DNA of 64,000 nucleotides from an uncultured delta proteobacterium (GTDB taxonomy: Bacteria > Desulfobacterota > Binatia > UBA9968): contig CAVSHR010000004.1 in assembly GCA_963727625.1 (NCBI GenBank), positions 1,536,001-1,600,000 on the forward strand, in the 5' to 3' direction. The position numbers and the translations under genes were made by a program. Each line of letters opens with the position of its first letter. Positions within the stretch are counted from its first letter, which is position 1. Of this stretch, positions 1-64,000 are shown one piece after another. Under the pieces are notes generated by a model, which was not told where the DNA came from, ran no database searches, and worked only from the letters and a program-made list of their open reading frames with translations.

Positions 1-2
1 TT

Positions 3-2756
3 CAGTACGCGGATTACGCAGAATGGCAACGAGAGTTGCTGCAGGGAGAGGTTTTAGAAACTCAGATTTCCTATTGGAAGCAACAGCTCGCCGGCGTTTC
101 GGACTTGCAACTGCCGACCGATCGGCCGCGGCCGGCGGTGCAGAGTTATCGTGGCGCGCGGCAGTCAATTTCGTTTTCCAGAGAACTAACGGACACTCTC
201 ATCAGCTTGAGCCGGAAGGAAAACGCCACGCTTTACATGGTTTTACTGGCAGCGTTTCAGACTTTGCTTTCTCGATATTCAGGACAGATGACTATTGCAG
301 TCGGTTCTCCGATTGCGAACCGCACGCGCCCCGAAATAGAAACCTTGATAGGATTTTTTGCCAATACACTGGTCCTTCGCGGTGACCTATCAGACAATCC
401 GACCTTTAAAGAATTCTTGGTTCGCATGAAGAACGTTGCTTTGGACGCCTATGCGCACCAGGATCTGCCGTTTGAAAAACTAGTGGCAGAGTTACGGCCG
501 GAAAGAAATTTGAGCAACTCTCCGCTATTCCAGGTCATGTTCGTATTCCAAAACGCCCCAAGGGAGGCTCTAACGTTGCCGGGGCTTACTATGTCTAATG
601 TCGAACCGGGGAAGACGACGGCCAAATTCGATCTCCTCTTATCGCTCCGCGAAGACACAGCGGGTTTGAGAGGATCCTTGGAATATAGCACCGATTTATT
701 TGACGAGTCGACGATTATTCGGATGCTTAGGCATTTTCGAACCCTGCTCGAAGGCATCGTGGCCGACCCGAACCGGCGGACCGGCGAATTGCCACTGCTG
801 GCCGAAGCCGATCGGCATCAATTGCTGTTAGAGTGGAACGACACTCGACGGAATTTTTTGCAAAGCAAAAGTATCGTCGCGATGTTCGAGAAACAGGTCG
901 AGCGAGAACCCGACGCGCTCGCTGTAATATTTGAAAATAGCACTCTGACCTACCGAGAACTCAATCAGCGGGCCAACCAGCTGGCGCATTACCTGATCAG
1001 GCGGGGAGTTCAGGCAGAGACCCCCGTGGCCATTTGTCTCGAACGGTCCGTAGAACTTGTCGTAGGCTTATTGGCCATTCTCAAGGCCGGAGGAGTTTAT
1101 CTACCTCTGGAACCGAGCTATCCGCAAGAGCGGCTTACATTCACGCTACAAGATTCGCAGGCGCCATTGGTGATAAGTACTCAGTCCATGTCGTCACGGT
1201 TCTCGTGCGATGGGGTAGAGTCGATCTTTTTGGATATAGCGCAGGGGGACATCGCGCGGGAAGGTCGATCCAATCCAGGACTTTCTATTGCACCGGACAG
1301 CCCGGCTTATGTGCTTTATACCTCGGGTTCCACCGGTCGGCCTAAGGGCGTCGTGATGGGACACGGGGCGCTTAGGAATTTGATCTCCTGGCAGTTGGAG
1401 AATTTCAGCGCGCCCGCGGCGGCCCGTACCCTGCAGTTTGCATCTCCAGGTTTCGACGTCTCGATCCAGGAGATGTTCTCCACGTGGTGCGGAGGCGGAT
1501 CGCTGGTTTTGATCGATGATGAGCTTAGAAAAGACGCGCTAGGATTGCTGCAATACCTGGACGAACAATCCGTTGAGCGATTATTTTTGCCTTTTGTCGC
1601 CCTCCAGCAGTTGGCGGATGCCGGAGCGCAAATGCTACGTGCCCCCAAGAGTTTACGCGAAATCATCACGGCCGGTGAACAACTGCGGCTCAGCGAAGAG
1701 TTAAGAGCGTTTTTGAACAGACTTGGCGATTGCTGCTTACGCAACCAGTATGGCCCGACTGAAAGTCACGTAGTGACTGAATTTACACTTAAATCGCCAT
1801 TTGATCATTTTTCTGAACTTCCGCCCATCGGACGGCCGATAGCGAACACGCAAGTTTACATCGTCGATTCACATTTAAACCCTGTTCCTGTCGGAGTGAC
1901 GGGAGAACTCCATATTTGCGGAGAGGGGTTAGCGCGAGGTTATTTAAACCGCCCTGAGCTAACCGCAGAGAAATTCATTCCGAATCCGTTCAGCACCGAG
2001 CCGGGAGCCCGTCTGTATAAGACCGGGGACCTCGCTCGCTACCTGCCCGACGGTAACATCGAGTTTCTCAGCCGAATCGATCAACAGGTCAAGATACGAG
2101 GTTATCGGATTGAGCTAGGCGAGATCGAGGCGGTGCTCGGACAGCATCCCTCGGTCCGAGAGGTTGCTGTGCTGGCCAGAGAAGATAGCCCGGGTGACAA
2201 GCGTTTGGTGGCATATGTGGTCAGCGCGTCAAGCTCAAGCTCTTTGGCAAGCGAACTGCGCACATTTCTACAACAGAAGTTCCCCGAGTACATGGTGCCG
2301 TCCGCGTTCATGTTCCTGGAATCGCTGCCGCTCACACCCAACGGTAAAGTGGACCGAAAGGCCCTGCCCGCCCCTGATCAAAGCAGACCGGAGCTGGAGC
2401 ACAGCTACACCGCCCCGCGCACGCCGGTAGAGGCGTTGCTGGCAAACATCTGGGCCGAAGTCCTCAAGCTCGACAAAATAGGCATCCACGACAACTTCTT
2501 TCAACTGGGAGGGCATTCTCTCATGGCCACCCAGGTGGTCTCCCGCGTGCGTCAAGCGTTCCAGGTCGAGCTGCCGGTGCGTGCTCTGTTCGAGGCGCCG
2601 ACGGTAGCGGAGTTGGCTTTGAGGATCGAGCCGAGTGCACTCCGGGGCGGCGATCTTGAGGAGCTTGCCCGCAATCTGGCGGAGGTGGAATCCCTGTCGG
2701 AAGAAGAAATAGGCCGCATGCTGCCCGAAGAACTGAATGGCGAGAAAAGCAAATAG
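3..2756 (+). CDS. NRPS module C-A-PCP, 5'-truncated by the window edge; proline/cyclic imino acid-like A domain
   Basis: Frame is open from nt 3 (QYADYAEWQRE). C-domain motifs IGFFANTL and HQDLPFE; A3 YTSGSTGRPKG; A4 FDVSIQE; NQYGPTESHVV; PCP LGGHSL; acidic C-terminal docking helix LAEVESLSEEEI. Confidence 0.95.
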   Translation, partial: QYADYAEWQRELLQGEVLETQISYWKQQLAGVSDLQLPTDRPRPAVQSYRGARQSISFSRELTDTLISLSRKENATLYMVLLAAFQTLLSRYSGQMTIAVGSPIANRTRPEIETLIGFFANTLVLRGDLSDNPTFKEFLVRMKNVALDAYAHQDLPFEKLVAELRPERNLSNSPLFQVMFVFQNAPREALTLPGLTMSNVEPGKTTAKFDLLLSLREDTAGLRGSLEYSTDLFDESTIIRMLRHFRTLLEGIVADPNRRTGELPLLAEADRHQLLLEWNDTRRNFLQSKSIVAMFEKQVEREPDALAVIFENSTLTYRELNQRANQLAHYLIRRGVQAETPVAICLERSVELVVGLLAILKAGGVYLPLEPSYPQERLTFTLQDSQAPLVISTQSMSSRFSCDGVESIFLDIAQGDIAREGRSNPGLSIAPDSPAYVLYTSGSTGRPKGVVMGHGALRNLISWQLENFSAPAAARTLQFASPGFDVSIQEMFSTWCGGGSLVLIDDELRKDALGLLQYLDEQSVERLFLPFVALQQLADAGAQMLRAPKSLREIITAGEQLRLSEELRAFLNRLGDCCLRNQYGPTESHVVTEFTLKSPFDHFSELPPIGRPIANTQVYIVDSHLNPVPVGVTGELHICGEGLARGYLNRPELTAEKFIPNPFSTEPGARLYKTGDLARYLPDGNIEFLSRIDQQVKIRGYRIELGEIEAVLGQHPSVREVAVLAREDSPGDKRLVAYVVSASSSSSLASELRTFLQQKFPEYMVPSAFMFLESLPLTPNGKVDRKALPAPDQSRPELEHSYTAPRTPVEALLANIWAEVLKLDKIGIHDNFFQLGGHSLMATQVVSRVRQAFQVELPVRALFEAPTVAELALRIEPSALRGGDLEELARNLAEVESLSEEEIGRMLPEELNGEKSK

Positions 2757-2772
2757 ATAGAAGGAGAAGCGT

Positions 2773-2991
2773 ATGGACGAGAAGGAAGACAATACTATTT
2801 ACAGAGTCGTTGTGAATCACGAAGAGCAGTACTCGATCTGGCCGGCAGAGCGGGAAAATCCGCTGGGATGGAAGGATGCCGGCAAGAGCGGTCCGAAACA
2901 GGAGTGCCTGGCCTATATCAAGGAAGTCTGGACGGATATGAGACCGCTGAGTTTGAGAAAGAAGATGGAGGCGCAAGGACGGAAAGCTTAG
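2773..2991 (+). CDS. mbtH: MbtH-like protein
   Basis: Signature [12 protein letters not shown]...GW...[17 protein letters not shown]; RBS AAGGAG upstream. Confidence 0.97.
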
Positions 2992-3052
2992 CCAATGCAG
3001 CGCGGCTGTCTTTCACCATTGACTACAGGAGAGGTCGGAATCGGACCCGGAC

Positions 3053-6000
3053 ATGAGACATAACGCGACACTAAGCACCAATCTTCCGCCCGAGCAGCAG
3101 GCGATCCGGGACAAGTGTTTTCATCCGTCGGGAACCTTCGTCGAGTTTCCGATGGAGGATGTCGAGACTTCGATCCCTGCCCGGTTCGAAAAAATCGTGC
3201 GGTTATACCCTCAGCGAGTCGCAATCAAAGATAATAAGTCGGTAATCACGTACGCTCAGTTGAACCGGATGGCAAACCAAGTGGCGCACGGATTGCTCGG
3301 TGTGCGCGGCAGCAACATGGAGCCAGTGGGCTTGCTCCTTGGGAACGCAGTTGCATTCATCGCATCGATCCTCGGAGTTCTCAAGGCGGGCAAATTCTTT
3401 ATACCGCTGGATCCTTTGGTTTCGTTGGCACGAAATGGTGCGTGCTTGGAAGATGCCCACGCGCGGTTGTTACTGGCTGACAAAGAAAATATCGGCGCAG
3501 CAAAGCAGCTTGCACTGAATGGTCCTCGGTTGGTTGAATTCGAGACTTTTGAAAAAGAGGCTTCAACGCAGCCGGTTCTGAAATCACCGTCGCCGCTGAT
3601 GCTGGCTTATATCGCATACACCTCAGGTTCGACCGGTGAACCCAAGGGCGTGATGGTCGATCATCGTTACTTACTCCACGATGTGAGGCTGCGAACAAAT
3701 GCTTATCACATATCGCATCATGACCGATTGAGCCTCATAGCGGCAGGCAGCGTTCATGCCCTGAATAATATTTTCTTTGCATTGCTCAATGGTGCAAATC
3801 TGCTTCCTTTCAATGTTCGCCGGGAAGGCGTGCTGCGGTTTGCAGGATGGTTGTTACGAGAACAAATTACGATTTGCCGAATTACCATACAGCTATTCCG
3901 GGAGTTGTGCAGCGCGCTCATCGGTAGAGAAAAGTTTCAAGACCTCCGTCTAATACAATTCGCGGGTGACAGCCGATTTCCCTCTGATGTGGAAAAATGG
4001 GGGAAATGTTTTCCATCTAGTTGCCTGCTCGCAAACGGTATCTCGTCGAGTGAAACGGGGTACCTGACGGATTTTCTAGTCGACCATGCGACGAAACTTG
4101 AGTCAGAAATGATGCCAGCAGGATACACGGTAGAAAACAAAGAACTTTTGTTGCTGGACGATAATGGTGAGCCAGTGGGTTTCAACCAAGTAGGTGAAAT
4201 CGTTGTGAAAAGTGCCTTTATTTCACCTGGCTATTGGCGAAGGCCGGAGCTTAACCGGACAAATTTCAGGCCAAGTTCAAGCGACGACGATAGCCGAATG
4301 TTTTTTACGGGTGACCTCGCGCTTCGGATGCCTGATGGTTGTATCGTTTATAAAGGGCGGAAAGATTTTCGAGTAAAAATTCGGGGTTATAACATCGAAC
4401 CTACACATATTGAAAACGCATTGCGTCAGCACCAATGCATTAAGCACGCCGGGGTGCTTGCCTGTGGGGGCAACGAGCATGATCCCTATTTGGCCGCGTA
4501 CGTTGTGCCTAAGGGAGAAGCACCCAGCGCAGATGAATTGCGTATCTTCCTGAATGAGCTACTGCCCCATTACATGATACCATCGGCGTTTGTGTTTTTG
4601 GAGTCGCTGCCGCTCACTAACGGAAAAATCGATCGCAATGCTTTGCCTGAACCGGACGATAAACGCCCAAAACTACGCATACCATACGCTGAGGCGACAA
4701 ATGAAACTGAAAAGACTCTAGTGGGACTTTGGGAAGATGCGATGGAGGTTCGTCCCATAGGGATCTACGACGATTTTTTCGATTTGGGGGGGCATTCACT
4801 GACCGCTTCACGGGTGATTTCGGCAGTACAGGCGGCCTTTGGGGTCGAGCTATCGATGAAGGATTTGCTTGGGGCGCCGACGGTGGCGGGATTAGCCGAG
4901 CTAATCAGACTGATTCAATCAAGTGTGACTAAAGAACCTGAGTTGGAGAACTATTTGCGGCCGCTAATTAAAGCGGCAAATCGAGATGCGGAAATTCCGC
5001 TTTCATACGCCGAAGAGGGCTTATGGTTGATCGAGCAAATCAGCCCGGGACAAAGCGGTTGGAATATGCAATCGCAACTGCGCTTGCGCGGAGCGCTTAA
5101 CGTCGAGGCCCTTGAGCGCAGTTTTAACGCACTGATCGAGCGCCACGAGACACTGCGAACGGCCTATCGCTTGGTCGACGGGGAACCGCGGCGAGCGATC
5201 TTGCCCACCTTAGCGGTGGAGGTTCCCATCGTTCGACTAGACTCATCGGTGGATGCAAAAACCGAAATTGATCGCCTTAGCGTGGCAGAGAGAACTCAGC
5301 TTTTCGATTTAACCGAGGCGCCGTTGTTCCGTGCGCGACTCCTGCGCGTCGGTGAACAAGATCATGTACTGATTGTTACGGCGCACCACATCATTACGGA
5401 TGCCTGGTCCAACAATGTGTTCAGCCGGGAGCTTTTTGCCCTCTACGAGGCTTATTCGAATGGGGAGCCTTCTCCGTTGGCGGTCTTGCCGGTGCAGTAT
5501 TCGGACTATGCGGTCTGGGTGCGTCAGGCCAAGCAAGACGCTGACGCCAAGAACCTCGCCTATTGGCGAGAGCGATTGAATGGCTACGTGGTCACAGAAC
5601 TTCCCTCGGACAAGCTCCGCCAACTAAAGCGGAGCTATGATGGCGGACACGCCCGCATTCAACTCTCCCAAGATTGCTCGCGGGCTCTGCGAGAATTGTG
5701 CAAAACGGAGCATGCGACAATTTTCATGCTGTTGGTGGCGGCATTCAAAATATTGCTCAGCCGTCATAGCGGAAGCATGGATGTCATTGTCGGTTCGACC
5801 CTGGCGGGTCGCAGGCGCGCTGAATTGGATAATTTGATCGGGGTTTTTATCAACATCCTGACGCTACGTACGGATTTATCGGGCCGGCCCACGTTCCGTG
5901 AGGTTTTACGCCGGGTCCGAAATACGTGCCTGGAAGCGTACGAGCATCAGGATATGCCGTTCGAAAAGCTGGTCGAGGAGCTCAATCCGGGTCGAGGCCT

Positions 6001-8545
6001 GAGCCGCAATCCTTTCTTTCAGGTCTTGTTCAATGTGGCTAACTTGCCACCGATTCCAGTAGAAGCAGCGGGTTTATCGATCGAGCGGCTGTCGCGGCCG
6101 GAAGACGCCGCAAGATTTGATCTAACCCTCTATGCTCCACAAACGCGCGATAACTTAGAAATCCGCGTGGCGTACAATCACAATCTCTTCTCGCAGGACT
6201 ACATCACCGAGGTTCTAGAGCAGTACAAACACCTCTTGGAACAGATTGTAGAGAACCCCGATCAGCCTATTGATCAATACTCCTTGATCACTCCGATGGC
6301 CAAAGGGCTGTTGCCCGATCCAACGGCAAAATTAGATGACACTTGGTACGGCTCTGTCCACGAGCTTTTTACACGCAATGCTCGCGAAAGACCTGAAAAA
6401 ATCGCGGTCGCCGATTCGCTCGGGAGCTGGAGTTTTACCGAGCTGCACGACCGTAGCAACCAGCTGGCCAACTGCCTGTTGGCGAACAACGTGCACCGAG
6501 AGGACATTGTCGCTGTGTACGGGCAGCGCAGCGCAACCTTGGTTTGCGCCTTGTTGGGCGTTCTCAAAGCGGGCGCCGCGTTCTGTGTCATCGATCCTAG
6601 CCATCCTCCGCTTAGAGTCAAGGAATATTTGAGCGCCATCAAGCCCAGAGCATCGATTGAAATAGTGACGACGCCTACGGCGAATCCGGAGACGGATCAA
6701 GTATTAAACGATGCCGGGTTGGATTGTCGGGTCAGGCTACAAGCCACGGCGGGCAATGAACCTTGGCCTTTCCTAACTTCGCATCCAACAGACGACCCCC
6801 CTGTTGGCGTTTCCGCCGATGATCTTGCCTATGTCATTTTCACATCGGGCTCGACTGGCAAACCAAAAGGAGTCATGGGAAGGCACGGGCCGCTGACGCA
6901 TTTTCTCCCCTGGCTGACGGAGAGCTTCGGCATTTCGGAGAACGACCGGTTTAGTTTTCTGTCATCGGTATCAACCAACAAATTGCAGCGGGAGATCTTC
7001 ACCGCTCTCTCTGTGGGAGGAAGCCTCTATATCCCCAGCGATGACGACATCGGCAGCTTTGGAAAGCTGGATCAATGGCTGAGAGTCAACGAAATCAGCG
7101 TCGTTCACCTGACGCCGGCGATGATGCAGTTACTCGATGAGACGGCGCGCGAGCCGATCCCTTCGGTCCAGAGCGTCTTTTTCGGCGGGGATCTGCTGAG
7201 AATGCGCGATGTCAACCGGGCTAGAAAACTGATGCCCGAGGCAAAGATCGTCAATTTTTATAACTCATCGGAGACTCAACGGGGCGGCGGGCACTTTGTT
7301 TTTTCCGAACACGGCCTCAACGGCGAAAAGGACACTCCCCCGCTCGGCAAAGGAGTAAAGGATGTCCAACTTCTAATATTGAATTCGATCGGCAAACTTG
7401 CCGGCGTCGGCGAGCTTGGCGAGATTTGCGTTCGGAGCCCTCATTTAGCGCGCGGCTATCTAGACGATGACCAGCTCACAAAAGAGCGATTCATAACGAA
7501 TCCGTTCACGGGCATCGCCGAGGATCGGATTTACCGCACCGGGGAACAAGGTCGGTACTTGGCGACCGGCGATGTGGAGTTTGTTGCCCGCAGACAAAAT
7601 CAATTCAGCATTAGAGGTTTCCGCGTCGAGCTTAGCGAAATCGAGTCAGCGCTGAGCGATCATCCGGGAATCGACCAAGCCGTTGTCGAGGGACGCGAGA
7701 GTCCTACGGAAACGCTGGTGGCATATTTCAGCGTAAAGAAGGAACAGGCGGTCACTGCGCCCGAGCTTCGGAACTTTCTCAGAGCAAAGCTTCCACGCCA
7801 CATGATCCCTGCGCATTTTGCTCCGGTGGAGTCACTTCCATTGACAGCCACCGGAAAAGTCGACCGCGTCGCTTTGGCCACTAAAATAGATTTCCATCCG
7901 GAATCAAATAACGAATACGTCGCTCCCCGCAACGATCTGGAGCGCTCTCTGTGCAGCTTATGGTCCGAGGTGCTCGGCGTCGAGCGTGTTGGCATCGACG
8001 ATGATTTCTTCGACTTGGGGGGGCATTCCCTTTTGGCGGCCAAATTATTTCGACGGCTCGACGAAGAATTGGGTTGGCATCTGCCCCTCAGCTCGCTCTT
8101 TGCTGCCCCGACGGTGCGCTTGCTCACCGAGCGCTACGAGAGTCTGAAGAGAAAGCACGATCACAGGGCGCTTGTCGCGCTTCGTCCGAGCGGCTCACTG
8201 CCGCCGGTGTTTGCCGTGCCTGGGGTTTTCGGGAATGTGGTGGGCTACGCCGAGCTATCGCGCGCGCTTGGACCGGATCAACCGTTTTACGGACTTCAAT
8301 CAGTAGGCCTTGACGGAAGAGATGCGCCCCTCGATACGATTGAGGCTATGGCCGGGCTCTACGTCGAGGAAATTCGCTTGGTAAGGCCCCATGGGCCCTA
8401 CGCCATTCTGGGTGCTTGTTTCGGCGCTACCGTAGCTTACGAGATTGCGAGGCAATTGCTCGATCAGGGCGAAGACGATAGCTTTTCTGGGGTTATTGGA
8501 TCCGATGCGGCGCGAGCGCTATGGGAGTCGAAAACGAAGCTTTGA
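3053..8545 (+). CDS. NRPS A-PCP-C-A-PCP-TE; the TE continues out of frame to about 9055
   Basis: Two A3 loops (YTSGSTGEPKG, FTSGSTGKPKG), two PCPs (GGHSL), C domain HHIITDAWS, TE motif GACFG. A frameshift near 8475 (GE/TIAFLGLLD) ends the ORF early. Confidence 0.92.
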   Translation: MRHNATLSTNLPPEQQAIRDKCFHPSGTFVEFPMEDVETSIPARFEKIVRLYPQRVAIKDNKSVITYAQLNRMANQVAHGLLGVRGSNMEPVGLLLGNAVAFIASILGVLKAGKFFIPLDPLVSLARNGACLEDAHARLLLADKENIGAAKQLALNGPRLVEFETFEKEASTQPVLKSPSPLMLAYIAYTSGSTGEPKGVMVDHRYLLHDVRLRTNAYHISHHDRLSLIAAGSVHALNNIFFALLNGANLLPFNVRREGVLRFAGWLLREQITICRITIQLFRELCSALIGREKFQDLRLIQFAGDSRFPSDVEKWGKCFPSSCLLANGISSSETGYLTDFLVDHATKLESEMMPAGYTVENKELLLLDDNGEPVGFNQVGEIVVKSAFISPGYWRRPELNRTNFRPSSSDDDSRMFFTGDLALRMPDGCIVYKGRKDFRVKIRGYNIEPTHIENALRQHQCIKHAGVLACGGNEHDPYLAAYVVPKGEAPSADELRIFLNELLPHYMIPSAFVFLESLPLTNGKIDRNALPEPDDKRPKLRIPYAEATNETEKTLVGLWEDAMEVRPIGIYDDFFDLGGHSLTASRVISAVQAAFGVELSMKDLLGAPTVAGLAELIRLIQSSVTKEPELENYLRPLIKAANRDAEIPLSYAEEGLWLIEQISPGQSGWNMQSQLRLRGALNVEALERSFNALIERHETLRTAYRLVDGEPRRAILPTLAVEVPIVRLDSSVDAKTEIDRLSVAERTQLFDLTEAPLFRARLLRVGEQDHVLIVTAHHIITDAWSNNVFSRELFALYEAYSNGEPSPLAVLPVQYSDYAVWVRQAKQDADAKNLAYWRERLNGYVVTELPSDKLRQLKRSYDGGHARIQLSQDCSRALRELCKTEHATIFMLLVAAFKILLSRHSGSMDVIVGSTLAGRRRAELDNLIGVFINILTLRTDLSGRPTFREVLRRVRNTCLEAYEHQDMPFEKLVEELNPGRGLSRNPFFQVLFNVANLPPIPVEAAGLSIERLSRPEDAARFDLTLYAPQTRDNLEIRVAYNHNLFSQDYITEVLEQYKHLLEQIVENPDQPIDQYSLITPMAKGLLPDPTAKLDDTWYGSVHELFTRNARERPEKIAVADSLGSWSFTELHDRSNQLANCLLANNVHREDIVAVYGQRSATLVCALLGVLKAGAAFCVIDPSHPPLRVKEYLSAIKPRASIEIVTTPTANPETDQVLNDAGLDCRVRLQATAGNEPWPFLTSHPTDDPPVGVSADDLAYVIFTSGSTGKPKGVMGRHGPLTHFLPWLTESFGISENDRFSFLSSVSTNKLQREIFTALSVGGSLYIPSDDDIGSFGKLDQWLRVNEISVVHLTPAMMQLLDETAREPIPSVQSVFFGGDLLRMRDVNRARKLMPEAKIVNFYNSSETQRGGGHFVFSEHGLNGEKDTPPLGKGVKDVQLLILNSIGKLAGVGELGEICVRSPHLARGYLDDDQLTKERFITNPFTGIAEDRIYRTGEQGRYLATGDVEFVARRQNQFSIRGFRVELSEIESALSDHPGIDQAVVEGRESPTETLVAYFSVKKEQAVTAPELRNFLRAKLPRHMIPAHFAPVESLPLTATGKVDRVALATKIDFHPESNNEYVAPRNDLERSLCSLWSEVLGVERVGIDDDFFDLGGHSLLAAKLFRRLDEELGWHLPLSSLFAAPTVRLLTERYESLKRKHDHRALVALRPSGSLPPVFAVPGVFGNVVGYAELSRALGPDQPFYGLQSVGLDGRDAPLDTIEAMAGLYVEEIRLVRPHGPYAILGACFGATVAYEIARQLLDQGEDDSFSGVIGSDAARALWESKTKL

Positions 8546-9055
8546 ACCCAGGATGATAAGACGCACAAAAGTGGTCGCGCGGCTTTTGAGCGAACGGCTG
8601 CGGCTCTATGCCGAAAGAAGCGCAGGGCTTCAATAAATGGAGCGAACGGATAAAGTTCGTCTCTGAGAAAATCCGTTCGTTGGTCGCCAAGGCCGGCAGT
8701 GCTAATCAGATCAAAGGTCTGCAGCGCGAGCTCTATCAACTCGAGGTGTATCGGGCCAACGGGCGAGCTTTACGGAGTTATCGGCGCAGACCCTTGCGGG
8801 GAAAATTGCAGGACTTTCGAGATCTTCGAATCAGCGCACCGGCGCAACCGAACAGCAGCAGCTTTCGAAATCGCAACTCTGTGGGACGGCAGCATCGTCC
8901 GACATACCGTCTCGGGCAAAGACTCCGGCGACATGCTGAGCTCCCAAAATGCACAGCCCTTGGCGCGCTTCTCCGGCAGCGACTGCGAAAAGCTTTCGAG
9001 GATTCATCGGACGGGGCCGGCGGTGAGACTCGAAATCCTTCGAAAACGAACATGA
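8475..9055 (+). pseudogene. C-terminal half of the thioesterase, split over several frames
   Basis: TIAFLGLLDP..., ...RALRSYRRRPLRGKL and ...WDGSIVRHTVSGKDSGDML lie in successive frames, separated by single extra bases near 8473, 8615 and 8811. Confidence 0.75.
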
Positions 9056-9193
9056 GTGATTCGCTCCGACCGGCCTCTACGTTGCCGCCCGAACAGCAGG
9101 CGATCCGATCTTGAGGAGTTTGATCGTAGTCTGGCCGAGGTAGAGTTGCTGTCAGAGGAAGATATAAAATACCAACTCAATAAGACGCCTTAA
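9052..9193 (+). pseudogene. NRPS remnant: N-terminus of one NRPS joined out of frame to the C-terminal tail of another
   Basis: MSDSLRPASTLPPEQQAIR matches the start of ORF 3053 (TNLPPEQQAIRD). From 9107, DLEEFDRSLAEVELLSEEDI matches the tail of ORF 3-2756. The junction reads CGATC-CGATC at 9101-9110. Confidence 0.8.
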
Positions 9194-9217
9194 ACGGCAA
9201 GAGAAGAGGAATAGCGT

Positions 9218-9449
9218 ATGGACGAAGAGGAAGACAATACGATTTATAAGGTCGTTGTGAATCACGAGGAGCAGTACTCGATCTGGCCGGCAGAGCGGGA
9301 CAACCCGCTGGGATGGAAGGATGCCGGCAAGAGCGGTCCCAGAAGCGGATTGCCTGGCCTATATCAGGGAAGTCTGGACCGAAATGAGGCCACTATTATC
9401 TTTTCAGCTTAAAGCCAGCACATTGAGAACATTTTGCTCTAAGGGATAA
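9218..9449 (+). pseudogene. mbtH: Second MbtH-like protein with a +1 frameshift near 9343
   Basis: N-half is nearly identical to 2773-2991. After one extra base the sequence continues [17 protein letters not shown] to TAA at 9447-9449. Confidence 0.88.
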
Positions 9450-9459
9450 ACGCGAAGAA

Positions 9460-12400
9460 ATGGATAACGATTCATTTAAGACACCGGAGACTAAGGACCA
9501 TCTCGCCGGTCGTATCGCCGGTCTCTCCCTGGAAAAGCGCGCGCTTCTCGAGCTGAGACTGAAGAATAATCTCGCTCGCGCCTCCGCTGAACTGATCATA
9601 CAGCGTGTGGCACTACGCGAGTCAGTCCCACTTTCTTTTTCCCAGCAGCGGCTGTGGTTTTTGGATCAGTACGAGCCGAACAGCTCGGTTTACAATGTTC
9701 CGAGCGCCCAGCGGCTTCGAGGGCCACTCGATATCGGCGCGCTAGAGCACAGTCTCGGTGAGATCGTAGGGCGCCATGAAGCGCTCAGAACGACATTCTC
9801 AGTGGTCGAGGGAGAACCGGTTCAGGTGATCGCGCCCGCAGCGAGTATTTCGCTGCCCGTATCGGATCTCAGTCATTTTGCGAACAGCGAGCGTGAGGAA
9901 GAGGCCCGACGGCTTGCCACGGCAGAAGCTCGGCGGCCCTTTGATCTCAGTCAAGGCCCGCTGTTTCGGGCCACTCTCATCCGGCTGGATGAAGACGATC
10001 ACCTATTACTGTTGACGATGCATCATATTGTCTCTGACGGCTGGTCGATGGGAGTGCTTCACCGCGAGCTGTCGGTCCTCTACCAGGCTTTTTCCCAGGG
10101 GCAGCCCTCTCCCCTTGCCGACTTGCCGATCCAGTACGCCGACTATGCGGTATGGCAGCGGGAGTGGCTCAAGAAAGACGAGTTAGACAGGCAGTTATCG
10201 TACTGGAAAAAGCAGCTGGAGGGGGTCCCGGCAGTGCTCAATCTTCCCACCGATCGGCCCCGTCCGGCGGTGCAGAGCCACCGGGGAGCACGGCAGTCGA
10301 TTACCTTGTCTAAGGAGCTCTCCGAGAAGCTCAAGGGATTAAGTCGCACGCAGGGAGTCACGCTGTTCATGACTCTTCTGGCGGCTTTTCAGACCCTGCT
10401 TTATCGCTACACGGGGCAGGAAGACATTGTGGTGGGCTCGCCGATCGCCAATCGGACTCGGACCGAAATCGAGGGTTTGATCGGCTTCTTTGTCAATACC
10501 TTGGTGCTGCGGTCAAACTTCTCTAGCAACCCAACATTCAAAGAGCTCTTAGCCCAAGTTAGAGAGACGGCCCTGGGAGCTTATGCGCACCAAGACCTGC
10601 CGTTTGAAAAACTCGTCGAAGAACTCAAACCGGAACGCACCCCCAGCCACTCGCCGCTGTTTCAAGTTCTTTTCAATATGGCCGGCCAGGGGGACTTCAA
10701 TCTTGATTTGCCTGGACTCACGACCGAGCGGTTGTCATTTTCCGACGCAGAGTCAAAGTTCGATCTTACTTCGTATGTCGGAGAACAGAAGGATGAAATC
10801 AGCGTCAACCTCGTTTACAGAGTCGACCTGTTTAGCGAGTCCTGGATAACATGTTTTTTACAGCAATACCGGTATTTGCTCGAGCAGCTCGTGAGCACCC
10901 CGGAAAAGTCGATCCGATCGTATTCGCTCGTCACTCCGGAATCGCGCGTTCTGTTGCCCGATCCGAGCGCTGTTCTCACTGAGCCGCCGCAAAAGTTGGT
11001 AACCGACAAGTTCTTGTCATGGGCTAGACAAACGCCGGTGCAGCCCGCGGTTAGTCAAGGCCAGCAAACGTTGACGTATGAGCAATTGGCTGAGCATGCC
11101 GATTCGATTGCCCGAGCGTTAATGGCAACCGGGTTGGAGCCGGGAGATGTCGTCGCCGTTCATGGTCGTCGAAGCTTTGGTTTGGTCGCCGCTATGATCG
11201 GCACCTTCTTGAGTGGCGGAGTACTTCTGCTTATTGACCCCAACCTACCAAAGCGGCGCAAACAGCTCATGCTTAAAGAAGCCAGAGCGCGGAAATTTTT
11301 ATCCATAGGAGACCAGGATGAAAATACGGGGGTGAATGCAGACTACGCGATCGACGTTCTATCGGTCGATCCAGCGACTGGACATGTTCTGGGTTTAAAA
11401 AACGCTGTGGATCTGAATACGATTTCGTCGCCAAAAGTTTCGCCTAATGATCCCGCCTATATTTTTTTCACCTCGGGGACGACCGGGATTCCCAAGCCCG
11501 TGTTGGGTTGCCATAAAAGTTTAAGCCATTTCCTTGGGTGGCAGCGCGAGACTTTCGCCATTGGACCAAACGATCGGGTAGCGCAACTCACCAATCTTTC
11601 CTTTGACGCGGTCTTGCGGGATATTTTCCTGCCTTTGACAAGCGGCGCCACGCTTTGTCTGCCGGAACTCAATGACGACGCTGGCTCCGCCGATCCAATT
11701 TGTTGGTTGGAACGTGAACGCATCTCCGTTCTACACACCGTTCCTTCGTTGGCCGATTCTTGGTTAGCGTCTGAGGTGCAGCCATTCTACCTGCCTCATT
11801 TGCGCTGGCTGTTTTTTGTCGGCGAGCCGCTCACCGATACGCTGGTGCGACAATGGCGCGTTACCGTTAAGAATGCTGGAGAGATAGTCAATCTCTACGG
11901 ACCCACGGAAACCACCTTGGTAAAATGTTTTTACCGAGTGCCAGCCGACCCGCGACCGGGCGTTCAACCGGTGGGCTCGCCGATCTCCGGCGCTCAGGCG
12001 CTAGTCTTAGGACACGACAACCAGTTGTGTGGGGTCCACGAGCCCGGCGAGATCGTTCTTCGAACTCCTTTTCGCAGTTTGGGCTATCTGAATGCGTCCG
12101 ATGAGAGCCGGAAGCGATTTATCAAAAATCCATTTCGTGACGATGCCGAGGACTTGATTTACTTCACCGGCGACGCAGGTCGCTACCGTGCCGATGGGAC
12201 GCTTGAGATCCTAGGGCGACTCGATGATCAGGTTAAGATTCGCGGCGTGCGCATCGAACCGGCTGAAGTCACGGCGATACTCTCCCAAAATCCTCTAGTA
12301 GCCTCCTGCATCGTGGTTGGCAAGAAAAACGAAGGCGGTGAAACTCGCTTGGTCGCTTACGTGGCGGCCTCGAAACAAGGGCAGACATCAGGTGCACAGC

Positions 12401-12852
12401 TAGCCTCCTATTTACTTGAGCGGCTACCCGCTGCCATGATGCCATCGGCGTTTGTATTTTTGGATGCTCTGCCCCTTTCACCCAACGGTAAGGTCAATCG
12501 CGAAGCACTTCCCGAACCGAGTCACAATCGATCTGAAGCATGCGAGGCTTTCGTGGCACCGCGCACCGAACTTGAGCAGATTGTCGCGGGTATTTGGGCA
12601 GAGGTTCTCAAACTGGAGAGAATCGGCGTCCACGACAGTTTTTTCGAGCTGGGTGGGCATTCACTACTTGCGACCCAGATTGTTTCAAGACTTCGCGTAG
12701 CGCTGCACGTGGAGTTATCTTTGCGGGCTCTATTTGAAAAACCGACCGTCGAGCGTTTATCTGACCACATCGAGGGGCTTCGGTGCGCCGGAACAGCAAA
12801 TCAGCCGACGTCCATAGATGCTTTCGGTGAGAAAGAAGAGATATTGCTATGA
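9460..12852 (+). CDS. NRPS module: docking-C-A-PCP; A domain of the DxRH (acidic/aminoadipate-like) type
   Basis: N-terminal LSLEKRALLELRLK; HHIVSDGWS; FTSGTTGIPKP; FDAVLRDIF; LGGHSL; C-terminal short motif EKEEILL. Confidence 0.95.
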   Translation: MDNDSFKTPETKDHLAGRIAGLSLEKRALLELRLKNNLARASAELIIQRVALRESVPLSFSQQRLWFLDQYEPNSSVYNVPSAQRLRGPLDIGALEHSLGEIVGRHEALRTTFSVVEGEPVQVIAPAASISLPVSDLSHFANSEREEEARRLATAEARRPFDLSQGPLFRATLIRLDEDDHLLLLTMHHIVSDGWSMGVLHRELSVLYQAFSQGQPSPLADLPIQYADYAVWQREWLKKDELDRQLSYWKKQLEGVPAVLNLPTDRPRPAVQSHRGARQSITLSKELSEKLKGLSRTQGVTLFMTLLAAFQTLLYRYTGQEDIVVGSPIANRTRTEIEGLIGFFVNTLVLRSNFSSNPTFKELLAQVRETALGAYAHQDLPFEKLVEELKPERTPSHSPLFQVLFNMAGQGDFNLDLPGLTTERLSFSDAESKFDLTSYVGEQKDEISVNLVYRVDLFSESWITCFLQQYRYLLEQLVSTPEKSIRSYSLVTPESRVLLPDPSAVLTEPPQKLVTDKFLSWARQTPVQPAVSQGQQTLTYEQLAEHADSIARALMATGLEPGDVVAVHGRRSFGLVAAMIGTFLSGGVLLLIDPNLPKRRKQLMLKEARARKFLSIGDQDENTGVNADYAIDVLSVDPATGHVLGLKNAVDLNTISSPKVSPNDPAYIFFTSGTTGIPKPVLGCHKSLSHFLGWQRETFAIGPNDRVAQLTNLSFDAVLRDIFLPLTSGATLCLPELNDDAGSADPICWLERERISVLHTVPSLADSWLASEVQPFYLPHLRWLFFVGEPLTDTLVRQWRVTVKNAGEIVNLYGPTETTLVKCFYRVPADPRPGVQPVGSPISGAQALVLGHDNQLCGVHEPGEIVLRTPFRSLGYLNASDESRKRFIKNPFRDDAEDLIYFTGDAGRYRADGTLEILGRLDDQVKIRGVRIEPAEVTAILSQNPLVASCIVVGKKNEGGETRLVAYVAASKQGQTSGAQLASYLLERLPAAMMPSAFVFLDALPLSPNGKVNREALPEPSHNRSEACEAFVAPRTELEQIVAGIWAEVLKLERIGVHDSFFELGGHSLLATQIVSRLRVALHVELSLRALFEKPTVERLSDHIEGLRCAGTANQPTSIDAFGEKEEILL
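9643..10667 (+). repeat. Copy 1 of a ~1025 bp near-identical direct repeat (C-domain coding region)
   Basis: Matches 13089-14113 at a constant offset of 3446 nt with only scattered substitutions. Confidence 0.93.
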
Positions 12853-15800
12853 CGATCGCTGAGCTCCTGTCTCACTTGCAAAATCAGCACGTTACGCTTC
12901 GCGCTGACAATGACCATCTCATCCTTAACGGCCCGAAGGGAGCACTAACCTCCGCACTGCGCGCCGAGTTAATTGAGAGGAAAACGGAAATCCTGGCGTT
13001 TCTGAGAAACACGACTCGCTGTGCAAAACCCGAAGAGTTATCTCCTCGGCGGTTGTCGAGGAAATGGCGTTTACCACTTTCCTTCGCGCAGCAGCGGCTG
13101 TGGTTTTTGGATCAGTACGAGCCGGGCAGCTCGGTTTACAATGTTCCGAGCGCCCAGCGGCTTCGAGGGCCACTCGATATCGGCGCGCTAGAGCACAGTC
13201 TCGGTGAGATCGTCGGGCGCCACGAAGCGCTCAGAACGACATTCTCAGTGGTCGAGGGAGAACCGGTTCAGGTGATCGCGCCCGCGGCGAGTATTTCGCT
13301 GCCCGTATCGGATCTCAGTCATTTTGCGGACAGCGAGCGTGAGGAAGAGGCTCAAAGGCTCGCCACGGCAGAAGCTCGGCGGCCCTTTGATCTCAGTCAA
13401 GGCCCGCTCTTTCGGGCCACTCTCATCCGGCTGGATGAAGACGATCACATCTTGCTTTGCTCCATGCATCATATTGTCTCTGACGGCTGGTCGATCGGAG
13501 TGCTTTACCGCGAGCTGTCGGTTCTCTACCAGGCTTTTTCCCAGGGACACCCCTCTCCCCTTGCCGGCTTGCCGATCCAGTACGCCGACTATGCGGTATG
13601 GCAGCGGGAGTGGCTCAAGGGAGACGAGTTAGACAGGCAGTTATCGTACTGGAAAAAGCAGCTGGAGGGAGCCCCGGCAGTGCTCAATCTTCCCACCGAT
13701 CGGCCCCGTCCGGCAGTGCAGAGCCACCGGGGAGCACGGCAGTCGATTACCTTGTCTAAGGAGCTCTCCGAGAAGCTCAAGGGATTAAGTCGCACGCAGG
13801 GAGTCACGCTGTTCATGACTCTTCTGGCGGCCTTTCAGACCCTGCTTTATCGCTACACGGGGCAGGAAGACATTGTGGTGGGCTCGCCGATCGCCAATCG
13901 GACTCGGACCGAAATCGAGGGTTTGATCGGCTTCTTTGTCAATACCTTGGTGCTGCGGTCAAACTTCTCTAGCAACCCGACATTCAAAGAGCTCTTAGCC
14001 CAAGTTAGAGAGACGGCCCTGGGAGCTTATGCGCACCAAGACCTGCCGTTTGAAAAACTCGTCGAAGAACTCAAACCGGAACGCACCCCCAGCCACTCGC
14101 CGCTGTTTCAAGTGATGTTCGTGCTTCAGAATGCACCCAGCACGGAACTCAAGTTTGAGGGTCTCAGTGTGAGTCCGGTAAGGGTGGGTGAAGAGACGGC
14201 AAAGTTTGATCTGACTTTCTCTGTGAACCAAGCGGCGGAAGGGCTCCGGTTTTCGTTGCACTACGACACCGATCTTTTTGACGCCTCGACGATTGAACGG
14301 ATGATCGGCCATTTTAGAACCTTGCTTGAAGGGATTGTGGCCAATCCCGAGCAGCGCATCTCCGACCTGCCAATGCTGACCGAAGCTGAAAAACACCAGC
14401 TGTTAATCGAGTGGAACGACACCAAGGCCGACTATCCGAAAGACAAGTGCATCCACGAGTTATTTGAAGAGCAGGTCGACCGCACGCCTGAAGCGGTGGC
14501 GGTCGTTTTTGAGGACCAACAACTTACCTACCGAGAGCTCAATACCCGCGCCAACCAACTCGCCCATCATTTGCAAGAACTCGGAGTCGGTCCCGACCTC
14601 TTGGTCGGCATCTGCATGGAGCGATCCCTAGAGATGGTCGTGGGGCTGCTAGGAATCCTCAAAGCCGGTGGTGCCTACGTCCCGCTCGACCCAACCTACC
14701 CCAAAGAACGGCTGGGGTTCATGCTGGAGGACACAAAGGCCGGCGTAATTTTGACCGATACGGTTTCGCTGAACAGCCTTCCCCCCGTTAGCGCCCGGAC
14801 GATTTGTCTGGACCGGGACTGGGAAAAGATTAGAACTGAGTCGCAAAACAATCCGAGCAGTCAAAGCACAGCCAACAATCTCGCCTATGTAATCTACACT
14901 TCCGGTTCGACCGGACGTCCTAAGGGCGTCCAGGTTGCGCACCGTGCTGTGTCTAATTTCCTCACTCATGCGAGAAAAGTCCTAAGCCCGACTAAGAAAG
15001 ACACCTTTCCCTTAGTGGCTAATATTTGTTTCGATATTTCGGTGATGGAACTTTTTCTGCCGCTCCTTTCGGGTGCCCGCTTGGTCGTAGCCAGCCATTC
15101 GGTTGTCATTGATGGAACCCGGATCCAAGAGATGCTATCGGAGTCCGAAATTACAATCATGCACGCGACACCGGCAACGTGGCGAATGCTTTTACAAACC
15201 GGCTGGACCGGCGCAGCCAACTTGACGATCCTTTGTGGGGGAGAGGCGCTTCAAATTGAATTGGCGGATGAATTAATGACGCGGGGCTCCTCGGTGTGGA
15301 ATCTGTATGGTCCTACGGAGACAACGATTTTTTCCTCTTTTACAAGGTATCGGCACCCGTATAATCACGGCACGGTATCGATTGGCCGCGCTGTCGCGAA
15401 CACGCAATTCTATATTCTTGATGATCATCTGCTGCCGGTTCCGATTGGAGTTTCGGGACAGCTTCACATAGGGGGAGACGGCTTGGCGCGAGGCTACCTA
15501 AACCGGCCTGACCTTACCGCGGAAAAGTACATCCCCGACCCATTCAGCAAAACTCCGGGGGCGCGCCTTTATAGGACGGGGGATTTAGCCCGTTATTTAC
15601 CCGATGGCAACGTCGCGTTTCTCGGCCGTATCGATCATCAGGTAAAGCTCCGTGGCTTCCGTATCGAGTTGGGAGAGATTGAAGCCGTACTGGGTGAGCA
15701 TTCTAAAGTTCGTCAATCGGTTATTCTCTCACGAGAGGATGTTCCCGGAGACAAGCGACTTGTGGCTTATGTGGTACCAACCCACAGCCGTACTGCTCCC

Positions 15801-16310
15801 GTCAACGAACTACGGGCGTTTCTAAAAAATCAATTGCCCGAATACATGGTGCCGTCCGCATTTGTGTTTATGGAATCGCTGCCGCTTACGCCCAACGGCA
15901 AATTAGACCGCAAAGCACTTTCGGCCCCGGATAAAAGCAGCTTTGAATTGGCAACGAGCTACGTCGCGCCTCGGACCCGGGAGGAGAAATTGATCGCAGA
16001 GATATGGGCCGAAGTGTTGAGACTCGAAAAGGTCGGTATCCACGACAATTTCTTTGATCTTGGCGGTCATTCATTGAAGGCCACGCAAATTATCTCTCGA
16101 TTGCGTGCATCGTGGCGGATGGATCTGCCCTTGCGCGTCCTGTTTGAGGCACCGACTGTAGCAGAGCTGGCCTTGAGACTTGAGCGGAGTGCATCGGAAT
16201 CCGATGAGCTCGAAGAGTTTAGCCGTAATCTGGCTGAGGTGGAATCGCTGACAGATGAAGAAATAGAGCGGCAGCAGATCGATAAGCACAAGAAGCAGCA
16301 GAGATGCTAG
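12849..16310 (+). CDS. NRPS module: TubC-N-type docking-C-A-PCP; glycine-like A domain
   Basis: N-terminal MTIAELLSHL...LRAELIERKTEILAFL; HHIVSDGWS; FDISVMELF; ATPATWRML; LCGGEAL; NLYGPTETTIF; LGGHSL; ATGA overlap with the upstream gene. Confidence 0.95.
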   Translation: MTIAELLSHLQNQHVTLRADNDHLILNGPKGALTSALRAELIERKTEILAFLRNTTRCAKPEELSPRRLSRKWRLPLSFAQQRLWFLDQYEPGSSVYNVPSAQRLRGPLDIGALEHSLGEIVGRHEALRTTFSVVEGEPVQVIAPAASISLPVSDLSHFADSEREEEAQRLATAEARRPFDLSQGPLFRATLIRLDEDDHILLCSMHHIVSDGWSIGVLYRELSVLYQAFSQGHPSPLAGLPIQYADYAVWQREWLKGDELDRQLSYWKKQLEGAPAVLNLPTDRPRPAVQSHRGARQSITLSKELSEKLKGLSRTQGVTLFMTLLAAFQTLLYRYTGQEDIVVGSPIANRTRTEIEGLIGFFVNTLVLRSNFSSNPTFKELLAQVRETALGAYAHQDLPFEKLVEELKPERTPSHSPLFQVMFVLQNAPSTELKFEGLSVSPVRVGEETAKFDLTFSVNQAAEGLRFSLHYDTDLFDASTIERMIGHFRTLLEGIVANPEQRISDLPMLTEAEKHQLLIEWNDTKADYPKDKCIHELFEEQVDRTPEAVAVVFEDQQLTYRELNTRANQLAHHLQELGVGPDLLVGICMERSLEMVVGLLGILKAGGAYVPLDPTYPKERLGFMLEDTKAGVILTDTVSLNSLPPVSARTICLDRDWEKIRTESQNNPSSQSTANNLAYVIYTSGSTGRPKGVQVAHRAVSNFLTHARKVLSPTKKDTFPLVANICFDISVMELFLPLLSGARLVVASHSVVIDGTRIQEMLSESEITIMHATPATWRMLLQTGWTGAANLTILCGGEALQIELADELMTRGSSVWNLYGPTETTIFSSFTRYRHPYNHGTVSIGRAVANTQFYILDDHLLPVPIGVSGQLHIGGDGLARGYLNRPDLTAEKYIPDPFSKTPGARLYRTGDLARYLPDGNVAFLGRIDHQVKLRGFRIELGEIEAVLGEHSKVRQSVILSREDVPGDKRLVAYVVPTHSRTAPVNELRAFLKNQLPEYMVPSAFVFMESLPLTPNGKLDRKALSAPDKSSFELATSYVAPRTREEKLIAEIWAEVLRLEKVGIHDNFFDLGGHSLKATQIISRLRASWRMDLPLRVLFEAPTVAELALRLERSASESDELEEFSRNLAEVESLTDEEIERQQIDKHKKQQRC
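13089..14113 (+). repeat. Copy 2 of the ~1025 bp near-identical direct repeat
   Basis: See copy 1. Identity ends after CCGCTGTTTCAAGT (PLFQV). Confidence 0.93.
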
Positions 16311-18215
16311 AAGGAAACAACGATCGAATGGTGGAAACAGCAGGCTATACGATCTATCAACTTATTCGAGATTGGGCGAAAGCGACCCCTGAAGCTATCG
16401 CCATCGCTTCCCCGGTCCACGAACCGATCACTTATCGGCAATTGGTCAGTCAAGTCGATTCTATCGTCAAATCACTCGGTGAAATTGGGATCGGTCATCA
16501 AGACCGCGTTGCTATTGTTGTGCCAAATAGTTTTGAGCTGGCGATAATTTTTCTCGGCGTCTCCTGCGCTGCTATCAGTGTCCCGCTTAATCCGTCGAAT
16601 CGAGAGAATGAATTCGACTTTTATCTCTCCAATGTTCCTGCCAAAGCGCTCGTCGTCCAATCAAGCGTGGACTCGGCCGCGGTTTCGGCTGCGCGAAGGC
16701 GCGCCATCCCCGTCATTGAAGTCGTCTCAACGTCAAATGCGGGGCCCTGCGTTTTTATCCCTAAAATTTCAACGTCCGCCCCCCCTACCCGTTATCGTCA
16801 ATCCGAGCCGGATGACGTCGCCCTCGTGCTTCATACTTCGGGAACGACCGCCAAGCCGAAAAGAGTTCCGCTCACTCACAGAAATCTGTGCGTATCCGCC
16901 TCTTCAATTCAAAAGACCCTTCATTTGACAAACAAAGACCGCTGCCTAGGCGTGATGCCCTTGTTTCATATTCACGGCCTAGTCGGCGGGCTGCTTTCTT
17001 CGTTGGCAGCCGGCGCCAGTTTCGCGGCCGCACCCGACTTTGACGGCGATCGTTTCTTCGACTGGATGAAGGAGCTCTCCCCCACATGGTACACGGCGGT
17101 TCCGACAATTCATCAGGAAATTCTCAGACGTGCCCGAGAGCGAAACGAACGCATCCCAACGAATCGCCTTCGTTTTATTCGATCATCGTCTGCTCCGCTT
17201 CCGCATAAGGTCATGGTCGATCTCGAGGAAGTTTTTAGCGTGCCGGTCATCGAAGCTTACGGTATGACCGAGGCTTCCCACCAAATATGTAGCAGTCAGC
17301 TGCCTCCAGCGGAGCGCAAAGCGGGTTCTGTCGGGATAGTGACCCACACGGACATCGCGGTCATGGACGAAACAGGAAATATTGTCAACGCCGGGAGGGG
17401 CGGGGAAATCGTAATTCGTGGGACCAACGTCATGATGGATTATGAGTCTGACGACGCTAACGAAGGGCCGTTCATCAATGGATGGCTTCGAACGGGGGAC
17501 ATGGGATACTTCGATTCTGACGGTTTTCTCTTCCTTACGGGACGGCTAAAGGAGATCGTCAACCGTGGTGGCACTAAAATAATGCCATGCGAGATCGACC
17601 AAGCGTTGCTCGATCATCCCGATATCTTGCAGGCGGCTGACGTTTGCCACATCGCATCCGACTCTCGGCGAGGAATTGCGGCGGCCGTTGTGGCGCGCGA
17701 CCGAACCCAGACAACGGAGGCAACATCCGTGAATATCTGATTCAGCGTTTAGCCACTTGTCAAAGTGCCGTACTCGGCTATTGATTGTAGATCGACATCC
17801 CAAAGAGTCCAACCGGAAAAGTCCAGCGAGCTAACTTAGCCAAGATATTCGCTGAACGAATGCCGGGCTGGTTTCGTTGCTCCGAAAAACAAGTTGGAGG
17901 CGATCGTCGCCCGTGATGTTTGCCGATATCTTGGAAATTAAACAGGTCAGCTCACGCGATAATTTCTTCGCCCTGGGCGGAGATTCTCTTCGCGCTACGC
18001 AGGTGATATCTCGTGTTCGGTCGCTTTTATCTATTAACGTTGCCGATCTCAACCTTGTTCTTGAAAACAACCGTGGTGGAGCTTGCGGAGGAAATTGCCG
18101 CATCAGTGCATTCGCTCGATCACAACTTGGAAACGGCAATCATGACAGAATCGAGAGCGGTTTCGGAGGAAGGACGCTCAGCCAAAATCTAGCTGAAGTG
18201 TCATTGCCAAAATGA
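16304..18215 (+). pseudogene. Oxalate-CoA ligase-like (AAE3/Pcs60-type) adenylating enzyme fused to a PCP; 3' third has multiple indels
   Basis: LHTSGTTAKPKRVPLTHRNL, MPLFHIHGL, TWYTAVPTIHQ, LRFIRSSSAPL, EAYGMTEASHQ. Then HPTLGEE, FKVP, IPKSPTGKVQR, FVAPKNKLE and DNFFALGGDSL appear in shifting frames after about 17640. Confidence 0.82.
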
Positions 18216-19498
18216 CAAAAAAAAATAACCAGATGGACCCATCAGAGCTAGCGAGCCGCTTTGCCAATCTTTCACCTTTGAAACGAGCGTTTTTGGAGGA
18301 AAGGCTTAAGGAAAAGGGTCTCTATTCTTTAGTTAAGCCGACTATCCCATATCGGACGACATCGGAAACAGCAGCTCTACTCCCAACGGCAAGGTGGACC
18401 GAAAGGCACTGCCAGCCCCTGAGCTGAGGCGGTCGAGTCTTGAAAGAAAACTACGTACCTCCTAGAAATTTTACGGAAAATAGCATCGCTAAAATCTGGC
18501 GCGAAGTGCTTGGCATAGATCGAATAGGGATTCACGATAATTTCTTTGACTTGGGTGGCCATTCACTGCTTGCAGTAAAACTCCTGTCGCAGTTGGGGAA
18601 TTTTTATAATCTAGACATAAAAACGCGCTGGCTGTTCGAATCCCCTACCATCGCACAGTTTGCCAAGCACATCCGGAGTAGAAGTTTCTCCAACGAAGGA
18701 GAGAAAGCAACGTGGTCAAATTTAGTGAAGTTGCAGCCGAGTGACGGGAAACGGCCGGTGTTTTTTGTTCCCGGAGGTGCCGGTGGTGAACAAGACATGC
18801 TCAGATGTATCCCCCTCCTTCGTCGACTTGGAGATAAGTATTCCTTTTATGGATTATTGAGCCAGGACAACCGGGTGCTCGGGAGCGTCGAAGAAATCGC
18901 TAAAGAATACCTCAAAGAAGTGAGAACCGTTCACCCCGACGGTCCATATGTTTTGATCGGCGAGTGTATTTCGGGGGTTGTAGCGTACGAGATGGCCCAA
19001 CAACTGCGTGCTCAAGGCCAAAACGTCGCTTTATTGGCGCTTTTAGATACTGTTCGGGTGACCAAACGCAGGTACTTTAATTTTCAACGTCACTATTACC
19101 TGCAAAGACTGACTGTTCATTGGAACCATTTACAAGAGTTCAATTTAGGGGAAAAGATTGTTTATTCGTTGCAAGCAGCAAAGGCAGTTGTCTCCGCGAA
19201 GTTCTTTCTTGATGGGAAACGAGGCAAGAAGAACAGCCAAAAGATAAGCACTACGGGATACGACTACGATACGACTCTTCTTCGTTACCGCCCGCGGGAA
19301 TATCAAGCCCGTATGACCCTCATTTTAAGTGAAACGATTTACAACAGACAACCTGATGGAGGATGGGCTAACCTCGTGCCTGCCGGCGTAGACGTCTACA
19401 GGGTCAACGCTCCTCACAATACATACCTGACAGATCACGTCGATTTTACCGCTACACTCTTGAGAGAATGTTTAGAATGCGCGGAAGGGGATATTTAA
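18212..19498 (+). CDS. Docking helix + A-domain tail + PCP + thioesterase; intact ORF 18440-19498, frameshifted 5' part
   Basis: LSPLKRAFLEERLK, then TPNGKVDRKALPAPE in another frame at about 18379. PCP DLGGHSL; TE with GECISG, LALLD and APHNTYL. Confidence 0.82.
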
Positions 19499-19525
19499 AA
19501 TCAAACTGATTCCTGCTCTTGCCCC

Positions 19526-19601
19526 AATGCCGCACGGACTCTACGTGACCCATGTCTGTGGCCATGAGCGTCGATCTAGACCGACGAGTCGCGGCATTTT
19601 T
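19526..19601 (+). terminator. Long imperfect hairpin followed by a T tract, downstream of the NRPS cluster
   Basis: AATGCCGC(ACG)GACTC ... GAGTCGCGGCATT then TTT, between convergent genes. Confidence 0.35.
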
Positions 19602-19724
19602 GCTTAGGGGCTTCGGAATCGGAATAACTAATTCCAGAGAAAGAGCGGAAGTCAGGGTTAATCAAAGCTTAGGAATTTTAAGATGAACACAAAGGCTTTG
19701 GCGAGCGCCCGGTACCCTAAGTAG

Positions 19725-20078
19725 TCAAGACAACAATTTGCGCAGCGATTCGAGATCTTTTCTGAGCTTTAACAGCGCGGTTTTATATTTCTGCTCGGAA
19801 AGCGGCAGCTTCAGCTGATCTTTGTCTTCTTTTTTTATTTCTTTCAATTTGCGGCGCGCGCCTTCGATCGTAAACCCGTCGGTGTAGAGTAGCCGCTTGA
19901 TGTCGAGCAACAGCTCAACATCTCCCTTTTTATACAGCCGGTGCTTGGAAGGTGCTTTGGCCGGCCGAAGCAAATCGAATTCCGTCTCCCAGTAGCGCAA
20001 GACGTAAGGCTCGACCCCGACAATCTCGCTGACTTCGCCGATCTTGAAATAGATCTTTTCCGGCAGTCGAGCAGGCAT
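19725..20078 (-). CDS. MerR-family transcriptional regulator (ihfA-linked)
   Basis: YFKIGEVS...YVLRYWETEF...HRLY; conserved position after ihfA. Confidence 0.93.
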   Translation of the reverse strand: MPARLPEKIYFKIGEVSEIVGVEPYVLRYWETEFDLLRPAKAPSKHRLYKKGDVELLLDIKRLLYTDGFTIEGARRKLKEIKKEDKDQLKLPLSEQKYKTALLKLRKDLESLRKLLS

Positions 20079-20087
20079 GACCCGTCC

Positions 20088-20411
20088 CTATTCGGACGCG
20101 GAGGATGTCGGTGAAGGAGCGGCAGTATTGGCGGCCATTGTGTTCAGGCTCTTCTTCATGATTTGGCTGGCCTTGAAGGTCAGCACTTTACGCCCCACGA
20201 TAATGATCTCGTCGCCGGTCTGCGGGTTGCGGCCTTTGCGCGGCCGCTTGGTGTTGACGACAAAATTCCCAAACCCGGAGATTTTTACTTTCTCGCCGCG
20301 TTCTAAACAGCCTTTGATAATATCAAACGTGGCTTCGACGACATCAGTAGCGTCCTTTTTTGAGAACCCGACCTTTTCATAGATTCGGGTGATGATTTCC
20401 GCTTTCGTCAT
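20088..20411 (-). CDS. ihfA: Integration host factor subunit alpha
   Basis: MTKAEI...VKISGFGNF...KGRNPQTG; follows pheT. Confidence 0.95.
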   Translation of the reverse strand: MTKAEIITRIYEKVGFSKKDATDVVEATFDIIKGCLERGEKVKISGFGNFVVNTKRPRKGRNPQTGDEIIIVGRKVLTFKASQIMKKSLNTMAANTAAPSPTSSASE

Positions 20412-20444
20412 GTTACACCTCTTCCCTTTGGGCGGCAGCGATGT

Positions 20445-22529
20445 TTAGCTGCGCCGCGCAGCGCCAAATGTCTCTCCTAGCCGTTCAACCAATCTCCGGT
20501 GTAGCTCATTGATCTCCGCATCCGTAAGCGTTCTATCCTCGGCTCGATAGGAAACTTTGTACGCGAGGCTCTTCTTGCCGTCGGGAACCGGCGCGCCAAC
20601 ATACTCGTCGAAAACTTCGACATGCTCGATCCGCGATTCGCCGAGATTTTGAATCCAACCGATTACTCGTTGCGAGGCAAAGTCGCGATCAACCACTAAT
20701 GCGACATCCCGCTCGACGGCTGGGAATCGTGGAAGTGCATGGACCGCGATTTGCCGCGGAGCATACTCAAGCAGTTTCTCGAAGTCAAGTTCGAATGCGA
20801 AAAGCGCCGGCAGCTCAAGTTGATCGATAACATCCGGATGCAACTGGCCGGCGTAGCCGAGCGGAGCATCGCGCCAAAGCAAATTGGCCGACTTGCCCGG
20901 ATGCAAAAATCCGGCATTCGCCGGCAACCAAACCACCGACTCGCTCAATCGAAAACACTCTAGAACCGCTTCGACCAAACCTTTGCATTCCAAAAAATCG
21001 AAAGGCCTCACCTCGGCGCGGCGCAAGCCGTGACGCGGGCGCGGCCCGTACATCAATCCCGCGATACACTGTCGCTCGACCGTTTCATTGTCGGCGGTTA
21101 GAGAAAATACTTTGCCGAGATGAAAGGCATGACTGCTGCGCACTTTGTAAGCAAGATTGAGCCGTAAGTCGTCGATCAATCCCGGCAGCAAACTATGGCG
21201 CATTTCGGCATTTTCTTTCGTCAATGGATTAAGCAGCGAAACCGTCACGGGGGTATCCTGCCAGACCCCGGGAAAGCTCCAGTTCATACTTTCCCCTATA
21301 AATGGCAGGTTGATCACTTCGGTCAAGCCTTCACCAGTCAGTAGAGAACGGAGTTTTCGTTCCCAGGCCAAACGCGGGTCGTTGTGGCCACCCGAGCTTC
21401 GGACCAGCGGCAGGGTACTGGGAATGCGATCGTAACCCTGCAGGCGGGCCAATTCCTCGATCACATCCACCTCGCGAGCGATGTCCGGACGGAAAGACGG
21501 CGGCACTACCGTGAGCACCCGACGGCGCGGTTGTTGTTTCGTTTTCATCCCGAGAGCACCTAGCAGTTTTGCCGCCGTTTTGCGCTCAAGCTTCAAACCG
21601 AGCAATTTCTCGATGCGCTCTTCGCGCAGCAAAATCGTCGGCTGATTCGTTCTACCGGGAAAGCGGTCGGAAACTCCGGCCTCGGCGCGCCCGCCAGCGA
21701 CCTCGCGAAGCAAGTAAACCGCACGGTTCAATGCCGCGATGGTCCCCTCCGGGTCGACGCCACGCTCGAAGCGATGCGAAGCTTCGCTGTGCATAGCGAG
21801 TCGTTTGGCGGTGCTGCGAATTGACCCCGGCGCAAAATTCGCGCTTTCAAGCAGCACCGAACGGGTTGAGTCACATACCTCGGAATCGATTCCGCCCATA
21901 ACGCCGGCGAGAGCCACCGGGTCAGCACCGTCGCAAATTAAAAGATCAGTGGCTTGTAAGCGCCTTTCCACCCCGTCGAGGGTGGTAAATTTTTCTACCC
22001 TCCCGGCTGGCCTGACGACGATTTTTTTCTTCACCAACCGATCTAAGTCGAACGCATGAAGCGGCTGACCGGTCTCGAGCATGACGTAATTGGTCACGTC
22101 GACGACGTTGTTAATCGAGCGAATACCGCAGGCCTCGAGCCGGGAGCGCATCCAGATCGGAGCCGGCGCAATCGTCACGTCGTCGACGATGCGCGCCGAA
22201 TAGCGGGCGCAGGCCTGCGGATCTTCGATCGAGATCGTAATCCGTTTATCGAGCTTGGCATTTTTCCCGTGCGGGCTCATCGGCGGCGATTTCATGCTGC
22301 CACCGGCAAGCGCGACAACCTCGCGGGCAATGCCGGCGATACCGAGGCAATCGCCGCGATTGGGAGTAACGCCGATCTCCAACAACCAGTCTTCTCCATC
22401 GCTCTCTAACCCGGCCATTGGAGCGATCGATTCGACCTCAAGACCCGCCATCGTCAACGTCGCCGCGAGCGCCGCGGGCTCGAGGTTAAAATCGACCGAC
22501 TCTTTAAGCCAATTGAACGTAACCTTCAT
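20445..22529 (-). CDS. pheT: Phenylalanyl-tRNA synthetase beta subunit, short form lacking the B2 OB domain
   Basis: TPNRGDCL, NNVVDVTNYV, RFERGVDP, EELARLQGYD, C-terminal FDX-ACB domain (DRTLTDAEI). Confidence 0.97.
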   Translation of the reverse strand: MKVTFNWLKESVDFNLEPAALAATLTMAGLEVESIAPMAGLESDGEDWLLEIGVTPNRGDCLGIAGIAREVVALAGGSMKSPPMSPHGKNAKLDKRITISIEDPQACARYSARIVDDVTIAPAPIWMRSRLEACGIRSINNVVDVTNYVMLETGQPLHAFDLDRLVKKKIVVRPAGRVEKFTTLDGVERRLQATDLLICDGADPVALAGVMGGIDSEVCDSTRSVLLESANFAPGSIRSTAKRLAMHSEASHRFERGVDPEGTIAALNRAVYLLREVAGGRAEAGVSDRFPGRTNQPTILLREERIEKLLGLKLERKTAAKLLGALGMKTKQQPRRRVLTVVPPSFRPDIAREVDVIEELARLQGYDRIPSTLPLVRSSGGHNDPRLAWERKLRSLLTGEGLTEVINLPFIGESMNWSFPGVWQDTPVTVSLLNPLTKENAEMRHSLLPGLIDDLRLNLAYKVRSSHAFHLGKVFSLTADNETVERQCIAGLMYGPRPRHGLRRAEVRPFDFLECKGLVEAVLECFRLSESVVWLPANAGFLHPGKSANLLWRDAPLGYAGQLHPDVIDQLELPALFAFELDFEKLLEYAPRQIAVHALPRFPAVERDVALVVDRDFASQRVIGWIQNLGESRIEHVEVFDEYVGAPVPDGKKSLAYKVSYRAEDRTLTDAEINELHRRLVERLGETFGAARRS

Positions 22530-22544
22530 TTGATTAGGATCGTG

Positions 22545-22602
22545 GACTGACGGTGTGATGGAGGATTTGCCTTAAACACCTACTCCACCACTCCATTCTC
22601 TC
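22545..22602. repeat. Degenerate REP-like intergenic element (GTGATGGAG / ACTCCACCACTCCA)
   Basis: Imperfect inverted arms built from short repeated units between pheS and pheT. Confidence 0.35.
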
Positions 22603-22606
22603 GCGT

Positions 22607-23647
22607 CTAGCAAAACTGTTTCAGAAACCTCAGATCATTTTGAAAAAATAACCGAATATCATCGATGCCGTACTTGAGCATGGCGATGCGCTCCACTCCC
22701 ATGCCAAACGCGAAACCGGACACATGCTCCGGGTCGTAGCCGACGAATTGGAAAACCGCCGGATCGATCATGCCGGCGCCAAGGATTTCCAACCAGCCGG
22801 TAGCCTTGCATACGCGGCAGGTTTGACCCGACTTGTTGGTTCCGCTGCCGCCGCAGATTACGCATTGGATATCGATTTCAGCACTTGGCTCGGTGAACGG
22901 GAAAAAGCTCGGCCGAAATCGCACGGCGAGTTCCCGGCCGAAAATTTGCCGTAAAAAAAGCGTCAATACGCCCTTGAGATCCGAGAACGCGATAGCGCAG
23001 TCGACCATGAATCCTTCGACCTGATGAAACATCGGCGAATGGGTCGCATCGTCGTCGTGGCGATAGACCGCGCCCGGCACAATCACTTGCAGCGGTGGTT
23101 TGCGGCTTTCCATAGTGCGGATCTGCACCGGCGAGGTATGGGTCCGCAGTAGCCGGTTATTGGCAACGAAGAAGGTATCTTGCATATCGCGCGCAGGATG
23201 GTCCTTCGGGATGTTAAGCGCTTCGAAGTTATGGTAATCGTCTTCGATATCCGGACCGCGCGCGATCTCGAAGCCCATGCCCAAAAAAATATCGACGATC
23301 TCGTCGATCACCAGAGTCAGCGGGTGGTAACTGCCGCGCCCCCAGCGCGCGCCGGGAAGCGTGACGTCGATGCGCTCGTCTAGCAGGCTCTGGGCTTTCG
23401 CCCGTCGCTTGACCGCGACGAACCGTTCGTCCAGACGCTCGTCAATCAGACGCTTCAGCTGGTTTAATTGTTCGCCGACCCGCGGACGCTCTCCTACAGG
23501 CAAGTCTTTGAGGCCGCGCAGTAGGAGGGTGATCCTCCCACTGCGTCCCAGTATTTCAACTCGTATCTGCTCGAGATCCTTTTCCGAGTTGGATTGTTGG
23601 ATGCGAGCCAAAACCTCTCCTTGGAGAGATTCCAGGGAATCGTTCAT
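22607..23647 (-). CDS. pheS: Phenylalanyl-tRNA synthetase alpha subunit
   Basis: HPARDMQDTF, LLRTHTSPVQ, FFPFTEPS, GFAFGMGVER. Confidence 0.98.
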   Translation of the reverse strand: MNDSLESLQGEVLARIQQSNSEKDLEQIRVEILGRSGRITLLLRGLKDLPVGERPRVGEQLNQLKRLIDERLDERFVAVKRRAKAQSLLDERIDVTLPGARWGRGSYHPLTLVIDEIVDIFLGMGFEIARGPDIEDDYHNFEALNIPKDHPARDMQDTFFVANNRLLRTHTSPVQIRTMESRKPPLQVIVPGAVYRHDDDATHSPMFHQVEGFMVDCAIAFSDLKGVLTLFLRQIFGRELAVRFRPSFFPFTEPSAEIDIQCVICGGSGTNKSGQTCRVCKATGWLEILGAGMIDPAVFQFVGYDPEHVSGFAFGMGVERIAMLKYGIDDIRLFFQNDLRFLKQFC

Positions 23648-23669
23648 TGCTTAAAGGCTCAGGAGACGC

Positions 23670-24029
23670 TTAAGCGCTAAGGTGAGACTTTGCCGCCTGG
23701 GCCAACTGCCCGAAACCCGCCATGTCGGTCATGGCTATTTGCGCGAGGACCTTGCGGTCCAATTCGACTCCTGCTTGTTTTAGCCCTTTGATCAACTGGC
23801 TATAAGAGATCCCGTTAATTTTCGCCGCCGCGCCGATGCGCGTGATCCATAACCCGCGAAAAGTTCTCTTCTTGACCCGCCGGTCGCGGTACGCGAACAT
23901 CCCGGCTCGCTCCACGGTCTCCCGCGCCGAGCGGTATAACCGACCCCGGCCGCCGACGTAACCCTTGGCGAGCTTCATGATCTTTTTGCGCCGCTGTCTA
24001 GATTTGCTTCCACCTTTAGCTCTAGGCAC
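23670..24029 (-). CDS. rplT: 50S ribosomal protein L20
   Basis: [27 protein letters not shown]; GTG start with AAGGAG RBS. Confidence 0.98.
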
Positions 24030-24138
24030 GATAAAACTCCTTTTCTAATTAGTCCCGAATCCTGGGCGCCGCATATAGAGGGTTTGGGGAACCAATCGCC
24101 GATCCCTGATTGTCGCGGTTGCTCACTTTTCGACCCTT

Positions 24139-24336
24139 CTACTTATAGGGTATTAACTGACGAATGTTGCGCGCTTCGACCGCGGAAACCAAGCCCGCCC
24201 TGCGCAGATGCCGTTTGCGCTTCTTGCTTTTGGTCGAGAGGATATGGCTCTTGTATCCCTTGTTACGTTTGATCTTGCCGCTTCCCGTGACGCGAAATCG
24301 CTTCGCGGCAGCTCGGTTGGTTTTAATTTTTGGCAC
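24139..24336 (-). CDS. rpmI: 50S ribosomal protein L35
   Basis: [20 protein letters not shown]. Confidence 0.98.
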
Positions 24337-24379
24337 TTTCTACTCCTCTAAATTATGATCTCTGGCAATCCAATAGATA

Positions 24380-24889
24380 TCATCCCTTCGGGGTCAGCAG
24401 CATCGCCATGTTCCGCCCTTCCAGGCGCGGCTCGATATCGACTTTGGCGATATCTTGTATCTGCGTCACCACGCCCTTGAGCATTTGCCTGCCCAACTCG
24501 GGATGGGTAATTTCCCGTCCGCGGAAGAAAACCGAAACTTTGACCCTTTGCCCTTCCTCGATAAACTTACGGATATTGCGAACCTTATGCTCCACATCGT
24601 GAGCATCGGTGCGCGATCCCATCTTCACTTCTTTGATTTCGACGACCGTGTGTTTGTTTGCTGCGCCGTGGGATTTCTTTTTCTGCTCATAGCGGAACTT
24701 GCCGTAATCCATCATACGACAGACCGGCGGCTGGGCCTCCGCTGCGACTTCCACTAAGTCCAGCTCCTGCGCTTCTACCTGCTTGAGCGCTTCATGCAAC
24801 GGCATGACACCGAGCTGCTCTCCCTTCGGTCCGATGACACGCACTTCACGGGCGCGAATTTGATGATTGATTCTCGCTTCTCTGGCGAT
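24380..24889 (-). CDS. infC: Translation initiation factor IF-3, ATC start codon
   Basis: GGAGGTG SD followed by ATC GCC AGA GAA (IAREARINHQIRAREVRVI), in frame with PPVCRMMDYGKF. Confidence 0.96.
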   Translation of the reverse strand: MAREARINHQIRAREVRVIGPKGEQLGVMPLHEALKQVEAQELDLVEVAAEAQPPVCRMMDYGKFRYEQKKKSHGAANKHTVVEIKEVKMGSRTDAHDVEHKVRNIRKFIEEGQRVKVSVFFRGREITHPELGRQMLKGVVTQIQDIAKVDIEPRLEGRNMAMLLTPKG

Positions 24890-24922
24890 AGGGCACCTCC
24901 ACTCCTCGCGTGATGGTTATTT

Positions 24923-26836
24923 CTATGCTTCTCCCATTTCTTGTGCAACCTCGGCGCGCAGCTTTGCGCTGAAATCGGCCAGCGCCATGGGCGCCAAGCT
25001 TTCACCGCCGCGCCGGCGCGGCGCCAAGGTCTGGGCCGCTACTTCCTTGTCGCCGATCACGATGGCGTAAGGGATTTTAGCCAGCTGGGCTTCGCGGATC
25101 TTGTAGCCGAGCTTTTCGTTGCGTCCGTCCAACTCGACGCGCCACCCCTGGCGGCGCAGCTCTTCGAGCACTTCTCCAGCGTATTTCTTGTGCTCGTCGG
25201 TTACCGTCAGAATTTTTAATTGAACCGGCGCCAGCCACAGCGGAAACGCGCCGGCACAGTGCTCCAGAAGGATCGCAATAAAACGCTCGATGGAGCCGAG
25301 TACCGCCCGATGCAGCATCACCGGCGTACCTTCGCTCCCTTCCGACGTGACGTATTTGAGACCAAAACGCTCGGGCATGGCACAGTCGATCTGCACCGTG
25401 GCGAGGGTCCACGAGCGTTCCAGCACATCGCGGAAATCAAAGCCGATCTTCGGCCCGTAAAATGCGCCTTCTCCCGGCAAAACTTCCACGGAGAATCCCG
25501 ACCGTTCGAGGCAGCGGCGCAGTGCCGCTTCGGCGGCCTCCCAGAGCTCGACGGGGCCGAGAAACTTTTCCGGCCGCGTTTGCAGCGTGACCGCGATGCG
25601 ATCAAAGCCAAATACGTTATAGACCTCTTGGGTCATGGCGACGAATTGCTCCAGCTCGCTATCCAACTGCTCGGGCGTGCAATAAATATGAGCGTCGTCC
25701 TGGGCGAACGACCGCACCCGCGTCAAGCCGGATAGCACGCCGGACGGCTCAAAGCGATGCAGCCGGCTGAAATCGGCGTAACGAATCGGCAAATCGCGAT
25801 AGGAATACTTGCGCGACGCGAAAAGGTAGCAATGCCCCGGACAGTTCATCGGCTTCACGCCGTACTCACCGTCGTGCACGTTCATCAAAAACATGTCATC
25901 GTGAAACGCTTCATAATGCCCCGAAGTTTTCCACAAATCCGTCTTGTAGATCAGCGGCGTCACCACCTCACTGTAGCCGTAACGGCCGTAAAGGCCGCGG
26001 ATGTACTGCACCAGCAGGTTGTAAATGATCGTTCCCTTGGGATGAAAGAACGGCGAGCCCGGCGCGATCGGATGAAGAGAGAACAGATCCAGGGCGGGGC
26101 CGAGACGGCGATGATCGCGCTGTTTCGCTTCTTCGATGCGCTTGAGATAGGCGTCCAAATCTCTACGATTGGCCCACGCCGTCCCGTAAATCCGCTGCAA
26201 CTGTTCGTTTTTCGAGTCGCCGCGCCAATAGGCGCCGGCGATGCTGGTCAGTTTGAAGGCCTTGATCACCGCCGTGCTCGGCACATGGGGACCGCGGCAG
26301 AGGTCCACCCAATCGCCCTGGCGATAAAGGGAAACCGTCTCTTCGGGTATACCTTCAATGATTTGAACTTTGTAATCTTCGCCCATCTTACGGAATAGCT
26401 CGATCGCCTGGCTGCGCGGCAATTCTTCGCGCACGACTTTCATGTCGGTTTTAGCCAATTCTTGCATACGCTTTTCGATGAGCTCTAGATCTTCCGGGGA
26501 AAATGCGCGCTCGCTTTTGAAGTCGTAATAAAACCCGTCTTCGATGGTCGGCCCGATGGTCACTTGTGTCCCCGGAAACAAGCCCTGCACCGCCTGCGCC
26601 ATCAGATGCGCGGTGGAGTGGCGCAAGACATCGAGACCGTCACGGCTTTCCGGCATGACAAACTCCAGCGCGCAATCTTTGTCAAGCACGCTGGCAAGAT
26701 CTACCGCGTGGCCGTCGACTTTGGCGGCGATGGCGGTCTTTTTCACGCCGGCGGACGCGGCAATCTCCTCGACCCTGGCGCCGGGATGAACGTCGACGGC
26801 TTTGCCGTCGACCAAGGTGACGTGAATGCTATCCAT
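24923..26836 (-). CDS. thrS: Threonyl-tRNA synthetase
   Basis: RHSTAHLMAQA, DLCRGPHV, KPMNCPGH, GEGAFYGPK. Confidence 0.98.
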   Translation of the reverse strand: MDSIHVTLVDGKAVDVHPGARVEEIAASAGVKKTAIAAKVDGHAVDLASVLDKDCALEFVMPESRDGLDVLRHSTAHLMAQAVQGLFPGTQVTIGPTIEDGFYYDFKSERAFSPEDLELIEKRMQELAKTDMKVVREELPRSQAIELFRKMGEDYKVQIIEGIPEETVSLYRQGDWVDLCRGPHVPSTAVIKAFKLTSIAGAYWRGDSKNEQLQRIYGTAWANRRDLDAYLKRIEEAKQRDHRRLGPALDLFSLHPIAPGSPFFHPKGTIIYNLLVQYIRGLYGRYGYSEVVTPLIYKTDLWKTSGHYEAFHDDMFLMNVHDGEYGVKPMNCPGHCYLFASRKYSYRDLPIRYADFSRLHRFEPSGVLSGLTRVRSFAQDDAHIYCTPEQLDSELEQFVAMTQEVYNVFGFDRIAVTLQTRPEKFLGPVELWEAAEAALRRCLERSGFSVEVLPGEGAFYGPKIGFDFRDVLERSWTLATVQIDCAMPERFGLKYVTSEGSEGTPVMLHRAVLGSIERFIAILLEHCAGAFPLWLAPVQLKILTVTDEHKKYAGEVLEELRRQGWRVELDGRNEKLGYKIREAQLAKIPYAIVIGDKEVAAQTLAPRRRGGESLAPMALADFSAKLRAEVAQEMGEA

Positions 26837-26853
26837 GCCGGTCGTTCAAAAAA

Positions 26854-26928
26854 TGGTAGGCACGGGCAGGATTGAACTGCCGACCTCTTCCGTGTCAAGG
26901 AAGCGCTCTCCCACTGAGCTACGTGCCT
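26854..26928 (-). tRNA. tRNA-Val (GAC)
   Basis: AGGCACG/CGTGCCT acceptor stem, TAGCTCAGTGGGAGAGC D arm, anticodon loop TTGACAC, GTTCAAT T loop, encoded CCA. Confidence 0.97.
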
Positions 26929-27060
26929 GCGTGAATAAGAATAAAGGGTAGTGAACCAAACCAGTTAACTCAACATCTCTGAAACGCGGCACGGCCGGAC
27001 CTGCCAGACGCTTCTCGGCTAGATCCCGGCAGCCATCGGTATCCTAATGGCAAGAGACCG

Positions 27061-27092
27061 ATTTTATTACCAATTTTTAGCCCCGGTGTCAA
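27061..27092 (-). promoter_or_regulatory. Sigma70-type promoter for the tRNA-Val-thrS operon
   Basis: TTGACA, 17 nt spacer, then TAATAAAAT on the minus strand. Confidence 0.6.
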
Positions 27093-27655
27093 CCTGGGGG
27101 GCTGATGGAAGATGCCCTATTCTGCAGCCAGATCATGCTGCGATAAAGATAATGCAGACCCGACGCGACTGTGGTGATAGCGCTGGCGCCAATAAAAAAA
27201 TCCAACACCGACCCGCTTAGAAGACGCGCGTCATGGAGCATGAGCAACGCAACCGCTAAGGTCAGCAGCTGAAAAGTTGTACTCCATTTGCCGAGCAGAC
27301 TCGGCCTGACCTGCAAGCGCTCCTCGACCAAAACGTAGATGATACAGTAACCCAATACAATCAATGCATCCCGGGCCACGACCACCACGGCCAGCCAAGT
27401 AGGAATCCCTCCGACCGAGGCCAGCATGATGAACGACGACACGACCAGCAACTTGTCCGCGACCGGGTCTAAGTACGCCCCGAGAGCGGTTTGCTGATTC
27501 ATCCAACGCGCCGTAAAACCGTCGAGAAAGTCGGTCAATCCGCCGATGGCGAAAACCACCAGCGCCTCCCAATAAAAATGATAGGCGAGAAATTCAAGGA
27601 AGATCGGAATCGTCAGGATCCGAAAAAGCGTCAGGCAGTTCGGCAGATTCAGCAT
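27089..27655 (-). CDS. CDP-alcohol phosphatidyltransferase (PgsA family)
   Basis: NLPNCLT, TDFLDGFTAR...LGAYLDPVADKLL. Confidence 0.92.
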   Translation of the reverse strand: MLNLPNCLTLFRILTIPIFLEFLAYHFYWEALVVFAIGGLTDFLDGFTARWMNQQTALGAYLDPVADKLLVVSSFIMLASVGGIPTWLAVVVVARDALIVLGYCIIYVLVEERLQVRPSLLGKWSTTFQLLTLAVALLMLHDARLLSGSVLDFFIGASAITTVASGLHYLYRSMIWLQNRASSISPPG

Positions 27656-27662
27656 AGCCGAG

Positions 27663-28967
27663 CTAGGACATTCGTTCGGCGTGAGGTGCGCTCGACTCCA
27701 AGAGCTTACGCATCTGACCGGCCAGCTTAGGCGTGACCATCGCGGTGACGTGAATCAAGTCGCCGTCGTAAAATTCCTCAACAATGCGGCCGCGCTCGCG
27801 CAAGAGCGCGACCAACTCAGCCTGCCCTGAGGTCAAGCAAGCGTGAAACTCTTCCTTTTCCCGATCAAGAATCTTGCCGATGGTTTCCAGAAGCTGGTTT
27901 ACGCCCACCCCACTTAGCGCCGAAATCGGACAGACATCGAGCACATAGTTATTCTTGAGCTGACGCAATGGCGGGCTTGGAGCTAGATCGACTTTGTTGG
28001 GAACCAGCACACTTGGAATCTCTCCAGCGCCGATTTCCTTTAGGACCTCTTCGATCACGCGAATCTGGTCTTCATAGAACGGGTTGGCCATGTCGACCAG
28101 ATGCAGCAACAAGTCGGCCCGGCAGACTTCCTCCAAAGTGCTTTTGAACGCTTCGATCAACGAGTGGGGAATTTTATTGATGAACCCGACCGTATCGACA
28201 ATCATCACTTTATCACCATTGGGCAAGCGCAAAGCGCGCGTGGTCGGATCCAGCGTGGCGAAAAGCTTATCTTCGACGAACACGCCGGCGCGCGTCAGCA
28301 TGTTCATCAGGGTCGATTTTCCCGCGTTGGTGTAGCCCACCAGAGCCACGGTCGCGAAGGGGACCTCGTGGCGTTCTTTGCGCTGCAGCGAGCGTGTGCG
28401 CTCGACGGTCTTGAGCCGCTGTTTGAGGTGGCCGATACGCTCGCGAATGCGCCGTCGATCCACCTCCAGCTGGGTTTCACCGGGGCCCCGCGTGCCGATG
28501 CCACCGCCGAGGCGTGACAAGTGGGTCCATTGCCGGGTCAGCCGCGGCAAGAGGTATTCGAGCTGCGCCAATTCCACTTGCAGCTTGCCTTCGTTGCTGC
28601 GCGCCCGCTGGGCGAAGATATCGAGGATCAATTGGCTGCGGTCAATCACGCGAACTTTGAACGCGTTTTCCAGATTGCGCTGCTGCGCCGGGGTAAGATC
28701 CTCGTCGACGATCACTAAATCGGCGTGGATCCCTTGCAGCGAGCGCTGGATCTCGTCGACCTTGCCGCGCCCGATCAAGGTCGCGGGCGTGATGTTTTTG
28801 ACCTGCTGGGTGTGTTTCTCGAGCACCGTTGCGCCGGCGGTCTCCGCCAATCTCGCGAGCTCCTCCAAACTCAAATCGAGCGGTGCCTTGGGATCGCGCG
28901 ATGGCAAGTCGACGCCGACCAGCACGGCCCGCTCCTTCGGTTGTCGGGTAGAAATTAACTGTTTCAA
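27663..28967 (-). CDS. hflX: GTPase HflX
   Basis: [38 protein letters not shown]. Confidence 0.97.
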
Positions 28968-31900
28968 GAGATTAGCGAGTGGAAACTGACGCGCGGTCCG
29001 AACAACCTGCCGACCATTGCTTCAAGTTCCGGCGACGGCGAGATGCGAACCTGTTCGGGCAGCTCGATGACCGTTTCACCATTGGCTGGCGCACGCAAAT
29101 GGAGAAAAACCGTGTGCCGTCCCGGAAAATCAAGCAGAGTGTCGCGCAGACGGACCAGCTCATCGGGCGACACTTCGTTCTCGCGCACGTAGAGGTCGAT
29201 CTTTTCAGCGGCGCCGTTGGCAACGGCGTTTTTGGAGTTTTTCGCCGCGTCGGCCAATGCCGTCACCTCGTTGGCGATCACTTGAATCCGCTCTTCGCCC
29301 ACTTCCATTTTACCCTTCACGTAAATCGGATCGTCGGCGCTGAGCAGCTCGGCGCATTTTTTGTAGGTTTCCGGCCATGTGATGACTTCGATAAAGCCGG
29401 TCTTGTCTTCGAGATTGAAACTGCCGTAACGGTCGCCTTTCTTGGTGTTGCGCAGGCGCAATGCAGAAACCACGCCACCGATCCTCACCTCGCCCGCAAG
29501 CGCTTTCTCTTTGAGTGCGGCAATCGTGCCGCCGCTGATCTTTTTGAGCACGCGGTCGTATTTGTCGAGCGGATGGCCGGTGATGTAAAAACCGAGCGCT
29601 TCTTTTTCAAAGGCCAGCGCTTCCTGCTGTGACCATTCGTTGACTGTCGGATAGGCCTCACCGGCTTTCTTCGCGCCTTTGCTCGGCGCGCCGAGCATGC
29701 CGAAGATGTCGATCTGATTGCTTGCCTGGTCGCGCTGGTGCGCCTGGCCGACCTTCATGGCGTCGTCCAATGCGCCCGTCATGCGCGCCCGCGAAACCTG
29801 CGTGGAATCGAACGCGCCGCACTTGATCAAGCTTTCGATCACCCTCCGGTTGACCGCCGCCATATCGACGCGCCGGCAAAAATCAAAAAGCGATTCGAAG
29901 GGGCCGTCCTTGTTACGGCTCTGGAGAATCATTTCGACCGCTTTTTCACCGACATTTTTCACGCCGGCCAGTCCGAATCGAATCTTGTCGCCCACCGGCG
30001 TAAAATCGGAGAGGCTCTCGTTGATGTCCGGTGCCAGCACCTCGATGTCTTTATCACGGCACTCGGCGAGATTCTTGATGACCTTGTCGGTATCGCCCAT
30101 TTCGGAAGTCAAAAGCGCCGCCATGAACTCGACCGGGTAGTGGGTCTTCAAATATGCCGTCTGATAGGAAACCAGCGCGTAAGCCGCCGAGTGCGACTTG
30201 TTAAACCCGTAGCGCGCGAAGGTTTCCATCTGATCGAAGATTTCCGTAGCTTTTTTCTCGTCGATCTTTTTCGCCACGGCGCCGCTGACGAAGCGCTCGC
30301 GCTGCGCCGCCATTTCTTCCGGATCTTTTTTGCCCATGGCACGGCGCAGGATATCGGCTTCGCCCATGGTATAACCGGCCAGGATTTGCGCCGTCTGCAT
30401 CACCTGCTCCTGGTACACGATAACGCCGTAGGTGTCTGTTAAAATCGGCTCGAGCAGCGAGTGTAAATATTTGACTTTCTCTTTGCCGTTTTTACGCTTG
30501 ATATAGTCGTCTGCCATGCCGCTATCGAGCGGACCCGGCCGGTAGAGCGCAAGAATCGCGACCAGATCCTCGAAACTGCTGGGCCGGATTTTTACGGTCA
30601 TCTCTCGGATACCCGTGCTTTCCAGCTGGAACACACCGGTGGTATTGCCCTGACAAAGCGTCCGATACGTTTTTTTGTCGTCGAGCCGTAGATGCTCGAG
30701 ATCGACCTTAACGCCACGAGTGATTTCTATGAGCTTTAGGCAATCATGAAGCAGCGTGAGCGTCTTGAGGCCGAGAAAGTCGAACTTCACCAGACCAATT
30801 TTCTCCACCCAGCTCATTTCGTATTGGGTGACGATGCCGCCTTCTTTATCGACAAACAACGGCAAATGATCGACCAGCGGAAGATTGGAGAGGACGACAC
30901 CGGCGGCGTGGGTCGAAGCGTGGCGCACCAACCCTTCCAAGCGCAAAGCATGATCCATCAGGGTCTTTACCCGGGGATCGTTCTTCATCAGCTCGGGTAG
31001 GCGAGGTTCCATTTTTATCGCTTCGGTCAGCGGATAGTCAAAACCCTGCTTGGGCGCGGGAATCAGTTTGGCAATCGCGTCAGTTTCGGCAAAGGAAAGA
31101 CCGATGGCGCGGCCGACGTCTCTAATGGCCGCCTTTGCTTTGAGGGTTCCGAAAGTGGCGATCTGCGCAACACGGTCCGCGCCATATTTGTCTTTGACAT
31201 ATTGAATCACCTGGGCTCGGCCGCGGATACAAAAATCCACGTCGATATCGGGCATTGACTTGCGCTCGGGATTGAGAAAACGCTCAAACAGTAGGACGTG
31301 GCGGATCGGATCGAGGTCGGTGATGCGCAGCGCGTAGGCCACCAGGCTTCCGGCGGACGAGCCGCGACCGGGGCCCACGGGAATGCCGTTACGTTTGGCG
31401 TAATTAATGAAATCGGCGACCACCAAAAAATAGCCGGGAAACTGCATGTCCTTGATCACGCGCAGCTCGTATTCCAGCCGCGCCAAGTAGGTTTTTCGCA
31501 CCTCCGGGTCAGTGACGCCTCCGAGGCGTTCATCCAAGCCCTGGTGCGCCAGTTCGTCCAGGTAGTCGCCGAGACTGATCTGCTTCGGCGGGGTAAATGT
31601 CGGGAAGTGATATTTGCCGAATTCGATTTCGAGATTGCAGCGGTCCGCGATTTCCAGAGACCGCTCCACAGCGCCCGGGCAGTAGTCGAACCCGCGCATC
31701 ATCTCTTCGGCGGACTTTAAAAAGAGCTCGTCGGTTTCCAACTTTAGACGGTTTTCGTCATTGACCGTTTTTCCGGTCTGGACGCACAGCAACACGTCGT
31801 GGGCATGAAAATCGTCGCGCTCGCCGTAGTGGCAGTCGTTGGTTGCAACCACCGGAATCGAAACTTCCTTGGCCAAATCGATCAACAGCCGGTTAACTTT

Positions 31901-32464
31901 CTCCTGCTCCGGCAACTTGTTGTCCTGGATCTCGATATAGTAGCGGTCGCCGAAGATCGACGCGTATTGCTCCACGGCCGCTTTGGCCTTCTCGTAATTG
32001 CCGTAGTTGAGCGCCTGTGAGACTTCTCCCTGCAGGCAGGCACTCAAAGCGATGAGCCCGCCATTGAGCTCTGTGAGCAACTCCTTGTCGATGCGCGGCT
32101 TGTAGTAGAAACCCTCCATGTAGCCAAAGGAGACAAGCTTGCAAAGATTGCGGTAGCCCTCTTGGTTCATCGCCAAAAGAATTAAGTGATTGTTGTATTC
32201 CTTGGGCCCTTTGTCGACGCCCTTTTTCTCGAAGCGGCTGGTCGGCGCGACGTAGATTTCGCAACCGATGATCGGCTTGATGCCGTGGCTCATCGCCTCG
32301 CGGTAAAACTCGATGGCGCCGAACATGTTGCCATGGTCGGTCATGGCCACCGCCGGCTGTTTCAGCGCCTTGATACGCTCGAACATTTTGTCGACTTTAT
32401 TGGCGCCGTCCAGCAGGCTGTACTCGGTATGGCAGTGTAAATGAACGAAACGAGAGTGCTCCAT
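28964..32464 (-). CDS. dnaE: DNA polymerase III alpha subunit
   Basis: [41 protein letters not shown]. Confidence 0.98.
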
Positions 32465-32526
32465 TGCAGTAATCAATCAACTATCACAAAGTCGACGGCG
32501 CGACAAATCTTTGATGAAATTTTACG

Positions 32527-32955
32527 TCACCACTTATCCACAGGTCGGGGCCATAAACCGGCGGCGATGAAGTCTTCCAGTATGCGGCCTAAAATGTTGG
32601 CGAACCTGAAACTGAAACGCTCTTGTTGCGTTATGCTTGCGAGCCGCTGTCCCTCGTAGAGCGTGAGCTCATCGGGGAGGGAATTGATTTCACCGCTGTA
32701 GATAAACTTGCGGTTCGGATAGACGTCGCCTTCGAGGCATTCATAGCTCCGAAAAAACCGGCAGCGGGGTAAGTCCAGACCCAGCTCTTCTTTAAGTTCA
32801 CGCGCAAAAGCCTGCTCCGGCGTCTCCCCCGCTTCGACGTGACCACCGAAAAAATCCCAGTGATTGGGGAACGGAATTTCCGGGTTGTCATCGCGCAGAT
32901 AGATCAGCAACTTCTTACTGCGGTCGAACAAAAGAATCTGCGCGATTTGTCTCAT
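32527..32955 (-). CDS. NUDIX hydrolase
   Basis: Nudix box GGHVEAGETPEQAFARELKEELG; LRDDNPEIPFPNHW. Confidence 0.92.
   Translation of the reverse strand: MRQIAQILLFDRSKKLLIYLRDDNPEIPFPNHWDFFGGHVEAGETPEQAFARELKEELGLDLPRCRFFRSYECLEGDVYPNRKFIYSGEINSLPDELTLYEGQRLASITQQERFSFRFANILGRILEDFIAAGLWPRPVDKW
32534..32542. promoter_or_regulatory. Perfect DnaA box upstream of dnaE
   Basis: TTATCCACA about 70 nt upstream of the dnaE ATG. Confidence 0.45.
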
Positions 32956-33010
32956 AAGAACCAAGGATGCAAAAATTCCCGGCGCTGACGGCAAACCCGC
33001 TCCGGCAGAA

Positions 33011-33793
33011 TCAGCCGGGCTCTCGCTCTCCGAAAAACCACCGTCGTTTCATGCGCGCGCCGTAGGTCAGGCCGAAGCGCCGTTTGGCGACTTCGGTAAT
33101 CGCCTCGACCGCCTCTTCGGCAGAGTCGGTGACGATCAAGCGATCGAGATCGGCTGGATCGATGGTTCGTTCCTGAACCAACCGCCGGGCCATAAAATCA
33201 ATCAATGGACGCCAGAATTCCTTGCCAAGGAGCACCAGGGGAAATTCGCGAATCTTGGCCGTTTGGATCAAAGTCGCGGTTTCAAAAATCTCATCCAACG
33301 TCCCAAAACCGCCCGGCAAGGCGATAAAAGCATATGAATATTTAACCAGCATGACTTTACGGACGAAAAAATAGCGGAAGGTGATCCACTGGTCCAGATA
33401 GGGATTGGGTTTCTGTTCTTTAGGAAGCTGGATATTGCAACCGATGGAGCGGCCGCCGGCTTCCTTGGCGCCGCGGTTCGCCGCCTCCATCACGCCGGGG
33501 CCGCCGCCGGTCATGACCGTGAAACCGGCCTTGGCCAAGCCGGCGCCGGTTTTGCGCGCGAGCTCGTAGCACAAATGTTTTTCACCGAAGCGCGCCGAAC
33601 CGAAAACCGTGACGCAGGGTCCAACGAAATGGAGCGCGCGAAAACCGCGGAGGAACTCGAAAAAAATTCGCGTCGCGCGCATCAGCTCGGCGCCGCGCCT
33701 TTGCGGTCCTTCGAGAAAACGCACCACTTCCGGCGCGCCGGGCGTCACGCCCCAGCCGTCAATCGCTATGATCTCATCGTTATCTGTCGTCAT
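33011..33793 (-). CDS. LOG-family nucleotide monophosphate nucleosidase
   Basis: VTVFGSAR, TGGGPGVMEAAN, YFFVRKVM, PGGFGTLDE. Confidence 0.93.
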   Translation of the reverse strand: MTTDNDEIIAIDGWGVTPGAPEVVRFLEGPQRRGAELMRATRIFFEFLRGFRALHFVGPCVTVFGSARFGEKHLCYELARKTGAGLAKAGFTVMTGGGPGVMEAANRGAKEAGGRSIGCNIQLPKEQKPNPYLDQWITFRYFFVRKVMLVKYSYAFIALPGGFGTLDEIFETATLIQTAKIREFPLVLLGKEFWRPLIDFMARRLVQERTIDPADLDRLIVTDSAEEAVEAITEVAKRRFGLTYGARMKRRWFFGEREPG

Positions 33794-33862
33794 GAGCCGA
33801 CATCATCGCCCATTCAATGAGCCGGTTCAACGACTCTGGATTGGTATGAAGATCGGGAAGGC

Positions 33863-36861
<2,999 letters not shown>

Positions 36862-36879
36862 TTACCTCCGAGCGAGGCT

Positions 36880-36911
36880 AAAAAAAAACCCAGACCTGGG
36901 CCTGGGTTTTT
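36880..36911 (-). terminator. Intrinsic terminator inside the guaB 5' leader (candidate attenuator)
   Basis: Minus strand reads AAAAACCCAGGC-CCAG-GTCTGGG-T9, between the promoter and the GGAGGT RBS of guaB. Confidence 0.8.
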
Positions 36912-36946
36912 GCTGCTGCTCAAATGTCTACAAGCAAACATGGAAT

Positions 36947-36975
36947 CTTATACCAGGAAAATTTTCCGGCGGCAA
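36947..36975 (-). promoter_or_regulatory. Sigma70-type guaB promoter
   Basis: TTGCCG, 17 nt spacer, TATAAG; the spacer contains the palindrome GGAAAATTTTCC. Confidence 0.6.
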
Positions 36976-37028
36976 GAACGATCGATATTGAGACAGCGAT
37001 TTCAATATGATAGCAACAATCTCCGACT

Positions 37029-37262
37029 ATGCCGTTATACGAATACGAATGCGCCAAGGGGCACCGCTTCGAGGCGATCCAGAAGATCAGCGACAGACCG
37101 CTAAAACGCTGCGAAGTTTGCAGTGCCGCCGCGAAACGGTCGATCTCCCAGCCGACACTATTGCACAACCGCGGCGTTCACGTATTCGACCGGGTGACCA
37201 AGGACGACGCCCTGCGCGCCCGCCCCTCCTCGCTCAAGTCATTCAAAAAAGACAAATTTTGA
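37029..37262 (+). CDS. FmdB-family zinc ribbon protein
   Basis: MPLYEYECAKGHRFEAIQKISD...CEVC. Confidence 0.9.
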   Translation: MPLYEYECAKGHRFEAIQKISDRPLKRCEVCSAAAKRSISQPTLLHNRGVHVFDRVTKDDALRARPSSLKSFKKDKF

Positions 37263-37267
37263 CGAAT

Positions 37268-37335
37268 TTTTCCTTGGCGATCTTTGCCCCTTTGCGCGAG
37301 ACGAGCCCCGGAATTTTTTCGCGCCACCACGCCGA
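37268..37335. repeat. REP-like intergenic palindromic element
   Basis: CTTGGCGATCTTTGCCCCTTTGCGCGAGA ... TTTCGCGC...ACGCCGAGGCCGCAA imperfect inverted arms. Confidence 0.45.
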
Positions 37336-37462
37336 GGCCGCAATGATTATTTACACTTACGAGACCAAACCTCCCCATTAGCCTCGATCATCGATCGTCG
37401 ACCTAATTCCGGTTGTGATTCCGACAGGCCTTTGATAGCGTACGGCGGCTTCACACCTTTCT

Positions 37463-38986
<1,524 letters not shown>

Positions 38987-39197
38987 AATCGAAACGAGAC
39001 CAACCGTAAGAATTTACTCAGCCATTGGATAACCATATTCAATCAAATGCAGATGCATGACCGATGGGCAGGCTAGGCTTAGAGAAGAGGCATTCGCCTC
39101 GGCCAAAGTCCTGTTATTTAGCTAATCGTCGCCGAGCTTGACCGCCGGCTGAGAAAGAACTAATTGGAGTCATGTTCACACCGACAGGAGATCGGAC

Positions 39198-40001
39198 ATG
39201 GCCTTACGAATCAAGGACTCGGAAATTTACGCCATTGATGCGCACTCTCATCTAGGCCGCCGCAGCACGCCCTTGGGTCACGGCATCGCGAGTTTTCTCG
39301 GTGACGACCTGGTGCGCGATCTGGACGACGCCGGCCTCGACTGCGCGGTGGCCTTTCCGCTGGGTGCTTCTTGCACCGATTATTCCGAAGCCAATCAGCT
39401 CATGGCCGAAGAAATGGCCAAATATCCGAAGCGGATTATCAGTTTCTGCCGCATTAATCCCAATTTCGGTCCGCAGGCTTCAGCGAAATCTCTCGATCAT
39501 TGCCTGGGCGCGCTGAAATTGAAAGGCATCAAGCTGCACCCGGAAATTGAGTTCTTCGATCCCAACGAGGCCGAGCTGATGGAGCCGATTTATGACGCGG
39601 CGCGCCGCTATCATGTGCCGATTATTTTTCACACCGGCATGTCGAGCAAAGCATCGCCTGGGGTGATCGCCGAACTCGCAGCCCGGCACAAAGATGTCCC
39701 GGTGATTCTCGGGCACATGGGCGTTTCCGAGTACGTAAAACTCGCGGTCGCCGTCGCGCGGCAGAACGACAACATATTTTTGGAAACCTCCGTCGTGGGT
39801 TGGATGCCGCTGCTTCTGGAAGCCTTCCGCGGCGTCGGCACCGGCAAGATCCTGTTCGGTTCCGATCATCCGTACAATCCACTGCCGATGGAAGTCGAGA
39901 AGATTGCAAAACACGTAACCAAGGCCGCCGGCCTCACCGGGGCGGACTTAAACAAGGTCTTCGCAGGTAACTTCCAGTCCATCCTGAAACATAGCCGGTA
40001 A
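39198..40001 (+). CDS. Amidohydrolase (Amidohydro_2) family metallohydrolase
   Basis: DAHSH, IKLHPE, FHTG, GHMG, FGSDHP; AGGAG RBS. Confidence 0.9.
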   Translation: MALRIKDSEIYAIDAHSHLGRRSTPLGHGIASFLGDDLVRDLDDAGLDCAVAFPLGASCTDYSEANQLMAEEMAKYPKRIISFCRINPNFGPQASAKSLDHCLGALKLKGIKLHPEIEFFDPNEAELMEPIYDAARRYHVPIIFHTGMSSKASPGVIAELAARHKDVPVILGHMGVSEYVKLAVAVARQNDNIFLETSVVGWMPLLLEAFRGVGTGKILFGSDHPYNPLPMEVEKIAKHVTKAAGLTGADLNKVFAGNFQSILKHSR

Positions 40002-40165
40002 GTGCGATGGTTCAATGCTCGCCGGTTCTTCTGAACCCTCCGCGCCGCCGAGACAAAATCGTGGCGCAACCAGCAAGGGGGAAGCCTTCCAGACTCGACA
40101 CTCGGCGCTCGCACCAGCGAAAACCATCCTAAAGAAACCGCAACGAATCGGCATGCCAGGAATCA

Positions 40166-40414
40166 TCAACTCGCCGAACTATTGAATCGAACGTGGAGGA
40201 GGGAGGCTTTTTTTCTGACGTAGACCATAACGTCCGAAGGACTGGTTTTCACTTTCAGCCATTTGCCTTTCGAAGGTACCGCGCAGATCTGGGCCTTCGA
40301 AGCCGCAGCGAAACGAGATTCCTCTCTCAGAGCCACCGCCCGGCGAGTTATTTGGCCTGGGCCGGGCTCCGGCCGATCGGTGCGCCTGACTGCGGTAGGT
40401 TTAGCGACCCCCAA
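40166..40414 (-). pseudogene. Possible remnant of a bacterial SH3-domain gene
   Basis: AVALREESRF...KGKWLKVKT...VYVRK resembles the SH3b pattern LR..P...GDWxKV...GYV, with an apparent internal loss. Confidence 0.35.
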
Positions 40415-40643
40415 CGTTTTTGGCTGGCTTCAAGTTGACCACTCGCGCAACCGAGAGAACAGCCACTCTAAAATCCCCGTCATCTAGTGACGTTTGGCAC
40501 CAAACATGGCGAATCTGCCTTCCGTCACAAGGTGGGAAAGAACGACGTCACAGCATGTAGAAAGAAATAGTCGGACGGTAGGCACGATTGATTGCATCGT
40601 CCGGGTGATCGGATATTCTAGCTTCACGGCGGGCCTCTCTGCG

Positions 40644-41171
40644 ATGGATTTAGATACGAGTCTCTTCTACACGATCAACGGCATAGCCGGTCATTGGCCA
40701 TGGCTTGACGAATTCATGCGGCTGGTCTCGCGCCCCGGAACGTTTTTTATCCCAGGATTGCTCGGGCTGTATTTTTGGTATAGCTGTAAAGGTGCTAAAG
40801 CACTCATCCAGGCGCTTTTGCTCGCCGCGCTAGTCATTGCCGTCGATGCGACCGGCTTCGCCATCAAGCAAGTGATCGCCCGGCCGCGTCCCTGCCAAGT
40901 ACTCCCCGGTGTCACTAGAGTCACCGGCTGCGGCCGGGCCTTTGGCTTTCCGTCGAATCATGCCGCCAATACCGCGGCCGCCGCGACCTTTTTCCAGTTG
41001 CTCTATCCGGGCACCGGATTGATCGCTTGGCCGCTGCTCGCGCTGATCGGCTTCAATCGCGTCTACGTCGGCGCCCACTACGCCACCGACGTGCTCGGCG
41101 GCTGGTTGATCGGCGCGCTCGGCGCCTGGCTCCTTGTCCACCTGCTACGCTCGCGCCATTGGCTCAATTAG
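40644..41171 (+). CDS. PAP2-family lipid phosphatase (LpxE/BcrC-like)
   Basis: KQVIARPRP, FPSNHA, NRVYVGAHYATDVLGG; hydrophobic segments. Confidence 0.9.
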   Translation: MDLDTSLFYTINGIAGHWPWLDEFMRLVSRPGTFFIPGLLGLYFWYSCKGAKALIQALLLAALVIAVDATGFAIKQVIARPRPCQVLPGVTRVTGCGRAFGFPSNHAANTAAAATFFQLLYPGTGLIAWPLLALIGFNRVYVGAHYATDVLGGWLIGALGAWLLVHLLRSRHWLN

Positions 41172-41333
41172 ACACGGCTGCTGATCCCTGAGCGGTGGGA
41201 TTGAGAAAAACGCCAGCTTGGCAGCGCTGACTTCTGCGACGCTAAAACGTTTTTTCGATGGCGGTTACCCAGGTGGCAAGTCAGAACAACACGCCGAGAC
41301 AACCGATCTCCGCCGCAAGAATCTGCTCGCCTG

Positions 41334-42284
41334 TCATTGAGCGCTTTTGTCCAGGCTGTTGAGCCCAGCGATCTTGCGTATCCGGTGCGGTTTCCAACGA
41401 TTATGCATCCACAGGTATTGCTCGGGACGGTCGCGGACCAGCAGCGTCAGCCGCCGGTCGAGTTCATGCGCGAGCCGCGGCAATTCATGATTCGGGTCCA
41501 ACGAAACATCCGGCCAGATAGGTTCGGCAATTTGAAAGTCAAAACGCCCCGACAAGGGTTGCCGATAACACGCTCCGACAACGATCGGCCGGTTACGCTG
41601 CAAGGCCAGCACCATCGGCAGGGGTGTCGTCAAGACGGACATGTTGCGGACGTCAAAGGCGAGGCTCGCGCTGGTTCGTTGATCGGCGAGAATACCAACG
41701 GAACGCCCGCGATCGAGAGCGCCGAGCAATGCCGGCAGCGCGTTCTTTTTGGCGACGAACAGCTCCGCTCCCGGCACGCGCTCGCGATCGAGCGGGCACA
41801 AGCGGCGTTGCAATGTGCCATTGCGCAGCGGATTGATCGGAATGGTCAACGGAATTTTCGCCGCAGCGAGAACATACGGCAGGATCGAATAGCTGCCGAT
41901 ATGCGCCGTAACAAAAATACAGCCTCCGGTATCCGAGTGCAGCTTGCTGATTTTTTACAGACTCGCCGAACCTTCAATCCATGAGTCGGGAAACCCGGCG
42001 GCCGCCTTGCCATCGGCGAAGAAGTGACGGAATCGAATGTTTTCGATGACTACTAGGGCCAAATTTGCGCTGCTGCGTCGCGCGACGACGCGGAGATCCC
42101 GCGGGGTTCTTTCACCGCTATAGAAACGGCGCAAATTATCCAGCGCAGCTTTGCGCCGCCGCGGCACGAGATAATACGCGCCTTGTCCGATGAGATAGGC
42201 GAGACCATTTAACACTGGCCACGGCGTCGAGCCCAGCGTGGGAGAAATAATCCCGGTCATCAGTGAGGCTAAACAGCGACTCAT
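41334..42284 (-). pseudogene. LpxL/HtrB-family acyltransferase with an in-frame TAA at 41955-41957
   Basis: The two ORF pieces share one frame: ...EGSASL*KISKLHSDTGGCIFVTAHIGSYS...GILADQ...RPEQYLWMHNRWK. Confidence 0.85.
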
Positions 42285-42370
42285 GACGCAAGCCCTATAG
42301 CGTTGTTCTGAAACGAGAAAAGCGTGTATTCAGTCGCACAACCATCGGCGCGGATGGGAAAAAATCGAAT

Positions 42371-43462
42371 TCAGAACTTCCAGCGATCATGCATCCAAAA
42401 ATATTGTTCCGGATTCTCGCGGATCAATCTTTCCATCCGCTGGTTCAACTCTCGCGTCAAACGGACGATTTCGCTGCGTTTGTCACGCGATGGTTCAGGC
42501 CACAGCGGTTCGGACAGCACTATTTCGTATGCTTCCAGACCTTTGCGCCGGCAACAGGCGCCGACGACAATCGGCCGATTACAGGCCAGCGATAACAGCG
42601 CGGGCACGGGCGTGGTCAAAGCAGGATATCCGAGAAAGTCCAGCGCTACGCCGCGAAGCGTGCGCTGGTCTGGCAATATCCCCACCGATCGACCCTGGTT
42701 AAGCGCCCTGCGCAAAGTGTGAAACGAATTTCGCCGCGGCACATAAATTTCAGCGCCCGGCCACGCTTCGCTGTTGAGCGGCCACCAACGGCGATGGATC
42801 TCTTGATTAGCCAGCTCGTGGACCGGCACCACCAACTGCACACCACCGGCGGAAAACAAGCTCGGCAGCGCGCTAAAATTTCCGATATGCGGCGATGCGA
42901 AGATACAGCCGCCGGTCTCTAGATGGATCGCCCGTGCTCGTTCCAACACGGAGTCCAAGTGCGCGATCCTTTTTCGCACCTCAGCCAAACCGCCGGGCCG
43001 CTGAGCTAAACCACGAAAGCGGTGAAACTCGATCACCGCCAAAAGCAGCGACACAAAACTTTTGCGTGCAATTGCTCTGATTTCCGGTTCCGTCTTTTGG
43101 CCGCGATAAATCATCCACAGGTTTTTGAGGGCGATCTTGCGCCGGCGCGTAGCCATCCAATAAGAAGAGCAACCAAAACCGCGCGCCATACGCGTCAGTT
43201 GTTTCATTTCCAGAGCGGACAACCGTCCCATCAACAGACAGGCCGATAAATATTCGAGCCTCCGTCGCAGGGAGCTCGCGGCCACCCGGGCCCTACGAAC
43301 CCGGCGCCGAGGTCTCGGCGAGCGCCGCAACACGGCCGGTGAGCTTGTGCTACTTCCAGGTGTCAATTTCATGGGGAGACACGGGCCCGCCGATCGGCAG
43401 CGATACATCGAACGGGTCGGTAAATTCGCTTCGCGGTTGTCGCACACGGAGCTTGGCGTCAT
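42371..43462 (-). CDS. LpxL/HtrB-family acyltransferase (start uncertain)
   Basis: IALKNL, SPHIGNF, GILPDQ, NPEQYFWMHDRWK. Confidence 0.9.
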   Translation of the reverse strand: MTPSSVCDNREANLPTRSMYRCRSAGPCLPMKLTPGSSTSSPAVLRRSPRPRRRVRRARVAASSLRRRLEYLSACLLMGRLSALEMKQLTRMARGFGCSSYWMATRRRKIALKNLWMIYRGQKTEPEIRAIARKSFVSLLLAVIEFHRFRGLAQRPGGLAEVRKRIAHLDSVLERARAIHLETGGCIFASPHIGNFSALPSLFSAGGVQLVVPVHELANQEIHRRWWPLNSEAWPGAEIYVPRRNSFHTLRRALNQGRSVGILPDQRTLRGVALDFLGYPALTTPVPALLSLACNRPIVVGACCRRKGLEAYEIVLSEPLWPEPSRDKRSEIVRLTRELNQRMERLIRENPEQYFWMHDRWKF

Positions 43463-45434
43463 GTTTCTCGATGGCGCGGGCCTTGCGAAGCACCGGTAAC
43501 AGCAGCTTTCGCCGCAAGTCGCGCCGCGGCCGGCTATTGGCGTAATAGTGCAAAAAGCGCAGCCGATCGAATCGGCTCAGCGGCAACGCCAGCGACGAGT
43601 AATGAAGCTGCGCCAAATCTTTCACGATCCAACGCCGACCCGGAAACCTGCCACGGCCGACCCTTTGCAAATCGATAATTTTTAAATCCGGCCCGTTCTC
43701 GGCGTCGAACCTGGCAAAGATATGACAGAGGTAAAAGTCTTGATGATTGAATTCGGCGCCGTGCATGTTACGGGCGAGCTCGGCCGTGGCCCGAATCAAC
43801 AACCGCTTCTCGCGCCGGGCGGCGTCGGATAGCGGCGCAACCAAGCGCGCTGCAATATACCGATCGAGCGGCAAATAACCGTCCAGCCGCAGGGTCATGA
43901 GGAAGGACTCGCGGCTTCCGTCGGCTAGTAGGCGCTCGCCGGCGGCCACAGGCGTGGCGGTGGGGAGTCCGGCGGATTGGAATTGCAGGATATTGCGCCA
44001 TTCTTGGATGCCCTGACTCTTGGCTTGCAGACCGGCAGCCGCCAAGACTCGCGTGATCCAGGAGCCCCGCCGGCGATGAAACTTGAAAAAACAGACCTGT
44101 TCTCGTCCTTCACCGGCGAGGTTTAACAGTGAAATGCGTTTGTTGCGGTTGTACTCGATCTGGGTGCGTTGTGAGGTGTGTAAAATTGCCGCAAAGCCGG
44201 TCAGGCCCTGGCGCCGCAATAGCTGCAGAAATTTTTCATTGACCCACAGATCCGGCTCGATCCGAACCGGCGCCACTTCGCTCGGCGCGCGCGCCGATGC
44301 TTCCAAAACGGCGACGACCTGGCGTAGATGATCCGCCATCGCTAGCTGGTTCACTCGCCGGTAGGACGCGCCAGCCGCGACCGCGCTTCGTTCATGGCTC
44401 GCTATGGCGCGAATCCGGCGCGCCCACTCGTCCGCACTGGCATCCGCTGCCAGGACAAAACCGTTTTGACCCTCGTCGATAAATTCCGCCGCGCCGTTCA
44501 TCGCCGTCGTGAGCACCGGCAAGCCGCATGCCACGGCCTCCAGACAAACCGTGGCGCAGGGGTCGTAACGCGTCGGCAGAATGAAAACATCGGCCGCCGC
44601 GAAATAGCGCTCGATGTCGGTGACCGCGCCGGTAAATAGCGTCACGTCGGCCACACCGAGTCTCTTAGCCCGGCGCCCGAAACGCGCAATTGCACCGCCA
44701 CCGACGACGATAAGCCGAAGCGGTACATCGTTATGACCGAGTTTGGCCAACGCGGCGAGCGCCAACGCTAACCCTTTGCGCTGGAAATTATTGGCGGCGA
44801 AAAGCAGCGCGACTTCACGGTCACCGAGGCCTAGTTCGCCCCGGGTAATAGCGCGCCAGCGCTCGCGCGCCTGCGGATTGAATCGCGCCGCGTTGAGCCA
44901 GGGGTAGATAACCGTAATCCGCTCGGCGGGCACGCCGTATAGTCGCCGCACCTGGCGCCCGACTAATTTGGAGTTGGCGATGCAGTCTACCGATGGCGAG
45001 GTCAGAATTATTTTCTCCAGCGACAAATTGACTGCCATGACCGCGCGCTTCAAACACATCACCCAGCGCACCAGGGCGCGTGGCCAGGCTAGCCGCGCCC
45101 ACACGCGGTACAGACCGTCGCCGAGCCAGAAAACCTGTTGGGGTAGGAACGGCGTCATGCCAAGGACGGCGTCGTAGTCCGCCCTGCACAGAAGTCGGCG
45201 CAGGTTAAAATGAAACAACAACACCCGCAGCCATGCCGGTTTTTTCACCATCGCCACTCGGTGATAGATCACACCCGCAAGCTTGGGACTGTCCCAGTTA
45301 TAAGCGAAAGCATGGACTTCGTGCCCCGCTTCCGCGAGAGCACGGATCAAATCCACCGCGTAGCGTTCCGCCCCGCCCTTCTTGACCGTCAAGTAGGGCC
45401 GGACCACGGCGATTTTGAGCGGGCCGCGTTTCAA
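43350..45434 (-). CDS. Fusion of GT4 (WaaG-like) glycosyltransferase and WaaP-like heptose kinase
   Basis: GGAERY, NFQRKG, PTRYDPCATVCLEAVACGLPV; then HQDFYLCHIF, IIDLQR, WIVKDLAQLHYS. TTG start overlaps the upstream stop. Confidence 0.88.
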   Translation of the reverse strand: MKRGPLKIAVVRPYLTVKKGGAERYAVDLIRALAEAGHEVHAFAYNWDSPKLAGVIYHRVAMVKKPAWLRVLLFHFNLRRLLCRADYDAVLGMTPFLPQQVFWLGDGLYRVWARLAWPRALVRWVMCLKRAVMAVNLSLEKIILTSPSVDCIANSKLVGRQVRRLYGVPAERITVIYPWLNAARFNPQARERWRAITRGELGLGDREVALLFAANNFQRKGLALALAALAKLGHNDVPLRLIVVGGGAIARFGRRAKRLGVADVTLFTGAVTDIERYFAAADVFILPTRYDPCATVCLEAVACGLPVLTTAMNGAAEFIDEGQNGFVLAADASADEWARRIRAIASHERSAVAAGASYRRVNQLAMADHLRQVVAVLEASARAPSEVAPVRIEPDLWVNEKFLQLLRRQGLTGFAAILHTSQRTQIEYNRNKRISLLNLAGEGREQVCFFKFHRRRGSWITRVLAAAGLQAKSQGIQEWRNILQFQSAGLPTATPVAAGERLLADGSRESFLMTLRLDGYLPLDRYIAARLVAPLSDAARREKRLLIRATAELARNMHGAEFNHQDFYLCHIFARFDAENGPDLKIIDLQRVGRGRFPGRRWIVKDLAQLHYSSLALPLSRFDRLRFLHYYANSRPRRDLRRKLLLPVLRKARAIEKHDAKLRVRQPRSEFTDPFDVSLPIGGPVSPHEIDTWK

Positions 45435-46501
45435 CGGCAGATCCCCGCGCTGGACTGTGCACCGGTCGTTTGGTTTCGGGACGCTCGGCTTCGCAGCAGC
45501 GCCAAAGCCGCGCCGAGGACTTCGTCGACGCTGATCGATGTGAGACACTGCTGCGCATGGGCGCAGCGCTGGCGGTCGCAACCGCGGCACGGAAAATCTT
45601 TTTTGAGCGCGACGTTGGCCGGGCCGTAGGGGCCAACCCGCCGCGGCTCGGTGGGACCGAATATCCCTATCACCGGCGTACCCACGGCGGCCGCCAAATG
45701 CATTGGGCCCGAGTCGTTACTGATCACCAGCGCCGCCCTTCGCAGCAGTGCCGTGAGTTGGAGCAAAGTAGTCGCGCCCGCCAAATTAATCGCGGTACAT
45801 CTGAGCCGGCGCATCACTTCGCTTGCTTGAGAATTCTGTTCGCTACCGGCGATCAATAAGATCCGCGCGTTGTGCTCCGCGGACAGGCGGTCAACGACTT
45901 CGGCAAATCGCTCCGGTGGCCAGCGCTTGGTTTCCCAGCGCGCCGCCGGATGAATGACCACCGCGCTCTGAGCGCCGCCAAGCCGTTCTCTCAGCCAAAG
46001 CGCTTCCAACCAATCCTCGGCTTTGCGCGACCGCGGTAACGGAAAGCTCGGCGGTGCGTCACCGGGCAGTCCGATCTGGCGTAAGAGATCGAGATTGCGC
46101 TCCACCGCGTGTACGGCGTTGCTGGCAGGCTCGATGCGCAAAGTATAACACCAACGGCTTCCCTCGCGGCTATCGGCGAAGCCGATGCGCGTCGGCGCGT
46201 GGGTCATCAAGCCGGCAACCCCGCTGCGCAGCAGGCCCTGGAGATCGATGACCATATCGTAGCGACAACGGCGAAAGCTGTTTCTCAACACTCGCCACGC
46301 CGCGAGATGCTTCGGTAACAGCAGCACTTCATTGAGGGCCGGCTGGTCCAGCAGCAATTCGGCCCATTCCTCCTTGACCAGCCAGTCCATGGTCGTTTGC
46401 GGCCAATGGCGCCGTAACAAAGCAAGCACGGGGAGAGCGTGAATGATATCGCCGAAGGAACTCGGTTTAATTATTAAAAGTCGGCGCGGCGCGGTGATCA
46501 T
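45431..46501 (-). CDS. GT9 LPS heptosyltransferase (WaaC/WaaF-like)
   Basis: LIIKPSSFGDIIH, IDLQGLLRS, TKRWP, SNDSGPMHLAAAVG. Confidence 0.93.
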   Translation of the reverse strand: MITAPRRLLIIKPSSFGDIIHALPVLALLRRHWPQTTMDWLVKEEWAELLLDQPALNEVLLLPKHLAAWRVLRNSFRRCRYDMVIDLQGLLRSGVAGLMTHAPTRIGFADSREGSRWCYTLRIEPASNAVHAVERNLDLLRQIGLPGDAPPSFPLPRSRKAEDWLEALWLRERLGGAQSAVVIHPAARWETKRWPPERFAEVVDRLSAEHNARILLIAGSEQNSQASEVMRRLRCTAINLAGATTLLQLTALLRRAALVISNDSGPMHLAAAVGTPVIGIFGPTEPRRVGPYGPANVALKKDFPCRGCDRQRCAHAQQCLTSISVDEVLGAALALLRSRASRNQTTGAQSSAGICR

Positions 46502-46670
46502 CGGACGTGCCCCCGCTCTACTCGTATCGCAACCCAGGCAAGGCATCCGATGCTGGCGACCGCCAACGACGCGCTGGCGAACGACCGGGCGGCGGATCCC
46601 GTAGTTGGTCGCTGTTGGACGCCATGGCGAGCCGTTTTCACAATGATATGGACCACCGGCAACGACACGC

Positions 46671-48131
46671 TCAAAGGCATAGCGACTGAAAAGCCAAGAT
46701 TATTGCCAGCGACTTCGACGCGACTTCCGCGGCAAAGGAACGCATCTGCGCCACGCTTACTTCGCATCTGAGCAGGTCATCGATGATCGCCATATTCCGG
46801 TCGACGACGCCCTGATTTCTGGTCACCAGCGCGCAGGCTTTTCGGCCCATTTCCGCCGCTACTTCCGGTGCGCCGATGAGGTGCTCGATATGGCCGGCCA
46901 ACTCCGCGCCGCTGTGAACGCGAATCGCCGCCCCTTCCCGTTCCGTCGTTTCAGCAATACTGCTGTAGTTTTCCATATGCGGACCGAAGAAAAGCGGTTT
47001 ACCCCAGGCCGCCGGTTCGAGGATATTATGGCCGCCGCGCTGGATGAAGCTGCCGCCGACGAAAACAAAGTGAGCCAGGCCGTAAAGTCTCGGCAGGTTG
47101 CCCACCGAATCGACCAGCGCAATGTGATCGGGCTGCCAGGCTTCGAACGCCGACCAGCGCTGCGACGCATAGCCGAGCCGACGGATCAACCCTTCCACCG
47201 TCGCGAGCCGTTCCAGATGGCGCGGCGCGATCATGAGAAATACTTCGTGTTTATTTCCGCGCAACCGGCGGTAGCAGTCGAGCAGCTCTTCCTCCTCGCC
47301 AGGATGTGTGCTGCCGGCGATCAACAATACCGCTCCCGGCGGCAACGGGTAGCGTCCATCTTCCAGCGGTGGCGCGTCGAGCTGGCCGAGGGCCTGGGCG
47401 AATTTTAAATTGCCGGTGACGCTTATCTTGCTGGGAGGGACGCCGATCTTGAGCAACCGCTCGGCGTCGACTTCGGTTTGCACGCAAATATGATTGAGCA
47501 GACCGAACACCGAGCGAAAGAAGAAGCGGAACTTCACCCGGCGTTGCGAGATGCGGCCGTTTACCAGTACCGACGGCACGTTATGCCGGGCCAGACACTG
47601 CAGCAGCGCCGGCCAGAGATCGGTTTCGACGATCAAGAATATCGTCGGCGCGACTTTAGCGACCACGCGTCGAACCACCCAAGCCGCATCGAGAGGACAA
47701 TAAAAGACTCGATCCGCGGCGATCCGATTGGCTACCGAAACCGCCCGGCCTGCGGGCGTCGCAGTCGAAAACATGATGCAACTTCGCGGGTAGCGCGCGC
47801 GAATGGCGCCAACGAGCGGAATTGCCGCCGTCACCTCGCCTGCGGAAACCGCGTGCAGCCAGAAACACGGCGCCGCTGGTTCCGCGCATTCCGAGCCGGG
47901 GACATGAGCCGGCGCCCCGTTCTCGCCCACCGCTATTCTATCTATTTTACCGAAGCGCTCGGAAAAGCTCGCTAAGTAATCGCGCCGGCGCACGAGCTTG
48001 ATCAACAACCAAAGCAGGATCAGCGGCAAAAACAGCAGAACCAACATGTGGTATAAAATAAACATCGAACGATCGTCGTCAATCTTCCGGACGCCGCTCT
48101 GCGAAAGCCCTCCGGTTGCTGGCCGGCTCAT
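46671..48131 (-). CDS. waaA: Kdo transferase
   Basis: WLHAVSAGEV, ETDLWP, VNGRIS, TGNLKF, AGSTHPGEE, APRHLER, GGHNILEPA. Confidence 0.95.
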   Translation of the reverse strand: MSRPATGGLSQSGVRKIDDDRSMFILYHMLVLLFLPLILLWLLIKLVRRRDYLASFSERFGKIDRIAVGENGAPAHVPGSECAEPAAPCFWLHAVSAGEVTAAIPLVGAIRARYPRSCIMFSTATPAGRAVSVANRIAADRVFYCPLDAAWVVRRVVAKVAPTIFLIVETDLWPALLQCLARHNVPSVLVNGRISQRRVKFRFFFRSVFGLLNHICVQTEVDAERLLKIGVPPSKISVTGNLKFAQALGQLDAPPLEDGRYPLPPGAVLLIAGSTHPGEEEELLDCYRRLRGNKHEVFLMIAPRHLERLATVEGLIRRLGYASQRWSAFEAWQPDHIALVDSVGNLPRLYGLAHFVFVGGSFIQRGGHNILEPAAWGKPLFFGPHMENYSSIAETTEREGAAIRVHSGAELAGHIEHLIGAPEVAAEMGRKACALVTRNQGVVDRNMAIIDDLLRCEVSVAQMRSFAAEVASKSLAIILAFQSLCL

Positions 48132-48181
48132 TCAACCCGTTCGTGAATACCTGCCTCGGCAAATTCATCGGCTTCGCTGCG

Positions 48182-49600
48182 CTAATTGAGCTGCGGCAAA
48201 TCGACCATTTCATGGATATTGCCGCGGACCCGCGCGGCGTGAAATCCATCCTCGTGCTCGGCAACAATCATCGGCAGACCGTAGCGCGGCACCATGGTTA
48301 CTTGAAAGGCCCGTTCGACTCTTGCTCCTTCGACCATGCGAAAACTGAACCGCGGCAGGATAGCGCCGAGCACCTGCTTCATCATCCGCATGGCGAAGAC
48401 CGGACCGATGCATTGCCGCGGCCCGGCGCTGAACGGAATATATTCATAGTGGCCCGGATTAATCGTGCGCCAACGCTGCGGATCGAAGCGGTTCGGATTG
48501 GGATAACGCTCCGGAATTCTATGGGTTAGGTAATGACTGCAAATAACCCGGTCGCCCCTGCGCAGGACCAAATTCATCAGCTCCGTGGGCGTCGTCACGG
48601 CCCGCAAGGTCAACGCCACCGCGGGCAAAACACGCATCGACTCCTTGATTACCGCATCCAGCAACGGCAAATTTTCCAAATCGCGGTCGCACGCCGCGCT
48701 TATTTCGTCGCGCAAGGCTAGAGCCACCATCGGAAACTGCGCCAGCAAAAACAATGTCCAGCTAAGAGTCGTCGCGGTGGTTTCAAAGCTCGCGGCAAAT
48801 AAAATCGCCGCTTGTCCGAATAAATCGTTTTCAGTGACGTGAGCCCTACCCTCATCGCGCGCTCTGATCAGCACGGACAAGACATCGCCGCGGTGATTTT
48901 TATCAGCCCGCCGGCGCCGGATCATTTCCTGGATCACCCCGGCTAAACGCTCGGCGTACTTGAGCAAACCGTGAAAAGAAGTACCAGGGCAGTCGACCGG
49001 GAAGTAGGTCGATCCAAAGGTGTAGCTGCGCTGAAACCACTCATCCACCATGGAACCGAAGGATAAAGAGGATTCGCCGCCGGTTTCGCCGAAAAGAGTC
49101 TCTCCGGAAATCCGCATGGTGATGCGGCGCATCTCCTCGTCCATGTCAACGACACCGCCGGCCCGCCAGCGGCCGAGCTCGTCGGCGATAATCGCCTGCA
49201 TGATCGGTGTATAGCGATCCACCGCGCTTTTCATCACCGCCGGCATCACCAGCTGGCGCTGCAAACGATGTTTCGGCTCTTTCATGCGCGTCAAGCCTTG
49301 GCGCAGCTTGCTTTGCCATGAGCCGCGCGGACCGGGTATGCCCTGACCGCCGGTGCGGAACAACTCGGGATGACCGAGGACTTCTTGGTTCCACACCGGT
49401 CCGAAGGCAAAGACGGTAGTTCTGCGCGGACCGCCCAAGGGCAAGGGCGGCCGCAGCGCGCAAAAGTCGCCGTAGCGCTTTTGCACCGCGATGAGGCAAC
49501 CGATCGGATCGCGTAAATAGTATAGATACCACCGCCAGGTGGCAGTGCCCCGCAAAAGCACTGCGGCACCGACGCTTGAATTGGCTGACGAGTCGCGCAC
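48182..49600 (-). CDS. Cytochrome P450
   Basis: I-helix AASFETT, K-helix KESMR, FDPQRW, heme ligand PFSAGPRQCIG. Confidence 0.96.
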   Translation of the reverse strand: MRDSSANSSVGAAVLLRGTATWRWYLYYLRDPIGCLIAVQKRYGDFCALRPPLPLGGPRRTTVFAFGPVWNQEVLGHPELFRTGGQGIPGPRGSWQSKLRQGLTRMKEPKHRLQRQLVMPAVMKSAVDRYTPIMQAIIADELGRWRAGGVVDMDEEMRRITMRISGETLFGETGGESSLSFGSMVDEWFQRSYTFGSTYFPVDCPGTSFHGLLKYAERLAGVIQEMIRRRRADKNHRGDVLSVLIRARDEGRAHVTENDLFGQAAILFAASFETTATTLSWTLFLLAQFPMVALALRDEISAACDRDLENLPLLDAVIKESMRVLPAVALTLRAVTTPTELMNLVLRRGDRVICSHYLTHRIPERYPNPNRFDPQRWRTINPGHYEYIPFSAGPRQCIGPVFAMRMMKQVLGAILPRFSFRMVEGARVERAFQVTMVPRYGLPMIVAEHEDGFHAARVRGNIHEMVDLPQLN

Positions 49601-49683
49601 TTTAGCGGATATTATGTCCGGTAAACGTGAGCGTCAACCGAAATGACCGTTAATTTGGCGGTGGCAAAGATAATAATATTGTT

Positions 49684-51249
49684 TCAAATTTCCCGGGACA
49701 GCTTGACAATCCGGCGAAAAAACTTTCGCGGCTGCGCGCCGGCGCGTTCACCGAGATAAGACTTTACAAATCTTAGCCGATCCGCCGCCGTGAATGACTG
49801 GCAGGAGGCAACAGCACGCAGCAAGCGCGCGCTATTTTTTGCTCGTACTCGCCATGACACCGCTTTGCAAATAAAGCCGTCAAAGTCAATAATCTTGAGA
49901 TTGTAGCGGTTTTCGCTGCCTTGCTGAACCATGATGTTTTCCGCTTTGAGATCGCGGTGCGCGACGCCGCGGTCATGCATCCGTCTGAGCATCAATGCCA
50001 GCGCTCGGATCAGCTCTAGCTTGGCGCGCCGATCGTCGCTTTGGCGCGCCAAAACCTCCGACAATTCGTTCCCCGCAGCCTCGCTGGTGATCAAATAGCT
50101 CTCCCGTAGTACCCGCCAGCGACGGCGCTCGATATAGGCTACGGGAAGCGCCACACCGACACCGCGCATGAAGCAACTATTGCCGGCGCGCCACACTCGC
50201 TTGGCCCGCGAGGCGCGAAGGAAATCTTTCAGCGCGTACGCGACACCTTGATAGTTGTAGCGCTTAACGAACAACGCATGTTCCGCGAGCGCTACCTCTC
50301 CGACGGTCGTGGTGCGGGAGTCCTTGACGATGGAGGCCTTGGAAAATAGCCTGCCGGGATTGGCAAGCAAAGATTGCAATTCGTCATTCCACGCGCCGCG
50401 TCGGACAAAACCCCTGAATTCGCCGTTTCGAAACCGGGAGAATTCTCGATTGTCGGCCAGGCAGCGCTTTTGCCTCGAGCGCCAAACATCGAGGCGATGA
50501 CGCTGCCCCGCCTTATCCAAGTGCCGCGTCAAGCGCCGCTCATCGATGGCCAAGATCGGACGCAAAGATAGATAAGCCTTCAGGAAACGGCGGCGATCGG
50601 TCCGACTCGCACTAACGCATCCGCCATGCAGCGCGGCGAGGTCTCGCCAGCGCTTGGCGGTTGCGCGCAGAGCATCGATATTGACTCTTTGCAGATCGAG
50701 GAGAAACAGTTGGGACTTGGCCCCGCAGTCGCGATAGAGCAGATTGCCGAGATGAAGATCGCGCTGATAAAAGCCCTCGTCGTGCATGGCTCGGATCGAC
50801 AGCGCCGCTTGGCGCAAGATTCGCCATTTTTTTGACGGCGGCTCTTGGCCGCCAAAAAGTTCTTCCAGGGACACCGCATCATCGACAAACTCGGTCACCA
50901 ACAAGCTCTGCCGTGTCGATCCCTGACGCCGCCAGCCGAGGGCAAGAGCCTTGGGCACGGCCAGGCCGCGCCGTTCGGCTTCGCGCAGGGCGCGCCACTC
51001 GCGCAGCGCCGGCGCGCCGCGCCAGAAATTTTTCACTTGATCGAGCACGCCGCGGTGAAAAAATTGCTTGACGATCAGCGCCGGCCGACCGGGAACATAC
51101 AAGACGCGCCGGCGCTGGGTGTAGCGAAGAATTCGACAGGGCAGCTTCGGCGGCAAATGGACAATCGCGCGGGCAGCGGCGCAGTCGGCGAGTTCGCCCC
51201 AGATAACGCCTTCAAGATCGAGCTCGCAAGCCCGGTACGCCTCATCCAT
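49684..51249 (-). CDS. Tandem two-domain Kdo/WaaP (InaA-like) LPS kinase
   Basis: Domain 1: ALREW, QRDLHLGNLL, LLDLQR, DRRRFLKAY. Domain 2: SRAKRVW, HRDLKAENI, IIDFDG, DRLRFVKSY. Confidence 0.9.
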   Translation of the reverse strand: MDEAYRACELDLEGVIWGELADCAAARAIVHLPPKLPCRILRYTQRRRVLYVPGRPALIVKQFFHRGVLDQVKNFWRGAPALREWRALREAERRGLAVPKALALGWRRQGSTRQSLLVTEFVDDAVSLEELFGGQEPPSKKWRILRQAALSIRAMHDEGFYQRDLHLGNLLYRDCGAKSQLFLLDLQRVNIDALRATAKRWRDLAALHGGCVSASRTDRRRFLKAYLSLRPILAIDERRLTRHLDKAGQRHRLDVWRSRQKRCLADNREFSRFRNGEFRGFVRRGAWNDELQSLLANPGRLFSKASIVKDSRTTTVGEVALAEHALFVKRYNYQGVAYALKDFLRASRAKRVWRAGNSCFMRGVGVALPVAYIERRRWRVLRESYLITSEAAGNELSEVLARQSDDRRAKLELIRALALMLRRMHDRGVAHRDLKAENIMVQQGSENRYNLKIIDFDGFICKAVSWRVRAKNSARLLRAVASCQSFTAADRLRFVKSYLGERAGAQPRKFFRRIVKLSREI

Positions 51250-52015
51250 CTTTCCGTCCGGCGGATGACTTTTTGAGCGCGCGGCCAAGCCGCTGGAAGC
51301 GGCAGGTAAAATCATAGAGTGACGAGAGTCGTCTCTGAAAGCGCTTGAGGGAAGTGAATTCGTCTACCGGAACCCTTTTCAGACGAAACTGATCCCGCCG
51401 CGCGTGCAGGTTGCCCCGGCGGATCGAACAAGCGAGCCGGTAACCGGCCTCCGCGGCGAGGCTTTGCGCCAGCGCATTATGATCGCCGTAGGGATAGGCG
51501 AAGCTGGTTGCGGCAACGCCGAGCTTTTCTTCGAGCTCGAGTCGTGAGTGCAAAAGCTCCCGCCTGGCTTCGTCCAGCGGCACCCGCGTGAGGCGCGGAT
51601 GGCTGATCGTATGCGAAGCGATTTCAATGCCATGCCGGCTGATTTCCTTAATCTGCGACCAACTCATCAACGGAGTTTGGCAGCCGCCGTCCCACCGGCT
51701 CGCGCCACCCACCTCGCGGGTGACGACAAACACCGTCGCGACAAAATTATGACGCGATAAAATCGGATATGCGTGTTGGTAGAAATTGTCGTAGCCGTCA
51801 TCAAAAGTGAGCGCGGCGATTTTGTTGTTTTCGCCGCCCTGACCGAGAATGATTGGCAAGGCCTCGCGCAGGCTGACGCAGCGGTAGCCGGCGCGCGCCA
51901 GATAATCCATTTGCTCGGCGAAGCGCTCGCTAGAAACCCACAAGCGGCGGTGCCCGAGCGGCTCCCGTTTCACGCCGACGTGGTGATAATAGAAAATCGG
52001 TAAGAGTCTCGCCAT
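51242..52015 (-). CDS. Polysaccharide deacetylase (CE4)
   Basis: YYHHV, LTFDDGY, ASHTISH, FAYPYG. Confidence 0.93.
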   Translation of the reverse strand: MARLLPIFYYHHVGVKREPLGHRRLWVSSERFAEQMDYLARAGYRCVSLREALPIILGQGGENNKIAALTFDDGYDNFYQHAYPILSRHNFVATVFVVTREVGGASRWDGGCQTPLMSWSQIKEISRHGIEIASHTISHPRLTRVPLDEARRELLHSRLELEEKLGVAATSFAYPYGDHNALAQSLAAEAGYRLACSIRRGNLHARRDQFRLKRVPVDEFTSLKRFQRRLSSLYDFTCRFQRLGRALKKSSAGRKDG

Positions 52016-53199
52016 CACGCTTCCGGTCGCGACGCTGCGCCGCTTTCCGTTACGGTGAAATCCGCGCGCTGCCCGTTTAGCAGCGCTTGATAGAGCTCCA
52101 GATGGCGCCTGGCCACCCTGTTCCAATGGAATTTGTCCACCCAGCGGCGCGCTTGCTCGCCCATGCGCTGGACGCCGGCCGAGTCGTCAAGCATGGTTGC
52201 CAACGCTTCGGTGAGCGCGGAGACGGAATCGGGCTCGAAGAGCACGCCGGTTTGGCCGTCGACGACGAGCTCTTTCAATCCAGAAACGGCACTGCCGGCC
52301 ACGGCTCGTCCCGCCGCGTAACTCTCCAATGCGACCAGGCCGAACGCCTCATCGAGCCGCGACGGGATAACGCTAAACAGCGCGTTCTGCAGCAGATAGG
52401 CCTTAGTCGCACCGTCGACCCAACCGACGAAGCAACACCGATCGGCCAATCCTAACTCCTTTGCCTGCGTTAAAAGCGCCGGGCCGTCGTCTCCCTCGCC
52501 GGCAATCACCAGTTGACATGAACGCTCCGTCGAGGCTTTAGCGAATGCGGCCAACAGGCAGTCCACGCCTTTTCTAACCCGCAAGCGGCCGAGGTAAAGA
52601 ATATAGTTGCCTGCTTGGACTCTGTCATCGAGCCCAACGGGCCGTTTATGGAGCCCACTCCAGCGTTCGATGTCGACGCCGTTGGGAATCCGCACAATCG
52701 ACCGCACTGCCGGACAAAGGCGCCGATACTCCGCTTCCATCGACTCGCTGAGGGCCACCAGAACGTCGGCTTGGGCCAACGCTTCGAGGTAGCGACCGCG
52801 AATCTGGCGTTTGGCCAGGCGCACATTTTCCTTGCCGAGCCCTCCCTCGTGGTTGGTCACGACGACGGGAACCGGCATCGCCGCGCGACAAAGCGCGGCG
52901 ATGTATCCAGGCGGATAGATGCCGTGGCAGTGCAACAAGTCGAAGCCTTCGCGCCGATAGAGCCGCAGCAAAGAACCCCGATACCAGCTCACAAATTTGT
53001 GGGTGGAATAAAACCGCGGATGGCGCACAACAGCGTAAGGAAGAGCCTTGTCCAGTGCCTTGAGCGGCCGGCGCGGCCGCGGCGCCAACACAACGACCTG
53101 GTGGCCCATGGCCGACATCGCTCGCCCCAGGGCGTCGACCACCACCTCTTGGCCGCCGCGTTTGGGCATCGCGGTGCTGGTGTAATAACAGATTTTCAG
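52015..53199 (-). CDS. GT4 glycosyltransferase; probable CTG start
   Basis: (M)KICYYTS...GGQE, IPNGVD, YLGRLRVRKG, EAFGLVALES. Confidence 0.9.
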   Translation of the reverse strand: MKICYYTSTAMPKRGGQEVVVDALGRAMSAMGHQVVVLAPRPRRPLKALDKALPYAVVRHPRFYSTHKFVSWYRGSLLRLYRREGFDLLHCHGIYPPGYIAALCRAAMPVPVVVTNHEGGLGKENVRLAKRQIRGRYLEALAQADVLVALSESMEAEYRRLCPAVRSIVRIPNGVDIERWSGLHKRPVGLDDRVQAGNYILYLGRLRVRKGVDCLLAAFAKASTERSCQLVIAGEGDDGPALLTQAKELGLADRCCFVGWVDGATKAYLLQNALFSVIPSRLDEAFGLVALESYAAGRAVAGSAVSGLKELVVDGQTGVLFEPDSVSALTEALATMLDDSAGVQRMGEQARRWVDKFHWNRVARRHLELYQALLNGQRADFTVTESGAASRPEA

Positions 53200-53230
53200 A
53201 TCGATGCTCCTTGGCGGCGTACGATCGCTT

Positions 53231-54589
53231 TCATACGCGAGCCGGTCGAAAAGACTTTAGCACCATCACGGCGACGGTCGCGAAGTACCCGGGGCGCAAG
53301 ATGCCATGGGGCGGAAAGGGCGAACCGACCAGGGCGGTCAACCGACCGGTCTCGGAATTAACGGCATAACCCGAGACGGTGTCCACCTCGCGATTGACTA
53401 GATAGAGGAATCGGCCGGCCGGGTCGATGATCGGCTCGCGCGGATGACTGCCGGGCAAAAATTTCGAACCCGAGCTAAACGGCGCTCCGGCGATCGGGGT
53501 CAAAACGCCGCTGTTCTCATCGACCATAAAAGCGGAAATATCTCCCGAGCGGTAATTGTTGACGTAGAGGAATTTGCCCGATGGATGAAAAATCGGCCAC
53601 ACCGGATAGATGCCGGCCGCGAATGGCGATCCGGGCAATTCCGCGAGCGCGCCGCCGCCATCGATGGCGAAAGCCGACAGCGTATTAAAACGCAAATTGG
53701 TCACGTACCCGAACCGGCCGCTCGGATGAATCGTAAAGGCAAAGGGGCGCTTGCCGACGGCGCGGGGCGAATTCGCCAGCGGCAGCAAACGCCCCGTGCT
53801 CCCGTCGATGGTGAAAAGCGATAAATCGTTGGAGCCACGATTGGTGACGTAGAGAAATCTGCCGCTCGGGTCGATGTTGATCGACCTTGGGTCATTGCCC
53901 ACCTTGACCGGCGAATCGGCGAGGGGCTTGAGCGCGCCGTTTTCCAAGTCGATCGCATAAGCGGAAATGGTGTCGGCGCCCTGATGGGCCGCATAGGCAA
54001 AGCGACCGAACGGATCGATGACCGTGTAGCGCGTGCGCTGACCGGCGGGAACTTGGCCGGCCGGCTCAAGTGCGCCCGACTGCTGATCCACGGTGAATAC
54101 CGAGATGCTGTGGAAATCACGATTGGAGACGAAAGCCAGCCGGCCCGAAGGATGGAGCCTCACGTTGCGCGGCCGGGCCCCGGTCGGAAACGGGGAACCC
54201 GGAATCGGCTTGAGTTGGCCGGTCTCGGAATTGATCTGAAAGCCGGAAATGGATTGCCCGTCCCAATTGGCGGCATAAAGAAAACGGCCATCGCCATCCA
54301 CGGTCACCGCCCGCGGATGCTTGCCCGTGCGAAACGGCGATTGCGGCACTGCCGCGAGCCGGCCAGTGTGGGGCTCGATGGCGTAAGCGGAAATCGCTGC
54401 CAAATCCCAATTAGCCGCGTAAAAAAAGTTTCCGCTGGGCTCGACCAGCGAAAGCCGCGGGCCGAACCAATCGGAAACGTAGGTGTAACTCGAACTCAAC
54501 AAGCTGCTCGGCGTAGACAATTGCGATTGCGGCCTCGTGGAAAATCTTTCTTCGGGAAGTTTGACTAGCCGTTGGAATGGAAATATCAC
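53231..54589 (-). CDS. Lactonase-family (Pgl-like) beta-propeller with 8 internal repeats
   Basis: Repeated unit [DH]PSGRFLYVxN...IS.F.ID..TG.L..L.GSPF..G..P; no obvious signal peptide. Confidence 0.88.
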   Translation of the reverse strand: MIFPFQRLVKLPEERFSTRPQSQLSTPSSLLSSSYTYVSDWFGPRLSLVEPSGNFFYAANWDLAAISAYAIEPHTGRLAAVPQSPFRTGKHPRAVTVDGDGRFLYAANWDGQSISGFQINSETGQLKPIPGSPFPTGARPRNVRLHPSGRLAFVSNRDFHSISVFTVDQQSGALEPAGQVPAGQRTRYTVIDPFGRFAYAAHQGADTISAYAIDLENGALKPLADSPVKVGNDPRSINIDPSGRFLYVTNRGSNDLSLFTIDGSTGRLLPLANSPRAVGKRPFAFTIHPSGRFGYVTNLRFNTLSAFAIDGGGALAELPGSPFAAGIYPVWPIFHPSGKFLYVNNYRSGDISAFMVDENSGVLTPIAGAPFSSGSKFLPGSHPREPIIDPAGRFLYLVNREVDTVSGYAVNSETGRLTALVGSPFPPHGILRPGYFATVAVMVLKSFRPARV

Positions 54590-54610
54590 GCGGCGTTTTT
54601 TCCTGTCAAT

Positions 54611-55594
54611 CTACCGGCCGTGAAACCGGTCGTTCGTCGCGCGATCATAATATTTGCAGGACCGGCGTGACCTGAAAAAAAACTCAGCTGCGCGCGCGCC
54701 GGCTGCCATAGGTCCGGCGTTGGCGCCGCGACGACATTTTTTGTAGCGATTGTAGTTCCAATAATATTGGTCGGGATAGCGGCGCACCAGGTTCTCGATG
54801 GCAAGATTGAGCTTGGTTTCGTCGAAATCATCGGCCGCCAGCGGCTCGAAATGCAGCCGGAAGCCTTTGCCACCGGGCAATCGCTCACCGAATGTCAGCA
54901 TGAAGGCCGCACCGCTCAATTGTTGCAACTTGCGCGGCAGTGTCGCCGTGAACGCCGGTTTGCCGAAAAAGTCGGCCCACACCCCCTCGCCGATGCCCGG
55001 CGCATGATCCGGCAATAGCCCGATCGACTCGCCGCGACGCAAGGCTTGGCAGAGCATCTTGACCCCTTTGAAGCTGGTCGGCGCCAAAGGCATCTGCCGA
55101 TAAGTTCGGCCGCTGAGCATTAATTCATCGAGCCGTTTCGACCTTTGCGGCCGATACATCACCGCTAGCGGGAACTGGGTAGCCACATAACGGGCGGCGA
55201 TTTCGAAGCAGCCCATATGAGGCGACAGGAAAATGATGCTCTGTCCTTGGCGGTGCAAGGATTCTACTTTATCCCAGCCACGGAGCTCGACGACAAGGCG
55301 GGTGAAGGCTTTTTCATCTCTGAACCAGACTGCCGGCAATTCCATCAAAGCACGGCCGTCTTGCGCGATCACGGCATGCAAGAGCTTACGGTACGACTGC
55401 GCATCGCCGCCGAGACCGCTGATGGCGAGATTACTTTGCATGCGCCGCGCATAGCCCGAAGAAAACCAGTACACCAGCCAACCGACCGCAACTCCATAGG
55501 CATGTAACCATTGCAGCGGAATCCTGCTCGTCAGGCGAAGAAACGACAACAACAACGAATCCACACTCCGGCTCCCGTCGACGATAACGTTCAA
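54611..55594 (-). CDS. LpxL/HtrB-family lipid A acyltransferase with the canonical motif
   Basis: SPHMGCFE, MYRP, GLLPDH, FFG, YPDQYYWNYNRYK. Confidence 0.92.
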   Translation of the reverse strand: MNVIVDGSRSVDSLLLSFLRLTSRIPLQWLHAYGVAVGWLVYWFSSGYARRMQSNLAISGLGGDAQSYRKLLHAVIAQDGRALMELPAVWFRDEKAFTRLVVELRGWDKVESLHRQGQSIIFLSPHMGCFEIAARYVATQFPLAVMYRPQRSKRLDELMLSGRTYRQMPLAPTSFKGVKMLCQALRRGESIGLLPDHAPGIGEGVWADFFGKPAFTATLPRKLQQLSGAAFMLTFGERLPGGKGFRLHFEPLAADDFDETKLNLAIENLVRRYPDQYYWNYNRYKKCRRGANAGPMAAGARAAEFFFRSRRSCKYYDRATNDRFHGR

Positions 55595-55804
55595 GGATGG
55601 CGCGACCGGCGCGCGGCCAAGGCGAATCGAGGCGTCCGGCGGCGCGGCAACCCAATAACTAGATTTTTCGATGCGCTGTTTTTGAGGCTAGCCGACAGCC
55701 GCGAACTATGTCAAGTTGGTGACGTTGTACCGAGGATTCCCGGTCTGAATTGGTTATTTTTGCATCGTGCGAGCTGCTCAGGCGATAAGAATGTCGCTCA
55801 AATC

Positions 55805-56869
55805 ATGACCATGAAGTTGCTCGAACTCGGCTGTCTTTGTCTCACCGTTCCGCACTTGAAAGAATTCATGGAGATCGCCGGATATCCCGGCAAGGGCCTC
55901 ATCGCCGCACTCACCGGAGTATTTTTGTTCGCCTATGGTTACTATCGCGCCGACGACAAAGCAAAACGGCTCGGCTGGGCGATCCTGATTTCGTTATCAG
56001 CGGTGGCCGTCCTGACAGTTCTCCTGAAGTATAGCCTGCGGTTTCCCCGGCCGACGCCGCGCGCCGGCTTCGGTTTTCCATCCGGCGATAGCGCGACAGC
56101 CTTCAGTCTCGCCGCCGCGGCTGGCACGGCTTATCCGACCGCAGCGCCGGTGTTTTTTCTCGCCGCCACCTTGGCCGCGATTTCACGACTCTACTTTCGC
56201 GCTCATTTTGTCTGGGACGTACTCGGCGGCGCATTACTCGGATGCGCTTGCAGCTATTGGTCGGCGCGCAAGCTTTTACCGGATCGGCAGAACGTGGGTC
56301 ATTCCATTCTATGGTTTCTCGGCTGGCTTCCATGCGCCATCCTTGGGGTCGCCGCGTTGTCGTTCTTCTGGTCCCTCGAGCGACAAATCGGCGCGCACAA
56401 ACTGCCGCATGAACAGCGGAGGACGCCAAGGGTGTCCACGCTGTCGATTGAGTTCGGCACGGCCCCGGCAAGGCAGCATTTGCTGAACGGCTGGTCGACC
56501 GACCGGGTCTGGCCCGGGGAAAAGATTCCCTTCAACTGGGTCGAAGGCTCACACGCTGCGGTGAGGGTAGGCGTGGCAACGCCGCGACAGTCGCGAATGT
56601 TGATTCGCGCTTATCCGTACCGGCCTCACGGGTTCCTGTGCCAGCGGGCAAATATCGCTCTTAACGGCAATGCTCTGGTAGCCGCGTGGCTGGAGCAGGA
56701 CTGGCAGACCTACCAACTTGAAGTCCCGGCAGGTTTATTCCATGTCGGCGAGAATCGTATTGACTTTGGATTCCCCTATTCGGACAAAAGCAATTGGCAT
56801 GGGATGAATCCCGATCAAAAACCCCTGAGTGTCGCGTTTCACTGGCTGCGCCTAGCGCCCAGCCCATAG
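55805..56869 (+). CDS. PAP2-like membrane protein with a C-terminal soluble beta-sandwich domain
   Basis: LKYSLRFPRP, FPSGDS, SRLYFRAHFVWDVLGG, followed by GWS...NWVEG...LNG...GENRIDF. Confidence 0.82.
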   Translation: MTMKLLELGCLCLTVPHLKEFMEIAGYPGKGLIAALTGVFLFAYGYYRADDKAKRLGWAILISLSAVAVLTVLLKYSLRFPRPTPRAGFGFPSGDSATAFSLAAAAGTAYPTAAPVFFLAATLAAISRLYFRAHFVWDVLGGALLGCACSYWSARKLLPDRQNVGHSILWFLGWLPCAILGVAALSFFWSLERQIGAHKLPHEQRRTPRVSTLSIEFGTAPARQHLLNGWSTDRVWPGEKIPFNWVEGSHAAVRVGVATPRQSRMLIRAYPYRPHGFLCQRANIALNGNALVAAWLEQDWQTYQLEVPAGLFHVGENRIDFGFPYSDKSNWHGMNPDQKPLSVAFHWLRLAPSP

Positions 56870-56911
56870 TGCGTGTTGCTTGAGTGAATAACCTGAGCTC
56901 GGATTGATTCT

Positions 56912-58447
56912 ATGGCCAAGAACGCATCCGCCGGGGCAACCAACGCAATTAAAATGTCAAAGCGCCCGTTCGAATTCCGGCGCGCGCTATCCGGCGACCT
57001 CTCGGCGACTTTTTACCTGGTGATTCTCGCATCGTTTTTGCTGATTCAAGTAAGCTCTTCTTGGATTCCGACGCGGGACGGCGCCGCTTATTTATCGATT
57101 GCCAGAAGCCTTGCCTCTGGCAACGGACTGCAACGCTTCGGCAATCCCCATCTGCATTTTGCCCCGGGATACCCGGTGCTGATCGCTCCGGCATTCTTTT
57201 TTTCCGACCAGCCGTTCTTGCTGATTTCATCAATTCACTGGCTCTTTTTGGTGGCATTCATCTGGGGAATTTATCTCTGGTCCAAGCGCCAGCTGCCCGA
57301 GCATGCGCTGCTACTCACCGCGCTTTGCGCCGTCAACGTCGGTGTTTTGTACTATTTTCGCCGCACCCTGTCCGAAGCGGCGTTCATGCCGCTGCTGATT
57401 TGGACCGCGGTGTTCATGGATCGAGCGATCGACGCTCGCGACCGTACGGAGGCCGTTCTCTTTGCGCTCGCTGCCGCGCTGTTGGCCGGCTATCTTTGTA
57501 CCGTGCGCCTGGCCGGCGTCACCCTCGCCGCCGGCTTTGCTCTCCTGCTTTTTGTTAAAGCGATAAAGCGGGAAATAACCGGGATACGAGCCGCCTCCTG
57601 TGCCAGCCTGGTCCTCGCCACGGCACTCGGCGCAACCTTGCTGCTGATTGAATACGATCGTACCATGGCCTTAGCAAGTGGCGTCGCGAGCAGCTACTAC
57701 GACGAACTCGCTCGCAGCAAAATAAACGTCTATCAAAGAATTCTGCTCGGGATTCTCTGGCGGGTTCAAGAAATCGGCAGATTGACCATTCCCGGTGCGT
57801 TTAAAGCTTACGGCGGTTGGACGAATCCGATTATGCTAGTTTACTTGCCGGTCTTTGTTGCGTTCATTATCGGTTGGTACCGGGCAATCTCCCGACGCCC
57901 GAGCGCGCTGCTTTTTGCCTTCCCATTTTATTTCGGTCTCTATGTCATTTGGCTCGGCCATGGAACACGCTTCATGACCCCTATGATACCCGTGCTCTGG
58001 CTGTCGCTACTAGAATTCAGAACCCAATCCCGCTGGAAAGCGCTTATCCCCGGTTTTCCCGGCTGGCTTTTTATTGCATGCCTGGTCACGAGCTTGACCT
58101 ATTTCACCGCGGATCGGCTCGAGACAAAAAAACTCAACGCCTATTGGGATATCGTTAACACAATCTCTACAATCTTTCCCACACATGCTCCTATCGGCTT
58201 CATCCGCACCTCGGGTTCATTCTCCGCAAATTCTTTCGGCCCCATCTGCACGGTAAAATTCGACCGTCGATGTGAAGAAATCCACGACCAAACAGCGCGC
58301 GCCCTCGATCCGCAATTGGAATACATAGTAATCCTAGGACCGCGTTTGGCCGTAACCGGGTTTGCACTCGTGCTCCAAACCGAACAGCTGACTATGTTTC
58401 GGCGCATCCAGCCATTGGCAAGGCATCTACCATCCGAGCACGATTGA
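56912..58447 (+). CDS. GT-C fold integral membrane glycosyltransferase (ArnT/PMT-like)
   Basis: DGAAYLSIARSLASG, PGYPVL, LSEAAF, RFMTPMIP; many transmembrane segments. Confidence 0.8.
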   Translation: MAKNASAGATNAIKMSKRPFEFRRALSGDLSATFYLVILASFLLIQVSSSWIPTRDGAAYLSIARSLASGNGLQRFGNPHLHFAPGYPVLIAPAFFFSDQPFLLISSIHWLFLVAFIWGIYLWSKRQLPEHALLLTALCAVNVGVLYYFRRTLSEAAFMPLLIWTAVFMDRAIDARDRTEAVLFALAAALLAGYLCTVRLAGVTLAAGFALLLFVKAIKREITGIRAASCASLVLATALGATLLLIEYDRTMALASGVASSYYDELARSKINVYQRILLGILWRVQEIGRLTIPGAFKAYGGWTNPIMLVYLPVFVAFIIGWYRAISRRPSALLFAFPFYFGLYVIWLGHGTRFMTPMIPVLWLSLLEFRTQSRWKALIPGFPGWLFIACLVTSLTYFTADRLETKKLNAYWDIVNTISTIFPTHAPIGFIRTSGSFSANSFGPICTVKFDRRCEEIHDQTARALDPQLEYIVILGPRLAVTGFALVLQTEQLTMFRRIQPLARHLPSEHD

Positions 58448-59242
58448 TAGAAGCAATCTGCCAAAAATCGCTATCGCTTGACATCTCAGAACTTTGTCAG
58501 TTTGACAACCACGCAGTTGAAGTTCGAAAACTAGTGATAATCAAGCAATCGCTCGCAATTCACGTCCAGCCAATTGGCTTCCCGGCGTTTAAACAACTCG
58601 ACATCGGCAGGCGCCCACTCATCGGGCCTAACTCGATAACCTTGTTGGGTGTTAAATTCCATTAAGCGCCGCGTTCCGCACTCTGCACCTCTCTCCCGAG
58701 CGATGACAACATCGCGGCCGCCATCGCACATTTCCATGGCGACTCCACAGGCCACTCGGTTTTCGTAGCATGCCTGATATCCCAGCTCTGACGAAGCATC
58801 GACGAGCGTTGAACCGAAGGGTAGGAATATGCTTTGCAAGCCGCCCGGAGTAAATTGGCCGCCAACTGCCATGAAATTGTTGAGGACACAAAGGTTACCA
58901 TCCGGATAGCGATTATTTTCCTGCAATGCGGAGCCCCGTGACTCTTCTAGGCTCAATTGGTTTTTGATCTGGCGTTGTGTCCACTCTGGGACCATCAGCG
59001 CCCATGCGCTGGAGCGTCCGCAACCATCGGAGAGCTGCGGGATGAGATCAAAGTGAACCCCGGCATGGAGGCTTAATTGACAAAACCGCCGGCCTAGGAC
59101 AAGCTGAGAAAATTCGGAGCCTAAGCGCGACAGGTCTGCCGCGGATGCATGGTTCGAGCTTCGTTCCCCTACCGCAATGACGCAACGCGCCAGGAATAAT
59201 AGCCTCATACGACGGTTCTGCTAAGCAATACGAGGGCACCCG

Positions 59243-60136
59243 ATGGCGCTTCGATGCGTTCGACAACCGATTATTTTGATGGGTATGGCGAGGTCCGGAA
59301 CCACGCTGTTGACCGATTTACTTCATCGACTCGGACTCTTCATCGGCCATAAACGAATTGTCGTCGACCAGGAAGCCAAATATTTCGTTTCGGTCAACGA
59401 TACGCTGCTTAAACGGGTGCATGGCTACTGGGACAATCCCGCGCCCATGCGCGCATTTCTTAAGGAGGAAGACGCCGTGGAGTCGACTGCGCGCCGCATG
59501 GAGGAAGACATCCGCTCGCCGCGCATCGCCGGCTTTCTTGGCTGGAAACAATATTTGGCGTACCATTCCGTCGAAGCCTTCGACAAGCCCTGGGGTTGGA
59601 AAGATCCGCGCAACGTTTTCACCCTGCCCTTATGGCTCCGGCTTTTTCCCGAGGCGAAAATTATTTACATCATACGCAACGGCGTTGACGTAGCCGACAG
59701 CCTCTTGACCCTGGAACGTAAAGTCATCGCGCAAAGAGAAATAAGAAACGAGCGAGCCGCCCGGCGCATCAGCTTGCGCAGCCGTCTGGAGCGCGGCGGT
59801 TTCAAAGGCGCCGCGCGCTGTCTCGACCTCAGCGGCGGCTTCAGCCTGTGGGAAGAATACGTCGCTCAAGCCGAAGAGCTGCTGCCGGCCATAAGCAACG
59901 ACCGCAAGGTGCTTCGCTACGAAGACTTTCTCGTCAATCCCGCCGATCGGCTTGCGGAACTAGCCGGCTTCTGCGATCTGAACGGCGCCTCTCGGCAAAA
60001 AATTGCCGAAGTCATCCCGTTGATCGACCGGAGCAGAAGTTGTGCATTTCTAGCCAACCCGGCATTGCAGACTTTTTATCAGCAGGTCAAGAATACCCCC
60101 TGGATGGCGCGTCACAAATACGCCGATCTCGCATGA
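59243..60136 (+). CDS. PAPS-dependent sulfotransferase
   Basis: GMARSGTT (5'-PSB loop), WGWKDPR, YIIRNGVDVADS, LRYEDF. Confidence 0.92.
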   Translation: MALRCVRQPIILMGMARSGTTLLTDLLHRLGLFIGHKRIVVDQEAKYFVSVNDTLLKRVHGYWDNPAPMRAFLKEEDAVESTARRMEEDIRSPRIAGFLGWKQYLAYHSVEAFDKPWGWKDPRNVFTLPLWLRLFPEAKIIYIIRNGVDVADSLLTLERKVIAQREIRNERAARRISLRSRLERGGFKGAARCLDLSGGFSLWEEYVAQAEELLPAISNDRKVLRYEDFLVNPADRLAELAGFCDLNGASRQKIAEVIPLIDRSRSCAFLANPALQTFYQQVKNTPWMARHKYADLA

Positions 60137-60240
60137 GACGCTGGACCAATCTTTCACGGCCAAACTTGCGGCGCGAACCGGACGGTAGGAAACTTGACGG
60201 CAATCGTTGTGGCGAAACACGTCTGTGAGGTAAGACCGCA

Positions 60241-61119
60241 ATGCCACACGTCAGCGTCGTCATACCAACGTACAATCGCCGAACCTTCCTAATCGAGGCG
60301 CTCCAGTCAGTTTTTGCCCAAACTTTTCGCGATTTTGAGGCGATCGTTATCGACGATGGTTCGAGCGACGGCACCGAGCAGGCGCTGCGCTCGTTCGAAG
60401 CTCGTGTGCGCTACTTTTACAAACCCAACGGCGGGGTGTCGAGCGCGCGCAACGAGGGCATCCGGCAGGCCACCGGAAGCCTTATCGCTTTTCTCGATTC
60501 CGACGACCTTTGGGAAGCGAATTTCCTCGAAGTCACCGTCGGCTATCTCGAAAATAATCCTGACGCGGCAATGGTCTCCACCGGCTGGCGCACCCTGCCC
60601 AGCGGCCATCGCTGGCCGCCGATCAAAGAACCGCTGCTGCAAGGTCGTTTGCTGCCGCGCTTGCTCCAAACCAGAATGGTCAGAACTTCGGCCGTCGTCG
60701 TTCGTAAAACCGCCCTACTGGGGGCGGGGCTGTTCGATGAAAGACTCGATGTCGCGGAAGATCTAGACATGTGGTTAAAACTGGCCGCGCGTTATCCTAC
60801 CGCCTTCTTAAACGTTCATTTGAGTTGGGGCCGGCGCCACGATGATCGGCTGAGCAAGAATCGTCGGCTCCACCTCGAGCGTCAGCTTCAAGTGCTTGAG
60901 GCTCGCGATGATCCGGCTCTCGCTGCAAAGACCATTTTCAATCGACGGCGCGCGCAATTGTATGTCGAACTTGGACAAAGCCATTTCAAAGTCAACGATT
61001 TTTCGGCGGCCAGAGCTTGCTATAAACAGGCTCTGGCGCTCAACCCGTATTCTGTCCGCGCCCGCCGCCACCTGGTAAAAACACTTTTTGCCCGGCGCAA
61101 GCGTTCGGAGCAGGTCTGA
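60241..61119 (+). CDS. GT2 glycosyltransferase with a C-terminal TPR-like helix pair
   Basis: VSVVIPTYN, DDGSSD, SARNEG, FLDSDD, EDLDMW. Confidence 0.94.
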   Translation: MPHVSVVIPTYNRRTFLIEALQSVFAQTFRDFEAIVIDDGSSDGTEQALRSFEARVRYFYKPNGGVSSARNEGIRQATGSLIAFLDSDDLWEANFLEVTVGYLENNPDAAMVSTGWRTLPSGHRWPPIKEPLLQGRLLPRLLQTRMVRTSAVVVRKTALLGAGLFDERLDVAEDLDMWLKLAARYPTAFLNVHLSWGRRHDDRLSKNRRLHLERQLQVLEARDDPALAAKTIFNRRRAQLYVELGQSHFKVNDFSAARACYKQALALNPYSVRARRHLVKTLFARRKRSEQV

Positions 61120-61244
61120 GAAGTCTCAACCTGTTCCGCTCCAGGCGGGCGACTTCATGGGGCCGCGAAGGATAGTTTGGTTGCTTTGAATTTGGTTCGG
61201 CGCGCGGGTAATAATCTCGAAAAAAGGTCGACCGATCCCCACCG

Positions 61245-62207
61245 ATGAACGCCGTCGATTTATCCATCTGCATCGTCAACTGGAATCGCTGCGAGCTGCT
61301 CCGCAATTTGCTACTTTCCTTGCAACCCGCTTACGCCGGCTTGGCCGCGGAGGTGATCGTCGTCGACAACGCCTCGACCGACGGCTCGGCGAAGATGGTC
61401 GCCGTGGAATTTCCCGAGGTTCAGTTGACGCGCAATGGGCAGAATCTCGGCTTTTCGAAGGCGAATAATCAAGCGGTGGCCAAAGCCCGAGGCCGCTATG
61501 TATTGTTCCTGAACAACGACACGATCGTGCGCCAGGGCGCGCTCGAACAGATGACAACGTTGTTGGACAAGCGGCCTGACATCGTGGCGGTGGGGCCGCG
61601 CTTGAATGGTATCGACGGCCGGCCGCGCGATCGTTATATATGCCTGCCGACGTTGCCGGCGCTGCTCGACCGCGTCCGACTGTTGCATTGGACGCGCCTG
61701 TTCCGCAGAGCTTACCGCGCCTACCGGCGTGGCAGCTTCAATGCAGCCGAGTCGCAAACAGTCGAACAGGTGCCGGGCTCGGCGGTGATGGTGCGCCGCG
61801 AGCCATTCTTGGCCAGCGGCGGATGGGATGAGGGCTTTGACTTTGGCTGCGAGGACTTTGATCTTTCAGCGCGTTTGAAACGGCTCGGTTTGTTGTACTA
61901 TCTGGCCAGCGCCGAGATCATCCATTTGGGCGGCAGAAGCTCCCGTGCCAACACGAGCTTTGTCTATCGCGGTTATGAATGCGGCTGCGCCCGCTATCTG
62001 GCGAAGCATTCACGGTGGCGCGCGGCGGCGTGGATCTATAAACTGCTGGTCACCCTGGACATGCCGGTCCGAATCATAGCTTTGGCGGCGCGCTATACCG
62101 CGACGCGTTTTCGGCTGAATCAAGAGCGGGCGGAGCGCAGATGGCTTCACCTAACGGCGGCAAGCCGGTTCATGTTTTTCGATCTACCGCGCTTCTGGCG
62201 CGCTTGA
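61245..62207 (+). CDS. GT2 glycosyltransferase (WbbL-like)
   Basis: IVNWN, VDNASTD, NLGFSKANN, FLNND, GGWDEGF...EDFD. Confidence 0.93.
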   Translation: MNAVDLSICIVNWNRCELLRNLLLSLQPAYAGLAAEVIVVDNASTDGSAKMVAVEFPEVQLTRNGQNLGFSKANNQAVAKARGRYVLFLNNDTIVRQGALEQMTTLLDKRPDIVAVGPRLNGIDGRPRDRYICLPTLPALLDRVRLLHWTRLFRRAYRAYRRGSFNAAESQTVEQVPGSAVMVRREPFLASGGWDEGFDFGCEDFDLSARLKRLGLLYYLASAEIIHLGGRSSRANTSFVYRGYECGCARYLAKHSRWRAAAWIYKLLVTLDMPVRIIALAARYTATRFRLNQERAERRWLHLTAASRFMFFDLPRFWRA

Positions 62208-62236
62208 TTGAACGTCGGGTTCGAGAATCCACGACC

Positions 62237-63208
62237 ATGCGCCGCGTGAGTGTTATCATACCTGTTTTCAACGATGAACGTTTCATCGGTGCGGCCATCG
62301 AAAGCGTGCAAAGACAACAATTCCGCCCGCTCGAAATTATCGTCATAGACGATGGTTCGACGGACGGCACCAAGGACGCCGTCGACCGCTCTAGCGGACC
62401 CGTGCCGGTATCTTATCATTATCAAAAAAATCAGGGGCCCGGCGTCGCCCGCAACCTGGGCGTATCGCGGGCGCAAGGTGACTGGATCGCGTTTCTCGAC
62501 GCGGATGATATCTGGTATCCGCAAAAGCTCGCCGTGCAGTTGGAGCAGATCGAGGTTCACCCGGAGGCGGGCTTGGTCTATTCCGATTTCGACGTCCTGC
62601 TACCAGAAGGCGCGATCGCACCGCGGACTACCGTCAGGCAATTTACCCGTCCGTCCAAGGATGAATGGAAAAAGCTCGCCAATGTCGTATTTGACGGCCG
62701 GCCCTTTCCCTTCCCTTCGACGGTCCTAGTGCGCCGAGATGTTTTTGAAGGGTTGGGCGGCTTTCGCGCGGATATGCGGCAATATTTCGAGGACTTCGAA
62801 TTGTTTGCCCGTGTGGCAAAGAGCTTTTCGCTTTTTTACATTGGACAGAACCTCGTGCTCTATCGGCTCACGCCGAAATCCCAACGAGAACTTCAAGACA
62901 CTCCGAATCTGTTGATTCTATTGGCGTCGTTGTGGCAGCTATGGGAGGATCAACCGGAACGGCAACCAATTTTGATTAAACAGTATGCTTACCACTATGC
63001 GCTGTTAGCCAAATACGCCCTTCAGGACGGGAACTTCGAACAAGCCCGGGAGTACTATCGGTTGTCGTTTGCCTATTCGCCCGCTCTTTATTACCCATGG
63101 TCCTGGAAAAACCTGCGCCGCTGGGCGCTGTGCTACTTGCCCGGTCTCAGATACCTATACACTAGGGAGACCCGTCGACGGGCGAGTATCGCGTCGCAAT
63201 CAAAGTGA
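62237..63208 (+). CDS. GT2 glycosyltransferase
   Basis: VSVIIPVFN, DDGSTD, ARNLG, FLDADD, FEDFE. Confidence 0.93.
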   Translation: MRRVSVIIPVFNDERFIGAAIESVQRQQFRPLEIIVIDDGSTDGTKDAVDRSSGPVPVSYHYQKNQGPGVARNLGVSRAQGDWIAFLDADDIWYPQKLAVQLEQIEVHPEAGLVYSDFDVLLPEGAIAPRTTVRQFTRPSKDEWKKLANVVFDGRPFPFPSTVLVRRDVFEGLGGFRADMRQYFEDFELFARVAKSFSLFYIGQNLVLYRLTPKSQRELQDTPNLLILLASLWQLWEDQPERQPILIKQYAYHYALLAKYALQDGNFEQAREYYRLSFAYSPALYYPWSWKNLRRWALCYLPGLRYLYTRETRRRASIASQSK

Positions 63209-63393
63209 CTCGCGAATTTAACAATGGGCTTCGAACATCCTAGTGCGGTCATGGCGGTAGAATGCAAAAGAAATCGTCCCGCGATTGAGATCCCAGCTCG
63301 GCTTATTCGACGATGAAGCCTAAGCGAAACATAGTCGATGGCTACATTAGGCAAGATTTGGGCGCCGCGGGTTCTGATTAGGTTCGTCACGCC

Positions 63394-64000
63394 ATGATCT
63401 CCGTCAGCGTCGTTGTTCCGGTCTACAACGGTCGGCAATTTATCCGCAGGGCGCTTCGTAGCGCCGTAGAGCAAACCCTCCGTCCGATGGAGATCATCGT
63501 GATTGATGACGGCTCCACCGACGAGACGCGCAAGGAGCTTGAGTCCTACGCGGTGCGCTATCAGCGACAGGAGCATCAAGGTGCGGGGGCGGCACGCAAT
63601 TTGGGAGTATCATTGGCGCGCGGCGAGTGGGTGGCCTTTCTTGACGCGGACGATGTCTGGCATCCCGATAAGCTCGAAATCCAGTGGCGACACATGGAAA
63701 ACTATCCCGAAGTGGAGTTCGTCTATTCCGACGTGGATCTCGTTGACGACTCGGGAAAGGTGCTCAGAAAACATTGGGCGAGCGCCGAATTTGTTCAAAA
63801 GAAACCCAACAGCCGGCAGCAGCTGAGCCGGAGAGTCTTCGACGGCCGGCCGTTTCCTCTGCCTTCGACGGTCATGCTGAAGCATAAACTAATCGAACGG
63901 AGCGGCGGCTTTAGCAGCGCTTTTAAGGGCAAATACCACGAGGATTTCGAATTTTTTGCCCGTCTGGCCCAGCTGGTTTCGCCGCATTTTATTCCACAAA
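63394..64000 (+). CDS. GT2 glycosyltransferase, 3'-truncated by the window edge; paralog of 62237-63208
   Basis: MISVSVVVPVYNG, DDGSTD, ARNLG, FLDADD, FDGRPFPLPSTV, HEDFEFFAR; frame stays open to the window end. Confidence 0.92.
   Translation, partial: MISVSVVVPVYNGRQFIRRALRSAVEQTLRPMEIIVIDDGSTDETRKELESYAVRYQRQEHQGAGAARNLGVSLARGEWVAFLDADDVWHPDKLEIQWRHMENYPEVEFVYSDVDLVDDSGKVLRKHWASAEFVQKKPNSRQQLSRRVFDGRPFPLPSTVMLKHKLIERSGGFSSAFKGKYHEDFEFFARLAQLVSPHFIPQ

Follow-up and report, generated by a model that had tools for sequence, protein, structure and literature searches.

The closest described systems are the oxygenases that tailor lipid A and the inner core of lipopolysaccharide (LPS). LpxO (PF05118) is an Fe2+/2-oxoglutarate-dependent 2-hydroxylase of lipid A acyl chains, which works on the cytoplasmic side and is encoded with or near LPS genes. 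KdoO (PF11004) is an Fe2+/2-oxoglutarate-dependent Kdo 3-hydroxylase, an inner-core tailoring oxygenase that acts after WaaA. To our knowledge, all established lipid A or Kdo tailoring oxygenases are non-haem iron dioxygenases.

A preliminary description of the 64-kb stretch of DNA analysed here (the window) pointed to an intact cytochrome P450 gene between an LPS kinase gene and waaA, and proposed that a P450 with a function in LPS would be new. This part of the proposal agrees with our literature search, which found no P450 placed in lipid A or LPS-core synthesis. By gene position only, the P450 is a candidate for oxidising LPS or lipid A, which would make it an enzyme of a new kind. In the 98%-complete genome we found no gene of the LpxO family (PF05118) and none of the KdoO family (PF11004), searches in which the control genomes were equally silent.

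The P450 gene and its surroundings

Table 1. Features of the P450 locus (positions in the window).
Feature	Position	Strand	Remarks
LpxL-family lipid A acyltransferase homologue	42371..43462	minus	PF03279 at 9.7e-30; start probably over-extended
GT4 glycosyltransferase fused to WaaP-type kinase	43350..45590	minus	ORF of 746 aa as listed
GT9 heptosyltransferase	45431..46546	minus	orthologues (50-52% identity) at same position in sister genera
WaaA-family (GT30) Kdo-transferase paralogue (WaaA2)	46671..48131	minus	PF04413 at 2.8e-51
P450-WaaA2 gap	48132..48181	minus	50 nt to longest ORF; 116 nt if WaaA2 starts at Met23
Cytochrome P450 gene	48182..49600	minus	472 aa, GTG start, intact; haem-thiolate loop, ExxR, I-helix E-T pair
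kinase2x-P450 gap	49601..49683	minus	83 nt; promoter-like TTGACG-17-TAATAT at 49637..49609
Tandem two-domain WaaP/Kdo-family LPS kinase (kinase2x)	49684..51315	minus	543 aa; PF06293 at 3.4e-39, two stretches
Polysaccharide deacetylase family gene	51242..52126	minus	PF01522; directly upstream of kinase2x
GT4 glycosyltransferase	52015..53169	minus	profile match
Seven-bladed beta-propeller, lactonase family	53231..54589	minus	PF10282 at 8.7e-60
LpxL-family acyltransferase	54611..55594	minus	NF006487 at 328.7 bits, cut-off 281

We could confirm that the P450 gene is intact. Its reading frame is open over the entire length, and PF00067 is the sole Pfam match of the protein (E 4.2e-65, 220.7 bits with the cut-off at 22.8, residues 60-431), which therefore belongs to neither PF05118 nor PF11004. 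All catalytic motifs are present and invariant in the 16 of 16 aligned orthologues, namely the haem-thiolate loop F390-S-A-G-P-R-Q-C397-I-G399 including the proximal Cys, the K-helix motif E320-x-x-R323, the PERF-like motif P369-N-R-F372 ... R376-W377, and the acid-alcohol pair of the I-helix in A269-A-S-F-E273-T274. The AF2 model (mean pLDDT 78.8, pTM 0.83) has a P450 fold, and in a structure search with this model every match listed, out of at least 500 in the PDB with E <= 0.001, is a P450. The acid-alcohol pair marks the type of P450 that depends on O2 and a redox partner. Since this pair is kept, the enzyme would draw its electrons from a ferredoxin and a reductase. The model for the CYP152 peroxygenases, whose cut-off is 600, reaches only 31 bits. 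As the preliminary description had stated, no ferredoxin partner (PF13459, PF00111, PF13370) is encoded within the 64-kb window; the matches to these families in the same genome all lie outside C4:1536001-1600000, with candidate ferredoxins at C6:43560-43790 and C12:52945-53112. The predicted redox partners would thus be encoded elsewhere.

Two observations could suggest that the gene is decaying or non-functional. The database gene call (P0002) is truncated to 367 aa, and no obvious Shine-Dalgarno sequence precedes the GTG start. Full-length orthologues, however, back a length of 472 rather than 367 aa. With the full-length frame open, every motif invariant and a dN/dS of 0.12, decay is scarcely credible. 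The dN/dS of the P450 gene (0.12-0.18) indicates a stronger constraint than that of the adjacent kinase gene (0.18-0.24), and purifying selection maintains the P450 gene. A recent foreign insertion was rejected on the basis of composition, since the GC3 of the gene (0.698) falls within the range of its neighbours and of housekeeping genes (0.64-0.75).

The neighbouring kinase2x contains a second kinase core (residues 405-479) and scores below the cut-offs of the RfaP and KdkA models. Its orthologues are 54-71% identical at three other loci that carry a close relative of the P450 (L024-L026), and 40-45% identical in sister genera. The deacetylase gene has an orthologue (52% identity) in one of these genomes (G259), where it also lies directly upstream of kinase2x. 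At L026 this position is taken by an orthologue of the LpxL encoded at 54611..55594 (74% identity).

The preliminary description had the P450 gene co-oriented with its neighbours, 83 nt after the kinase gene and 50 nt before waaA. The orientation and the first distance hold; the second applies to the longest ORF and is probably 116 nt. We place the probable start of WaaA2 at 48065 (Met23) because three indications agree: the WaaA proteins of relatives align from residue 23, the NCBIfam models begin at residues 22-25, and the L026 homologue starts at the equivalent Met. The gene for the GT4-kinase fusion also probably starts further in than listed, since its ORF as listed runs into the heptosyltransferase gene and the alignment with orthologues begins at residue 58. 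We found no terminator-like site on the strand of these genes in either gap flanking the P450. The count of promoter-like sites in the region (9, compared to 5.4 +/- 2.5 in shuffled sequences) is not above chance, so that the site upstream of the P450 is only a lead.

The gene downstream of the P450 encodes a member of the WaaA family (PF04413), as described, but it is not the waaA of the genus. WaaA2 scores 310.7 bits with NF004388 (cut-off 438), and is 36-41% identical to the waaA products of all 40 relatives and 47-50% identical to those from the corresponding cluster of sister genera. Judged by these comparisons, WaaA2 is a divergent second copy, and the waaA that the genus conserves is found at another place in the genome. 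Because WaaA2 is a paralogue, the P450 belongs to a second inner-core cluster (cluster B). That the bacterial family keeps two WaaA-containing clusters raises the question as to what the second one produces.

Nearest relatives of the P450

Membership in a CYP family was judged by the customary line of 40% or more identity to a characterised or named P450, or by a score above an equivalog cut-off. Among the PDB matches listed, identity to the P450 does not exceed 25%, and nine of nine NCBIfam P450 models score below their own cut-offs. The CYP family assignment envisaged in the preliminary description therefore reached no named family. A search of the ESM Atlas returned generic P450 clusters only.

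The best structural match among those listed is Streptomyces avermitilis CYP184A1 with oleic acid bound (PDB 7wzl / 7wzm), at a Foldseek E-value of 6.9e-18 and TM scores of 0.75-0.77; this protein is also the second-best PDB sequence match (2.5e-31). CYP184A1 is described as a P450 that binds, metabolises and epoxidises fatty acids (PMC11214959). It is only 25% identical to the P450, far under the 40% line, comes from another phylum and has no LPS context. The next-best PDB matches are CYP170A1 (3dbg), CYP120A1 (2ve3) and CYP51 (6mcw and others), with sequence E-values of 3.4e-35 to 3e-28. According to entry titles and NCBIfam names these enzymes act on terpenoid, retinoid and sterol substrates. 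They resemble the P450 with TM scores of about 0.7, but share only 20-25% identity with it, and the NCBIfam model of the CYP170 type gives 160 bits where its cut-off asks for 700.

The top-scoring curated family is that of ApyO, an aminopyruvatide RiPP P450 (NF050147), whose model aligns over the whole length of the protein (residues 29-468, 284.7 bits). ApyO is described as linking two tyrosines within a precursor peptide (PMC13703928). Since the best family model is that of a peptide-crosslinking enzyme, the family resemblance does not point specifically to lipids. That the P450 itself crosslinks a small ribosomal peptide is nevertheless highly unlikely: the score stays far under the cut-off of 525, and Pfam and NCBIfam place every flanking gene in LPS families and none in a RiPP-type family.

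The same matches bear on the possibility that the P450 adds a hydroxyl group to the 3-deoxy carbon of Kdo, or to another core sugar, and so stands in for KdoO as an enzyme of a different kind. The gene lies directly between those for a Kdo/heptose-type kinase and a Kdo-transferase paralogue, and the genome is one in which we found no KdoO family gene (with the controls silent, as mentioned). On the other hand, the nearest solved relatives, among the matches listed, all bind hydrophobic substrates, and nothing argues positively for a sugar. We know of few P450s that act on free or lipid-linked sugars, and consider this function improbable, if less far-fetched than peptide crosslinking.

Conservation of the gene order

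The P450 gene follows kinase2x at four of four loci at which the P450 is at least 70% identical (the window, L024, L025 and L026), and it is followed by WaaA2 at the three that extend far enough downstream; the sequence of L024 stops 20 nt past the P450. The four loci lie on both sides of the basal split in the 15-row P450 clade (support 100/99), which probably puts the origin of the linkage at the base of this clade. Two source names are attached to the close orthologues, a Candidatus Binatia MAG and a Pseudorhodoplanes MAG. They all fall in one clade and hence count as a single recruitment, that is, as one piece of evidence. Between the window and L025 or L026 synonymous sites are saturated (dS 1.2-1.4), with the gene order kept. 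At L026 the surrounding genes are unlike those in the window, yet LpxL, kinase2x, P450 and waaA stand together.

More distant P450s are not linked to LPS genes. The sister clade (64% identity; L027 and L028, one arrangement) is located between genes for an Opp-type ABC transporter and for chemotaxis. Eight further loci from scans of genome collections (42-47% identity), P450 homologues of the same genus (32-40%) and a 43% paralogue in the same genome all have unrelated surroundings, among them purF-P450-SDR, Obg and glmS. The comparison of homologue neighbourhoods suggested in the preliminary description is therefore divided: the order is kept in every close locus that was read, but neither the 64% clade nor the 42-47% homologues share it. 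A single-protein scan for P450 homologues in species-representative genomes gave no match, and an alignment-based scan of the same collection gave only a 42% homologue from Gemmataceae and no other close orthologue. In a search of sequencing runs the locus appeared in four DNA runs (shares 0.07-0.10) and in 0 RNA runs.

Four sister-genus genomes contain the same cluster without a P450 orthologue (best match 27% identity). Their genes at the P450 slot encode LpxI, a GT2 or a metallophosphoesterase. As all of these are of lipid A, LPS or phosphoesterase type, the slot usually holds envelope-pathway genes. Two explanations for the presence of the P450 were discarded. An association with extra LpxL acyltransferases was rejected, since LpxL genes also occur in the sister genera, within the same region and at a distance of about 18-19 kb from kinase2x. 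Replacement of a missing second LpxI was not supported, since copy number and place of LpxI vary (one copy in G259, G152, G392 and the genome analysed here, G000; two in G325), and a P450 cannot catalyse the LpxI reaction.

These observations also define the main rival to a function in LPS, namely that the P450 acts on an unrelated substrate (for instance free fatty acids, terpenoids or hopanoids, or xenobiotics) and that its gene is a passenger, inserted once into a permissive slot and kept by descent. We regard this as a serious possibility, though on balance it is doubtful. It would account for the single recruitment event, for the variable slot in relatives (LpxI, GT2 genes, metallophosphoesterase), for the unrelated contexts of the closest outgroup and of all distant homologues, for the promoter-like site directly upstream, which could mean that the P450 is expressed independently, and for the lack of an adjoining redox partner. 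Apart from the variable slot, we counted each of these points against a role in LPS, along with ApyO as best family model and the sister clusters without P450. A passenger would not be expected to keep its place through saturated synonymous divergence (dS >1) under strong constraint, nor to stay within LpxL-kinase2x-P450-waaA where the surroundings differ as at L026, and no terminator isolates it from its neighbours. If the passenger reading is correct, the locus is an ordinary case of an LPS operon with a variable slot.

A possible role in LPS tailoring

In favour of a role in LPS we counted the shared strand, the short gaps without terminator-like sites, the neighbour-like GC3, the lipid-handling nearest solved P450s, the slot that usually belongs to the envelope pathway, and the failure to find LpxO or KdoO (controls silent). 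The interpretation offered in the preliminary description thus stands as far as an intact gene, a conserved position and purifying selection are concerned; it is weakened by the single recruitment, by the unlinked 64% clade and 42-47% homologues, by P450-less sister clusters and by the finding that waaA is a paralogue.

Our preferred reading, which we put a little short of an even chance, is that the P450 takes electrons from a ferredoxin and works as a monooxygenase on an acyl chain of the lipid A-core product of cluster B. The gene would have been recruited early, in one uncultured soil bacterial lineage, into this second LPS inner-core cluster, and is probably co-transcribed, and thus co-expressed, with the genes for the tandem WaaP-type kinase, the WaaA paralogue, the heptosyltransferase and the LpxL-type acyltransferases. 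The enzyme, predicted to be soluble and cytoplasmic, may hydroxylate or epoxidise the acyl chain of a lipid A or Kdo-lipid A-type intermediate. This oxidation would take place at the cytoplasmic face of the inner membrane, presumably ahead of export.

More tentatively still, the P450 clade could represent the first P450 dedicated to LPS biosynthesis and a third mechanistically distinct class of lipid A/inner-core oxygenase beside LpxO and KdoO. Its place of action would be a paralogous lipid A-core assembly line, the second in some uncultured soil bacteria beside the canonical pathway and equipped with a WaaA, a tandem kinase and acyltransferases of its own. If this is true, LPS biochemistry would gain a new class of enzyme, acyl-chain oxidations beyond the reach of LpxO (omega, omega-1, in-chain or epoxide) would become possible, and the locus would offer a starting point for studying the outer membrane of an uncultured but widespread soil lineage.

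Of the known systems, KdoO resembles the P450 as an inner-core tailoring oxygenase, the P450 gene adjoining one of the WaaA family. KdoO belongs to another enzyme class, however, and nothing points to a sugar as the substrate of the P450. The proposed role is closer to that of LpxO, since both would consist of O2-dependent hydroxylation of lipid A acyl chains on the cytoplasmic side. The folds are unrelated, and where LpxO is a non-haem iron dioxygenase that uses 2-oxoglutarate, the P450 would fill an LpxO-like tailoring role with haem-thiolate chemistry and electrons from a ferredoxin and its reductase.

The P450 gene and its relatives

The P450 gene, called intact in the preliminary description, was confirmed as such by a full 472-aa frame, a match to Pfam PF00067 (cytochrome P450, E 4.2e-65) and invariant motifs. 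Alignment to 15 orthologues shows four elements without variation: F390-SAGPRQ-C397-IG (haem-thiolate loop), E320-xx-R323 (K-helix), the PxRF...RW stretch at 369-377, and E273-T274, the acid-alcohol pair of the I-helix. The public gene call (P0002 in our protein search) has 367 aa and lacks 105 conserved N-terminal residues; because full-length orthologues keep these residues, 472 aa is the better model. Neither a membrane anchor nor a signal peptide is obvious at the N-terminus when the sequence is read by eye. The AlphaFold2 model (mean pLDDT 78.8, pTM 0.83) adopts the P450 fold, and its PDB structure matches are all P450s among the matches listed. By the Nei-Gojobori method, dN/dS of the P450 is 0.12 (dS 0.66) against the metagenomic locus L024 and 0.11-0.18 for more distant pairs, where dS >1 is saturated; neighbouring genes give 0.18-0.24 (kinase) and 0.08 (LpxL). 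Judged by these comparisons, the gene is maintained, and the gene order around it has outlasted synonymous saturation. That it is a dead gene is very improbable.

None of the nine NCBIfam P450 models reaches its cut-off. The best is ApyO (284.7 bits, cut-off 525), described as a peptide-crosslinking P450 (PMC13703928); despite this top score, an ApyO-like peptide enzyme is very improbable. By sequence, the PDB entries that match best are CYP170A1 (3dbg, 3.4e-35), CYP184A1 (7wzl), CYP120A1 and CYP51. The top structural match is CYP184A1 with oleic acid (25% identity), followed by CYP51, CYP120A1, CYP204A3, CYP725A4, CYP3A and CYP4B1. CYP184A1 is described as a fatty-acid-metabolising enzyme (PMC11214959), and the nearest relatives of the P450 handle hydrophobic lipids. 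The CYP family assignment suggested earlier was thus run against NCBIfam and PDB but reached no family: with models below cut-off and low PDB identity, the P450 falls outside every structurally characterised CYP family.

The surrounding LPS genes

The gene belongs to a single co-oriented minus-strand run of LPS genes (window 42.4-55.6 kb), flanked by PAP2 phosphatases, a sulfotransferase and GT2 genes. Housekeeping genes and an NRPS cluster fill the remainder of the window, and the GC3 of the P450 (0.698) is in line with its neighbours and the housekeeping genes.

Features of the window and two related genes elsewhere in the source genome (G000); the LPS run is numbered in order of transcription
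No.	Feature	Position	Strand	Detail
1	LpxL-family acyltransferase		minus	NF006487 above cut-off
2	Lactonase-type propeller		minus	
3	GT4 glycosyltransferase		minus	
4	Polysaccharide deacetylase		minus	
5	kinase2x, tandem two-domain WaaP-type kinase	49684-51315	minus	543 aa
6	P450	48182..49600	minus	472 aa, GTG start
7	WaaA-family transferase	46671-48131	minus	longest ORF
8	GT9 heptosyltransferase		minus	
9	GT4-WaaP kinase fusion	43350-45590	minus	also fused in sister-genus genomes G152, G259 and G325 (47-48% identity)
10	Second LpxL homologue	42371-43462	minus	
	Third LpxL-family match	about 41391-42239 (G000:C4:1577391-1578239)	minus	in-frame TAA
	Large NRPS cluster	1-19500		several C-A-T modules, TubC-type docking domain, thioesterases, stand-alone A domain
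	Other PF04413 gene (L040)	G000:C4:428829-430094		
	P450 paralogue (L019 / L038)	G000:C5:337075-338238		one in-frame TAG; frames 146 and 393 aa

As first described, 83 nt separate the P450 from the end of the upstream WaaP/Kdo-family kinase gene. The distance of 50 nt to the downstream Kdo-transferase-family gene holds for the longest ORF, but the true start is probably Met23 (48065), which would widen the gap to 116 nt, since relatives' proteins align from residue 23, family models begin at residues 22-25 and the homologue in metagenomic locus L026 starts at the equivalent Met. On the coding strand, neither flanking gap contains a terminator-like site. Immediately upstream of the P450 GTG is a promoter-like site; the region shows no enrichment of such sites relative to shuffles. 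The reported lack of a ferredoxin in the window holds for families PF13459, PF00111 and PF13370. Further along the run, the ORF of the GT4-WaaP fusion shares 160 nt with the heptosyltransferase gene, so its listed start probably lies too far upstream. The third LpxL-family match, just downstream of the second homologue, may be a broken duplicate.

Homologues and their contexts

A search of 5.8 billion proteins returned 22 clusters 63-86% identical to the P450, followed by a drop to <=49%; two of the 22 carry source names (Candidatus Binatia MAG, Pseudorhodoplanes MAG). No close orthologue was found in the species-representative genome collection. Among 40 relatives, the best matches reach 39-41%. 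The source genome's own paralogue (43%), surrounded by amidohydrolase, NMT1-type binding-protein and hydantoinase genes, may be a pseudogene.

A metagenome scan gave 12 loci, three with P450s at 70-86% identity. L024 carries the kinase2x C-terminus (71% over 124 aa) and the P450, 20 nt before the contig end; L025 carries kinase2x, the P450 and the WaaA N-terminus; L026 carries LpxL (74%), kinase2x (58%), the P450 and the WaaA start. Counting the window, kinase precedes P450 in 4/4 close loci, and waaA follows in all three that have downstream DNA. Upstream of this block, L026 (2081-6168) encodes iron permease, DPBB, EncFtn, encapsulin and PRC-barrel proteins; the same DPBB-EncFtn-encapsulin-PRC run occurs in the unpublished same-genus genome G005 (C284, L041), where it leads into a single-domain kinase homologue, without a P450.

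The proposed neighbourhood analysis thus bore out LPS linkage for the close loci but not beyond them. The 64% P450 of L027 and L028 (one arrangement) lies between Opp-type ABC transporter and chemotaxis genes, and the 42-47% P450s of L029-L035 and L023 have unrelated contexts (e.g. Obg, glmS, GT4). The same-genus homologues (32-40%; L036, L037, L039) and the paralogue are likewise unlinked: two show purF-P450-SDR, the others unrelated genes. The former, roughly 40% identical, share a conserved purB...purL-purF-P450-SDR arrangement (L036, G017:C3; L037, G009:C8). A second, different recurring context is formed by obg beside 46-47% homologues in L030 (two tandem P450s) and L032 (GT4-flanked) and by glmS in L034.

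In a maximum-likelihood tree of 35 rows, a 15-row clade (support 100/99) contains the four LPS-linked P450s, which fall on either side of its basal split; P0017, P0016 and the L027 group lie outside this clade. Within the clade the linkage is therefore old, yet it is a single event. Placement among LPS genes is real, beyond chance; the putative functional link rests on one conserved recruitment.

A second waaA, a variable slot and the proposed role

Although a Kdo-transferase-family gene does adjoin the P450, it is one of two PF04413 genes in the genome. The other lies within a canonical fabZ-lpxA-lpxI-lpxB-msbA-waaA-lpxK block, and in 23/24 same-genus genomes the single waaA matches it at 51-78% identity, whereas the window copy reaches just 36-41% against every relative's waaA (40/41 genomes matched). 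The window copy is thus a divergent second copy in a separate LPS cluster (cluster B).

kinase2x was not found in 39/40 relatives, the sole match being a half-length homologue in G005. Of 401 genomes drawn across the class, six contained it, the source genome included; the remaining five come from two sister genera within the family, g9 (3/3, one being unpublished G402) and g14 (2/2), while the window's own genus gave 0/21. The unpublished genomes G005 and G402 enter only these tallies and one side observation, and none of the conclusions rests on them. It is full length in L026 and these five (40-58% identity). The four published sister genomes share the order deacetylase-kinase2x-[slot]-waaA-heptosyltransferase-GT4/kinase, with proteins 40-52% identical to the window's, and three (G259, G152, G392) have two waaA genes. 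In this slot, G259 and G325 carry LpxI, G152 carries LpxI plus a metallophosphoesterase on the opposite strand, and G392 carries two GT2 genes; none of the four has a P450 orthologue (best match 27% identity). The P450 is hence the occupant of a variable slot in cluster B, a family-level second inner-core cluster.

Two readings meet here. The P450 may be a ferredoxin-dependent monooxygenase tailoring the lipid moiety of the lipid A-core product that cluster B makes, a proposal that is the better supported of the two and that we hold at somewhat under even odds. Its main rival, a passenger gene in a permissive slot, accords with the varied slot contents, sits less easily with the order kept in the close loci, and is a real though lesser possibility. 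A KdoO-like sugar hydroxylase, to which the neighbouring Kdo-transferase-family gene might point, is unlikely beside the lipid-handling relatives of the P450.

The novelty claimed for such a role agrees with our literature search, which found no paper on a P450 in lipid A or LPS-core synthesis but whose scope, outside most subscription journals, makes this no proof of absence. Among the matches listed, none was relevant by title for P450, hopanoid and lipid A, and none related for Binatia cytochrome P450. LpxO (PF05118) and KdoO (PF11004) were not found in the source genome, an absence that is unvalidated because neither family matched any control genome. The proposed role would resemble that of LpxO, although the P450 certainly belongs to neither the LpxO nor the KdoO family.
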